From contig CM119371.1 in the NCBI GenBank assembly GCA_051294905.1, positions 20,152,001 through 20,216,000 of the forward strand: DNA of 64,000 nucleotides. Direction: 5' to 3'. This document shows positions 1 through 64,000 of the stretch, piece after piece (the first letter of the stretch is position 1; every line of letters starts with the position of its first letter). Source of the DNA: Botryllus schlosseri. Lineage: Eukaryota. Under the pieces are notes generated by a model, which saw only the letters and a program-made list of their open reading frames with translations, did not search any database and had not been told where the DNA came from. The position numbers and the translations under genes were made by a program.

Positions 1-871
1 TCATAATTTTTTCGTAAATCAACATAAAAACATTATTTTTAGGACTATATTTATGCTGATGCATGATATTTTTCTTCGCGCTGCGCGCGATTTACAATAA
101 CATTCATTGATTTTAATATGGAGACTACCACTCTCGTAAAAACTGCAATAAAATATATATATATATAAACAACCTTCATTTACTGGAATAAGCCTAATTG
201 TAATCGGAGAACGGTATATTCCTAGAGATTGTTGAGGCCGTTTAAATGCTTTATTCAAAGATAATGTTTCCGAACGTGGGGCTCGTTTGGCTTAATTCTG
301 GGGTTTGCGAATAGGTTGAACGTAATCAGGTTCCAGAATTGCCCGTGAGGAAGTCTGGGAAAGGGTGCTGACTTCTTTTAGTAATCAGTTCGTCAAATTT
401 TGATCTAGGCCACGGAACATTTTCAAATTGGAGATAGAGTCGAGACCATAAAAGGTTGGAAACCACTGGATCTGTTACCCAACATATAGCCACATACTCC
501 TGAACCGGATCGTGACCACCTCTGGTCTATGAGCAAAGCTATTCTAGTGGGACGTCATAACTCATTTTGGAATCCACTAGTGGCCGCTGAAGAGCGTCCA
601 TAATTTGGGTCGCAGAAATATGGTAACCCTAAACTATATTCGAATTCAGTTTCACAATAGGTTTGGTTATAAAGGTAAAAAAAGAGAACAGAATTTACTT
701 TACTATACTAGTTTACGACAACGTAAGCTGTAAGCTTCGATCACTTCGTTTGCGGTCAATTCATTTGTGAGAAAACAAGGCAGGCTCAGTAAAACGCACG
801 ATCATTAAATGATTGGTCGCTCTCACGGGTTACGCCAGCGTTTGGCGAACAATCCGAACATAAGCAAGATG

Positions 872-1081
872 CAGTGATTTTGATCAAAGCCGATTACTTG
901 ATGACTTGAAATTGACTCGTGAATTTTGCTTCGAGTCACGAGTCAATCCACATTTCTGATAGGCCGAGTCAAGTCAAGTCAAGTCATTTTAGCAAAGTGA
1001 CTCGAGTCAAGTCAAGTCATACGAAAAAGGTGACTCGAGTCTGACTCGAGTCAAGTCATGACTCGAGTCATCCCAACACTG
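872..1081. mobile_element. MITE end with (GAGTC/AAGTC)n repeats
   Basis: Ends in ATCCCAACACTG, the reverse complement of the start of the element at 63821. Confidence 0.65.
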
Positions 1082-4000
1082 CCCTAAACTACAGCCAAGC
1101 CCTCGCTATCGATATATGTACGTTCCTAATTTCTTCCTTGCGAACGCGATAATTGGCTGAAGAATATAAACACAGCGTCTTATATAAAAAAGAGTTATTG
1201 ACGCAACAAATCATGTTAGCCGATTCAGTGGCAAGTCCGTGACTTTAACCGGTAGGATATCTATCGTATTTCAGTATGTCTATATTTAACTCGCCTTAAG
1301 GCTTCCGCGCCGTTGTGAAAACAGGAGGGAGTTACTCACCTCACTTTACAGCAATGGCTTACCAACTTTTTTTAGACACGCACCCTTTATGATGAAGAAA
1401 ATTCCGCGCACCCCTTATCGTCATATCACAAAATGCAACCAAATGCTGACAATCCCATCTGATAGTGTGATTGCATGGTAGGTTATGACTGCTGATGAGA
1501 GAGTTCCCAAATATGTCATTTGAACTATACACACAGCAACAACAACTATGAACTGGGGGTAAATCACGTCGAGCGAGAATATTTTTTTTCAGGTGATCGC
1601 AGCGTCATGCCCTCTTTCAGATGCTTTCACGTGCCCTAAGGGGACGCTCATCCAGTTGGAGAACCACTGATTTACAGTGAATAGTTGCGATTGTACACGG
1701 CACACGTGAAGACATGGTGGGTGTGTCATTTGGTGGAAATATGGGTATGTACCAATGCCGACCAATATTGATCGATCTGTTGAATGGCTTCATCCCTTCA
1801 TCCACCGTGGTCTTTGGTCATTGCGGTTTTTGTATATTTCTTCCTTCAAGGAATTTGTTACAACTCTTTTTTAAAATCAAATGAGGATTCTATGCCTCTA
1901 TGGCGCAACCATTATGGCGTAAACATTATGCATTACGCGCACTGTGCACGGACAGACCAGACGCGACTGAATACTGATAGAGGCTTATTTAAAGCTACTT
2001 CACGATAAGCGATAAAATTGCTAAGGTCGTACGATGCTTAGCTATTGTTTGAATAGGCAAAGGAAAATGCTGGTGCGTGATAATGTCGGAAAAAATCAAG
2101 GAATGGGAATTATTCTCTCTTTCCAGTTCGGTAGGACTGGTTTTAATGAAAACCATAGGAGTTAACTCATTAGTGAAAAATGAGGATGAATATTATTTCC
2201 TACACTGTCGCGCAATGCTAGATTTCTTTATTCTCCGTAGTTTTATTGTAGATAGTCAAGTTGATAACGGTCGTATGTTTCACATTGCTCTCACATATTA
2301 TCGATGACATACAGTTAAATCCAATATAAACATTGCGTGAAGGATAAATTGAGAGTTGTGTTCCTGCGGATCTGTTTTCGTTCACCTTGGTAAACCACCG
2401 TAGAGCTACAATAGTGAGGTGGCAGCTTTGACGCGCGGCATTTCACAAGCTTTCAACGTCCTCACATGAGCTGCGTTTCGCATGGAGTCTGGCGTAACGA
2501 CGCTAATTGTGGGTAAGCCTCAACAATTATTCCTTCGTGAATCAGCTCGATAACGTTTAGTAGCGGTCGCCGCCTTTCCTGCTCAACATTTCCGAGCGGC
2601 CGAATTCATTAATGATTCATGTAAAAGTTTCTGCGATTTTTTCTGCGAAGACTTGAAAACGATTTATGTGATTCGCTTCAAATGAATTGATATTTACTCA
2701 GATATACTTCACAATAGTTTAAGCCAAATCTGAAACTTGACGGAGACCAAATCTATTTTCTGAATGATTGTATTCGTGCGAAATTGCCGCTCCAAGAGGT
2801 TGGGGGTTGATTGGCACTCAAACTTTGCAAACTATAAAATAATGCGTTTTGTCAGCTACAATGTATTAAGGAACACTATAATTTTGCCTAATTAACTCAA
2901 TATAGTACACTACTTTGGGCATTCAAATGATGCTGGTTTTATTTTTTACCCAGTTGAATTCTTGTTGTAATACGTGAAGGTGGTGCGGTATGTATTACAT
3001 ACATATTATATATAATTATACGCTTGACAACGTTGTTGAAGTCCGGTGAGAAATCACCAGAGCTCGTAAAGTCGCATCATCAGGTTACACTATAATATTT
3101 GGAATATAGAGTACTTGACAGATCAGTCGAGAGTTGCGTGGAGTTGTTTTCATTGAAGTTGAAGCTAAAGCAACAGCTAAAGTTAAGTTGCAGTTAACAG
3201 GAAATCTTTAGAGATTTGCACTGGAGAGGTGACGGCTTAAAAAGCGCGATATTACCTAAGCCGAAAGCACTGTTACATAAGCTGTGCTTTAGACACTAAG
3301 GCATAACATGGATTGGCGTGAGTCAAACACAAACTAATGGTCATGTTTCACACAGATCCGTTGCTTTAGTATCGTTCGCTGCCTAAACATCTCAACTTTA
3401 ATCAGAGGGCGATATAATACACCAATTCTGAAGTAATCTAGGAATGAGAAAATACCGTCACGTATATTTATCAATTGAAAACTACTTCGCTTATCGATAG
3501 CCCGCTAACATGTGGTATAGATCGGAGCTTCAATTCATCTCAACTCATCCTTAGAGTCGACACTTGGGCTTTAGACAGTATTTTAACGACAATCCTTATA
3601 TTACAGGACGCAAACGGTCATACATGGGAACACGTTTGTTCTGAATGTTCATTCATTCATTACATCGATATCAGTCCATGATTAATTCATATGTAATCTA
3701 CGTGCGATAAACTGTCCAACTGTAGATAACATACAGTGATATAATAATAAATCTACCCATAAAAGCGTTCACACATTGTTTCGTGATCGAGCTGCTAACG
3801 ACGCCGGTGATCTTTAATATCCGTTTCCCTGTGCAAATATCTACTTAACATTGCCTTCATCGCTACATCATATTCTTGCGCGAAATGGCTAGTATATTCG
3901 GCTCTTTGTAGTTTAAGCGAGTCCGAGTTTAATTCTTCTGGTAAATAAGCGGGGAACTACACGCTAGGGGAATCACCATGGAACTGCACGCGTTGACGTA

Positions 4001-6149
4001 AAAACATATTCACCTCCAATGCTCGAAGGTAACGTGCAAGATGATGTCGTGTCGGCTGGATTGCGCAAAGCATTTTTAGGCAAATGGAGGCGTTAGTAAA
4101 ATGTGAATATGGTCTTCATCTCCATTCATAAGCCAAATTCGATTATATATTGTAATTCCATGTGTGTAATGATACGTCGTTAATAAAGTCCTCAAACACT
4201 GGGGGGTAATCAACAGAAATAGCGTTCCCGTTTTTCTAAATATTCCAATGGATTTAAATTTTGCCGACTTCGAGTAGCTGTAGAAACTAATAATCATACG
4301 GATTTGGCATTACACTGTTGAGAGGAGATGCCAAGATAACCGGTTGATGCAGATCCTGGGTAATGATAACACAATAAAAATCCACTGACCCCTACTCATC
4401 AGGCACCCCGCTATCAGTCACGAGAACGCATCTCTCTATTTCGGGGTCGGGAACCTTTTTCGTCAAGAGCCATAATGGCTCCATATTTTACCATTTCAAC
4501 TAGCAAAGAGCCATATATGTCAATTTACTGTTACGTCACAACTGATAATTCGAAACGTCATGGTAGCACTAATTCCAATTATCGCTAGATAGGATTCGTC
4601 GTGTGCGCCACGTTTTTTTTCTGTAAAAACTCGTACTAATCATGGTGGTTGCCTTATTTGAGCATGCAAAACTTGAGTCACGAGAACGTAGATTCGTCGA
4701 GATAATCTATTTAAACACGATCGCACGCGTAAGTGCGAGCCAAACATGGTCAGTGCAGATGTTTATACCCACTCTAAGGTATGATATATCATAGTGACGT
4801 GAGATCAGGTGACGCAAGTGAGGCAATGACTCAGCTGTTGTCCGGATGCGCGAACAAAAATTGCAAAAATCTTCATTACTATTGGTATTTGATATCAATG
4901 TTCATCAATGACTTGATTTTGAACATTTTTCTCCCAAAATCACACAATTTGCATATTTATTGTTCGAATAAAATTTGAGTTTGTAATTGTGAATGTCACT
5001 TCCCCGGAGGTTCATTTCGGCCATTTCGTCAAAGGACCTATAATTACACTATGTTTTCAATTGTGAATATATCAATCCAATATGACGTCACAATTGAATA
5101 TGCGTGACGTCATGGCTTATAAAAATTGAAACATCTTTTAAACAAGGGCCCTGTTTCAAACAAGTTTGTTTTTACAACATTACTGATAACGTTGTTGTAT
5201 ATAGCTATATATCATTTTAGAATTGACCTCCCGCTCACCCCTTCTACTGCGCGGATACCCGAGTTCCATAGACCCTAGGTTGGAAACAAATGCATTCAGT
5301 GGTAGAATTTGTGCATTGTAATAAGACCTCACCGCAGGTAATATCGGCATCCCCGGCAATCTTTATTTTTAATTCATTACGTCGGAAAGTCGACGAAATA
5401 CAGTTCCTGCTCTCGGTTTTAAGCTCAATTGCGAACATTTTTGGTATTTTCCGGTGTCATATCATGCGGAACAATAGTCAAGCCTGGCCAAATTCGTGAA
5501 GTAATCTATCCGACTGATCTCTCGATTGCTAAATTATGCGGCAGGAAAATTGCGTCAGTAGGGTTAGGTTTTGGTTAGGCTGGGTTTTCATGTAAACAAT
5601 TCCGTTCACCATTCCGTAAACTTGATTCCACCTTATTCATATCCACTAAGATTCACTGGAAATATGATTTAAGGAATCGCGTGACTTCTCAAATGTAATG
5701 TGCTTGTGCATATGCAAGGAAAGTCCATATTCCAACAGCAAATATATCCTTGATGTGCCGATAAACGGCGCTTCCTGTCATACTCGCTTCATTAACAATC
5801 AACCACACAATTGTCTCCGGACCTCGCATTTATACCTGCAAAGTCTCTCTGGGCTCCTCATCGCCGATCTCACTACTACGGTAGTGCATTGAAAAGCCCA
5901 GACCGAAAGTGAGCCGTGCTAAAAGTCGGCAGCTGAGACAACGCTGGGGGCGCGTGCTAGCGAGGGTGACTGAAGATTGACTGGGAGAAGAGATTGAAAG
6001 CCGTACCCAAAATTTACGAAAGGCAACGACACTATGAACATTATCACTATTCATGTCGTGGCAGCACATAGCTTGAAAAAAGCGATAAGCGCCACTGTGT
6101 TGCACCAATAATAATACCAATCATCGCGTACGTAGTGCAAACGACCTAA

Positions 6150-6600
6150 TCGATCATAAGTGCCACTATCCGAGCTCCCTATATTCATATTGAATAATGC
6201 AAACACCGTAGCATCACCACTTCGACAAATAATTGATACGATTACAGTCCATAGCACCAGTGACAGAAAACGACCAAGTAAGAATTCTGTGGGATGTACC
6301 AGTTATAAGAGACCGCAGAATCAGGAGCAACCGCCCGTATATGATAATCAAACTAAAAAAGAAAAGTGAATGCTTATTCATTGAACTGGCCGTGTCAGCT
6401 GATCAAAACATATACCACAAAAGGAATCAGAAAAAAGCAAGATACGCAGAAGTCAAAGGAAATGTGAAAAAATGAGGCGATGCAAAATAAACGTTGTACC
6501 GATATTCATTGACGCTAAAGGAGTTGTATGCAAAAAACTCATGAGACATATCCAACAGATACCGGGAAACGTTCGATTCGACATGATAGAAATGATACTG
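6150..6600 (+). pseudogene. 3' fragment of a non-LTR retrotransposon with restriction-like endonuclease (R4/NeSL-type)
   Basis: ENDQVRILWDVPVIRDRRIRSNRPYMII...CLFIELAVSADQNI...KKARY matches the RLE PD-(D/E)xK domain, with PD mutated to PY. Confidence 0.75.
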
Positions 6601-8105
6601 ATGCCAGTGTTGACATTTGGCATATTTGAATGCAAAGGATTGAAATTTTGGCACATATTCATGCTGGTTGGCACTAGACTTTGCGTTTGTCACGTTGGCA
6701 CCTTCGACTTTCTTCAACTACAATAGTTAGCAGTAGCACATTAGATCCATAACAAGTGTTGTTTACTTGTGTACCTAACCAAGTATACAAGGCCGTTAAA
6801 AATTAAGTTTAAGTACATTGGTGGCTTACGTCCCATGAATCTTTATCTTGCATTACATCGAATTAATAAGTCACTGGACGGTGCATCTATACTGAGCATT
6901 GCAATTAGGCCATTGGGGGCCACCTTTTTTGCTATTCACGGTCGCATTTCGATTACTTAAGTAGCCTATAGCCGCATTCCTGGACATAGTCGCAATGAAC
7001 TAACCGGAACCAAATACCCATGTTAAATTGCTCATGTCCAATTAAGGTGAGCTCCGGACTTTTCTGCGTTTTATGGCCTTACTATACGCAACGAAATCGC
7101 TTGTGGTCATGGAATGAATAGTCACTAGAAGAGCTTATGGTCACGCCAAGCGCGAATATTTGTTCAGATTCACGAATGAATTTCGTCATTAATATTAGTA
7201 GTTTCACATATTACTATAAAATATTAATCCTTTCGCAACTCATGTGATCAGATTCACCGATAAAGGTAATGGAGGTCGTGTTTTAGAAAATGTAGGGCAA
7301 GTTATAAATGATGATGAATTTTCTATAGTGGGCCAGTTGTTATTAGTAACTTGGTTGAATGCTGTTATTTTTTGACGTCCCATCAGGATTGCCGGTATAG
7401 TGGTAAGATTTTGGAATCTACCAAACATAACAGAGACTAATTTCTTTCGTGAAGAGCACACGATTCCAAATTGCTATTTCTATATGGGGAGCATAATTTT
7501 TTTCCATTGTAGAGCCGAGATTGCAAAGGATGCTACTATACTCATATCAATTAAATCTCTCAAAGGCTAATTATTCTCTCAAAAATTTGGGGGTCTATTT
7601 TTATGTCCACATGCAAATTCCATTTGAATTGCAAGTCCACAGCCGCACAATTTTCCTTTTACGTTCGCAGGCTTCCCACCCCTGGCCTACGCAAAGTAGA
7701 GAAGAGGCGTGCACATACACACTAAATGAAAAGTAAAGCAGATAATATAAAAGGCTACATTGAATGAGAGTAAACATAAAAGAATGTGCTATTTATAACA
7801 TGTAATATACTACTAGTATGCTGCACACTAATATGTTGATCAAAACTACGGACAAATAATATCAGAAGATAAAGAATAGTCTCGTATCGACCGCATTACG
7901 CTGACGCAATGCTGAAACCGCACTTATTTTTAACGCCAGAATAAATGTCAGCCAATAAATCCGCCAGGGCTCCATCCAGTAGGTAAGCGACACTTAACCA
8001 GGTTCCAATTCTTTTTCTGCAAAATAAAACTGATTAGTCGCAGTTAATGTTGCATATAAATATAACAGCGATGTTGATCGGGTCCGTGAGATGTCGTCAC
8101 ATATA

Positions 8106-10034
8106 GGGGAGATGTGGTACCGATGGATCACTGGGACCGAAAATACTTGCAAAACTCTCCATGATCATTCCATGACTACACTCCGTGAATTTGTCTACAA
8201 TTACATGCTGACAGGATTTTTCCTCACATGCAAAAAAAATCGACCTGCGTGAGTTATTGGGTCTGTGACGAATGATTTACGTTTTTGGGGGTGTAAAGTA
8301 AATTTGGATGGACATTTGCATTTTACTATATCACCTTTCAGACTAACAAACCCGCGATAATTTTTGATGTGGAGTATAGGGCTTGCATCAGGGTATATAA
8401 TGACACTAATTTTTTGAATCAATACCATCATCGAGTGGACTATTTTCAAGTCAATTACAATATTTATGGGGTGGGGGACCTATGGTACTATAGCCAAATC
8501 AAGCAAAATAGATAGGGGAAATGTGGTACCAATGGATCAAAAATTGCAAAATGATCTCTGGCCCTCGAATCTACGGCCGAGAATAGCGGATCTTTTACTG
8601 TCTCAACACTTTGATACAAGCTCTAACTATCGCGGGCATTTACATGGATATCCTCCTTTTCAAAAAATATTTATAAACGTTTAAAATTTGTTGCTCGAAC
8701 GTGTCATCGGCCCTCACCCGGTGGGTCCAATGGCACACGACGATGGGACTTTAGAGACATACGCTCAAAACTCAAATTTTTCAACATGTTTTGTTGTGTA
8801 CTCTATAATCTAAAGCTACAGCATGCCCATGAAGAATGTATCGTCGTCACCTACAATAATAAAATGGATTATATGAACGTAAATGTTGCGATAAAATCAC
8901 GTTTTGATTTCCGCCAAAATTTACAAAATTAATGTCACATACATATTACCGAAGAATCGTCATTTTGACTTTCAAATACCTCATAATAGCAATAAAAAAA
9001 CATAGGTAATTATAATTTACAGCCTCTACATATGTAGGCGTGTTTCTGTTGATAAGTGATTATAGTTGGTCCGACTATTTTGCTTGATTTGGCCACGGTA
9101 CCATAGCTCCCACTCCCTATAAACATTGTAATTGAATTGAAAATAGTCCACTCGATGATGGCATTGATTCAAAAAATATGTTCCATTATATACCCTGATG
9201 CAAGCCCTATAATCCACATCAAAAATTATTGCGGGGTTGTTAGTCTGAAAGTTGATTTGGAAAAATGTATATGCCGATCCAAATTTACTTTGCACCCCGT
9301 GAAACGTAAATCGTTTGTCACAGACCCCATGACTCGCGCAGATCGATTTTTTTTAATGTGAGGAAAGATTCTGCCAGCATGCCATTGTAGACAAAGTCGC
9401 GCAATGTAATCATGGGATTATCACTGAGAATTTTTCAAGTATTTTCTGTCCCAGTGTTTCATCGGTACCACATCTCCCCTACCCCAACTAATCACTTAAC
9501 AACAGAAACTGGCCTACATATATGTAGAATTTAAATCATAGTTACCTGTGGTGTTTTATCGCTATTACGAGGTATTTGAAAGTCAAAATGTCGATTTGCG
9601 GGTAATATGTATGTGGCAATAATTTTGTAAGTTTATGCGTAAATCAAAACATCATTTTATGCCAACATTTGAGTTGATATAATCTATCTTATTCTTGAAG
9701 GTCGCGACGAAACATTCTTCATTGGCTTGCTGTAGCTTAGCTTATAGTACACAACAAAACAAGTTAACAAATTTAAGTTTTTGAGCGTATGTCTCATAGG
9801 TCCCATGGCCGTGTGCCTTTGGACCCACCGGGTGGGGACCGATGACACGTTCGAGCAACAAATTCTAAACGTTTATAAATATATTTTGACAAGGCGGATT
9901 TTCATGTAAATGTCCGCGATAGGTAGAGCTTGTACCGAAGTGTTTAGACAGCAAAAGATCTGCTATTCTCGGCTGGAGTTTAGAGGGCCAGAGATCATTT
10001 CGCAATTTTTGATCCACGGGTACCACATCTCCCC
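8106..10034. mobile_element. TA-targeting (Tc1/pogo-like) MITE, outer copy
   Basis: TIR GGGGAGATGTGGTACC at both ends, TA on the left flank; interrupted by an inverted copy of itself. Confidence 0.8.
8515..9479. mobile_element. Same MITE family, nested in opposite orientation
   Basis: GGGGAAATGTGGTACC...GGTACCACATCTCCCC with TA at 8513-8514 and 9480-9481. Confidence 0.85.
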
Positions 10035-11351
10035 CTGCAGCACATGATTTCCCTTTCGTATTGGTATCACATTGTTCCTACCGAGCGACACAGAAAGCTA
10101 TCTACTCGGTTAGCGGGGGTGTTGAATTCCATGTAAAATGGATTTTCCGATACGCGATACACGTTCACATCATACGATTGATTTTATTGATTTTATCAAA
10201 AGTTGCGTTTATGATTATTTAGATATCGCAGGGAAGAGGTGAGCTAATTCTCAGGTCCGCAGGCCGGATATGAGAAAATGAAGTACATCGCGGGCTGGAT
10301 TACAGAATATACACATTAATCTCATATTTATACACACACGCAAGGAATTTATTTCGTTACTACATCGCCCCTACTTCGCGGGCCGGAGTATTGAATATAT
10401 GCAATAATCGCGTACTTATCCACCTATACAAGGAATAAATCGTATTTATTGTAAACTTTTAGTTTAAAGCTTAGAATGAATTCAATACCAAAAGCTGTTG
10501 AAGTCAATCAGACATCTGTGGTCGGTCGAACTTGTCAACAAGTTCTTTGAGTTCTTGCTGCTTGTCGTATTTAGAAATCCTTAGTAAAGACTCCACGTGA
10601 ACATCATGTATTGGAACGAGGCCTTGTGTCGTTAATGTTCATTGTTCATTGTCGAAAATGTATGTAGACTCGACCCGAGCAGGCAGTCTCATGGCCATCT
10701 TTCTCAGTTGGGCAAACTGGGAATAATTCTGTGACTCACAAAAATTGTCAATACCTTCAGAATATAATTTCTCTTTCAGGGTAGAAACTCTCTACGGGCC
10801 GGTGGCTCGTCCCTGTCTTAAGGTATGAGATAATCTAAAAGTTTAAGATTTGCAAGGTATCTGCTTGTTTAGGTTCTTTCTTCGCCATTCAACCGATCGC
10901 GAAAACCTTTTGATGTTCTTTAGGTTTCAAACCTACGTGAAAGTATTTCGCTGTCAGCTCCTGCAGAGCTGTCAACTTTGGTAGTTTCCCATGTCACGGA
11001 CCATTACAGGTGTTGCGAGTACGCAGAAAGAAAATAACGCAATGCGATAATCATTTTCCGCATAAAGCCAAACAGCAAAGTGATAACCCATAAAAAACAA
11101 GAAAAATACCACCCCCTAATCCTCGAGTCCGACCGAGGTCGGTTCAAAAATTTCTACCAAGTGTTGGAGGTTTATCTAGGCTCCTCAACACCATCTCATC
11201 CTCGTAAGCGGTGTGAAACAAAACCAAAGAAGTGACCAGTGTTCGAAGTCATCAGCAACGGAATCAAAAATAAGAAATATAGGCCTGGTGTAAATGACTA
11301 TTGTATAGTCAACAAACGCCATGAATACCACAAACAAACACCATAAACACG

Positions 11352-11676
11352 TCGGTATGCAAACTTGACCTATGGCATTGCAGCAAAACTCACTGCTGTG
11401 GACTTGGCCATCATTTTTTGCAGACAATTACACCAGAAGTCGAATTGCGACTGTTGTTATGAAAGTGATACGTCTTGTGCAGTGGCCAGATGTTGTCATC
11501 ATCATTACTAGGGCATGTTTTACTTATAAGTAAAACATCTGGCCACTGCACAAGACGTATCACTTTCATAACAACAGTCGCAATTCGACTTCTGGTGTAA
11601 TTGTCTGCAAAAAATGATGGCCAAGTCCACAGCAGTGAGTTTTGCTGCAATGCCATAGGTCAAGTTTGCATACCGA
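11352..11676. repeat. Perfect 143-bp inverted repeat with 39-bp spacer
   Basis: 11352-11494 is the exact reverse complement of 11534-11676. Confidence 0.95.
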
Positions 11677-12685
11677 GGAAAGATGCATATATTTTTCACT
11701 AACTTTGCAGTAATCAGTTGCATTTAAGTTTCACAAAACTTGCACTTAAAGGTTGCAATTATGGTCAAATTCCTTGATATTATTAGGGTATGAGATACTC
11801 GAATCGATCCGTATCCAAGGGACTGTAATAAAACTCAATGTTGGTGACTGGAACAAAAAATTGACGCGGTGAAAGTATAACTTTTGGTGGTCTAGCGTGA
11901 ATGTACGTCAAACCAGAAAGGACCTCAAATTTGAACGATAGTGAAATAATCAAGCTGTCTATTTTCATTTAGTGTCAAATATCTCCAGTAAAAAGTTGGT
12001 TGCTTCAAAAATTGGAAAAAATTCAAGAAAGTGGCATGAAAAATCGAAAAAGTTGCAAAAAGATGAATGAGAAAATGAAGAAAATGTGAGATTAATGAGA
12101 TTAATCCAAACAGCTTAAAACACCATACTACATAACTTAAGTATTTATGAGACTGCCTGAACTTGCAAAAAAGTGACATAAGTTGCAAATAATTGCCTTA
12201 GTAGATTCGCTCAGAGACGTCGTAGCGTGCGGACGCATCGTCGTTTCAGTTCATTAGCTTAGCAGATTGGGTAATCAAGACAAGTGTCCGACTAGCAATT
12301 TACGCTTTGGCGTAGCCAGATATGGATTGGATATGGAGACAAGTTCCTACGCAAAGAGGAAGTCTTTAACTACCTTCAATTCTTCTGAGGAAGAATGAGG
12401 GGATGGGGAGTGGTGCGAAGTAAGAAGCAAAATACCTGCCAAGAAATTTGCACTGATGGATAATGCAGTTGGGAAGGAACGGGAATCTAATAGCCAAAAA
12501 GCAACAAGTCAACAACTTGACGTGCTGCTATCGGGGTCTGATGGAACACGCATGGGACACCAACATCCTACAAAGGTATGTGAGGCACTTAAGATAAACA
12601 TTGGCAATTTTGAAAAAATACGTAGATTGCCTTCTGGAGATCTAGTTGTAACTTGTAAAACCAAAGCACAGGCTGATAAACTTCT

Positions 12686-12904
12686 TGTGGTGATTGTTGT
12701 GATTGTATAAGTGCTGATTACTGTAATTAGTTTACTTTGCTCTGTTCATTCCTTTCGTACCTCAGTTGCTTATATCTGTGTTGTCGAGTGCATGTCCTAG
12801 TTCCGTGAAGTTGATTGTAGCTGAATTTCAGTTAATAAAAACCTAGAAAGCTGTCAAGCAGTTTCGTCTTCGTCTAGCTACGCTTTCCTCGAAAGGTCAC
12901 CACA
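12686..12904 (+). repeat. 5' LTR
   Basis: Identical to 16617-16835; contains an initiator-like TCAGTT followed by AATAAA. Confidence 0.97.
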
Positions 12905-12940
12905 ATTTTATTAACTGCTATTGACACAATCGACTCTGGA

Positions 12941-13864
12941 ATGACTTTCTCTCAAGAGAAGTATATCCGCGTGCCGGTTCTAGATTTATTGCCGAGCTCT
13001 CAAGACTCTTCGAAAGTATTCAACCACTGGGACAAAATGTTGTCTAGCTTCATATCGGCTGCAGAGTCTTCTTTACCATCGACCAGCAGCACGGACACTG
13101 GACAAGACTCTAGCAGTGGCCGTCCCGGGGCAGTTCTCGATAAGTTGGCTATTTTGATTGGTTATGTATCGCCAAGCGTGTACGCTTTGATCGAAGATCA
13201 TGGCACGTTCGAATCTGCCATGGCACACCTAACCAAGTTATATCGGAAGAAAAAGAACATCATATATGCTCGACATTTACTCGCAACTGCTAAGCAAGAC
13301 TCTGGTGAGACCGTCGCTGATTTCTCACAAAAGATGATCGCTCTGTCTCGTGATTGCAATTTTGAAGCTGTTAATGCAGAAGTGCATAAAATGGAGGCCG
13401 TGCGAGATGCCCTAATTACTGGCTTGCGGTCCTCTGGCATTAGATTGCGTCTTCTCGAACATGATGAGTTAACACTCGAAAAAGCCATGCAGATAGCAGA
13501 CTCTCTTGAACGGGCGCAAGCGTTTTCCTCGTCCTATGAAATATCGCCTCCTACCGCTAACATGGTTCCGGGAAATCAGGAAATGCAGAAGACTTCACAT
13601 ACACCTGATCAATCGCCTGTGTTGTCCTGCAGCCCTGAATTGGCTGCATTACAGAAGTCTCCTGAAAAAAAGAAGTGCTTATTTTGCGGCGGTTTCCATA
13701 CGATGCTTCGCAAGTTTTGTCCAGCCCGAAACAGCGAATGTTCGAGATGTGGCCGACGGGGTCACTTTGCCAAAGTCTGCAAATTCAATTTGGCTTCGCT
13801 AGCCGGTGTACCCGGTTCTTTAAGGCGTTCTTGTAGATTCGGGGGCATACGAATGCTACATTAG
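12941..13864 (+). CDS. gag: Gag protein of the Gypsy element
   Basis: Capsid-like Q-x-x-x-ETVADF and RDALITGLRSSGIRLRLLE motifs; zinc knuckles CLFCGGFH...C and CSRCGRRGHFAKVC. Confidence 0.92.
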   Translation: MTFSQEKYIRVPVLDLLPSSQDSSKVFNHWDKMLSSFISAAESSLPSTSSTDTGQDSSSGRPGAVLDKLAILIGYVSPSVYALIEDHGTFESAMAHLTKLYRKKKNIIYARHLLATAKQDSGETVADFSQKMIALSRDCNFEAVNAEVHKMEAVRDALITGLRSSGIRLRLLEHDELTLEKAMQIADSLERAQAFSSSYEISPPTANMVPGNQEMQKTSHTPDQSPVLSCSPELAALQKSPEKKKCLFCGGFHTMLRKFCPARNSECSRCGRRGHFAKVCKFNLASLAGVPGSLRRSCRFGGIRMLH

Positions 13865-16583
13865 CTCATCATTCGCCAAAATTCTCAATCTCGCTCTTAC
13901 TCCTCGGGATTACACTATTACCCTTGCATCAAAGTCATCTTCTGCTCGAGTTATTGGTCACGCATACGCGACACTTCGTATTGAAGATAAAGATTACGGC
14001 GCAACTCAATTTTGCGTCGTTGATGAACTGTGTGCCGACGTAATTATCGGTTTGGAATTCCTCAAACAGCATAAGAGAGTTATATTTCAATTCGGTGGGC
14101 CTAAGGGAGATCTCGTAATAGGACGCAAGCATTGTGCCGTAGCTGCCGCTAAAGTGAGTGATCCGCCTGAAATATTCAAGTTTGTCGACCCAGCTGCAAA
14201 GCCTGTAGCTGTGAAGTCGAGAAAGTACAGCTCAGAGGATCGATCTTTCGTACAGAGCGAGGTGTCGAAGCTCCTGGATGAAGGCGTTATAGAGAAGTCG
14301 GTATCTCCCTGGCGAGCTCAAGTTTTGGTAACCAAGGACCCTCGACATAAGAAAAGGTTAGTGATTGATTACTCGCGGACGATAAATCGATACACCCCTT
14401 TGGATGCTTATCCGCTACCAAAAATTGATGACATTGTCAATGAAGTTGCTAAAGGTGTTGTTTATAGCACGATCGATCTCAAGTCTGCCTATCACCAGGT
14501 GTCTCTCTCTGCGGCCGACCGACCCTTCACAGCTTTTGAAGCTGATGGTTGTCTGTATCAATTTCGTCGCCTACCCTTCGGCATCACCAATGGGGTCGCT
14601 GCATTTCAACGGTTCATTGATAAATTTATAGCGGACAACCACTTGAAAGGCACAATAGCTTACTTGGATAATGTAACCATATACGGAAGGAATCAGAAGG
14701 AGCACAATGAGAGGCTCTCTTCGTTCATGTCAGCCGCTGATTCAACAGGTCTGACTCTAAATAAAAATAAATGTGCGTTTGGGGTTTCGAAGCTCTCACT
14801 GCTCGGCCATCTGATATCCCACAATGATATTCGACCCGATCCGGATCATTTGCGACCCTTAACGCAAATGCCGGCTCCAAGCGATACTCGTAGTCTGAAG
14901 CGCTGTTTGGGCATGTTTTCGTACTATTCAAAATGGATTCCGTCTTTTTCCGACAAAGTGAAGCCCCTATGTGAAAATGTCGCGTTCCCCTTGCTTGAAA
15001 AACAGAGAAACGCATTTGAAACGTTAAAACAGAATCTACTTCGCGCCTGTTTGAGCTGCATCTATGATGACGAACCGTTTCAAGTTGAATGCGATGCTTC
15101 CGAAGTTGCGATCGCCTCTATTTTAAGCCAAAAGGGCAGGCCTGTTGCGTTCATGTCTCGAACGCTATCAAAATGCGAAATGAAATACCCCGCTGTAGAA
15201 AAGGAAGCTTTGGCCATTGTCGAGTCTCTTCGAAAATGGGATTATCTCTTGAACCGAAATGAATTTAAATTGATAACGGACCAAAAGGCATTATCTTTCA
15301 TATTTAGAAAAGACCATCCGAGTAAGATTAAAAATGCAAAGCTCACTCTGTGGAAACTCGAGTTGAGTCCGCTAAAGTATCAAATAATTCACCGCCCTGG
15401 ATCCGAGAATATCGGACCTGATACTCTGTCTCGGGTTTGTTGTTCGTCCCCAGGCCAGCCACACATGAGCCTTCAAGAGATCCATGAAGCGCTGAGTCAC
15501 TCTGGGATTCGACGACTTGATCACTTTGTCCGATCCAAGAATCTACCTTTTTCTATGGAGGACGTTAAAAGAACTTGTGCTAATTGTCAAATATGTGCTA
15601 AATTGAAACCTCGGTTCTTCATGTCTAATGAAACGAACAAGTTGATAAAAGCTACTCGACCATGGGAACGTATTAGCATCGATTTCAAAGGTCCCGTTGA
15701 TGGACCCAGAAAGTTTGTACTTGTTATTATTGACGAGTACAGTCGCTTCCCATTTGCTTATCCTTGTCGCGACATGACGTCGTCAACGGTCGTCAATTGT
15801 CTCTCATCCTTGTTTTCGCTTGTCGGTGTACCGGAATATGTACACAGTGACAGGGGTGCCTCATTTCTATCTAAGGAAATCACCGATTTCTTGACACGCA
15901 AGCGTATTGCCACCAGCAAGTCGACTCCTTATCACCCCACGGGCAATTCGCAATGCGAGAGGCTTAATCAGACTTTGTGGAAATCCGTCAAGTTGCTTTT
16001 GGAAAGTCGGAGATTGCCGGAGAGACATTGGGAATCGGTTTTGCCGGATGCTCTGCATTCCATCCGGTCGCTCTTATGCACGGCAACTAATTGTTCTCCT
16101 CATGACAGGTTCTTCAAGTTTGATAGGAGATCCATGTTGGGCGACTCCATCCCCGACTGGCTTCTTCGTGGCGGCACCGTACTTCTACGAAATTTTGTGC
16201 GGAACAAAGGCGACCCCCTCGTTAATGAGGTAGAACTATTGGATGCCAACCCTAAATACGCCTTAATACGTTACAGAAACGGCGTAGAATCAACGGTTTC
16301 CGTTAAAGATCTCGCACCCTACCCTGTTTCTACAAAGTCTTCTGAGGCGCTTGAAAGAAAGGAAAAAGAGTTTTCCGCTGTCTGCGATACAACGGAGCCG
16401 TCATCCGATGAACTTACCACCTCGTCCAGCAGCGAAAAAGATGGCGTTGCTTGTAAAACATTTTCTTCGCGTCGCGACGAAGTAGTGGAGCCCAGTAGCA
16501 GCGCAGATGTCGAGGAACCTCCACTGCGCCGATCCACGCGCATAAGGCGCGCTCCCGAACGTTACGGGCAAGGGACCTCGTAA
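13824..16583 (+). CDS. pol: Pol polyprotein (protease, RT, RNase H, integrase)
   Basis: Frame open from 13824, with protease LVDSGA at 13830. RT motifs IDLKSAYHQ, LPFG, YLDN. RNase H motifs CDAS, EKEALA, TDQK. Integrase HHCC and D-D-E (IDF, SDRG, ERLN). Confidence 0.95.
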   Translation, partial: GVLVDSGAYECYISSSFAKILNLALTPRDYTITLASKSSSARVIGHAYATLRIEDKDYGATQFCVVDELCADVIIGLEFLKQHKRVIFQFGGPKGDLVIGRKHCAVAAAKVSDPPEIFKFVDPAAKPVAVKSRKYSSEDRSFVQSEVSKLLDEGVIEKSVSPWRAQVLVTKDPRHKKRLVIDYSRTINRYTPLDAYPLPKIDDIVNEVAKGVVYSTIDLKSAYHQVSLSAADRPFTAFEADGCLYQFRRLPFGITNGVAAFQRFIDKFIADNHLKGTIAYLDNVTIYGRNQKEHNERLSSFMSAADSTGLTLNKNKCAFGVSKLSLLGHLISHNDIRPDPDHLRPLTQMPAPSDTRSLKRCLGMFSYYSKWIPSFSDKVKPLCENVAFPLLEKQRNAFETLKQNLLRACLSCIYDDEPFQVECDASEVAIASILSQKGRPVAFMSRTLSKCEMKYPAVEKEALAIVESLRKWDYLLNRNEFKLITDQKALSFIFRKDHPSKIKNAKLTLWKLELSPLKYQIIHRPGSENIGPDTLSRVCCSSPGQPHMSLQEIHEALSHSGIRRLDHFVRSKNLPFSMEDVKRTCANCQICAKLKPRFFMSNETNKLIKATRPWERISIDFKGPVDGPRKFVLVIIDEYSRFPFAYPCRDMTSSTVVNCLSSLFSLVGVPEYVHSDRGASFLSKEITDFLTRKRIATSKSTPYHPTGNSQCERLNQTLWKSVKLLLESRRLPERHWESVLPDALHSIRSLLCTATNCSPHDRFFKFDRRSMLGDSIPDWLLRGGTVLLRNFVRNKGDPLVNEVELLDANPKYALIRYRNGVESTVSVKDLAPYPVSTKSSEALERKEKEFSAVCDTTEPSSDELTTSSSSEKDGVACKTFSSRRDEVVEPSSSADVEEPPLRRSTRIRRAPERYGQGTS

Positions 16584-16616
16584 AAGCTAGTCCCTATTTT
16601 TCTTGGTGGGGGTGAA

Positions 16617-16835
16617 TGTGGTGATTGTTGTGATTGTATAAGTGCTGATTACTGTAATTAGTTTACTTTGCTCTGTTCATTCCTTTCGTACCTCAGTTGC
16701 TTATATCTGTGTTGTCGAGTGCATGTCCTAGTTCCGTGAAGTTGATTGTAGCTGAATTTCAGTTAATAAAAACCTAGAAAGCTGTCAAGCAGTTTCGTCT
16801 TCGTCTAGCTACGCTTTCCTCGAAAGGTCACCACA
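16617..16835 (+). repeat. 3' LTR
   Basis: Identical to the 5' LTR, preceded by a polypurine tract. Confidence 0.97.
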
Positions 16836-17835
16836 CTTCTCACTATAGATCAAATAGGAAAGGACTCCAACCTGATCGAAGTCAAAACCTCATTATTTGG
16901 TGTCAAACCTTACGGAGCACGAGCAGTGATATCCGGTGTTCCGATGGATATCACAGAAGAAAAGATCTTGAAAGGGTTATTTGAAATTGGCGTCAATTTC
17001 GTTAAACGGCTAAAGCGCAAAGTAGATGGAAAATATGAGAGCAGCCTCTCGATTTTGTTATGTTTCACATCTGAGACATTCCCTGACTACGTGCATTTTT
17101 CATACCTACGGTTCCGTACCAAACCTTATAACCCGCCACCGCTGAGATGTTTTGGATGCAATAGATATGGCCACACAAAAGAGAACTGTCGTGGGAAACA
17201 ATGCTGTTCAAAATGTGGGGGTCGTGATCACGAGGTTGATAAGTGTACCAAAGATTTATGTTGCATTGATTGTAAACAACCGCACAGTGCTGCTTATGGC
17301 GGGTGTCCGGTGTACAAAGAACAGGCGAAATTACAAATCATAAAATAACGTTCCAAGGTTACTCACTCCGAAGCTAAATCAATACTCAATTCTGAAACAT
17401 CCGAAACACAAGCTACGCGTCTTTACAGTGAAGCGGCGCAGGATAGCGCAACGCGTGTCATCAATCAGCAACGATCAACAATCAACAACCCAAGTCACCG
17501 AGCCACCATCAGGAAGATTCCGCTACAAACAACCTCTAATCACATAAACAAAGACATTGAAAGCAACCGCCCAAACAATCATCCTGATTTGGAACAAAAT
17601 AATCAATCTTCGTTAGCGTATATTGATCCGATCCATCTTATCGCACTACTGGCTGAAATAGTGAAGCTTACATTGGCGGCCTGCAAATCAGACACGGAGT
17701 GTGATGTATACAATATAGTATCCAAAGTTTCTTTGAAATATCTCGGTCGACAGGCAGATGTTGTCACGATGAGAAACATTTTCGTACCCTTCCATGATAT
17801 CAATGACACCAAACCGATGACAAATCCCACAAACG

Positions 17836-19620
17836 ATGGATAATATAGGACTAAACTTTTTACAGTGGAATTGTAGAGGATTATATAGGAAGCATCACGA
17901 ACTAAAACACCTTCTCACGACTCTGGAACGGGCTCCAGATGCGATAATTCTCCAGGAAACACACCTTATCGAAAAATACTCTCCGAAATTTCCAGGATAT
18001 CACTGTCACAGAAAGGACAAATCCCTTCATTCCGGTGGATTGACGATCTTTATTAAATCTTCACATAACTCCAGCATCGAAGCAGTTGCTACAACTGACA
18101 TCGAAGTACTTTGTGTGAAGCTTCATGGACTATCATTGTACAATGTGTACATCCAACCCGACTGCCCTTTACCCGACAGTGATGCGAGCATTTTCGAGAC
18201 GTTACCATCAAAATCCATCGTCTTTGGCGACTTCAATGCACATCATTGGTCGTGGAGTTACCAAACGAACCAACGAGGAACTAAACTTTTTAATGTCCTC
18301 GATCACGCAAACTTAGTCATGTTGAACGCTTCAACTCCAACCCATATCAATATCGCGAGCAATGCTGTCAATCGTTCTTCGTTGCTAGATTTAAAACTCG
18401 CTACTCAAGATATAGCCGCGAGATGCCAAACTGAAATATCTTCGTCGCTGCTAGAAAGTGACCATTTCGTAGTATTCACGAAGTATATGACAAACTCGGC
18501 GATATCTTATTTTTATCGACCACCATCGTGGTCTCTCAAGAAAGCAAATTGGAAGATGTTTTTCTCGAATTGCAGATGAAATGATCGATTTGTCCGATCA
18601 ACGAGAGGTGGAGTCTGCAAATACTATTCTAACAAAATGCATAAAGACAGCAGCGAATCGATCAATACCAAAGATAAAGAATATGGACAAGAAATCTGTT
18701 TCTTGGTGGAGTCCCGAATGTGAGAGAATGATTCGGAGGAAAAGAGCAGCATATTTACGAATGAAGCGCACATTTGATATAATAGACGTTATAAACTTCA
18801 AAAAGGCCAGGTCCGCATGCAGGAGAACTATACTCGAAGCATAACGTCTTTGCCGGGAGTCTTTCTGTTCTTCGCTGAATAATAAATCACGTTTAAATCG
18901 CGTATGGCGGGTTATTCGTAGCAACGCTGGTACAACAGCGCATCAGCAAATTCCTGATATCCGAGTTAATGGAATAGATCACACCGAAGACACGTCAAAA
19001 GCTGAAATAATAGGCGAGCACTTCGCTACCATAAGCAGATCCGATAACTACGCTTCAAATTTCCTCCTTTCCAAGTGTCAACGTGACCAGCATTTACATC
19101 GTGTCTACCTTTCAATGTGAATCTGGAAGATCCAATCAATTTGCCGTTTCAGATGTCGGAACTTAGGGAGGCACTACAGAGTCGGAAAATCTCTTCTCCT
19201 GGGCATGATTCCATAAATTATCAAATGCTGCAAAATCTTTCGGCGTCAGCCCAGACCGAACTTCTTAAGCTATATAACATTTCATTGAGAGATGGAAGGG
19301 CGGAATCCTACAAATACAGTTTTGACAAGGCATGAAGCTAAGCAAGTCATATTGAAATATTGCAAGCAAATTTGGAACCAACATTACCTCGAAGAAGTTA
19401 AAGGCTCTCATTTCAAACTTTTTCGTGAATCTCTTCATCATAGTACACCACCTCTTGAAAATCGCATTAGTGACCGAATATTATTTCGATTGCGCTCAGG
19501 TCATTGTGGACTGAACGCACACTTGTTTAAGATTGGAATCGCGCCTTCACCACATTGTATATAGCTCCTGCAATGAACCTGAGACGGATGAGCACTTTAT
19601 AATGAACTGCCCATCGCACG
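17836..19620 (+). pseudogene. LINE ORF2: AP endonuclease, start of RT, C-terminal zinc finger; RT core missing
   Basis: WNCRG, LQET, GDFNAH and SDH motifs. SPGHDSINYQML...YN (RT N-terminus) joins directly at ~19295 to C-terminal sequence. Frameshifts and stops are present. Confidence 0.88.
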
Positions 19621-19859
19621 AATAAATTTGTACTCAAGTAGAAGTAAAAGTAGCGATTTGCAGGTAAGTTTTTGATGTGGTATGATATTCATGGTGTTTC
19701 TACAACATTGCTCATTTTACACATGGCTGATATTCGGCATTATGACTCCAAATTTACCGACTTGTAGCATGGCCCACCTCTAGGCTTCTCAAGTCACCGC
19801 CTACGCGAACTCCGTGTCGAAAGGAGACTAGGTAACCCCCAATACTTAGGTAGGAATTC

Positions 19860-19935
19860 TCGAGCCGAACGCGGTAGGACTCGAACATATAACCCATTGG
19901 TTTGCAGTTTCGGAGCATACCACTATGTTATCTCG
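19860..19935 (-). mobile_element. tRNA-like/SINE head
   Basis: Minus strand has TAACATAGTGG (A-like) and GTTCGAGTCC (B box). Confidence 0.45.
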
Positions 19936-20671
19936 TACACTATCTAGTTTTGTCTGAAAACCGCCATGTAGAATTATAAGAACTCCAAAATCATAACCAC
20001 TTGAATGTACAATTGAATACTATATTCATATTGAAATGAACCCGAATATTTCCGCCTGCCATTCGTCAGAGGTAATCGTCTGTAAACAGTATAGAGAATT
20101 GTATAAGCAGGCCTACTGTTTTTGGTGTTGTCTACATGTATTTCTTATTCACGTGAGGCTGGTGGTCGTTATAGCCCATTTCTATGTATACCCTGACATT
20201 TTCTGCAGCCCTGTTTAAAATGTTGTGCCTGAAACTTAGTATGTGTACATAAATCGTCGTATTCACCAAACGATATGGCCGGTAGATAACGGTAGCGAAT
20301 ATAATCATGAAAGTGTGAGTAATATTGACAAAATTAGTCAGGGTGATGCAGCTCGTTCATTTGGAAGTTGTAACCAGCAATTGAAAATAAGGAGGATAAT
20401 TTGGTAAATTCTTCCTGCCGTTGCTTGGGTGCCAAAAGCTGATGTAGTTGTTGCTGTTATAGTATTCATGGTATTTCGAGTACCTACCTTGATCACATTA
20501 CATCAGACGGATTTACTTTATCATGATTTCTAATCTGCCGAAGAAATTATAGACAAGGTCGACTACGGTCCTAGATCGATTAGATAATATTTAAACTGCA
20601 ACGCGTATGGTTCTGTAGCGGACGATGATCCCGCAACCCATCGTTTTTTCAGCTGTGGAACATAACACTAC

Positions 20672-20990
20672 ACCGAGCGAGATAGCGTAATGGTGATGCG
20701 TCCGCCTTCTCGGTCTGTAGGTCGTGGGTTATGCCTGGTCAGACCAAAGACCCGAAAACTGGTATCCACGGCTGTCCTATATATATATCGACTTTCAATT
20801 AAATGGAAGGGCAAAAAAAACAGGAAACACAAGGACATCAAGATAATCAGTTTTGGGCCATTGTTAAGCGCCTCCTGCGTGGGCGGTCGTGGGCGTCTTC
20901 GAGCGATAGCCCGCGTTGCGCCAGCTCGGTCTCTATTGGCTGTCGGCTGTCCTACTAGGCGCCCAGGCTTCCACGGATAGCAAGGAGGAG
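20672..20990 (+). mobile_element. tRNA-derived SINE
   Basis: A-box-like TAGCGTAATGG and degenerate B box GTGGGTT, followed by GGTCAGACCAAAGAC...CTGGTATCCAC, a body typical of invertebrate SINE2 families. The 3' end is approximate. Confidence 0.6.
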
Positions 20991-21256
20991 AAAACCAGGG
21001 GTGCAGACTAGGTAACCAATAACCATACGGTCGTATCGCATCACCGTCGTCAAAGCATCTGGATGGTACAGGCTAAAACGAATACTCCCCTTCTCTCTCT
21101 CTCTCTCTGCCACCTCAACACTATGACTGGATGGAATATTGATCAGAATTTTACATTGTCCGTGTTTTGTAACATGCCTGGTTGTCATTTGGATGTGCAT
21201 TCAACATTACGGAATCCTATCATTTATGTCATACTTGGAACTAGAATCACGTAAAC

Positions 21257-22455
21257 CAGGGGTGGGCAAACTTTTGAGCTCGCGGGCCGCATCCAACATC
21301 TGAATCCATTCGCGGGCCGCACTATATAATATTAAGAATAGAGACCAAAACGCATATTGGTATTTGATTATATAGTGAAGACATGGAGATATTATATGTG
21401 CTTGATGTTTAAAACAAACAAAACATTGCTTTGATAACATCGCATGCGCGTCAGAAACATATATGTGGCGAGATTTCACAGGCCGGTTTACCCCAATACC
21501 CAATTTGTTAAAACTATAAAGATGTAAGTCGGTTGTCCCGATTCTTAGAACCGGATTGAAATTTCAATCTGTGAGCAGCGATCTGATCATAGATTTACTA
21601 ATTCCGCTTTTGGTTCAGTTCCAGGACACACAATGCTGACAGCATCATAACCATCTTAGCTTCAAACAAGCTTCTACTATGCGTATATAGAGATAGAATG
21701 GATAAAATATCAATAACCAAATTATACGCATACAGAGAACGAATCTACCCAAGACACGCGTGAATCGTTTTTTATAAGCTCACATCACTGAAATAAATAA
21801 AACTGGAGTGGCCAATATGATCTGAACTATGTCAATCTCGTTTAGGATTTCTGCGATGTTTAGCAGTTGAAACCTTTCAAACTACGTGAGCCTTGGGATC
21901 GGACTGTCGCGCCAGAAATTAAACATAACAAATTATGTAGGAACTATTTCCCTTAGAACAGTGGTTCTCAAACTTTTCAAGACAAGCCGCCGCCGCTTCC
22001 CCTCCCCCTTTATGATGATGAAAGATTTCGCGCCTCCCTTACCGTCATATCGCAAAACGCAAACAAGCTGCCAGCAAACCTAACGGATAGTTTGATCTTG
22101 ATGGCATGGAAGGTTTACGAATGTGGATGAGAGATTTTTCAATATGAAATTCAGACTAAATACAGCGCAATTAATATGAACTGGATGTAAATCGCGCGGA
22201 ACGCGAAAAAAAATTCCAGTTGAGCTCAGCTTCGCTTCTGCAGATGCTTTCACGCCCCCCAGTTTGGGAACCACTACCTTAGAATTATCATGGTTATGTG
22301 TACTAAGAAAACGTTTAATCAAGTCCTTACCCTAATTCGATTTTTAGTACGCATTTTATTATTGTTTTTATTATGTTTCTTTAGAGTCTCGCGTGCCGCA
22401 CAGAATGGTGTTGCGGGCCGCATGCGGCCCGCGGGCCGTAGTTTGCCCACCCCTG
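21257..22455. mobile_element. Non-autonomous hAT element
   Basis: TIR CAGGGGTGGGCAAAC; 8-bp TSD ACGTAAAC on both sides. Confidence 0.92.
21959..22276. mobile_element. hAT MITE nested in the preceding element
   Basis: CAGTGGTTCTCAAAC...GTTTGGGAACCACTA; TSD CCTTAGAA on both sides. Confidence 0.9.
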
Positions 22456-22914
22456 ACGTAAACCCTTATGAAATTCACGCGCTAATGAATTATTTTTGCC
22501 CGAACAAATCGAAGAGCACGGGGTTTATTTGAAAACGGGTAGATCACAATTTTGCATGCAGCACCTGGCACTTGTTAACGCGTTTCCGGATTCTTTTACA
22601 TTGCTTTCGGCTTTTCCTGTTTGTATTAGCGCTTGGTCTTCCACATGTCGCCAGCTTTGTCCGCAATTTGCAGCATCGCTTGATCATTCTTTTAAAAAAG
22701 AATAACGTTAGTAGTGATAGACCATCAGGGCACGACCTGCGGTCCGCGTGTCGATTCCATACAGCCACCGGCGTGTTTCTCGATTAAAGTACTTAACACA
22801 AGCCTATCAGTAAAGGATGAAAACGATTTTTAGAAATGCACTGTCATTTCTATATATACTCTTGTGACTATTAGTTAAAATGCGGTTAAGTTGTGCTCGC
22901 CGCAGGGTTGTAAC

Positions 22915-24460
22915 CAGACATGGGGTGATTACTTCATGAATGTAATCGATTGAGATTACGATTACTTCTGAATCAAGCGATTACTATCACGATTACGATA
23001 ACAGCAAAATCCGCAAGTAGTCGATTACGATTACGATTACTTTAGAAAAATAATCATGATTACTCACGATTACATTTATTTTGCTTATTCTTAGAAGTTA
23101 TCTTTGGAATACAACAATGCGTTGAAAAGGCCTCATGAGAGAAGGTATTTCTTTATAAATGAAACGTCATGACGTCATTTCCTGTGTATGACATAATATA
23201 CCATTGCATGATTTACAGAAATAGGCATTTCGGTGCCCGCTAATACCGCGCCGAGACACACCATTGTGTGTTTTTCCATTGTCCATAGCCGCGCTGGATG
23301 GTCGCGACGAATAGTCTTCTCAATCCCAGCCCCACAGGCCACAATACAAATGCTACCCGGGGCACCCACTGAGGGAATGATGAACACCGTGTAGACTAGC
23401 AGACAGGAGGTCACGAATTAACAACATAAAATAAAGTTATAGTTGTAAATTACGTGCCTAAATATTTGCGCTTGGCGCTAATTGACAGCAAATTCACAGC
23501 CAATCCAGATCGCATAAAATCGTGTTTCAGGTTCTCATGAAAAGCCCGTTTGTTAAAGGGGGGTCTGCGGGACTTCGCCCGTTAGAAGCTCTATTGATCG
23601 CCTTATGTCGGAGGAGTGGGGGGGGGAGCAGGATAACCATTTAAGAGAAGGGGTGGCGAAATGCTGTTTCGATACTAATTCTAGCTGCAATCCATGCTAA
23701 CATGGTATATGAGCGGATGCAAATCCAAATGCTGAGTATAAAATTGCGAAATAGAAATTGTTGCCCGTTTCAACTAGGGCCGCATGAGAATATGATGAGG
23801 TAAATAAAAACTTTTGCCTAAAGTCTACTCAATACAGATATTCCGAGCTGCCGTTATACGAGTAACGGAAAATAATGGCTCGGTTATGATTTTTATCAGC
23901 GGCTGTTGGTTTTAAATGCTTCGATGCAGAAATTGTCATGTTTAATTTGACGAGTACAAAATGTCACATCTTTTTCGGTGTATAAGTAAATAGGCCTACC
24001 GATCGCCAATCAGCAATGTGCTGATTATCATCCTGTTGCGAGGTAGTGGCGTCTGCAGTGTATTAATGACCTGACATAATGCATAGCGGGTCTTCTTACA
24101 ATCACATTACTACATGTATATCGAATGTCTATTTACTATACGTGCGGATATTTCGTTACGCAAAGAAGAACCAAGCTAATACTTGTGACGCAATAATCAG
24201 TAGAGGCGTTTGAAAATCCGACGTTTGTGCTATCCAAATACTGTTTTGAATCGCACTCTTCATTGTTCACGAATGTTCAGTTTATGTCGTGGGCATTGCA
24301 CAAATGAAAGTGATCGTTCTTTCCCAAAGAAATCGATTATATATATGATGTAGTTGATTACGATTACGATTACTTCAAATTTTTTTCGAATGTAATCGAT
24401 TGCGATTACGATTATTTGGAAATGCCGAAACGATTACTAATCATGATTACCCTATGTCTG
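22915..24460. mobile_element. Non-autonomous hAT-like element with GATTAC subterminal repeats
   Basis: CAGACATGGG...CCCTATGTCTG; TSD GTTGTAAC on both sides. Confidence 0.9.
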
Positions 24461-25987
24461 GTTGTAACAAGTCATACGTCAACCTAACTTTTATGATTTT
24501 GACTCCAATTAGGGTGAGTCATTTTCAAGTTATTTCTGGGTGATCAAATACGACTAAAAAATGACGAGCAGAGGTCCGAGACCGAGTCACAGCATTGAGA
24601 AACGGATCCGAGTCCACGTTATTGTGTTGACTGTTCCGTTTCCTATATTTCCCTTATGTTCCGAAGTACTGGTTGCATATTTACTTGACAGAAATAATCA
24701 GCTTTTCCAATTTTACGTTGTAGTTCCAGCGAAATGTATCCACAATGCGAGCATTTTTTTCAATTAATACAAGTTTATTATAATTCATGTAAAAGTTTAG
24801 ACCGCAAAGGCCTTCTAACACAGTTTCACCGCACTAGATGGGAAAATATTTCGGCATTTTATCTTATTTCACAGGGTGTGTCGAAACCCGGTGAAACGGT
24901 CCCATGCTACTTTTGAGCAGACGTAGGCAAGTACGGCTTGCGGTGCTATTATTTGCGGCCCGCAAGATCATGCTTGGAATTCAAAACGTAAAACATGCTT
25001 TTTTAATGTTGGTGCGTGGAGTAAAACTATAGGCTGTATGGACTTGACAGGAAATTCGTTTACTTTGAAACCTGTTCATTAATATGCCACGATTACGCTG
25101 CCTACGTTCCTCGCATGCGTAACCCAGATTCAAAGTAAAGTCAATGTAGCAAAGCATTGGTAGCAATTAAAGTCACAAGAAATCACTCTTTCCATATAGT
25201 TTAGTTCAAACTTCCTTTGTTGCCATTGTCACATTGCGCATTGTGCGGTCTGGTTTTCAAATTTCTACGTTATAAGTTTCCAAATCCCAAATTCGTAAAA
25301 CAAGTGAACCAGTCTAAATAACACTGTTCTAGTCTCGTAATGGTAGAACGTGGATACGGGTTTGAAGACAGGGAGAAATTGCATCATAGTTTGGAATCCT
25401 TACGGCAAATTGATATATTTTTAAAATTAACCGTCACTTTCTCATTACCTAACATCAACATATTATTCACTGAGCAGCATTTATTAACAATGCAATTCAG
25501 TATTAAAATTAAAATACGCTGCAGAATATAGCAGAAAAATTTCGCTCGGCCAGCCAACGTATTTTCCACTGCTCATTTGGCCCGCGGATGAAAATGATTG
25601 CCCACCCCTTCTTTTGAGAATCATATAGACCTCTGTATTCTTGTACCGGGCATGGTTATTCCACTTGATAACTAGATCATCGGAATATGTTCATCTATAT
25701 TCTATATGTTCACCGCGTGATATCTAGAAGCGAAGTAATTTGGGCTTTTCATTAATAATCATGGGGTTACCCACCGTCAATGCTATGTTTGCAAATCCTA
25801 AACTTTCAACTGCAGTAACTTCGCGTCTACGGGAACTGTTAGGCGTCGTTCGACTCATGGCTACCTTATCAATATCGACTTAGATTAACTATTAGTGTAT
25901 CAATTGTGTGGATTTCAATAAGATGTGGCAAAGCAGTTCTGTTGAATTCGTAACAATTCGCATATATCGGCTGTATGCTGTACAGTA

Positions 25988-26734
25988 CAGTGGTTCTCAA
26001 TCCTTTCGTCTTCGCGGACCCCCGCGGGCCCCTTCAAGTTCTCGTTCAAAATTTGCTCAATTATCGTAGGCAGTAGTCTTGGGAAAAACAACCACAAAAT
26101 GACTGTCCGTGAAAATAAAATCATAGTATATGCATGGCAATCGGTAGACCTTTATTATTTTGAAACGTATTTTGCAGCTGTGTTTATTGTCTAGAAAATC
26201 CGCGTCTTCGATTTGATATAGACGAGTGCCGGAAATATTTTCAAAAAGATGGTGTGATCGCAACACACATGGCAGCAAAATTGTGAAAACAAGTTTGTTG
26301 ATGAACGCCCAACCTAGTAATCTTTATCTAGCATATCATCGTGAAGTTATTCTGGAATATTGGTTTCGTTTATCACAGGAGAAAATGGATTTAGTGGCGT
26401 CGTTTCAATCCCTTCATTGGGACAGATTGGGAACAAAATTAGTAATTTATATGTCAAATGACCCAACAAAACGTCTCTCAATAGCAATATGTTTATATCT
26501 GTGAGCTATTGTCAATTTTGCAATCGAAAAGACTTTGCTCAGTAGAATATTTTATCTCAGACTACTATTCTAATGATGTGAGCCTGGAAAGTATTAGCAA
26601 TTATGAAGCGAAACTGTCTCATGCTTGGCCTAATTTCAGGAGAATTACGAATTAGGTTATCGATCATTTTACAAATTTAGTGGTTTCGTGGACCCCCTGA
26701 AAATGCTTCACTGACACCTGGTTGAAAAGCACTG
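25988..26734. mobile_element. Probable hAT MITE
   Basis: CAGTGGTTCTCAA...TTGAAAAGCACTG ends; no clean TSD. Confidence 0.55.
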
Positions 26735-29518
26735 CTGTATAACAAAAACTTGACGTATTAGAAGTAAACTAGAAGGATTTTTTTGGAATCAGCACACCAC
26801 AATTTGCCTAAATCAAGTGCCAAACCAGTGTTGTTAATAGGATACATTGTATGCTAAACATTATTCCTACATTATGATTGTTATATACACACGAGGACTT
26901 TCAGGTCAGGACAATTGATGCAACATATTTTATGGAACATGGGTTATCGTATTCATATGATTCCGAAATTCAGTGATCTGCTACAACCGCGCCTATTTGT
27001 GTAGTGCCTAAAGAAAATGTTGTGCCCACATCGGCTTCTAAAGTGAGAGTATAGTTACCGATGTTTCCAGAAGTCACACAATTGGAAAGCTGGAAAATGT
27101 TACCGAAGTAAAGATGCACATCTACATTGAGCGGTTTTGTAGGTCGTCGAAAATTCACGTATAGGAGGGGTTCTCAAACTTTTTGTTCTTGCGTAACCTT
27201 TGGAATAATATGTGGACGACACCCGAAACATGTATTTACGTTCATTAGAACACCACTTCGTTAGAGTGGCTGAGCTTGACGCGGCTCAACGAGGAAATTT
27301 ATTTTTGAATGTGATATGGAACGGCACACGCATGAATTATGTTCAACGGATCGTATGGCACATTAAAATCTGTTCTACATCACGAAAATGCTTGACAAAC
27401 CTTGCTTAAGAGTCGCAACTTTAGTGGAAGAGCGGACAAATAAATTAATCTCCACATTTTTAGACACTGGTGGATACGACATTACTATACTACGCTGGTC
27501 CTATTAACTATCGCCTGCTTCGCTTATTGTAGGCCTACATATGCACACGAAAAGTATTCGAGTGAATAAATTCCTACTGCAATGAATGTATAGTCCTGGC
27601 CGCAATATTCAAGTTAAGTAGCGCTAATCAATTATCTATCATTATATGCAGACGCTATGGTTCTGCTAGAAGTTGCTCGAGTAGGCCTACCGTTGAAAAT
27701 TATTTTTTAGTAAGTCTAGCTAGGAAATTCAATGGTGTTAAAAATCACGAAAATAGCGCCAAAGAGATTAAGAATGGTTAAGATACTACTAGGGCCAGGA
27801 AAGAGTTGACGTAGAAAGCAAACGAGTGAATAGTACCCAACTTGAGTGAATAGTGATCTTAAAAGCAAACTATGGGAGCGTGGAAAAATTCGAAGTGTAC
27901 GGTCAATTGCTCAGAGTACGGAGTTTTGGCAGCCCGTCTAGATAGACAGTCGATATGATTACGTGCTCGGAATCGCTATTCCCACGCTCTGTTTGTTTAT
28001 TTTGAATTGGAATAGATTATTCTCAATCGTATACTGTAGCATAGTAATACATACCGATATGATATCTTCCCACGTGCGATGCCTATACTTTGAGACGTAT
28101 TAGCGTCATGGATGATGCTCCACAGCAACATGCAAAGCAAAATGATGAATGTAGTGCCTTTGTTCATATTTAAATATGTATAGTAATGATGCCCGTGAAT
28201 ATCATCATAAAAATAATTTGTCTGTAAAAATAACAGACTGAGTTGTTCTTATACAGTAAAAATGAAACGTATAAATATTACCTATTAGTGGCCTGGTATC
28301 AGCTAGGGGGCAGTGGGGTGACCTCCCTGACTTTTGATTTCCAATTATTACCGTTTAAACACAAGATATGTACATTTTGCACTGTAATTTAACGACCAAT
28401 GCTCACTTTTTAGCAGTGCCGATGACTACTTCGAGTAGCATCGGACAGTTTTGGTGAAATCCCCCACAATGAGACAAACAATTAGGTTCAGTCCCCCCCA
28501 ACCTTCATTTAATTTTCTATTTGTATAATTGGATCGGTTCTGACAAACCAAGCCTCATATGTGTGATGAAGCGACAAGTATAGATGGTTGAATATGATTG
28601 AAGCACCATTATTCTTTTCAGTTCCCATGAACAGTTATTCATATTCCTCATCATGCGATGACACTCTTTTTAACCACCACAACAATATGTCTTTGATCGT
28701 GAGGAACAAACCCGAGTCTTTGTTCAAAGAGTAAGCTACCTCTCACAATCGAAATGTATTATGACCGTGTCCTACATGCATCGGCTTTGTTGTCAATCGT
28801 TAGGTTACAAAAAAACGTTCAACCAGTAGATGCCGAGGTTAGTCAAATTGAAATTTCGGTCATTTTCGAAATAAGAGTATTTACGGTGACCAATTTTTTC
28901 AATCCTACATGACCAAAAATCGTGTTCCAGGTATGCCTGATAACGCAGGGAAGTCTTTCCCACTTGTTTTGATCTTGGCATGGGCCTATGACGGAGTTTG
29001 GATGAGGACATCGCCGGTAACCGAAAAAAAGATCTGACAAGGATTAGCTGGAAATCAGTCCACTTCATTGAAATAGCCGCAATAAAAGGATGGTGAGAAA
29101 ATTTTTAAATAGAGTACTTTGTGCACTGAAATTAGCGACCACGAAATTTAAATGAATTGAAAAGCGAGTAGAATACTGGTAAATATATTTTTTCAAGTGA
29201 TAGTCAATATCTATATTCCTTGTCGGTCCAATGTAGATTGCTTCACGATACAATGTGATATTATATGATATTCTATCATTTGCTCTGCAGCAACACAGTC
29301 ATAAAGTCTGGATTTTAGAGTCTTTAATTGTGACGTGAACAGGGAATGGCACTGGCAATTGAATATATGGGTTAAATACGGTTATTTTCAGGAAAAAGGC
29401 TTCTGATCTGTCTTAAACAGACCTAAAACATCTCTGACCAAGTCTACATCATTATGAAGCAGTTTTACGGTCGGCGGACATTATCATCACAACATCCATT
29501 CCGTTCCGAGTATCTACA

Positions 29519-29960
29519 ACAGGGGTTCCTAACCCACGGCCCGCAGATGGTTATTGTGCGGCCCGCGACGTCTTTCATATGCATATGAATGCAATTACTA
29601 CTAGCACTGTATTGTTACATATTAATTGTATTTGTAATTGGAATCGACTACTCATTCTTTGTTGTGTTCTAGTTTCTTGATATATGCTCGAGTTGATTTG
29701 TTATTGTTTTGAATCGGTATTCAGCTGGACTGTTGCTCCAAGAGATTCCCGCTGTTGTGTAGTACATTTTTAAAGAGTATTTCACTCATCGCGAATTGTT
29801 TGAACAGAAACAAGAACAAGGAACGGGACATTATTCAGCGAAAACTGGGTTTGCTTTCTCAGATATTAATGGAAAACCGATGTGGCATGTTTGTCGAAAA
29901 ACAGTTGTTGCAACGAAGCGTAGAATCTTAAAATGATGCCACAACAGTTTCATCTGTATA
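29519..29960 (+). mobile_element. hAT 5' end with decayed BED-finger coding remnant
   Basis: CAGGGGTTCCTAACCCACGGCCCGC end; downstream remnant resembles F..INGKP.C.VC.K.....K..NL...H. Confidence 0.45.
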
Positions 29961-30312
29961 CACTGTTAAAAATATTCCATGCCAAATTACTGGTCTGGTC
30001 CTGGCAGCAGTTTTACGACTCTGAGACCGGTAAATTTGAAAAATATTTTCCCGTAAGTAATATTGACCGTAATTTATTTTCACAAAGACTGACTGTTAAA
30101 ATTTTACGGAAAATTCCCGTTACCTGACGTAAAGGAAAACGGCTGTAATACCAAGTTACTGGTCTGGTCCAGTGCAGCAGTTTTACACTGATGAGACCAG
30201 TAAATTCGAAATAACTCTCCCCGTAATATGATTTTACATATGCTGACCGTAGGAAGTTTTACGGAAAATTTCCGTAACTAAAGGTTACAGAAATCTGCTG
30301 TAACATCAATAT

Positions 30313-31271
30313 TAGGGATGGTGTGAACCTCTGAAAGGTTCAGGTTCGTGTGAACGTGAACCTTTTTGAAAAGTTCTGTGTGAACACGAACGTGAACCTC
30401 ATGACGTCACGTGACGTCATATTGCTAATTTCAACCCCATATTTCAATTAAGTGATTGCCTATATTAATCTACAGTACACGATACCGAGCGACGACTCGG
30501 GGCCACATAATAGCTCAGTACTTGAGTACATATTGACGTTTTAAACGTCGCCAAATGTATCAACTGAGGCAATCAAATGATATAATGATCCCATAAAATC
30601 AGTATCTTGCGTCGCTTTGCCAACAATTTCGACCTGATCGGACAATGTATTCGGCGTCTGAGTATTGCCACATGGATATTGAGCAGAGTGTAAAATGGGT
30701 TTCTATACTTGCTACCGATATTACCCCATTAACAAGTTATACAGCAGTATAGCCAATACCCCAGTCGCACGGATTTGGTTTTTATGATACAGTATACGTA
30801 TGTAGTCAAGATTGACCCCGTACGCCTGCTAGATTTTTACATCAGAAGACGATATCAATCTCATTGATTGGTTGAATAAGGATCATTCGCTGACAAAATA
30901 CAGTGTATTTCGCTCTTAATGTCATGGGATTGCGGGTCAAGCTCACAGCACAGAGACACTAAATATGCACAAACGGAAAGCTGGATATTTTGAGCAAACT
31001 TTTGTAACAATACAAGTAAATTTTTTGAGATTGTCAAGGGCATGCTCGTTTAGTGTTGAATGTTTATGCTGCTAGCTCCATGCATAGAGTGGCCCGCAGT
31101 TGAAAGTCAATAAATTTGAACCAAAGATGTTATAACGAAGTGAAAATTGCAATATATGAAAAAGGTTCACAGTGCAGAACCTACCAAGGTTCTGTTGTGA
31201 ACCCGAACCTCAAATTTTCCGAGGTTCACACACAGAACGCGAACGTGAACCTCGCGTTCACACCATCCCTA
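30313..31271. mobile_element. Non-autonomous hAT-like element with GTGAAC subterminal repeats
   Basis: TIR TAGGGATGGTGTGAAC; TSD ATCAATAT on both sides. Confidence 0.92.
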
Positions 31272-31512
31272 ATCAATATACTCGTCTGGTCCCTTGCAGC
31301 AGTTTTACGTTCCTGAGACTAGTAAATTTGAATCAGGTTTATTTGGTGCGGGAACACGTAAAAAAAAGTAAGTGTGGATAATGACGAAAATCCAGTCTTT
31401 CTTGTGAAGATCATCGGTCAGCAACTGCCTGAATGAAGAGGGCTTCATCAAACTTCAGCAGCAGTTGAAGGACTGTGCTTTGGGCCATGCTCTTTTGTAG
31501 GTTCTTCTATAA

Positions 31513-31682
31513 CAGTGGTTCCCAACGTGGGCGATATCGCCCCCCAGGGGGCGATTTGGCGATCTAGGGGGGCGAAAATGACGAAGGGGGCGATAGGGGG
31601 GCGAAAATGGACAAAGGGGGCGACGGGGGGCGAAAATAGCGAAGGGGGCGATAGGGGGGCGATGACGCGTCAAAACGGCTGA

Positions 31683-31720
<38 letters not shown>

Positions 31721-31840
31721 TCAACTCGCCGGTGATTACAGTCTGTATGCCCAATTATCGGTGCACAAAATTTTGGGGGGCGATGATTGGTGTTGACCTT
31801 GAAAAGGGGGCGATGGGTCGAAAAAGGTTGGGAACCACTG
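31513..31840. mobile_element. MITE with GGGGGCG tandem repeats and a long poly-T
   Basis: TIR CAGTGGTTCCCAAC; TSD not conserved. Confidence 0.75.
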
Positions 31841-32595
31841 CTTTAGTGTGTTTATTATGGCTGTGTAGGTTGTATTTCTTTGTAAATGCAGACCAGTTAA
31901 AAAGCGGTTTTCTGCGATAAATTACAATGATAGCTGACGAGAGAGAGTGAGCATCGGAGCCACAGGATGATGAGGTTCTCGCTTTACATCCTGGATACTT
32001 GTCATTCCATATCGAGCTGTAACCAAATCCAGAAACTCGACATCAAATGCATCAAACGCATCATTGCCACTTGAAACAGGATTAATGCGATCACATGACA
32101 TTAGTGTAACAGTGATCCAATAATCGTGTCGTGTGTGCAGGAATCACCAACACGTCCTGCTACCTGCATGCTATATTGCCCCGTCTCCCATTGTCCCAGT
32201 AATTTACTGATAGTTGTAACCGGGTTACCATTTCGGAAGGTAACAGTTTCAAATTCAAATGTTCAAATTGAGGTATCGTCAAGGATTCACTTTGACGAAG
32301 TGACAAACGTTACGTCACTTAACCCTGGATGATAATTCGGAAAGGACAAAAGCTTGCCATACGTGATCCGCGTAAGCAGTGTCTTACAAACTCCCAGAAC
32401 AAAAGTGGGCCGTGCTACAAGTCAGCAGATCAGGAATCATATTAAGAAATACCGGCCAGTTGTAAATGACCATATAGCAGTCGAAACACCATGGATACCA
32501 AAAACAACATGAACAAAACCATTGACTACGCCCCTGAATTCGAGCAGCTCCACTAAGACGAGGCAGTATATATGAGTTTCACTGCCCATTGAGCG

Positions 32596-33663
32596 CTACA
32601 CGGGAATATCATCCAGGTTCGCGTTTAAAATTATATCTTTAACAACGTCAAATACAACTCGAATATTTTTCGTGTCCGTCGCGCATGTCGCGTGATGATA
32701 TATAGCCCCATAATGTTCTGTTCGTGATTGTATAAATTTATCACGAATGAAATTTCGGGCATGCGGCACGCTTCTTCGCTCTCCCATATAGTCAGGGAAA
32801 TAGTCTGCGAGATCTGTCACCATAATTTTCTCCTCAAACAGATCTTTTTTGTTTAGAAACAATATCACTGAAGTGTTCCTGAAGTATTGATGTCCAATGA
32901 TTGTCTCGAAAAGGGCTATGCTTTCGGCCAGGCGGTTAACATGTTGAGACTCCGACAGTACCTGATCGTATTCACTTAACGCTGCTAGAAACAATATCGA
33001 AGTCACGTCCTCAAAGCAATGAATCCATTTCCGCCTCTCCGATCTTTGGCCCCCAACATCTATCATTCTGAAAATAACAGAATTAAGTTTAAAAGTGTAT
33101 TCGTATATTCCCGTGGTCGGTACTCTGACACGTAAGATATCTTGCAGCGTCGGTATATAATCAACTGTCCTTATCCTATCAAGGTCGTTGAGGTAATATG
33201 CTGCTGAGTCTGACAGTTGATATTCATTCCTTCGGCCATAGCATTCCTGCATTCCTTGATCATTCCACAACGAGTGTATCGCTTCTACGTGGTGAGCAAA
33301 CTGATCATGTGTTCGAACATCGCGTGTATCCAGAGCGACCAATACATTTGCATGCGAGACATTGTCTGGGTCCGCGTATCTAATCTGCAGAGTGGACATA
33401 GCCTGTATCAGATTTTCAACGGCGGCGTAAATGTCGGAATGAATCAAATGTGTAAATTCACAGCGCTCGGTATCACTGTATCCTTTCCCATGAATGATGC
33501 GCATTTGTTTGACAAATGTACTTTTTCCACTCTCTCCAGTACCTAGCATAAGTAGTTTAAGTTGTCTTCTGGCTTCATTTTTCGTATCCCGTAATTCATT
33601 TTCAATCCTTGAGTTTATCCGTCTCCTCTTCTTTTGTTCTTGCGTTAGACAGCAGATATTCAT
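32596..33663 (-). CDS. GNAQ: Heterotrimeric G protein alpha subunit, Gq class, intronless
   Basis: 355 aa; [46 protein letters not shown]-terminal CC palmitoylation motif. The symbol denotes the Gq family, not proven orthology. Confidence 0.95.
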
Positions 33664-33908
33664 TCTATTCCAGAATATCTACTAGGCGTTTCGATTGGTC
33701 ACGTTTATATCTGCCACATGAATATGTTTTAAAGATAGGTGTGATCGCTTGAACTGTTAGCCTATACGCTGTCTCAACTGCACAATGAAACCATTATATG
33801 CTGTGATGTTGCATCAGGCAACCCAATCGCCAAAGGCGCTAGTCAGAACTTACTTAATAAATCAATAGGCCTAACACAGGTCGCACGCGTTTTAGTGACA
33901 GTTTATGC

Positions 33909-34421
33909 CAGGGACGGGCAACATACGACCCGCGGAGAGTTTCTAGCCTGAGAGTGAAATTCTATGCTGAAAGTATTGTCAAATTTTATGCGTCTCAAAA
34001 TGAATCCATGTTTTTCGACCTATGGGAAAGAGGGACATGAAACTACTTGCTCTGTTCGAGTGCACATATATTTCCGACCATGAACGTTAACGAGACAACG
34101 CTGCGTTCCAATATAACTGATATTTACATGCAGTCTTTACCAAGGGTTTCTAAATACAACATGCAGTCAGAGTTCAAAGAACTTGTTGTCAACTCTGACC
34201 GGCCACAGATGGCCACTTCAACAGCTACTGTTAATAAATTAGTTAAATAGGCTACTGTTTTTGGTCTCTATGCTTTAAACTTAAAGTTTACGTTAAATAC
34301 GATTTATTCCATATATATAGGTGGGTAAATACGCGACTAATGTATACATACTGTAATCCGGCCCGCCAAGTGCTTCATTTTCCCATATCAGGCCGCCGAC
34401 CGGAGAAGTTGCCCGCCCCTG
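33909..34421 (+). mobile_element. hAT deletion derivative retaining the transposase C-terminus; relatives at ~34980-35417 and ~10230-10820 (minus strand)
   Basis: CAGGGACGGGCAAC...GTTGCCCGCCCCTG; TSD GTTTATGC; remnant F.TMNVN.T..RSNITD..MQSL.RVS...FKELV. Confidence 0.85.
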
Positions 34422-36443
34422 GTTTATGCTGTCTGGCATTCTGTAGTGGCCTTGTGCCTAATAGTTAGAGTGTTTTTTTCTTTACGAGTCAAGTCTCAGC
34501 CATGACTTTTCTAAAATCTGATTTATCGAATAATATATGTTAAATCCGGACCATGATGCTGACAGGATATTTGACTTTGTGTGGTATTTAGTTGCAATTA
34601 AAAAAATGGAAATATTAAAACTATTCCATTCACAGGCAGGCCTAATTATAAATAATAATTATATATCTGAGCTGTACGCCGTTTCACCATGGACCACAAT
34701 ACCACAGAAAACACTAGGTTGAACAAAGCGGAAATCTGGAAATTCTCAAATCGGCACAGTAGCCTATCATTGATAATATTCATCAAATCTAGTGTGATAT
34801 GGTTATCGTAACAGTGCAAGAGTCAAAATAACCTTCAAGCAATCCTAGCCATTTATGTATTTAAATAGATATCGCATTATTTTCATTGCCGTCATTGATT
34901 AAAACAAGATCACAAAGCAATACGGACTGTTGCAGGCGCACGAGAGTCCACGACTACTGTGTTACAGTTAAGGAATATATCATATTTAATATAAACGTCA
35001 AGTTTAAAGCGCAGAGACCGAAATCAATGTATTTCAATAACTGTTGACGTCAATCAGACATCTGTGGTCGATCAATATTGTCAACAAGTTCTTTGAAATC
35101 TGGCTGCATGTCGGGTGTAGAAACCCTTACCAAAGACTGCACGTGCACGTGAACATCAGTAAGACTCGAACACAGCATTGTCTTGGTAATATTCATGGTT
35201 AGAAATGTGCTCGCATATGTATGTGGACCCGAACAGAACAAGTAGTTTCATGACCATCTTTCTCAGGTTGGCAAACTTGATTTCATGCTGTGACGCATAA
35301 AATTTGTGAATTCTTTCAGATTAGAATTTCACTTTCACGGTAGAAACTCCCTGCAGGCCGCTCAAAATTCGTTCGCGGGACGGACCCGGCCCGCGGGCCG
35401 TATGTTGCCCGCCCCTGCAGTATATAAACTAAATTTATATCCTTTCATTTCTATCCCTTGTAAATTTGTCGGATTACAATAATTAGTTAACGAAATAAAC
35501 GCAACTTTTCAGGCAGACATCATCATCATTACTTGTATTCAAGACAAATATACACAGCATAGATACGACAGTAAGCTATCGACGGTATCCTATGCCCATC
35601 TCATGGCTTCCACTTGGCTTCTATTTTGGCTGTTCTAACTTGAATGTGAACTAGCGATCGGCAAACAGTATTAGGTAACACTTGGAAACATAACGAGTAA
35701 TTAATCGTCGGCACAACACAAAGTTGATTTCACCTAATGGTGAATAAAGACATATAGAATATCCGTCTTCAGAAGCACTACAAAAGATCACAAGTCATTG
35801 CGCTTGAGTAAATATTCAAGAAATATATAGTGGAAACCAAATAAAGACCCAACTTATCCCAATTCCCGGTTCCTTCAATGTTGACATCAACCAAACACAC
35901 ATTGTTTGTGTTCAATGAGATGGCATTATATTGACATTCAAAAGGGCGGGCCGTTAGTCGATTGTCAATTTCCATAGTTTCAAATAGGAAGAGGTTTATT
36001 ATTCCAAGGCTATGGTATAAGTAGAACTGTTCCTTGTGTGGAGTAAACCCTCTGTCAACTTACTTCGGAATGCCCATCTTGGTATGATGGAATATCTCAC
36101 AGCAATCTTCAATACACTAGAACCAAATGAGTACAAGATGTCCGTATAATGGATATTTACCGGTAAATGTAACACCACGGCAATATTGAAGTCTTTGAAT
36201 TGATTATAATGAAGTTGAAATACTCAATTCCGGAAAACTAAATCCATTATTACAATTTTGTCACAGAAAATGATGAACGTTTGGACAATACTTAGAAAAC
36301 TGGTGTGTATTTCTTGAGCCGGAATGCAGTTTTAAGCTTTAAGATCGCTGTAATTCAAAAGCATCATCAGCGTATCAAGGTTCATTCCCCGGGAGTTTGG
36401 CGCTTATCGATAATTCTGCCAGAGTAGGATAATGCATCGTCAT

Positions 36444-37054
36444 CAGTGATGAGCATCGGAGCGGAGTCGGAGTGTATTCGGAGCGGAGTTTTGCCGATTT
36501 CGTGAAAGTCGGATTGGAGTCGGAGTTTACTAAAGATATTTTTCGGAGATTTTCGGAGTGTTGTAACTGTTATTCCCGATATCTTTGTACAGGGATATCT
36601 AGTCTAGATATCCCTGTCTTTGGGTAGCAAACCAAAACACAGACAGTTGACACCTTGTAAAAATGTAATATGGCGGGTAACATGCAAAAATGATTGCCAA
36701 TTGCATAAAAATCAGCCATCTGCACTGCAATTGAGGACTGGAGAGTAGACAATACCATAGGGCCAACCATCACATTTATGTAGTAAAACACATTACCAAG
36801 TGTACCATGATTGCCACTCTAATGATATGGTTAAAATGGTATGATTGGCCACGAGCTATCTTAACCTAGTGATCTAGCAGGGCATTTTCGTTGAGCAGTG
36901 TCTGTAGTGTCCGATGTTTTGGATACTTGACGAGATTGTTCGGAGTATCTCAGAGTCTCGGATTGAGCTCTTCGGAGTCGGAGGGAGTTTTCCTCAGACA
37001 CTAAAGTTGTCGGAGGGATTCGCAGTCTCGAAAAGCACTATCTGCTCATCACTG
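36444..37054. mobile_element. hAT-like MITE with GGAGTC subterminal repeats
   Basis: TIR CAGTGATGAGCA; TSD ATCGTCAT on both sides. Confidence 0.9.
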
Positions 37055-37315
37055 ATCGTCATACAAGAGTAGTATATTGTTAGGGTACAGTGATGATTAT
37101 TAACAGGGATATCTAGAACTCCAGATAGCCCTGATCTCCACACTCAAATACGACACAAATAAAAATAACAGCACCACAAGTTATTCTTGTGAGAAAATAG
37201 TATATGATGTCCACCATAAATAGGCCATGTCATTGAAATAAATATTCACGTGAAACTATATCACAAGTAGACTAAGTCGATATCTTTTTATTGTCAAAAA
37301 ATTCAATAATATAGC

Positions 37316-37754
37316 TAGGGTTGCATTTAAAACAAAAATCAGTTTAAAACAAACATGTTTAAAGCAAGACCCTAATTTAAAACATGTGTTTTATTATTTT
37401 TTATGTTTTTTTAAAGCCATGACGTCACGAAGATTCAATTGTGACGTCGTAGTGGGTTGACATTGACAATTTAACATATAGGGTGAAAATAGCTCCTTGG
37501 ACGAAATACATGTACTATTTCTGTTGAACAGACTATTTTGAGGGTTCCAACCATACCATATCGATAAACGTCGGTAATGTCGGGTTGAAATTGTCCGTAG
37601 GCTCATGCCACATGTTTTTTGTAAGGTATTTACACAATTATGGCATAATTTTATAACTTGAGAAAAATTTTTTTTTAAAAAGCTCATTTTTTATGTTTAA
37701 AACATGATCAAAACAAAGTGTTTTAAAACGCCGTTTGTTTTAAATGCAACCCTA
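37316..37754. mobile_element. MITE
   Basis: 21-bp TIR TAGGGTTGCATTTAAAACAAA; degenerate 8-bp TSD (AATATAGC/ATTGTAGC). Confidence 0.8.
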
Positions 37755-38497
37755 ATTGTAGCGTTAGCTCAAAAATGTGTCCAAATTGTTTACAAAGCAA
37801 AATATAGCCCGTTGTCAACATAGTATGAACTATAACGATTACCTGGAATAGGCTGTGATGGAGTGATAATCAAAACACATAAAACATGTGACGTTTATAG
37901 TAAGTATTGGCAGTTTGCAGCATCCTCATATCTTATAAGTGTAAGACTCAAAATGATTTGAGGATCGTATGGATGAGTCACACACCTTGGCACGGAGCGG
38001 ACATAGCAATGAAGTGCCTGGTGTTGTTAGTCCATGCCGATAGAACAGCGACGCTTGCAGCCACTGGTATGGGTGTCATATTGCAGTTGATATTGGTAAG
38101 ATATCACAAACTAATGGTACGAACGAACTTCGGTAGGATGGGTGTCAGTCTACATTATAGATGGTACATGAGAATAGTCAAGTCGACCCGAAGCTTAATA
38201 CTAGATTCAGAAACAAATCTATCAGATACTTGATTTTAACCAGCCATAGCACGGAATCGAATGATCGTCTAATTGCGTCCGAAATATAGCAAGTGGTTTA
38301 ATATGTGATAATTCGTGTACCAAAGTGTGCCGTCGACGAGGCGAATGGGATGAAATCTAATATAAATGACCATTGAATCTAACTCATTTTGTGAGAATAT
38401 TTCTACAAACTTAGCTATGCTATGTTGAATACTTCACACAATCAAGTAGCGTTCCACATAAAAAAGCAAGCGGGCTCGCAACTTAATACCTAATTGG

Positions 38498-38926
38498 CGC
38501 GGATGGTGTGAACGTGAGGTTCACGTTCGCGTTCTGTCTGTGTGAACCTCAGAAATCAAGAGGTTCACGTTCACAAACGAATCTTGGTAGGTTCTACACT
38601 GTTAACCTTTTTCATATCGTACAATTTTCACTTCATTATAGCATCTTTGTATGAAATGTATTGCATGCCAACTACACGCCACTCTATATGCATGGCGGTG
38701 GCACCATAAAAAAATCATCACCAAACGAGCATGCACCTGCTTTGTTACAAAAACTTGTTGCCCGAGTTGATAAATTTAGCGACGTTTATAACGTCAATAT
38801 AGGGTTGGAAGTAGCAATATGACGTCACGTGACGTCATGAGTTTCACATTCGCGTTCACACAGAACCTTTCGAAAAGGTTCGCGTTCACACGATCCTGAA
38901 CCTTTCAGAGGTTCACACCATTCCTA
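38498..38926. mobile_element. Shorter inverted copy of the 30313-31271 family (another at ~63266-63820)
   Basis: Shared sequence with the 30313 element; TSD CTAATTGG on both sides. Confidence 0.85.
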
Positions 38927-39792
38927 CTAATTGGCTACTGATAAGTGTTTGTGTGTTTCTTGCCTTTCTATGATCTGTCGTTCAATTGTTTTAACGTTCA
39001 AGTTCAACAATGATCTGTGCACTGAAAATATGTCAGCCCACCTGTTTCTGAGACGCCATACACCGCTGTCGAATTATTAAACTACAAAAAAGCAAATTTT
39101 GCGAAGGCTCAACTCGGGCAATCGTGATTTGTGATAATTCTCCTGATATGCGGGTCTGGGAGGATTACGGCACGTGTTGTGGTCACAGAACGTGAAAGCG
39201 CAACTTGAAAGCGCGACTTGAGAGCGTGACGTTCAGCTCTCCGTCGCGAGTGCAGTAGCACCAGCCATGTCGATCTGGATTGCGTGATTGACGCACGTGT
39301 AAGAAATAGAATCGAAGTTGGTCGTTGAAGAAGTTAGAATATATGAATTATAAGGAAATTGTTAGGTTTTTTATATAAATTGCAGTCTACGCTATATGTT
39401 CGGGGTTTATTGGATCATTTTTAATTTAATTACTAATTAACTCTGGTAAATGCAAGCAAGTTTCTGCCGGCTTATTACTAGTGTGTGCCTTTTCGGGTTG
39501 CCGCATCGATTTCTAACGCACTGTCGTCTATACTCCATCGTAGATCACGCCTCTTCAGCAATAGCTAAATTACTGCTACTGGCGTAAACTATTTCCCGTT
39601 GGGTGTACAATATATGGATGCATCTATTTATTACGTTATTTTAATGTATTAGCATGTTTCTAGGCCACGGTTGGAGTTGAGCGGGGTTTTGGGATGGTAC
39701 TTGACTATGCACCATGTCGTTTCGATTACCTCCATTCTTGTACATGTATCACAATTCTAATGGTATTTTGGATCTACAAAAATATTCAAACG

Positions 39793-41695
39793 CAGTGCTT
39801 TTCAACCTGTGTGACGGTTCGCACTTGTGCGAATGAAAAAAATCGAATTGCGAATGACGAAGGTAGTGCGAATGGTGCGAATGAAAATCCGGATCAAGTG
39901 CGAACGAAAATCGGGATTATTTGTTAATTTTTTGTCGTAGAATAATTCATATAAACCTATTAGGAAAATTGACTGTCTGTGTAACTTTTATAGTTGCGAC
40001 GCAATTGTAAAAACCTAATACGACGCAGCACTAATCGTAGCTCTTATAGGTTTAGCGAATTAATATATGCGCACTATAATTATTACGTAACCAGAAGCCT
40101 GGTTTGCAATCTGGTGTAGTGGCAGACATAAAGTATATCAGCCCGTCTGGGCCTGCGACAGGCTGAAAAAATGACGTCAAATTAACTCTCTGCTTTCATT
40201 CGCTAAACAATCGTCATATTTTCGTATTACCTGTTCGAATAGCGCGAGGCACGAGGATAGTAGTAAATACCATAATTACAGACTCACGTTTGCAAGTTAC
40301 TGTAACGTAAATTTTTACCCGTTCAAGGGTTATTAAAGTCTGGACCGCAAATGGTATAATTGTGGATCGACACCTTGCCAGAGCTATCTGTTGATATGTG
40401 TGTAATATTTGTTGAATTTATTGCAAAATACTGCTATAGTTTTCACATATACAATGTCACTGTGTTGTGTTGTGCGAGACACGCAGAAAATATGGCTTTA
40501 TCACTAGAATTTATGATACGAATTGTCCGACTGTTTTTTCTCGAAAACATGGTCGAAGACCGTTGGGATGAACTAGTGTAGGGGTGGGCAACGAGCGAGT
40601 TCAGGTCTATAAGGCTCATTCATTTCGAGGCTGACCCCTTCTGCGTCGGGCACATGAATACGTAAAGTTTTGGCCAACAAACCGCTGATAAAATGCGGTG
40701 CCAAAAACATAAGCGGCGACAAAACCTTAGTCTAAAGATGACCGATGCTAGATGGCCAAGCCTTTCGAGATGGCTTGGTATGCTCCGTTGTCGGCACGGA
40801 ATAGTCCCGTTCTAGCAATCTGAGTAGACGCAGTAGTACAACTGCGACACGCAGAGGACTTTAATTTGCCCTAATTTGAAATTGCGTGCGTCGGACGTGT
40901 TTTGAGAGCTATGTTGGGTAGAATTGTGGTGCGCGCGATCTGTATGTCATACATGCCCGTAAAATCATAGCATACAACCATAACATTAAAATGAATTCCT
41001 TTTCATGGGTTAGGCTAGGGTCGCGAGTTGCCACAAAACTCGGATTTTGGTGGTAGTCCAAAAGCTGCTTTACCGTTATTATACTGTTATGAATTCTCAA
41101 GTTAGATTGAGCTAAAGAGTCGAACACACAGTGGCACAGTATCATGAGTTTATTTTTTCTTCTCATATACTCGCGAGACAGAATTTGGAGCAACTTATGA
41201 CGTACAGAGCTCTAATGTGCCTACTCTCTTTCATCGATTTTCATCGTTTGTTCCAAGACATAAGGCCAAATCCTCAACACAAACATGTGGGTTTTTCATT
41301 CTTTCGACAAACTGGAGCCTCCGGGGCCTTTGTGTCCGCTCTCAAAAACGATTTCTGCCAACAAGCATTTTTCACTCGTGAAAAATACGCTGCATTTTGG
41401 ATATGAGTGTTGAATAGATTTCAAGGCCTGAGAGACGTTCTTGTACAAAACCCAACAACATTGTTTGGTCGAGAAGGGTTTTAGTGATTAGTTGAAAGCA
41501 AAACGAGCGATTGCCTTTTTAATGACACACCTGATAGCTTAAGCTACATAGTTGCCAATTTATTGCACATCTGTAAAAAATGTTGTTAAGTATCGTCATC
41601 TTCTTTTTGTATCACAATTTTCGATTGGTTTGTGCGAATGAAATTTATTCTACAAAAAAAATGCAAATGGAACTCAAAAAGGTTTAAAAGCACTG
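39793..41695 (+). mobile_element. Decayed hAT (Buster-like) element
   Basis: CAGTGCTTTTCAACC...GGTTTAAAAGCACTG; TSD TTCAAACG/TTCTAACG; eroded transposase-like remnant near 41450 (PTT..VEKGFS). Confidence 0.75.
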
Positions 41696-43535
41696 TTCTA
41701 ACGGAATGATGAGTTGGTGTCAGTAGTAAGGATAAGGAATTTTATTGCCCGCCAATCCCAGAAGGCCACGTCGCCTTAATTGCCACGCCTACATTGCCAC
41801 ATCATCCGCCCATTGCCGCACCTATAGGACGCCCCCTTGCCACATCATCCACCCATTGCCGCACCTAGAATTAGGCGACTGCAATGTTTTGTGAATTTCA
41901 ATACCGATTTTCCATCTGTATTTAGCAATATGTATTGAATACCTTTGCGATTTTGAGCGCTGCGACTTGATAATATCAATCCCTACGCTTCTGATGTATG
42001 ATTTTTTGTGATAAGGACCTTGGTAACATTCAGAGTGTGCAACGATTGTTTGGATATACATTATAGCAATTCCCTCACTAAACTATAGGCGGTTATATTA
42101 CTCTATTGGTTAGAGATAACTCATCCGTCCATATTTTTAAACTTGATTTTATGTATACAAGTTACGGTCTCTGCAGGCTCCACATTTTACGACTTATTTT
42201 CATTAGACGCAGGCGAGCGATTCTCAAGTTCGGAGCTACGGAAACAAATCACTCGCATGTGCACGTTTCGAAGTCGTAACAGCTTAGTAGCATATACGCG
42301 AATCCCAAGGCGAAAATAATCGAACTAACAATAGCCGCAGGCGTGCGATTCGCAGGGCTTTATTTATACAAACACTTTCGATACCTGTACGCGAACCCCA
42401 GCGTCATAACGATAAGGTCTAATTAGCGCGTTCTGAAACCGTAAATTTAGTCAACATCACTGAGATAGCCCTGATTTAAAGATGATGATCGAGTGAGACG
42501 ATAGCACTCACCAAGGTTATACTATCTTAACCTTAAACTACTCTCTACTTCACAAAATATAAAGTTATAAAAGTAAATAATCCAGTGATCTATTTTCAAT
42601 CACTATATTTTTCATTAATCAAAACTAAGAACTGTTAGTAGGCAAACCCTAGGACCGATGCAAGACGGCGTGAAACAGCGCTTTCGCTCGATTCTTGTAG
42701 TGACCACATTTCATACGATTCAGTCCTTTTCATGTCACTAGAATAAGGGTGATTAAACCGACAGTGAAACGCCGCCAGCGTCTTATAACGTAATAATGTA
42801 AGCTGCGTCGGGTGCTGCTATAATGTTAGGAGCGAATATAGTAGAAAGTCCACGTCTGGACACCTGTATGCAGATGCGCATACTACCGTAGTAAAACGCA
42901 TAACAGAATGCACGCAAAATTCGATATTACTTTGTGATGATTTTGATGTTGTTCCATACCGATTGGGAAGATAGGACTCCTAATTTCCTAACTAACTACA
43001 TAATCCCTAGTAACATAGTCGGACGCATAACGGAATTTACGCAAAATCGGTATTGCTCTGCGATAATTTTGACCACTACGATTCGAAATATTGTTAACTA
43101 ACCTATGTTTTCGACATAAGATAAGCGTGTAGTGTACAAATTTCGATGTTGCGCAAATACCACAGACATAAGATAAGCGTGTAGTGTACAAATTTCGATG
43201 TTGCGCAAATACCACGATTTTACATCGCATTATTCGAATCGACTACGTACATTGTATAGGTGTGAGGTGAAATAAAACGGATTTACGCAAAAGTTCGACA
43301 CTAAAACGCCGACGGTGTCTTATAAAGTAATAATGTAAGCTGCGATGGATGCTGCTATATAATGCTAGTAGCGAATATAGTAGAAAGTCCGCGTCTGGAT
43401 GAATGTAAGCAGGTGCGCTTAGTAACGTAGTAAATCGCATAACAGAATTTACATAAATTGCTACTTCTACCAACCCTACTCCCGCGGTCGGCCTCGAGTC
43501 CAAATTTTAGCGCTCTTACGAAAAAGATCATAAAA

Positions 43536-43615
43536 TCCGAACTGTGGGACTTGAATCAACACCTAATATATCGTTGCAAGCAGGAAACAGCTGCCTAACC
43601 CACTGAGCCACTTGG
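43536..43615 (-). mobile_element. tRNA-derived SINE-like head inside the piggyBac remnant
   Basis: Minus strand has an A-box-like TGGCTCAGTGG and a B-box-like GATTCAAGTCC. Confidence 0.5.
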
Positions 43616-44212
43616 ATTGATCAGTTGAGAGAGCTGATACCGCTATTGGAAGAAGTGTTTCAGGTTTTGAAAAATTAGAAGAGAATTTTGTTACTGAATT
43701 TCCCACTACGTCATACACAGACGCTCTCGGGGTGAAATCATCGCCTGACTGATTTCACAGCAATATCACCTTTCTAAAATGTCCTGAGTGAGCTTCATAC
43801 CGTAACACAGTCGAGTGTGAAGGCCGTTTATGTAACACGTGCTCAACGTCGCGCATCTTGCAAACTAGGCTCACACACGCGGCGCGCGTTGTTTTGATAG
43901 TCTGGCCGTCACAATATCATTGTATGTAATCGGTAATCGCCTATCAATCAGTTGTACGGTTTATTGCTATGCGTTGAAATAAACCTTGCTCTTTGAACAA
44001 CAACAGATGAATCCATGGTGGTTGAATTGACAGGTAGTGATAACCTGCAACACCTACCTACATGCTTCCTCAGACACAGCTATGCCGTCAATATGGTTTA
44101 TTGTGTATCGCATGCGCATCGCAGCATATATATTCAAGTAAAACGATATATTTACGCTTGGCACAATACAATACATTTCAATCACAAGTGGAATATTGAC
44201 AAACTACACTGC

Positions 44213-44566
44213 TCAAGGATAGAATGAAGGCTTCGTATGGAAGGATGTGAAACATTGACGTCTTATATTGTTACAGAGATAGACCCCGCATACACTGCAA
44301 TAAAATTTTGTCAATTTTGTTGCCAGAGTGACACCAACTTTTTTCGCCTCTTGTAGACGAACATAGCAATAGTGACACCTTCTTCTCATAGCTGCTGTGC
44401 ATATCGGCATGTGCGGTAAAGACATATCGAGCCTCATTTCATTAGGACCTATCTGTGGTGGCAGGCTCCTTCTGGGTCTGATTGCTTGTGATTGGTGCGA
44501 TGTAACCAGGGCAACTATGTGTATTCGACTTGATTGATACCAGCTGCACGCGTAATTAGGCTGCAA
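44213..44566 (-). pseudogene. piggyBac transposase C-terminal cysteine-rich domain remnant
   Basis: HMP...RRRCHYC...TKFYCSVCGVYLC...CFTSFH matches the piggyBac/PGBD CRD pattern. The catalytic DDD domain is absent. Confidence 0.8.
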
Positions 44567-46488
44567 CAGGCCGATCGCAGGCTAGTTGGGTGTAATCAAC
44601 AACTATTCGTGGAAAACCGCGATGTCTACAACGGCGATACAAGATTTATGCCACGGGCGTTCATTCTCGTGAACGGCACAGATTTTTCTGAACTTCACAA
44701 GCATTTTAATCGAACAATGCGATAGTGAAATATGTTATCTATAGCTCATTGTATGCGCATTGACAATACCTATTCATAAATTGCAATTGTGACCCTTTAT
44801 GGCCACTAAAACGCAAGATATCTTCATATGATTGATGCGTGTTTGTAAAAAACTGACCATGGATCCTATAGGATCCACCCGCGGCCAAAGGGTAATGGAT
44901 TTATCTGAGATCATTGCTTTACTTAATCTCTCCAAAATGTGCATTATACAAGTACGTCACCATCGAAACCATCTACCTATAACTAGCTGGCAGTATAATT
45001 GTAGCAAATAGGCTACTCGAGTACTAATTTTAAAGTAACTTAAATATCTAAATGAGCTCTGAGTCGTTGTTATCTCGCATCTTGTACTTGTATTCGCGCT
45101 TTACCTTTACACGTCGTTTTTGTATAATGGATACTAATTTTATTAAAAATACACAAAAAGCACGAAAAATACATTTCATCCCGGAACGGAGCAAGAAAAT
45201 GCGTATGAATTTTGTAAAGTAGATATTATATTCTATTATGTGTATTTAGGGCTAATGCAACATCACTATATTAGCGACAGGCCTGATTTGAACACACTAA
45301 CTTTGCAAATTAAACTTATCACCCACCACGAACACTCAATGAAGAGCACCCTGGAGCACCCTCATAAATGCTCCACAATTCGTGACGTATAATATACTGA
45401 GCATATAATAAGCTGACAAAACTGACACTTGAGTACTCCGAAATGTACAAGTACTTTACCTTTACACGACGTTTTTTTGTAAAATGAATACTAATGGTAC
45501 GCGAATGATCATAGACTAAGCTTGCTTTCAGAGTTGGAAACTAAATGCATACGAAAATTTAACTATGTTTTCCCCTCACGCATCAAATGTAGGCATACTC
45601 AAGTGTTTATGAGGCGGCGAATAGTTCGAAGGCTGTTGGTATGCAAGGACGTCACATAGTATTGTGGAGTTTTCTGTAAACTATAATTCAGTGATCTATT
45701 TTCAATCACTATACTTTTATTAATCGAAACTAAGTACTGTTAGTAGGCAAACCCTAGAAAAGTATCCTCTGATAAAAGCAGGAGTAATTCGTTATCTGTG
45801 AAATATATAGATGGCGCGCAATATGAGCGGTGTTACGAATATAACAGAATTACCATGCTAATATGTGACTCCTCACCTTGAAACTAGGTACGTAGTTGTA
45901 GGACATTGTGATTATGTAGAATACCAAATTTCCTCGTACATTTCATGATGGAACTTTAAAACTAACGCGGCTCTACAACGACTCTTTGCGTACATCTGTT
46001 TTGCGGGAGCGTATATAGCACGTACCCATACATACCCAACTTTAATAACGGAATTACCATGCTTAACATTGAATCCAAACTCTAAACTTGATATGAACAC
46101 ACTAATTTCGCAAATTAAACTTATCACCCACCACGAACACTCAATGAAGAGCACCCTGGAGCACCCTCGTAAATGCTCCACAATTCGTGACGTATAATAT
46201 ACTGAGCATATAATAAGCTGACAAAACTGATACTTGAGTACTCCGAAATGTACAAGTACTTTACCTTTACACGACGTTTTTTGTAAAATGAATACTAATG
46301 GTACGCGAATGATCATAGACTAAGCTTGCTTTCAGAGTTGGAAACTAAATGCATACGAAAATTTAACTATGTTTTCCCCTCACGCATCAAATTAGTTGTA
46401 TCGAGTTATCGAATGATTTTTTTTCTTCACATCAAAATAACTAGAGTGTGTAACTACATTAAAAACGTATCTAAATGAGCTCCAGGTC

Positions 46489-47637
46489 ATTGTGATTATG
46501 CGGCATACCAAATTTCATCACACATTTCATGATGGATCAACTTTAAAACTAACGCAGTTCTATAGCAACTTTTGCCTAAATCTGTTTTCGGTAGCATGTA
46601 CATATCCATATTCAGCTTTAATAACAGAATTACCATGCTAATATGTGACTCCTCACCTTGAAACTTGGTACGTAGTTGTAGGACATTGTGATTATGCAGA
46701 ATACCAAATTTCTTCACGCATTTCATAATGGAACAACTTTAAAACTAACGCGGCTCTACATCGACTTTTTGCGTTCATCTGTTTTGCGGGAGCGTATAGC
46801 ACGTACCTATACATAGTCAACTTTAATAACGGAATTACCATGCTTAACATTGAATCCCAACTCTAAACTTGATTCGTAGTTGTAGGACATTGTGGCAATG
46901 CACCATGCTAAATTTCATCGCACATCTAATGATGGATCACCTTTAAAACTAACGCAGTCGAATACCGACTTTTAAGCATATCTGTTTTGCGTGCACATAG
47001 CATATACCTATGCATAGTCAATTTTAATAGCAGAATTACCGTGTTAAACATTGAATTCCCACCTTGAAAGTTGGTACGCGATTATAGGACACTATAACAA
47101 TGCACCATACCAAATCCCATCACACATTTCATGATGGAACAACTTTAAAACTAACGCGGCTCTACATCGACTTTTTGCGTATATCTGTTTTGCGGGGGCG
47201 TATAGCACGTACTCATACATAGCTAACTTTAATAACGGAATTACCATGCCTAACATTGAATCCCAACTCTAAACTTGATACGTAGTTGTAGGACATTATG
47301 GCAATGAACCATGCTAAACTTCATCACACATCTAATGATGGAACACGTTTGAAACTATCGCAGTCGAATACCGACTTTTACACATATCTGTTTTTCGTGA
47401 ACATAGCATATACCCATACATAGTCAATTTTAATAACAGAATTAGCATGCTAAACCTTAAATTCTCACCTTGAACGTTGGTACCCAGTTGTAGGACATAA
47501 TAACAATGCACCATACCAAATTTCGTCAGGCATTTCATGATGTAACACTTTCAAAACCAACGCAGTTCTATACAGGCTTTTGGCTAAATCTGTTTTTCCG
47601 TAGCGTAGCACGTACCTAGACATAGTCAACTTTAATA
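46489..47637. repeat. ~200-bp tandem repeat array (~5.5 units, 406-bp dimeric higher order); mirror copy at ~54177-55325
   Basis: Unit starts at ~46489, 46685, 46889, 47091, 47295, 47497. Alternate units share diagnostic motifs (CGCGGCTCTACATCGAC vs CGCAGTCGAATACCGAC). A further partial unit lies at ~45841-46093. Confidence 0.9.
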
Positions 47638-50600
47638 TCAATACATGTTTATCGTAAGTCCTACGCAGTCATGATATCCGGCCGAGTTTGACTTTTAGAA
47701 AACATTATACCGACATCGCGACATCTTACAAAATTGAAACCGCGGTGACTGCTTGAGAGACCTACCAGTGATATCGCGGTAATCTAGTTACTTCCACAAA
47801 ATAGTATGTATTCAACTTACTTTCCACAAATCTAACGCGCAAAACAATTTACTTTGCTAACGAAAAGTGCTGAGTCATCATATCATTATCCATGCAACAA
47901 TACACCTAAAACATACTATCGTACAAAATGGTCGCTAACCTCTTTGTGCACCAGCTGTAAATCTCACAAGCAACAAGTTTCAAGATTCCAGTTATTGAAA
48001 AAATGTTAAAGTGTTTCTCCTGCGCCAAGTCGTCATGTTGACGAAAGCGTATATTGTAATATCATGATCGATTTGCATTCGTTGGTCACAAACTGTCACT
48101 ACTCTAAATAATTATTTTTCATTCAAACACAACAGCATACTTGTCGCCATTCGTTTTCATTAAGCACGAGTTCAATAAACTTACTTACTACGACATGAAT
48201 TGGTATTTTTATGTTGTGTAAATAGGTAATAATTAATTTTAGTAACACTATACCAACATCATCGAGTTGTGCGAATAGATTTACATGTGGTGTTATGGTT
48301 TTAATCGAAGTACACTGCACGATCTAATGTAGAGTCATCTCTATTGTATAGCAACTCGGTAATCGAAATGCATGCATTAACATTTAAACAGCGATCGTGT
48401 TTCGTCACGCGAAAAATATGTTCACTACTGCGATACTCTGCACAGGGCATGCAAATCCTTTTCACACTCGTAATAGTATACCAACGGCTACCGGCGACAA
48501 CGTTTAACAATACCAACGACACTAAACATACGATACCTACCCAATCTGCAAATTGTTTCGATTTATTCTGTCCGTTTCAATTTAAGATAAGGAAGCCCAT
48601 TTCACTCAATGTATCGATGCCTACGGTACTCTACAAAATTTTCTGATTAATTCTCCCTATGCTTATTTATCACAAGAAAGATGATTTGACACCTAAAGTA
48701 CGAAATACTTTTTCCCTTGAGCTAAGCCGCAGCGCCTGGAGTGGAATTTTACGGGGTATGTGGACTCATTTCGTAGGGCTCTATACCATAGGAGCATACT
48801 TTACGCTCCAATTCGATTCCCACACATTCCATATAATTACTAACAGAACCATTGAGTACCAGCCTTGACATTTTCCGTAGTACTAGATGGCATGTATACA
48901 ATTTCACGACATCCGACATTACGACGAAGACTATCAAAATATCGAAAGAAGCCCTCTATTCTTTTCTGAAATAATCAAGGTTTTATCAGGACTTCCCTTC
49001 ATATAAACTCCAGCAGAATCACTAATAACCTCTCAAGTGTACTCAATTTACTCTAATTTGATACTCATGTACCAAATCCCTATTTTCCGCAAGTATGATA
49101 GAGGCTATCGCTCGATACTCAACGATTCGTAATTTTGCTGGAATTCAAGTACAATTAGTTTAAAGTAGTCCGAGGTTACGTTTGTATCACCTTGACAAGT
49201 GCTATTATCAAAAAATGCTTTTGCTAAACTCTTACACTTTCACTAAACTTCTACACTGAATCTTGTAAAGTAGATAGAAAAGGAAAACTATTAACATAAG
49301 GTAAGTGAGAAGCACGCAAATTTCGATTGCATACAAATGCCAAAAACTGCGCTAACTTCCAGAGTTGTTAAGTATAGAAGTACTCGTACGTCTTGAGAAT
49401 ACCCAAGTAGTTTTTTTGCCTACGTGTACCAAATACTCTCAAGTCCTTATGATATTGGAGTACATCAACTTCATGATAGCTACAGTATTAAACAGAAATA
49501 GACCTAGAGTACTAACGTTTTTGTGCAGTGAGAGTTCGCAAATTATCGAAGTATTTTAGTTATTTTTATTGCGATAAGTCATTCTGCAGCGCAAAAATGC
49601 GTCGTAGGATATAGATGAAACTAGCACCACTCATCAAGACCGCTGATAACAGTACATTTCAACATTTAGTTGCAGTAAATTTCGAGTAAAGTACAAGAAG
49701 TGATGATTTCCGAGTGAGTTAAAAAGTAAGTATTGCAGGTATAGTTTACCTGAAAACCGAATACTCTGAAATAGAAGTAGATGCAGTGTAAATAGTTAAT
49801 CACTTGATTAAGTATAGCGCAAGCAGATAAAACCTATACTTGAGTACTACAAAATACACGAGTACTTCGCTATCGACTCCCTCCACGTAATAAAAAACTA
49901 CGGTTTAAGACTGCTTTTACCGATACTCGTCAGTTTCCGTTTTAGATAGAATTCGGAAACCAAATAATTTCATAAACATAAGCTAATTAAATGAATTTAC
50001 TCGAATGTACTATGCCGCGCTGATAAGATTAATTATAATATACTTATCATGTTAGAGCGATTTTTCTAGCGTATAAAATCTTTAAAATGTAGTAAGCAGG
50101 CCAATATGAAGATATTCGTTGAGCTGAATAAACATAAAAAATACTCTAGACTACTTTATCGGTACTTTACAGTTTCAGTTTTAGATAAAATTTGTCCCTT
50201 TCACTCCTCGCTATCTAAACATGTTTAGAATATATTATTTGCGATGATACGAACCCGTAAAGTACTCAAGTAGCTTTTCGTTGGATATAGATGAAACTGA
50301 CACCACTCACCAAGACCACTGGCCCACTGACAAAAAGTACATTTCAACATTTTAGTAACAGTAAAGTCCTACTAAAGTATAAGAAGTCATGATTTCCGAG
50401 TGAGTTAAAAAGTAAGTATTGAAGGTATAGTTTGCTCGAAAACCGAAAAACTCTGAAATAGAAGTAGATGCAGTGTAAATAGTCAATCACTTCATTTAGT
50501 ATAGCGCAAGCATGCCAAACCTATACTTGAGTACTCCAAAATATACAAGTACTCCCTCCACGTAAAAAGCGACTGGGGTTTAGACTACTTTATCGGTACT

Positions 50601-50928
50601 TGACAGTTTCAGTTTTAGTTAAAATTTGGTGAGACTTTAAATTTTAAAGTAGTTTGAGCTTACGTGTGTATCACCTTGACAAGTATCATTATCAGACATG
50701 AAAATGATACTATCACCTAATACAGAAGTTAACACACGTCAATGTGCTTCGGAATTCACGAGAAATTGCTTACTAAGAGAAGTATATTCTTGTATACACA
50801 ATAGTGGAGAGAATCTTTAAAATGTAGTAAGCAGGCCGATGGGTATTCATTGAGTTGTATAAGCATAAAAAACATTCCCGCGCGCTCCTAAACCTAACAC
50901 TTCCTACCCTACCACCTAATACTAAGAC

Positions 50929-53900
50929 GCGCGCGGGAATGTTTTTTATGCTTATACAACTCAATGAATACCCATCGGCCTGCTTACTACATTTTAAAGA
51001 TTCTCTCCACTATTGTGTATACAAGAATATACTTCTCTTAGTAAGCAATTTCTCGTGAATTCCGAAGCACATTGACGTGTGTTAACTTCTGTATTAGGTG
51101 ATAGTATCATTTTCATGTCTGATAATGATACTTGTCAAGGTGATACACACGTAAGCTCAAACTACTTTAAAATTTAAAGTCTCACCAAATTTTATCTGAA
51201 ACTGAAACTGTCAAGTACCGATAAAGTAGTCTAAACCCTAGTCGCTTTTTACGTGGAGGGAGTACTTGTATATTTTGGAGTACTCAAGTATAGGTTTGGC
51301 ATGCTTGCGCTATACTAAATGAAGTGATTGACTATTTACACTGCATCTACTTCTATTTCAGAGTTTTTCGGTTTTCGAGCAAACTATACCTTCAATACTT
51401 ACTTTTTAACTCACTCGGAAATCATGACTTCTTGTACTTTAGTAGGACTTTACTGTTACTAAAATGTTGAAATGTACTTTTTGTCAGTGGGCCAGTGGTC
51501 TTGGTGAGTGGTGTCAGTTTCATCTATATCCAACGAAAAGCTACTTGAGTACTTTACGGGTTCGTATCATCGCAAATAATATATTCTAAACATGTTTAGA
51601 TAGCGAGGAGTGAAAGGGACAAATTTTATCTAAAACTGAAACTGTAAAGTACCGATAAAGTAGTCTAGAGTATTTTTTATGTTTATTCAGCTCAACGAAT
51701 ATCTTCATATTGGCCTGCTTACTACATTTTAAAGATTTTATACGCTAGAAAAATCGCTCTAACATGATAAGTATATTATAATTAATCTTATCAGCGCGGC
51801 ATAGTACATTCGAGTAAATTCATTTAATTAGCTTATGTTTATGAAATTATTTGGTTTCCGAATTCTATCTAAAACGGAAACTGACGAGTATCGGTAAAAT
51901 CAGTCTTAAACCGTAGTTTTTTATTACGTGGAGGGAGTCGATAGCGAAGTACTCGTGTATTTTGTAGTACTCAAGTATAGGTTTTATCTGCTTGCGCTAT
52001 ACTTAATCAAGTGATTAACTATTTACACTGCATCTACTTCTATTTCAGAGTATTCGGTTTTCAGGTAAACTATACCTGCAATACTTACTTTTTAACTCAC
52101 TCGGAAATCATCACTTCTTGTACTTTACTCGAAATTTACTGCAACTAAATGTTGAAATGTACTGTTATCAGCGGTCTTGATGAGTGGTGCTAGTTTCATC
52201 TATATCCTACGACGCATTTTTGCGCTGCAGAATGACTTATCGCAATAAAAATAACTAAAATACTTCGATAATTTGCGAACTCTCACTGCACAAAAACGTT
52301 AGTACTCTAGGTCTATTTCTGTTTAATACTGTAGCTATCATGAAGTTGATGTACTCCAATATCATAAGGATTTGAGAGTATTTGGTACACGTAGGCAAAA
52401 AAACTACTTGGGTATTCTCAAGACGTACGAGTACTTCTATACTTAACAACTCTGGAAGTTAGCGCAGTTTTTGGCATTTGTATGCAATCGAAATTTGCGT
52501 GCTTCTCACTTACCTTATGTTAATAGTTTTCCTTTTCTATCTACTTTACAAGATTCAGTGTAGAAGTTTAGTGAAAGTGTAAGAGTTTAGCAAAAGCATT
52601 TTTTGATAATAGCACTTGTCAAGGTGATACAAACGTAACCTCGGACTACTTTAAACTAATTGTACTTGAATTCCAGCAAAATTACGAATCGTTGAGTATC
52701 GAGCGATAGCCTCTATCATACTTGCGGAAAATAGGGATTTGGTACATGAGTATCAAATTAGAGTAAATTGAGTACACTTGAGAGGTTATTAGTGATTCTG
52801 CTGGAGTTTATATGAAGGGAAGTCCTGATAAAACCTTGATTATTTCAGAAAAGAATAGAGGGCTTCTTTCGATATTTTGATAGTCTTCGTCGTAATGTCG
52901 GATGTCGTGAAATTGTATACATGCCATCTAGTACTACGGAAAATGTCAAGGCTGGTACTCAATGGTTCTGTTAGTAATTATATGGAATGTGTGGGAATCG
53001 AATTGGAGCGTAAAGTATGCTCCTATGGTATAGAGCCCTACGAAATGAGTCCACATACCCCGTAAAATTCCACTCCAGGCGCTGCGGCTTAGCTCAAGGG
53101 AAAAAGTATTTCGTACTTTAGGTGTCAAATCATCTTTCTTGTGATAAATAAGCATAGGGAGAATTAATCAGAAAATTTTGTAGAGTACCGTAGGCATCGA
53201 TACATTGAGTGAAATGGGCTTCCTTATCTTAAATTGAAACGGACAGAATAAATCGAAACAATTTGCAGATTGGGTAGGTATCGTATGTTTAGTGTCGTTG
53301 GTATTGTTAAACGTTGTCGCCGGTAGCCGTTGGTATACTATTACGAGTGTGAAAAGGATTTGCATGCCCTGTGCAGAGTATCGCAGTAGTGAACATATTT
53401 TTCGCGTGACGAAACACGATCGCTGTTTAAATGTTAATGCATGCATTTCGATTACCGAGTTGCTATACAATAGAGATGACTCTACATTAGATCGTGCAGT
53501 GTACTTCGATTAAAACCATAACACCACATGTAAATCTATTCGCACAACTCGATGATGTTGGTATAGTGTTACTAAAATTAATTATTACCTATTTACACAA
53601 CATAAAAATACCAATTCATGTCGTAGTAAGTAAGTTTATTGAACTCGTGCTTAATGAAAACGAATGGCGACAAGTATGCTGTTGTGTTTGAGTGAAAAAT
53701 AATTATTTAGAGTAGTGACAGTTTGTGACCAACGAATGCAAATCGATCATGATATTACAATATACGCTTTCGTCAACATAACGACTTGGCGCAGGAGAAA
53801 CACTTTAACATTTTTTCAATAACTGGAATCTTGAAACTTGTTGCTTGTGAGATTTACAGCTGGTGCACAAAGAGGTTAGCGACCATTTTGTACGATAGTA

Positions 53901-56900
53901 TGTTTTAGGTGTATTGTTGCATGGATAATGATATGATGACTCAGCACTTTTCGTTAGCAAAGTAAATTGTTTTGCGCGTTAGATTTGTGGAAAGTAAGTT
54001 GAATACATACTATTTTGTGGAAGTAACTAGATTACCGCGATATCACTGGTAGGTCTCTCAAGCAGTCACCGCGGTTTCAATTTTGTAAGATGTCGCGATG
54101 TCGGTATAATGTTTTCTAAAAGTCAAACTCGGCCGGATATCATGACTGCGTAGGACTTACGATAAACATGTATTGATATTAAAGTTGACTATGTCTAGGT
54201 ACGTGCTACGCTACGGAAAAACAGATTTAGCCAAAAGCCTGTATAGAACTGCGTTGGTTTTGAAAGTGTTACATCATGAAATGCCTGACGAAATTTGGTA
54301 TGGTGCATTGTTATTATGTCCTACAACTGGGTACCAACGTTCAAGGTGAGAATTTAAGGTTTAGCATGCTAATTCTGTTATTAAAATTGACTATGTATGG
54401 GTATATGCTATGTTCACGAAAAACAGATATGTGTAAAAGTCGGTATTCGACTGCGATAGTTTCAAACGTGTTCCATCATTAGATGTGTGATGAAGTTTAG
54501 CATGGTTCATTGCCATAATGTCCTACAACTACGTATCAAGTTTAGAGTTGGGATTCAATGTTAGGCATGGTAATTCCGTTATTAAAGTTAGCTATGTATG
54601 AGTACGTGCTATACGCCCCCGCAAAACAGATATACGCAAAAAGTCGATGTAGAGCCGCGTTTGTTTTAAAGTTGTTCCATCATGAAATGTGTGATGGGAT
54701 TTGGTATGGTGCATTGTTATAGTGTCCTATAATCGCGTACCAACTTTCAAGGTGGGAATTCAATGTTTAACACGGTAATTCTGCTATTAAAATTGACTAT
54801 GCATAGGTATATGCTATGTGCACGCAAAACAGATATGCTTAAAAGTCGGTATTCGACTGCGTTAGTTTTAAAGGTGATCCATCATTAGATGTGCGATGAA
54901 ATTTAGCATGGTGCATTGCCACAATGTCCTACAACTACGAATCAAGTTTAGAGTTGGGATTCAATGTTAAGCATGGTAATTCCGTTATTAAAGTTGACTA
55001 TGTATAGGTACGTGCTATACGCTCCCGCAAAACAGATGAACGCAAAAAGTCGATGTAGAGCCGCGTTAGTTTTAAAGTTGTTCCATTATGAAATGCGTGA
55101 AGAAATTTGGTATTCTGCATAATCACAATGTCCTACAACTACGTACCAAGTTTCAAGGTGAGGAGTCACATATTAGCATGGTAATTCTGTTATTAAAGCT
55201 GACTATGGATATGTACATGCTACCGAAAACAGATTTAGGCAAAAGTTGCTATAGAACTGCGTTAGTTTTAAAGTTGATCCATCATGAAATGTGTGATGAA
55301 ATTTGGTATGCCGCATAATCACAATGACCTGGAGCTCATTTAGATACGTTTTTAATGTAGTTACACACTCTAGTTATTTTGATGTGAAGAAAAAAAATCA
55401 TTCGATAACTCGATACAACTAATTTGATGCGTGAGGGGAAAACATAGTTAAATTTTCGTATGCATTTAGTTTCCAACTCTGAAAGCAAGCTTAGTCTATG
55501 ATCATTCGCGTACCATTAGTATTCATTTTACAAAAAACGTCGTGTAAAGGTAAAGTACTTGTACATTTCGGAGTACTCAAGTATCAGTTTTGTCAGCTTA
55601 TTATATGCTCAGTATATTATACGTCACGAATTGTGGAGCATTTACGAGGGTGCTCCAGGGTGCTCTTCATTGAGTGTTCGTGGTGGGTGATAAGTTTAAT
55701 TTGCGAAATTAGTGTGTTCATATCAAGTTTAGAGTTTGGATTCAATGTTAAGCATGGTAATTCCGTTATTAAAGTTGGGTATGTATGGGTACGTGCTATA
55801 TACGCTCCCGCAAAACAGATGTACGCAAAGAGTCGTTGTAGAGCCGCGTTAGTTTTAAAGTTCCATCATGAAATGTACGAGGAAATTTGGTATTCTACAT
55901 AATCACAATGTCCTACAACTACGTACCTAGTTTCAAGGTGAGGAGTCACATATTAGCATGGTAATTCTGTTATATTCGTAACACCGCTCATATTGCGCGC
56001 CATCTATATATTTCACAGATAACGAATTACTCCTGCTTTTATCAGAGGATACTTTTCTAGGGTTTGCCTACTAACAGTACTTAGTTTCGATTAATAAAAG
56101 TATAGTGATTGAAAATAGATCACTGAATTATAGTTTACAGAAAACTCCACAATACTATGTGACGTCCTTGCATACCAACAGCCTTCGAACTATTCGCCGC
56201 CTCATAAACACTTGAGTATGCCTACATTTGATGCGTGAGGGGAAAACATAGTTAAATTTTCGTATGCATTTAGTTTCCAACTCTGAAAGCAAGCTTAGTC
56301 TATGATCATTCGCGTACCATTAGTATTCATTTTACAAAAAAACGTCGTGTAAAGGTAAAGTACTTGTACATTTCGGAGTACTCAAGTGTCAGTTTTGTCA
56401 GCTTATTATATGCTCAGTATATTATACGTCACGAATTGTGGAGCATTTATGAGGGTGCTCCAGGGTGCTCTTCATTGAGTGTTCGTGGTGGGTGATAAGT
56501 TTAATTTGCAAAGTTAGTGTGTTCAAATCAGGCCTGTCGCTAATATAGTGATGTTGCATTAGCCCTAAATACACATAATAGAATATAATATCTACTTTAC
56601 AAAATTCATACGCATTTTCTTGCTCCGTTCCGGGATGAAATGTATTTTTCGTGCTTTTTGTGTATTTTTAATAAAATTAGTATCCATTATACAAAAACGA
56701 CGTGTAAAGGTAAAGCGCGAATACAAGTACAAGATGCGAGATAACAACGACTCAGAGCTCATTTAGATATTTAAGTTACTTTAAAATTAGTACTCGAGTA
56801 GCCTATTTGCTACAATTATACTGCCAGCTAGTTATAGGTAGATGGTTTCGATGGTGACGTACTTGTATAATGCACATTTTGGAGAGATTAAGTAAAGCAA

Positions 56901-58677
56901 TGATCTCAGATAAATCCATTAAATTAAGGTAGAAGTAGCAATTTATGTAAATTCTGTTATGCGATTTACTACGTTACTAAGCGCACCTGCTTACATTCAT
57001 CCAGACGCGGACTTTCTACTATATTCGCTACTAGCATTATATAGCAGCATCCATCGCAGCTTACATTATTACTTTATAAGACACCGTCGGCGTTTTAGTG
57101 TCGAACTTTTGCGTAAATCCGTTTTATTTCACCTCACACCTATACAATGTACGTAGTCGATTCGAATAATGCGATGTAAAATCGTGGTATTTGCGCAACA
57201 TCGAAATTTGTACACTACACGCTTATCTTATGTCTGTGGTATTTGCGCAACATCGAAATTTGTACACTACACGCTTATCTTATGTCGAAAACATAGGTTA
57301 GTTAACAATATTTCGAATCGTAGTGGTCAAAATTATCGCAGAGCAATACCGATTTTGCGTAAATTCCGTTATGCGTCCGACTATGTTACTAGGGATTATG
57401 TAGTTAGTTAGGAAATTAGGAGTCCTATCTTCCCAATCGGTATGGAACAACATCAAAATCATCACAAAGTAATATCGAATTTTGCGTGCATTCTGTTATG
57501 CGTTTTACTACGGTAGTATGCGCATCTGCATACAGGTGTCCAGACGTGGACTTTCTACTATATTCGCTCCTAACATTATAGCAGCACCCGACGCAGCTTA
57601 CATTATTACGTTATAAGACGCTGGCGGCGTTTCACTGTCGGTTTAATCACCCTTATTCTAGTGACATGAAAAGGACTGAATCGTATGAAATGTGGTCACT
57701 ACAAGAATCGAGCGAAAGCGCTGTTTCACGCCGTCTTGCATCGGTCCTAGGGTTTGCCTACTAACAGTTCTTAGTTTTGATTAATGAAAAATATAGTGAT
57801 TGAAAATAGATCACTGGATTATTTACTTTTATAACTTTATATTTTGTGAAGTAGAGAGTAGTTTAAGGTTAAGATAGTATAACCTTGGTGAGTGCTATCG
57901 TCTCACTCGATCATCATCTTTAAATCAGGGCTATCTCAGTGATGTTGACTAAATTTACGGTTTCAGAACGCGCTAATTAGACCTTATCGTTATGACGCTG
58001 GGGTTCGCGTACAGGTATCGAAAGTGTTTGTATAAATAAAGCCCTGCGAATCGCACGCCTGCGGCTATTGTTAGTTCGATTATTTTCGCCTTGGGATTAG
58101 CGTATATGCTACTAAGCTGTTACGACTTCGAAACGTGCACATGCGAGTGATTTGTTTCCGTAGCTCCGAACTTGAGAATCGCTCGCCTGCGTCTAATGAA
58201 AATAAGTCGTAAAATGTGGAGCCTGCAGAGACCGTAACTTGTATACATAAAATCAAGTTTAAAAATATGGACGGATGAGTTATCTCTAACCAATAGAGTA
58301 ATATAACCGCCTATAGTTTAGTGAGGGAATTGCTATAATGTATATCCAAACAATCGTTGCACACTCTGAATGTTACCAAGGTCCTTATCACAAAAAATCA
58401 TACATCAGAAGCGTAGGGATTGATATTATCAAGTCGCAGCGCTCAAAATCGCAAAGGTATTCAATACATATTGCTAAATACACATGGAAAATCGGTATTG
58501 AAATTCACAAAACATTGCAGTCGCCTAATTCTAGGTGCGGCAATGGGTGGATGATGTGGCAAGGGGGCGTCCTATAGGTGCGGCAATGGGCGGATGATGT
58601 GGCAATGTAGGCGTGGCAATTAAGGCGACGTGGCCTTCTGGGATTGGCGGGCAATAAAATTCCTTATCCTTACTACT
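50929..58677 (-). repeat. Right arm of giant inverted repeat (7,749 bp)
   Basis: Reverse complement of the left arm, lacking 43472-44892. Confidence 0.97.
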
Positions 58678-58831
58678 GGTGTCATTTAAATTTTGAAATC
58701 CGTCAAATAAGATGCGTGAATTTTTGATGCACTGCTTGACTGTTCTTGTTGTTGTTGGATGCAATTTGTTCAGCGATTTTAACTCAATGGTTTTGTTCGC
58801 TAGACTGTAATATATATTCATTGTATTTGGC

Positions 58832-60448
58832 TATGACAAATCTATTTATTTCGATCCGAGACAACATGCATCATCGCAGCAGATGAAACAAGACGGTGTT
58901 TGCCATGATTTCATAATTCAAGTCGAGAATGATGAATATCACACTCATCAAAAGACATTGTCTGATGCTTCGGATTATTTCAGAGCGATGTTCAGGCACG
59001 ATACAAAAGAGAGTCGCGAAGAGCGGGTGATTTTGAGAGGTGTGGATTCTGAATGTGTACAAAACTGCATCGAATTCATGTATGATGGGGAATATGAAAT
59101 TCCGAAAGGAAAGATGTACGACTTTCTCCACGTCGCAGTCATGATGCTGCTAGATGACGTTAAAATGACATTATGTGACGTTATGACTGAGTCGTTGACT
59201 GTCAGTAATTACATCTCCACGATGCATGCAGCCGACATGTATGGGCTTGATGACCTGTCAGCATAATGCAGATCTTACTTCCGACGGAACGTCTCGGAAA
59301 TTTACAACCAACCGGGATTTGAAAACACCGAGATGTCCGACCTTCGTGACCTTCTGCGGGCGAAAGAATCAGGAATATGTGAGGAGGACAAGTTGACCTT
59401 CACGCTCATGTGGATTGAGAAGAATCCACGAATGAATTATATGCTGCGTCAATGTATTGATATGGTCAATTTGGGTCATGTCTCTACGGCATTTCTGCAA
59501 AATCTATTAGATAGCCATCCGATCATCAGCAACGACATTGATTTATACAAGCTGATTAATGGCCATCTTATGTCCCATCACATGACAATGGTCCGCAGAG
59601 ATGAGTACTTTAACAATACCAAAAGAATGATACTGTTTGACTATGACGCGAATTGTATCCGGTCATTGCATTCAATAACAGGAAAAATCTCAAAGTTCCA
59701 TGCTGCTAAATTTCGGCATTTCGGAGATTTTTCCGCAATATTACTTGAGTCCCACATTTACATTTTGTGTAAAGATAAATCCGTACACCGAATCAATTTT
59801 CGAGAACATAATTCAAAATGGGAGAAAATGAAAGATATGATATCCGGACACGGGATATGGCCCCCCTCTGTTGCTTTGCTGGGGTCAATATTTGTTATTG
59901 GAGGAAGCATGTCTGGATAGTCTAATATTGTTGATGGATTCAACCCGTCTTCAAACCGATGGTTTCAACTAAAGAACAAACCCACAGCGGTTTCCGATCC
60001 GAGTCTCGTATCACTGAATGGCTCAGTGTATTGTGTCGGAGGTAAAGGACCAAATTGTGTCGCAACTTCCTCATTCTGCAAATTTACTCCGTCCTCGTCA
60101 GAGTGGGTTGACCTCAAACCAATGAGATATCCGAAGTGGGGCAGTGGTGTTGTCGCGTTTGGCCAGAAGATATTCGCGATCGGCGGCTACACCTTGTGGA
60201 AGAAATTGACAAATGTAGAGTGTTATGATGTCACGTCGTCTCAGTGGACTTCACTGTCGCATATGAATAAATGTAATGGTTGGAATACCGCCTTGCGCGT
60301 TGGCAGCTGGATCTTTACCGTACCAGTGTTTAAGTCTATGTCCTCTGATCCAATTGAGAAGTATCATTCACTAAACGACATATGGCAGAGTATGGAACCA
60401 CGTGTAGATCAATGTAGAACTTGCGCAGCCATGCTCGTATCGCAGTAG
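58832..60448 (+). pseudogene. Kelch-like (BTB-BACK-Kelch, KLHL family) pseudogene, intronless
   Basis: BTB (HQKTLSDASDYFRAMF...IEFMYDG), BACK and Kelch repeats (FVIGG, YCVGG, FAIGG, VECYD...W). Three ORFs in one frame are separated by TAA 59264-59266 and TAG 59918-59920. The start is uncertain. Confidence 0.88.
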
Positions 60449-60456
60449 ACTTTGCA

Positions 60457-60801
60457 TAGGCTTACCATATTTTGGAAATCAAAAAAGAGGACACTTTTTC
60501 AGAAATTTTCAACTTGCAAAACCGGAGTGTAATTCTCAAAAGGCGGTTAATTTTTCCCACTTTGTGATCGGTTGACTTAAATAAAAAAAAAAAAAAAGTC
60601 ATCTTTTCGCCCAGAGCTAAAATAACCGTCGGAGCTTCACTTCTGTGCTGATATGCGCCATATCACTGGCAATTTGCTCTAAATCTCAAAAAAGAGGACA
60701 AAATCTCAAAAAAGAGGACAAAAGGGCGTCCTCCGAGGACACTTTCAAATAAGTCAAAAAAGAGAACAAATCCTCTTAAAAGAGGACGTATGGTAAGCCT
60801 A
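60457..60801. mobile_element. hAT-like MITE with AAAAAGAGGACA repeats
   Basis: TIR TAGGCTTACCATA; TSD ACTTTGCA/ACTTTGCT. Confidence 0.85.
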
Positions 60802-63800
60802 ACTTTGCTGTTCTTTAATAACATCAACAAATATTGATGATACAGTTTAGTCCTTTCTTGTTATTTTGTGAGGTTAACAGTCTGTGATCATGATCACCAT
60901 ACCCGTATACTGGTGCTTAGTGTTACTAGCCTTCGGTAAATCGTACCTGTCTGTGTATTCAATTATAGTATTCCTAACCAATTTTTAAGGAAATTATGAC
61001 TTTTTATACTCTTATCACGTTCATTATGTTACACCATTGTATGCATAATTTTTAATCGTAATCCTGCTATCGGTCTAATTGCTTCTCTGGTTGATTATAC
61101 TACCATATCTATACCTGCTACTGCAAGACAAACATGGCTTTCGTTCTGATTCTCCTTTCCGGTATGTTAACTGGTGATAATAAAGCGACAATAGCTACGC
61201 AAACATTCAATGTCGTGATAACAGAATATATTGCCGGGTAGATAGGTGATTAAATTAAACACCAAACAAAGTGGCTTCGAACCCAGGATCCGTCTTATCT
61301 TCTATGTGTCGAAGGTTTATTATTGAAGCTTCTCATCACTGACCTTCGTGCTAATGCAGTGTATCTACCAAAGCCGAGAGTGGCGGTGAACCGGGTCAAA
61401 AAAGACGACAGCAAAAATGAAGATATTTGCCCGCGAAAACAAGAGAAATGGGACCGTTGGTGGATGGAACCAGGACGGAAGTCGTACTAAATACATAGTC
61501 GTGGTGCACATGACCCAATCTCATTGTGGGTACACTGGGTACTGACTACCGAGTTGGAATTTCAGATGAATTGAAAATTATGGCTCACAAATATGGATTA
61601 ATGTCTAGTCACTAGCGCTCTGCAGAATGCTACCTTTGGATTTGTTACAAAGCTTATGTTTTGAGATTCTGTAAATATATTGGTAACTCAAGAAGTTATT
61701 GATCGAGATTCACTTGCTCACCCGAAGTCAACTTCCAATAAGTCACATGCGACTAATCACAATCACCAATATGATCAACCAACTGTGCTGATAAGATCTG
61801 CTTGACGACAGTTGACCGCAAAATAAAACAGTTGAATATTAATGTATGACGCATTCGACACGCGGTTATGTGGCTCTTCAGACTCGCAGGCTTCATCCAC
61901 AGTGTCTGGGAAGGGTGCTGAAGGTGGGGCACCAGGATGACATATTGAAAAGGTGCGGTTAGCTGCATTTACGCATTGAAATAGTGTGATCAGGTCGGAA
62001 TTATCTGAACGTAAGAGTCAGCAATACATCATTCCATGCCACATTTACTGATTTCATGATTGCTAGGGTGATTATGTTCATATTTTGACTTCGGAATTTT
62101 TGAGTCGTAGTTAAGTCGGAATAATTAGGTCCCAAGATATATCCGATCATCATTTCCGAGCCAAAACCTCCAGTCCACATAGGTCGTTCAGGCGTCTCTG
62201 AAATGCTGAGATTCCTGGCAACATTTCTCCCGTATTTACCGCCGCATAGCGCCAGCTGGCGGAGTTCTTCTTCAAAATCCGTGGACTTTTCGAAAGTTAG
62301 AAAAAGTGTATTAAAAAAAACAGTTTTGTACCGCAAGTGTGTCTGGACGGGCCGTATATAATTACAAATTTGGTAAGATAAGGATCTCATCATCCTAAAA
62401 TAAAGCGAAGTGGATCGAGTCTCATGAATTCGTTTCGACACCTTCCTATCTTTCATTGTATCGCAGTCGTGTGGTGTAGCCTATCGAAACGATGAAATTT
62501 TTAGCAATAAATTAAATTGAAATTAAACTAGAGGCCTACTTAAAAATGTTTGTAACATCCGCCTACAGTGCCGTAATGCCCATGAGAAGGTTTGTCGGAG
62601 AAGCGTCAATGCTGCATGTGTGAAATAAATATATTACCATACACATAAATAATAATTTTCAAATAGACCGTAAGAAGGGCTGGGCGGGGCCGTCCATATA
62701 TGAAATCCATAACCAATTCGATTTCTACAAAGTTGAGCCGAATCCAATTATAATCCTATCAGAATCCGAGGGATTTTCATTGCTCATCACTGATCTGGGT
62801 GTCCCGATTCGATCGTGAGTTGGTCTGGGTGAAACTGCTAACCTTTTTTGTTGATCAGCTAAGTACATTTAGGGTGGAGATATTAAAGTTATATTAGCAT
62901 TAAAAGTCGATTATCGCGTTCGTAAGGATTTGTCAGCCCAGGATTAACGAAACTGGTTGACCGCAGCGCATAAAGTTATAGTTTTAATCTCATGATTCAA
63001 CGAACCGGAACGACCATTCATCCTGGTTCGTACCGGATTTGCACTGTTGCGACGAATAAATGATTGATTAGATGTTTATTTTATGTTGTAATTGTCAGGT
63101 TTCCATGAAGATGTAATTGAGATTGTAATTGAGCAAAATTTTGATCAAATTACAATTACCATTACAATTACACAAAATAGAAATGCTTCAATTACAATTA
63201 CAATTACATGAGAAAATGTGATTCATTACATTCAGCTCAATTACAAATTACAATTCATCCAACTCTGGTGTGAACGTGAGGTTCACGTTCGCGGTCTGTC
63301 TGTGTGAACCTTAGAAATCTAGAGGTTCACGTTCACAAACGAAGCTTGGTATAGGTTCCGCACTGTTAACCTTTTTCGTATAGTACAATTTTCACTTCAT
63401 TATAGCAGCTTTGTGTGAAATGTATTGCATTTCTCTCTATGCATGGCAATGGCAGCATAAAAAAATCAACACCAAACGAGCATGCACCTTGATAATCTCA
63501 AAAATGTTACTTGCCTTGTTACAAAAGTTTGTTCAAAATATCCAGCTTTCCGTCTGTGAATATTTAGTGGCTCTCTGCTGTAAACATACCCGCAATCACA
63601 CAACATCGAGAGCGAAATACACTCTGCTCAATATCACCGTAGCAATACTCAAACCCCGAATACATAGTCCGGTCTGGCCTATACCGTTAAAGCGTAGCTT
63701 TTATTCCCTTGCAAGTCCTCGTCGAAATTTTTGGCAAAGCCACGGAGGATATTGCTTTTATGGGATTATTATTTGATTGCCCCAGTAGATACATTTGGCG

Positions 63801-63820
63801 ACGTGTAAAACGTCAATATG

Positions 63821-64000
63821 CAGTGTTGGGATCAAGTCACTATACCTTCGAGTCACGAGTCATTTCTAGTCATTGCACATTTTGACACGAGTCAAGTCAA
63901 GTCAATCGATTTTCGAAGGTGACTCGAGTCAAGTCGAGTCAAGTCAAGTCAAGTCAAGACAAGTCACGAGTCAAGTCACAATTCAAGTCAAGTTGCCTTT
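63821..64000. mobile_element. MITE 5' end with (AAGTC)n repeats, truncated by the window edge
   Basis: CAGTGTTGGGAT start; interrupts the GTGAAC-family element. Confidence 0.65.

Follow-up and report, generated by a model that had tools for sequence, protein, structure and literature searches.

What is a palindrome of almost 17 kb that has the ends of a virus-like transposon and no recognizable gene, and how did it come to lie in an animal chromosome? This question is raised by a locus in the genome sequence of Botryllus schlosseri (GCA_051294905.1, contig CM119371.1, positions 20,152,001 to 20,216,000 of the forward strand). We refer to this whole stretch of 64,000 nucleotides as the window, and positions are window positions unless a contig is named. 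Very probably the element belongs to a multi-copy family of satellites, gene-less and wholly palindromic, of the Maverick/Polinton elements, which are virus-like and active in this genome. Autonomous Maverick/Polinton elements, called helpers below, encode both a family B polymerase that is protein-primed and an integrase of retroviral type (PMC5499653). The element is laid out as follows.

41716-41721, no strand: left copy of the target-site duplication GGTGTC
41722-58677: the whole element, 16,956 bp, with AGTAGT...ACTACT ends and the 6-bp duplication GGTGTC
41722-41727, forward strand: AGTAGT, the (AGT)2 Maverick end motif, with its ACTACT counterpart at 58672-58677
41722-43471, forward strand: left outer arm, pairing with 56928-58677 with 2 mismatches
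41728-41751, forward strand: 24-nt hypervariable block ("barcode"), the same at both ends of the element
41752-41867, forward strand: conserved helper-type terminal repeat, CCAATCCCAGAAGG and then four CCATTGCCRCAYC iterons (41791-41865)
41868-43090, forward strand: outer-arm segment like the 1.59-kb terminal repeat of a second helper lineage (C11:2510280), 98.5% identical over 1,224 nt (L056 194-1417)
43472-44892, no strand: piggyBac-like remnant of 1,421 bases, left arm only, with CCC...GGG ends at a TTAA-rich site
44893-50885, forward strand: non-coding left inner arm; tandem repeats of 202/406 nt occupy 46504-47637
50886-50928, forward strand: central loop of 43 nt, clamped by CCCGCGCGC/GCGCGCGGG
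50929-56921, reverse strand: right inner arm, with 10 mismatches in 5,993 nt against the left inner arm
56922-56927, no strand: AATTAA in the right arm, the uninterrupted counterpart of the piggyBac-like insertion site
56928-58677, reverse strand: right outer arm; it contains the right terminal repeat, and its last bases are ACTACT
58678-58683, no strand: right copy of the target-site duplication GGTGTC

The paired arms measure 7,744 nt each, differ at 12 bases and are separated by the 43-nt loop, which contains a single G. Two mismatches fall in the outer arms (41721-43471 against 56928-58678, 1,751 nt) and ten in the inner arms (44893-50885 against 50929-56921, 5,993 nt). The near-perfect reverse-complement arms and the 43-bp centre given in the preliminary description are therefore confirmed by direct comparison; its "wholly" palindromic needs one correction, as the palindrome is interrupted once, by the 1,421 extra bases of the left arm. 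These bases have the ends CCCT.../...AGGG at a TTAA-rich site, and the flanking TTAA copies are imperfect; piggyBac elements insert at TTAA, have CCC...GGG ends and encode a DDE transposase whose C-terminal domain is Cys-rich. An open reading frame within them (44213-44581, reverse strand) resembles clusters with PF13842 or PF13843 (PF13842 in 18-29% of their members), which is a lead only, as the frame itself had no Pfam match. Since the remnant is confined to the left arm, it was inserted after the palindrome had formed. A loose contig end at 43471 (run X1) continues into the uninterrupted AATTAA form, and the element length minus the insert is 15,541 bp. The left and right flanks are unrelated to each other, with GGTGTC on both (41716-41721 and 58678-58683). 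The earlier view that the palindrome was integrated as one unit is supported.

The ends are those of a Maverick/Polinton, as had been proposed. PMC8097293 describes Maverick ends as (AGT)2//(ACT)2 with a 6-bp target-site duplication, matching the tips and duplication of the window element, and regards the end-motif repeat as the substrate for jumping-back in protein-primed replication. AGTAGT was invariant in all 13 distinct termini of our alignment. The 24-nt block next to it was represented by 11 distinct 24-mers in the same 13 termini; it is composed of alternative short pieces from a common vocabulary and is near-unique to each element, while being the same at its two ends. The CCATTGCCRCAYC iterons number four per end and are found nowhere else in the window (0.17 expected). 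A chance origin of the duplication and of the terminus pattern is excluded: the chance of the same 6-mer on both flanks is 1/4096, yet a perfect 6-bp duplication was present in 13 of the 16 family elements for which both ends were available (one further element matched at 5/6 positions and two were mismatched), and the terminus pattern gave 141 forward and 140 reverse matches genome-wide against 0/0 for the reversed control. Roughly 390 termini were counted in total. The terminal-repeat pattern had zero exact matches in IMG/VR or metagenome contigs.

The claim that the element is gene-less held up. Its left half contains just four stop-to-stop open reading frames of at least 90 aa, and a Pfam scan of two reading frames of the element found no domain. 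A tblastn search with 25 reading frames from two Mavericks gave a best E value of 0.13 against the element, and the positive control, Maverick against Maverick, gave strong matches; by this comparison the element contains no family B polymerase, retroviral-type integrase, capsid, ATPase or protease. Neither Rfam nor the tRNA scan gave a match in the element, and the tRNA-like look of about 43540-43620, noticed by eye, had no support from the tRNA scan.

The locus is not a single oddity: its family numbers dozens of copies at the least, and other palindromic copies with their own 6-bp duplications, which the preliminary description proposed to look for, do occur genome-wide (13/16 perfect, as above). 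Eleven of the 12 gene-less relatives examined were palindromes for the greater part of their length, their arms agreeing at 98.8-100%, and the same loop was present in 9 of the 10 fetched copies. Genome-wide, the 25-nt loop core matched 29 times in forward and 25 times in reverse orientation (control, 0/0), so that at least 54 loop copies are present. For a 1.8-kb inner segment, 40 scored matches of 2,943 candidates were 97-100% identical and mostly arranged as inverted pairs. One satellite (C1c) has a LINE in one arm only, and another (C13) has part of one arm deleted. Logan contigs from three DNA-like runs of different samples showed multi-copy depth, including the loop bin; these contigs are short, with no piece across a junction or the whole centre. 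Lengths ranged from 5.1 to 19 kb among the fetched satellites, and on that account a strict packaging-size rule finds no support, although 10 of 29 polymerase-less terminus pairs measure 15.3-16.1 kb and the window copy had 15,541 bp before its insert.

Autonomous Mavericks with the same tips and terminal repeats are present in the same genome, in line with the helper that the preliminary description had inferred. On contigs C1-C4, a polymerase match is enclosed by 11 of 40 terminus pairs, and the compact ones among them are 17.5-18.4 kb long. The helper at C1:23798357-23816022, with target-site duplication CAAAGA and a terminal repeat of 140 nt, has an open frame of 1,294 aa, the clusters nearest to which contain PF03175 (score 0.97), and encodes an A32 ATPase and an rve+chromo integrase. 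Its 425-aa protein is predicted to fold as a double jelly roll (pLDDT 93.3), for which the best match was the Sputnik capsid protein (E 2e-16). The helpers encode a protein-primed polymerase, a packaging ATPase, an integrase and a capsid protein. Compared with PDB chains by sequence, the 1,294-aa and 425-aa proteins gave zinc-finger noise or nothing. A word-index search returned 1 protein relative and a full HMMER search 4,683. The PF03175 profile, run over the whole genome, gave 9 candidates and 0 significant matches and is blind to these polymerases, which were located via PF04665 and then by protein search. The second helper lineage, C11:2510280 (C11:2510280-2563859), has a terminal repeat of 1,591 nt. 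The Maverick found first, at C11:4506703-4526063, differs from the window element in its ends, and its DNA shows no similarity to the arm.

Judged by their sequence, the outer arms of the window element are helper end sequence in mirror image. Positions 41740-41867 (128 nt) are 94-95% identical to both ends of the helper on C1, and the segment that follows resembles the long repeat of the second lineage. Satellite C2 is 99.87% identical to that repeat over 1,587 nt, barcode included. This C2 and C11 pair is the only satellite and helper found with the same barcode, and in the C1-C4 terminus list no barcode was common to a polymerase-bearing and a polymerase-less element. The 1.59-kb repeat could have been transferred in either direction, from helper to satellite or from satellite to helper. 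In the satellites C16, C14 and C15, both arms contain what remains of the helper's left-most reading frame, together with 340-366 nt of DNA unique to the left end of the helper (91-92% identity); the helper's right-unique 4 kb is absent. Both halves are the same helper end, mirrored, over the outer 0.15-1.6 kb and, in these three satellites, the left-unique DNA; the inner ~6 kb of the window arm matches none of the helper DNA covered here. That DNA comprised one complete helper and 10 kb of a second, and nothing in it matched the arm from about 43.1 to 50.9 kb, so the element is more than a helper genome folded back on itself. The snap-back or inverted-duplication origin put forward earlier is supported for the outer arms, including the left-end DNA in both arms of C16, C14 and C15. 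The shared ends and the co-occurrence of satellites and helpers suggest mobilisation in trans by a helper.

The arms evolve in concert. In a tree of 1.3 kb, the two arms of a copy were sisters in 4/4 copies tested (support 100/97, 100/99, 99/96 and 87/85), and arm identity was 99.3-99.8% within a copy versus 94-99% between copies. Gene conversion in the chromosome, rather than copying in a hairpin, might keep the arms alike. A rival reading, possible but in our judgement doubtful, builds on this: the satellites would be non-autonomous transposons of an ordinary kind, with Maverick ends, whose terminal repeats happen to have lengthened until they fill the element and whose arms are alike by gene conversion in the chromosome, with no hairpin replicon, packaging or size constraint. 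Gene conversion in place predicts concerted arms equally well, the wide spread of satellite sizes fits, and repeat length is a continuum, because one helper lineage already has a 1.59-kb terminal repeat. Against it, 12 point differences and the 1.4-kb insert persist in one arm of the window copy, C1c has its one-arm LINE and C13 its one-arm deletion, so that any homogenisation in place must be weak. Both arms of the window copy nevertheless have in common about 6 substitutions per 1.3 kb that occur in no other copy.

We give little credence to the proposal that the palindromes are retained for hairpin RNA that feeds small-RNA silencing, be it host defence against Mavericks or interference of the satellite with its helper. 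A 7.7-kb inverted repeat with a 43-nt loop would yield double-stranded RNA if transcribed, and its outer 0.15-1.6 kb is helper sequence, but only non-coding helper ends are represented, with no match to any helper gene, and one bulk RNA run gave 56 reads, every one only partly on the stretch. It is very improbable that the family belongs to another superfamily with long, tandemly repeated inverted repeats (Foldback-like, or derived from P or Mutator) that mimics Maverick ends: the 202/406-nt tandem repeats in the arms are a Foldback-like trait, but Mavericks that encode polymerase and integrase have ends to which the terminal 128-1,587 nt show 94-99.9% identity, the (AGT)2 tips come with a 6-bp duplication, and the reading-frame listing, the Pfam scan of two frames and tblastn revealed no transposase trace beyond the secondary piggyBac-like insert. 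That the palindrome is an assembly artefact, such as a chimeric fold-back long read, which arms 99.85% identical around a tiny loop do resemble, is close to refuted by the mutually unrelated flanks with their duplication, by dozens of further loci on many contigs that repeat this architecture and loop and have duplications of their own, by the private transposon insert in one arm, and by the loop-bin depth in contigs from runs of three different samples.

For the preferred reading, a family of Maverick satellites, we propose the following mechanism. The helper polymerase would very probably start from the AGTAGT tip of either end, and insertion of the copy by the helper integrase would generate the 6-bp duplication. 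More likely than not, the family arose when one helper end was duplicated in inverted orientation, via snap-back or template switching in strand-displacement replication, and the inner arm would then have gained unrelated non-coding DNA. With a chance that we place a little short of even, the displaced single strand of the palindrome would fold at once into a full hairpin and rebuild a double-stranded origin, the hairpin being the putative replicative form. Hairpin repair or copying would keep the arms alike between insertions, and recombination would exchange tips between lineages; the window copy may itself be a chimera, with the 146-nt tip of one helper type and the terminal-repeat body of another.

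We know of no direct observation of Maverick/Polinton replication. The elements are widely thought to be viral, and virions have not been observed, as stated in PMC8097293. Speculatively, the Mavericks here might be true viruses with defective or satellite genomes. Such satellites might replicate via full-length hairpins from displaced strands, one arm being re-made or repaired from the other in each cycle, and might draw on polymerase, capsid and integrase in competition with the helper; the 24-nt block might mark active diversification or exchange at protein-primed origins, for example as an escape from a host factor or from satellite parasitism. We hold this extended scenario to be rather unlikely as a whole.

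Several known systems share traits with the family. Maverick/Polinton elements and their non-autonomous derivatives have the (AGT)2//(ACT)2 tips, 6-bp duplication and terminal inverted repeats, and the ends are common to autonomous copies in the same genome with polymerase, integrase, ATPase and double-jelly-roll capsid protein; unlike these, the window element is without any genes and its arms evolve in concert. Terminal inverted repeats of vertebrate Mavericks measure 402 +/- 276 bp (PMC8097293), and those of the window element 7.7 kb per arm, the full length. No description of wholly palindromic, gene-less Maverick satellites was found in the literature covered; the founding Polinton/Maverick papers and Repbase lie outside that coverage and may describe non-autonomous Polintons.

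Helper-dependent and defective adenovirus genomes are also gene-less, keep terminal origins and end-proximal signals, and use a protein-primed polymerase in trans, as the satellites presumably do. They include inverted duplications of one genome end, comparable to the helper left-end sequence in both arms here, and snap-back molecules occur in incomplete adenovirus particles. According to PMC4189039, a 15-kb helper-dependent vector was packaged as direct and inverted dimers, and subgenomic adenovirus DNA in virions carries left-end sequence. In contrast to the adenovirus defectives, the elements described here are inserted in the chromosome, presumably by an integrase, and form a long-lived, diversified family, most of the arm is not helper sequence, and they are known from genomic DNA alone.

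Drosophila Foldback transposons have very long inverted arms, internal tandem repeats, a small or absent middle and mostly non-coding copies; they differ in end sequence, helper and duplication length, the ends here being those of a Maverick and the duplication 6 bp rather than the 9 bp of FB elements. In protein-primed linear plasmid derivatives, parvoviruses and poxvirus telomeres, a palindrome or hairpin is the replicative form of linear DNA, as is proposed here. Hairpin-primed replication requires no terminal protein, whereas our elements retain the end motif for protein priming. The large palindromes of some genomes, such as those of sex chromosomes, undergo arm-to-arm gene conversion and resemble the satellites in that arms are closer within a palindrome than between copies, but they are not mobile and have no target-site duplication or viral ends.

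Defective and satellite genomes are a signature of viral replication, and the shape of the element hints at how Maverick viruses copy their DNA. A family that keeps the mirrored helper ends alone would show which sequences suffice in cis, namely the tip, the iterons and the left-end region. As a natural reporter in an animal, the satellites may make it possible to follow protein-primed replication, integration and hairpin intermediates, and tests can be devised both for the concerted evolution of the arms and for the hypervariable block at the origin. Because perfect palindromes of 5-20 kb tend to be unstable and are difficult to assemble, their presence in dozens to hundreds of copies is relevant to genome assembly in this species and to its structural variation. 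As for the orientation of the loop, the bias in the fetched sample (8/9 forward) was gone genome-wide, where the matches are nearly even at 29 forward versus 25 reverse.

The window element is flanked by a perfect 6-bp target-site duplication (TSD) and bounded by AGTAGT and ACTACT, as the preliminary description had reported. According to PMC8097293, the end type reported most often for vertebrate Mavericks is (AGT)2//(ACT)2 flanked by a perfect 6-bp duplication, and a role in jumping-back during protein-primed replication is ascribed to the end-motif repeat. The near-perfect arms described earlier and the 43-nt loop between them were confirmed, but the palindrome is broken by an insert in the left arm; without this insert the element measures 15,541 bp.

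Features of the window element (window coordinates)
41722-58677: whole element, 16,956 bp, 5' AGTAGT, 3' ACTACT
41716-41721 and 58678-58683: TSD GGTGTC on both flanks
41728-41751 and 58648-58671: 24-nt variable block between the AGTAGT tip and the conserved terminal repeat
41721-43471 and 56928-58678: outer arms, reverse complements, 1,751 nt, 2 mismatches
43472-44892: left-arm insert, 1,421 extra bases; right-arm counterpart AATTAA
44893-50885 and 50929-56921: inner arms, reverse complements, 5,993 nt, 10 mismatches
50886-50928: central loop, 43 nt, with one G only and a GC-rich stem as clamp

The insert arrived once the palindrome already existed. It has CCC...GGG ends and lies at a TTAA-rich site with imperfect TTAA flank copies. 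An ORF within it (44213-44581, minus strand) has a Cys-rich C-terminal and no Pfam match, and 16-29% of the members of its nearest protein clusters carry piggyBac-type domains; as a lead only, the insert may be a piggyBac-like remnant, confined to one arm. The arms also contain tandem repeats of 202/406 nt. CpG observed/expected is ~1.0-1.2 in the element and flanks alike, giving no indication of CpG loss through methylation in either.

The gene-less character of the element was borne out. Its left half contains only four ORFs of at least 90 aa; neither of the two element ORFs scanned matched Pfam, and Rfam families and tRNAs were absent from the element. When 25 ORFs of two Mavericks were compared with the element, none matched below E 0.13; as a positive control, the same Maverick proteins strongly matched each other's elements.

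A search of the 495.5-Mb assembly (219 contigs) with the terminal 300 nt of the element gave 718 candidate matches, with inverted pairs a few kb to ~20 kb apart. Eleven further gene-less copies were compared, the pieces of each being kept separate. In ten of them the palindrome takes up most of the copy, and the arms are 98.8-100% identical within a copy: C13, C16, C14, C15, C8, C2, C1b, C3, C1c and a 5.1-kb copy judged as far as its available DNA extends. The exception is a small copy on C7 with a terminal repeat of 624 nt only. One arm of C13 is partly deleted, C1c contains a LINE and C2 has an unpaired middle of 1.2 kb. The loop of the window element was found in 9 of 10 fetched copies, and its 25-nt core occurs genome-wide 29 times forward and 25 times in reverse (reversed control, none); the satellite copies are thus inserted in either orientation. 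For a 1.8-kb inner segment, 40 of 2,943 candidate matches were scored; their identity is 97-100%, and most of them form inverted pairs. Among 16 elements with both ends, the 6-nt flanks are identical in 13, agree at five of six positions in one and do not match in two, one of these being C16, whose right tip is three bases short. These TSDs exclude an assembly artefact, which the preliminary description had considered, and establish its contention that the palindrome integrated as one unit; among the family, such integration has happened repeatedly.

Two end types are present. The first, AGTAGT followed by 22-26 bases and CCAATCNNAGAAGG, has 141 forward and 140 reverse occurrences (control, 0/0); the second, AGTAGT ... 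CCTCAGGCTATT, has 54 forward and 52 reverse. A whole-genome search for polymerase with Pfam PF03175 found none; a Maverick on C11 was located by way of PF04665. A polymerase fragment of this Maverick has at least 118 genome matches (117 of 261 candidates scored), many in open frames of ~1,290-1,310 aa. These copies escape PF03175, and a protein-language-model search places copies beside PF03175 clusters; surveys relying on PF03175 would overlook this genome's Mavericks. Of 40 terminus pairs on contigs C1-C4, 11 have a polymerase match between them, the compact ones measuring 17.5-18.4 kb. Two autonomous elements (helpers) were compared with the satellites.

Helper Mavericks
C1:23798357-23816022: first helper, 17,666 bp, TSD CAAAGA, AGTAGT tips, 140-nt terminal repeat
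C11:2510280-2563859 (genome pieces L056, L013, L014): second helper, second end type, TSD CTCGTG at both ends

The first helper encodes an A32-type ATPase and a rve-plus-chromodomain integrase. It also has a frame of 1,294 aa, and PF03175 is carried by the clusters closest to this frame (score 0.97). Its 425-aa protein has 4,683 relatives, and 5 of 82 aligned members match the double-jelly-roll family PF21738. The fold predicted for this protein is a double jelly roll (pLDDT 93.3), closest to Sputnik, PBCV-1 and mavirus capsid proteins (E 2e-16 to 5e-14). Both ends of this polymerase- and integrase-bearing element match window 41740-41867 at 94-95%, which supplies the autonomous Polinton with shared termini anticipated in the preliminary description; the rest of the helper gave no further match to the window arm. 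In the second helper, the first 10 kb contain BIR ORFs and, 6-10 kb from the left end, a polymerase frame open for at least 1,149 aa. Its interval of 53.6 kb is far longer than the other helpers and therefore probably holds nested insertions; the terminal repeat spans 1,591 nt and is 99.94% identical between both ends. A BIR domain gene is cargo both in the first helper (C1:23798357-, L054) and in the Maverick at C11:4506703-4526063 (L052/L051/L053). The latter also contains a caspase-domain ORF, with an oppositely oriented ubiquitin-conjugating-enzyme ORF beside it. In this genome, Maverick cargo includes cell-death and ubiquitin genes.

Part of each arm is sequence shared with helper ends. 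The palindromic satellite C2 matches the second helper's repeat at 99.87% over 1,587 nt, the variable block included. Window 41868-43090 matches this repeat at 98.5% over 1,224 nt and window 45228-45422 at ~90%. Since tip and body match different helper lineages, the window copy is by sequence a chimera of a 146-nt first-type tip and a second-type repeat body; in agreement, bases 1-146 and 147-300 of the terminal 300 nt match different sets of loci. In C16, C14 and C15, collinearity with the first helper extends past its repeat at the left end (340-366 nt at 91-92% and a further 58 nt at 98%), and a remnant of its left-most ORF is retained. Both occur in each arm, as an inverted duplication of one genome end would predict, and the helper's right-hand 4 kb is unrepresented in these copies. 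The remaining inner arm (tandem repeats, 47.6-50.9 kb, loop) had no match in the helper DNA compared, namely the whole first helper and 10 kb of the second.

A maximum-likelihood tree of 11 rows was built from a 1.3-kb segment adjoining the loop; it excludes the incomplete pieces of C14 and C2, and also C8's second arm, which is divided between two loci. Arms of the same copy were sisters in all four copies with both arms (support 100/97, 100/99, 99/96 and 87/85), and identity over the segment was 99.3-99.8% within a copy versus 94-99% between copies. Substitutions common to both arms of one copy require that one arm was copied or corrected from the other. Gene conversion in place could keep the arms alike, but the window copy retains 12 point differences and its one-armed insert, and one-armed insertions or deletions also occur in other copies. 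Any correction within the chromosome thus seems weak, and homogenisation in a replicative phase is favoured.

Across 13 aligned distinct termini, positions 1-6 are invariant and positions 31 to ~100 nearly so, the autonomous copy included, whereas positions 7-30 comprise 11 different 24-mers. A hand count over 100 listed first-type termini gave ~58 different blocks in ~60 elements, almost always with the same block at both ends of an element. The blocks resemble re-assorted versions of a few alternative sub-blocks, with a vocabulary common to both end types. Two adjacent polymerase-bearing elements, C4:11821006-11838754 and C4:11847292-11865392, each differ in block between one end and the other, which could reflect recombination or a wrong pairing of their ends.

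The satellites lack genes, have helper-type ends and concerted arms, integrate with a 6-bp duplication, contain helper end sequence in mirror image and share the genome with helpers that have a full gene set. We propose that helper polymerase would prime at the AGTAGT tips and that the displaced strand of the palindrome would fold into a complete hairpin, restoring a double-stranded origin with no need for the two ends to meet. In the hairpin state, the arms could be kept alike by repair or snap-back synthesis, and helper integrase would insert the duplex. CCATTGCCRCAYC iterons, four per terminal repeat and absent from the rest of the window, are candidate protein-binding sites. A parallel is offered by adenovirus vectors: PMC4189039 describes gene-less 15-kb vector genomes whose packaged forms are direct and inverted dimers, and reports left-end sequence in packaged DNA of subgenomic size. 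A size effect on the satellites is only hinted at: 10 of 29 polymerase-less terminus pairs on C1-C4 measure 15.3-16.1 kb, ~88% of helper length, but the satellites fetched are as small as 5.1 kb and as large as 19 kb. The notion of non-autonomous Polintons exists already (PMC5499653); relative to these, full palindromy, many copies and concerted arms appear new, no description of such gene-less satellites having been found in a literature search whose scope lay outside the founding papers and Repbase.

Other features lie around the element in the window, and the genes next to it are of animal type. A 360-aa uninterrupted, apparently intronless ORF for a G-protein alpha subunit occupies 32596-33678 on the minus strand (Pfam G-alpha, E 7e-126). 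The region 12878-18579 looks like a nest of retroelements, where a gypsy-type pol ORF at 13824-16583, covering protease, RT, RNase H and integrase, precedes an ORF for a LINE-type endonuclease at 17821-18579. A BTB-BACK-Kelch frame (58811-60448, plus strand) starts 128 nt past the element's right end and is probably a pseudogene, given its two in-frame stops.

Follow-up and report, generated by a model that had tools for sequence, protein, structure and literature searches.

What stands at the centre of a near-perfect palindrome in an animal chromosome, and does that centre do anything? The locus analysed here, a stretch of 64,000 nucleotides (hereafter the window), contains two long arms that close on a short GC clamp around a 43-nt loop with a telomere-like look. 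The preliminary description took this apex for a defined hairpin end or turnaround site rather than a random template-switch scar, and proposed telomere-protein binding, a G-quadruplex or a resolution site as its possible role.

A 17.0-kb insertion (41722-58677) has the apex at its centre, see Table 1. Without the transposon nested in its left arm the element measures 15,541 bp (~15.5 kb), within the range of 15-25 kb given for Polintons (PMC6431247). Its ends, AGTAGT…ACTACT, correspond to the (AGT)2//(ACT)2 termini of Polinton/Maverick elements, and a perfect 6-bp target-site duplication, GGTGTC, flanks it. Mavericks are described as having (AGT)2//(ACT)2 or (AG)3//(CT)3 termini and a 6-bp target duplication (PMC8097293). 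The identity between the arms is 99.8%, with 10 mismatches in 5993 positions (44893-50885 against 50929-56921) and two in the 1751 positions of the outer block, i.e., 12 arm differences altogether. The longest stop-to-stop frame in the arms has 135 aa, no Pfam family was found in three arm frames or in the frame of the insert, and by frames and Pfam the genes for pPolB, integrase, ATPase, protease and capsid are absent from the element. It is a non-autonomous derivative or satellite of Polinton/Maverick in the form of a gene-less palindrome, and not an autonomous member. An Rfam scan over 41000-59000 gave one sub-threshold match, in the nested insert, and none at the apex.

Table 1. Positions of the element, its arms and its apex in the window.
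Feature	Position	Strand	Remarks
Target-site duplication, left	41716..41721	+	GGTGTC
Outer left arm	41722..43471	+	starts AGTAGT, Polinton/Maverick end motif
Nested insertion, left arm only	43474..44892	.	1.4 kb, CCCT…AGGG ends
Inner left arm, non-coding	44893..50885	+	diverged internal duplications; 3 arm frames with 0 Pfam families
GC clamp, left half	50877..50885	+	CCCGCGCGC; terminates left arm; 9 bp
Apex loop, single-copy, unstructured, C/A-rich	50886..50928	.	43 nt; loop bin covered in 4/4 runs
Loop segment with arm match	50909..50922	+	14 nt, 13/14 to arm 50710-50723
GC clamp, right half	50929..50937	+	GCGCGCGGG; variant 2 nt shorter in family
Right arm, uninterrupted	50929..58677	-	10/5993 and 2/1751 mismatches against the two left-arm blocks
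Target-site duplication, right	58678..58683	+	GGTGTC

Each arm is a patchwork of internal duplications that differ in age and are far older than the divergence between the arms. The duplicated pairs are 42577-42652/45683-45757 (93%), 45284-45588/46089-46392 (98%) and 49602-49956/50278-50629 (81%). A tandem array of 202/406-bp units (5.6 units) is located at 46484-47640, with its mirror at 54174-55330, and it is this array that causes the GC skew to be mirrored around the apex. The nested insertion (43474-44892) sits in a TTAA-containing site with an imperfect duplication, and we take it to be piggyBac-like. It contains a Cys-rich frame (44213-44581, minus strand) without a Pfam match, which presumably resembles the piggyBac C-terminal domain.

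The whole apex is a stem-loop of 61 bases (50877..50937), and its earlier reading was exact in coordinates and letters, including the one G, the three CCTAA and the two CCTAC of the loop. The composition of the loop (50886-50928) is A15 C17 G1 T10; CCTAA starts at 50887, 50893 and 50915, and CCTAC at 50903 and 50908. On the minus strand this gives three TTAGG and one TAGGG. These words had been called runs, which is an overstatement because the copies are never in tandem. Five CCTA are more than base shuffles predict (P 2.5e-5); P is 7e-4 when repetition of any complex 4-mer is allowed, and 0.0057 for the repetition of CCTA against dinucleotide shuffles. At least three CCTA[AC] per 43 nt occur in just two places in the 64-kb window, one of them the loop. 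The poverty in G is not rare, as there are 14 comparable 43-nt regions in the window, the loop counted. The clamp is one of two all-GC runs of at least 8 nt in the 7,749-nt arm, and the similarity of the arm to an upstream module (50077-50141) breaks off just before it. As single-stranded DNA the loop is predicted to be without structure on both strands (0 kcal/mol). Its 43 nt do not pair with each other and form a non-palindromic centre. Fold-back-primed palindromes are marked by a short inverted repeat that encloses a single-copy spacer, as seen here.

The telomere resemblance of the loop looks superficial. Its G strand has no TTAGGG and no tandem pair of TTAGG or TTAGGG, and none of three known POT1/TRF recognition sequences occurs in the loop, which speaks against the proposed binding of telomere proteins. 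Recruitment of telomerase or of shelterin-type proteins by the loop, or its origin from a telomeric repeat, is highly improbable, even if the three TTAGG, the one TAGGG and an 18-mer that matches (TTAGGG)n at 14/18 positions, the best in the loop, can be quoted in its favour. Resolvase sites have a near-perfectly palindromic centre and a cognate resolvase; with a non-palindromic centre, a loop that does not pair with itself and an element without any gene, the suggested resolution site finds no counterpart here. In CRESS/HUH rolling-circle origins, a GC stem closes a short loop with the nonamer NANTATTAC. The loop matches this circovirus/nanovirus nonamer at 8/9 positions, with a difference at the last base; the match is post hoc, with P 0.006 for that word and P 0.14 for the general consensus. 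The loops of CRESS/HUH origins are far shorter than the 43 nt of the apex. The three-tetrad G-quadruplex pattern (four runs of at least 3 G) is absent from the loop, and the G strand has the two-tetrad pattern GG-T-GG-TA-GGG-TA-GG. The best 25-nt G4Hunter score is 1.08, equalled or exceeded by 39 regions of the window, above 1 and below the value of 1.2 that PMC4770238 gives as a compromise threshold. The G-quadruplex that had been considered is a weak candidate.

Short-read contigs show how general this centre is. Part of 50500-51315 is matched by 20 of 24 public runs, and four runs from four samples (X1, X2, X7 and X12) were mapped on 49480-50979, all as contigs. The loop bin (50880-50929) is covered in all four, in X7 over about 30 of its 50 bases. 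The arm contigs of X2 and X12 terminate precisely at the arm/loop boundary, 50885, which is what a fork of the arm into the two loop ends would produce. For X12, one loop contig with overlaps of ~30 nt predicts a depth of 3.135 and 3.13 is observed. For X1, the deepest run, the loop depth is ~20,500. With every arm near the apex running into the loop, ~18,900 would follow from the depths at 50867 and 50942; all these are summed contig depths, which overlap and do not equal copy number. The depth fits near-full occupancy, so that any other centre on these arms can hardly be common. The centre is therefore family-wide, and not a one-off scar or an assembly artefact. The loop appears to be the centre common to most copies of the family, for which descent and selection are alike possible. 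Coverage in all four runs, the contig ends at 50885 and the depth thus support the defined turnaround of the preliminary description and extend it to the family; for the subfamily examined, neither a different centre in every copy nor a loop that is simply a fragment of an unrelated abundant repeat was found. A copy number calculated from depth, roughly 500 to 1,900, was set aside as too assumption-laden.

Variation around the apex is limited. A clamp variant that lacks two letters at 50928 accounts for 4859/34477 of the depth (14%) in 20 contigs of run X1. At the mirror positions 50867 and 50942, an A/T run is 1 nt shorter in 14% and 18% of the depth. These 1-nt variants are near the share of the 2-nt clamp variant, and possibly they mark one subfamily. 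The loop contains 0 of the 40 variant sites listed, where 1.2 are expected (P 0.29), and no substitution, loose end or joint within the loop is among the rows listed. An unfolded precursor, in which clamp, loop and clamp would be followed by other sequence, was not found, and none of the 24 loose ends listed lies at the clamp; a free hairpin or an unintegrated form of the element was not seen in the contigs either. X7 and X12 are labelled as other organisms but show, at low depth, the same listed variants as X1, and they are therefore taken as traces of DNA from the same organism. The four runs are thus probably from one species and uninformative on conservation between species. The orientation of the loop is definable only against the flanks or against letters specific to one arm, as arm, loop and arm' read from the other strand are the same molecule. 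For this reason, the comparison of flip and flop orientations that had been proposed is ill-posed.

The arms keep being made identical. Of the 40 variant sites listed, 29 show the minority letter in the left arm of the window, and at 26 of these 29 the minority letter is present on both arms, while the right arm has the family letter at the other three. At 50074 and 50666 the copy's own letter has a depth of no more than 66 and 221, respectively, yet at each of the two sites it stands on both arms; a letter present on one arm, at 50619, has a depth of at most 35. Cross-mapping from the diverged duplicates of the arm can inflate the depth of the other letters, but not that of the own letter. 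The arms of this copy hardly differ from each other, even though the copy itself departs from the family majority. As rare changes are found on both arms beneath a common apex, the symmetry has been restored after the founding event. A hairpin intermediate would allow such equalisation, through mismatch repair or re-copying, and gene conversion in the chromosome would do so as well; both fit the data.

The best match of the loop in the window is to its own arm. Loop positions 50909-50922 agree with 50710-50723, ~200 nt away, at 13/14 positions (P 0.007, local shuffles), a score reached by 0/161 tiles outside the element and 0/25 in the remaining arm. This points, post hoc, to a partly local origin of the loop. 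A 12-mer of the loop with two mismatches allowed has three matches in the window against 4.2 expected. The other place in the window with at least three CCTA[AC] per 43 nt is a CCTAAC-rich stretch (5537-5600, minus strand) in unrelated DNA, outside any evident palindrome. It matches the loop at 13/15 positions (P 0.02, local shuffles), a score outside the top eight of the window.

A homologous apex was not found in the viral, metagenome or prokaryote collections searched. In the viral contigs, an 18-mer of the element end had no match; the clamp plus the start of the loop had two, without further likeness to the window. Two clamps separated by 30-60 nt occur at no fewer than (at least) 119 loci of these contigs, and in 0/122 of the matches listed do the arms extend by at least 10 bp; a relaxed clamp with a G-free loop occurs at six loci, 0/6 of them on long arms. 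A 20-mer of the arm matched two loci in metagenomes, each over 21 nt only, which was judged to be chance. An 18-mer of the loop had six matches in prokaryote genomes, with flanks that do not continue like the apex. Literature retrieved with the words of the loop had unrelated titles. A sigma-70 scan over the region was rejected as irrelevant to an animal, and its result was doubled by the palindrome.

The viral contigs contained two other arrangements. Two related phage-like contigs (L058:1001-1068 and L104:301-365) have the 9-bp clamp of the apex, letter for letter, around a diverged, G/T-rich loop of 47-50 nt. It is located just upstream of a gene and followed by a T-rich run, and no Rfam family covers it. 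The architecture is the same as that of the apex, probably by convergence, and it may be an undescribed phage cis element. Three further related phage contigs (L132, L133 and L135) have a CG-dinucleotide palindrome and a CG-run stem with a pyrimidine/C-rich loop, immediately upstream of a 517-aa frame.

We suggest, with a probability of roughly 0.55, that a gene-less palindromic Polinton/Maverick satellite has inherited the apex as its fold-back junction, and that the apex acts as a passive hairpin turn and as a palindrome-stabilising spacer. The element could have arisen from a precursor with one good Polinton end, in which (i) a single-stranded 3' end annealed back via the 9-bp GC-rich inverted repeat and (ii) this annealed end copied the whole arm, thereby creating the second Polinton end. 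Protein-primed strand displacement by helper enzymes would then copy the element, and the strand set free would fold into a 7.7-kb hairpin, with a duplex end that rebuilds the origin and a tip formed by the 43-nt loop closed by the clamp. The standard model of Polinton replication has a single-stranded, racket-like intermediate with protein priming (PMC4196379); the racket would here be collapsed to the hairpin, and a helper polymerase and integrase would act at the two ends. Repair or re-copying of the hairpin, or conversion in the chromosome, would equalise the arms. The role of the loop would be structural, as an unpaired turn and a spacer that makes a large palindrome tolerable to host replication. 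That the words read exactly CCTAA is probably incidental, and in part probably due to local sequence.

Several features of known fold-back events agree with this junction. In repair-deficient yeast, inverted repeats of 5-9 bp around spacers of 3-12 bp prime large palindromes (PMC7999016), and ODIRA junctions are described as retaining the interrupted repeat and its spacer (PMC4689423). As fold-back priming predicts a short, GC-rich inverted repeat, the GC clamp is no proof of a function. Of the earlier contrast between a defined turnaround and a random template-switch scar, the first part stands; the second does not follow from the clamp, since short inverted repeats around a spacer nucleate fold-back palindromes and the clamp is thus compatible with a template-switch origin (PMC7999016). 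A strong GC stem is where a fold-back event should succeed. Replication forks in eukaryotic cells stall at inverted Alus with a spacer of 12 bp, whereas a spacer of 52 bp does not stall them, according to the same source (PMC7999016), and a spacer of 43 nt may therefore let the palindrome survive. However, the periodicity of CCTA is above composition (P 0.0057 in dinucleotide shuffles), which a passive spacer does not need, and the primed fold-backs cited have spacers of 3-12 bp, shorter than 43 nt, and come from repair-deficient yeast (PMC7999016). Gene conversion after insertion also explains the identity of the arms without a hairpin intermediate.

How do other explanations compare with a fold-back junction? 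Near-perfect palindromes with a short loop are a known long-read artefact, from a fold-back read or an adapter. The perfect target duplication, the 12 arm differences and the insertion in one arm make this hardly conceivable here, and the arm/loop junction in the contigs of all four runs, from four samples, effectively refutes it. A cut-and-paste foldback transposon of the FB, Galileo or Mutator type, with the apex as the remnant between giant terminal repeats after an internal deletion, would account for the absence of genes and for the tandem repeats in the arms, a trait of foldback elements. The target duplications of FB and Mutator elements are 9-11 bp; the (AGT)2//(ACT)2 ends, the perfect 6-bp duplication and the 15.5 kb fit Polintons instead, and we consider this origin very unlikely. 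The apex could also be a wholly neutral scar, left when a break or template switch in one founder was patched with short, local, low-complexity sequence, so that neither spacer length nor clamp has any effect. Such a patch would agree with the 13/14 match 200 nt away, with the end of the arm-module similarity at the clamp, with the CCTAAC-rich stretch in unrelated DNA (13/15, P 0.02, though outside the top eight scores of the window) and with a loop in which the listed sites show no significant excess conservation (0/40, P 0.29). Against this, the loop dominates among apex-proximal arms. Further, spacer length strongly affects the stability of palindromes, and neutrality of length is therefore unlikely for arms of 7.7 kb (PMC7999016). 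We regard complete neutrality as improbable.

A further alternative, for which we see a limited chance, is that the apex works in cis as a sequence-specific signal, at which a template switch, nicking or the loading of a protein is programmed, possibly with a two-tetrad G-quadruplex on the G strand, and each copy is rebuilt from one arm. An apex common to the family, near-private alleles on both arms, five CCTA words in the loop and a clamp at a rare all-GC run are what such a signal would leave, and the GG-T-GG-TA-GGG-TA-GG pattern and the 8/9 nonamer match (P 0.006) could be parts of it. However, descent from one founder accounts for the sharing. The G4Hunter score of 1.08, though above 1, is below the compromise threshold of 1.2 (PMC4770238) and is reached by 39 regions of the window, and the nonamer match is post hoc, misses the last base and has P 0.14 for the general consensus. 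The 2-nt deletion in the clamp reaches 14% of the depth, 12 mismatches persist between the arms of this copy, and a similar apex on long arms is absent from the viral contigs (0/122 matches listed; 0/6 loci). In its strongest form, clamp and loop would be a programmed copy-back signal at which the protein-primed polymerase of a helper Polinton, or a host nickase, turns in each cycle; this, too, we hold to be doubtful. If true, an endogenous dsDNA virus would have in the element a satellite dedicated to hairpin replication, protein-primed at one end and with a defined hairpin at the other.

Among known systems, hairpin telomeres and concatemer junctions (poxvirus, N15, Borrelia) have a duplex palindrome as well, the centre of which could be a hairpin tip. 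Their centres are almost fully palindromic and cut by a resolvase, while the element has 43 non-palindromic nt at its centre and encodes no resolvase. Foldback transposons (Drosophila FB, Galileo) have long inverted arms, internal repeats and little or no coding sequence, as the element has, but their ends and duplication length differ. The likeness to Polinton/Maverick is found in the ends, the 6-bp duplication, the size and terminal repeats able to fold the displaced strand (PMC8097293, PMC6431247, PMC4196379). The element differs by having no polymerase, integrase, ATPase, protease or capsid frame and by terminal repeats that make up all but 43 nt of it. Fold-back-primed duplications in yeast and mammalian cells have long arms, a short inverted repeat and a single-copy spacer too (PMC7999016, PMC4689423). 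They are, however, one-off chromosomal events, with spacers of 3-12 bp in the cases with 5-9 bp repeats, whereas the junction of the element is inherited by a mobile family of many copies (PMC7999016). AAV snapback genomes are self-complementary, helper-dependent subgenomes with one kind of end and a single-stranded loop, for which a template switch is proposed; their lengths vary within one virus population and they are resolved by Rep/ITR, while the element has one fixed junction, is integrated and has ends of the protein-primed type (PMC8235507). By analogy, the element would work like an AAV snapback genome transposed to protein-primed ends, without being a member of that class. No palindromic, fold-back or snap-back Polinton is described in the literature covered by title or by the start of the abstract, a scope outside which subscription journals and Repbase lie. 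What is new is a subfamily with a short fixed apex in common, a telomere look that fails the tests, and rare alleles that are symmetric.

The rest of the window contains other repeats and genes. A second, small palindrome (11352-11676) has 156-bp arms, 96% complementary, and a short asymmetric centre. Nested inverted repeats (83-89%) fill 1.9 kb at 8104-10034, possibly an older foldback element. An LTR retrotransposon, labelled Gypsy-type from its motifs, is located at 12686-16838, with 222-bp LTRs (99.5% identity) and with gag and pol as long frames; LINE-like frames come next (16809-18579). An intronless Gq-alpha-like gene (32596-33678, minus strand) has ~60% identity to its closest full-length matches in many animals, and its protein has 61% identity to a 360-aa ascidian protein. 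An intronless BTB-kelch gene (58811-60448, plus strand) with two in-frame stops adjoins the element on the right.

As long as a sequence-specific role is not demonstrated, the apex alone adds only modestly. That Polintons pass through a single-stranded fold-back intermediate is a model, and a gene-less, many-copy palindrome with a fixed junction and repeatedly equalised arms would be a natural record of this intermediate. The intermediate becomes testable from sequence, through the symmetry of new mutations across the arms, the orientation of the loop relative to letters specific to one arm and the substitution rates of loop and arms. The element also illustrates how an animal chromosome can retain many copies of a near-perfect palindrome of 15 kb.
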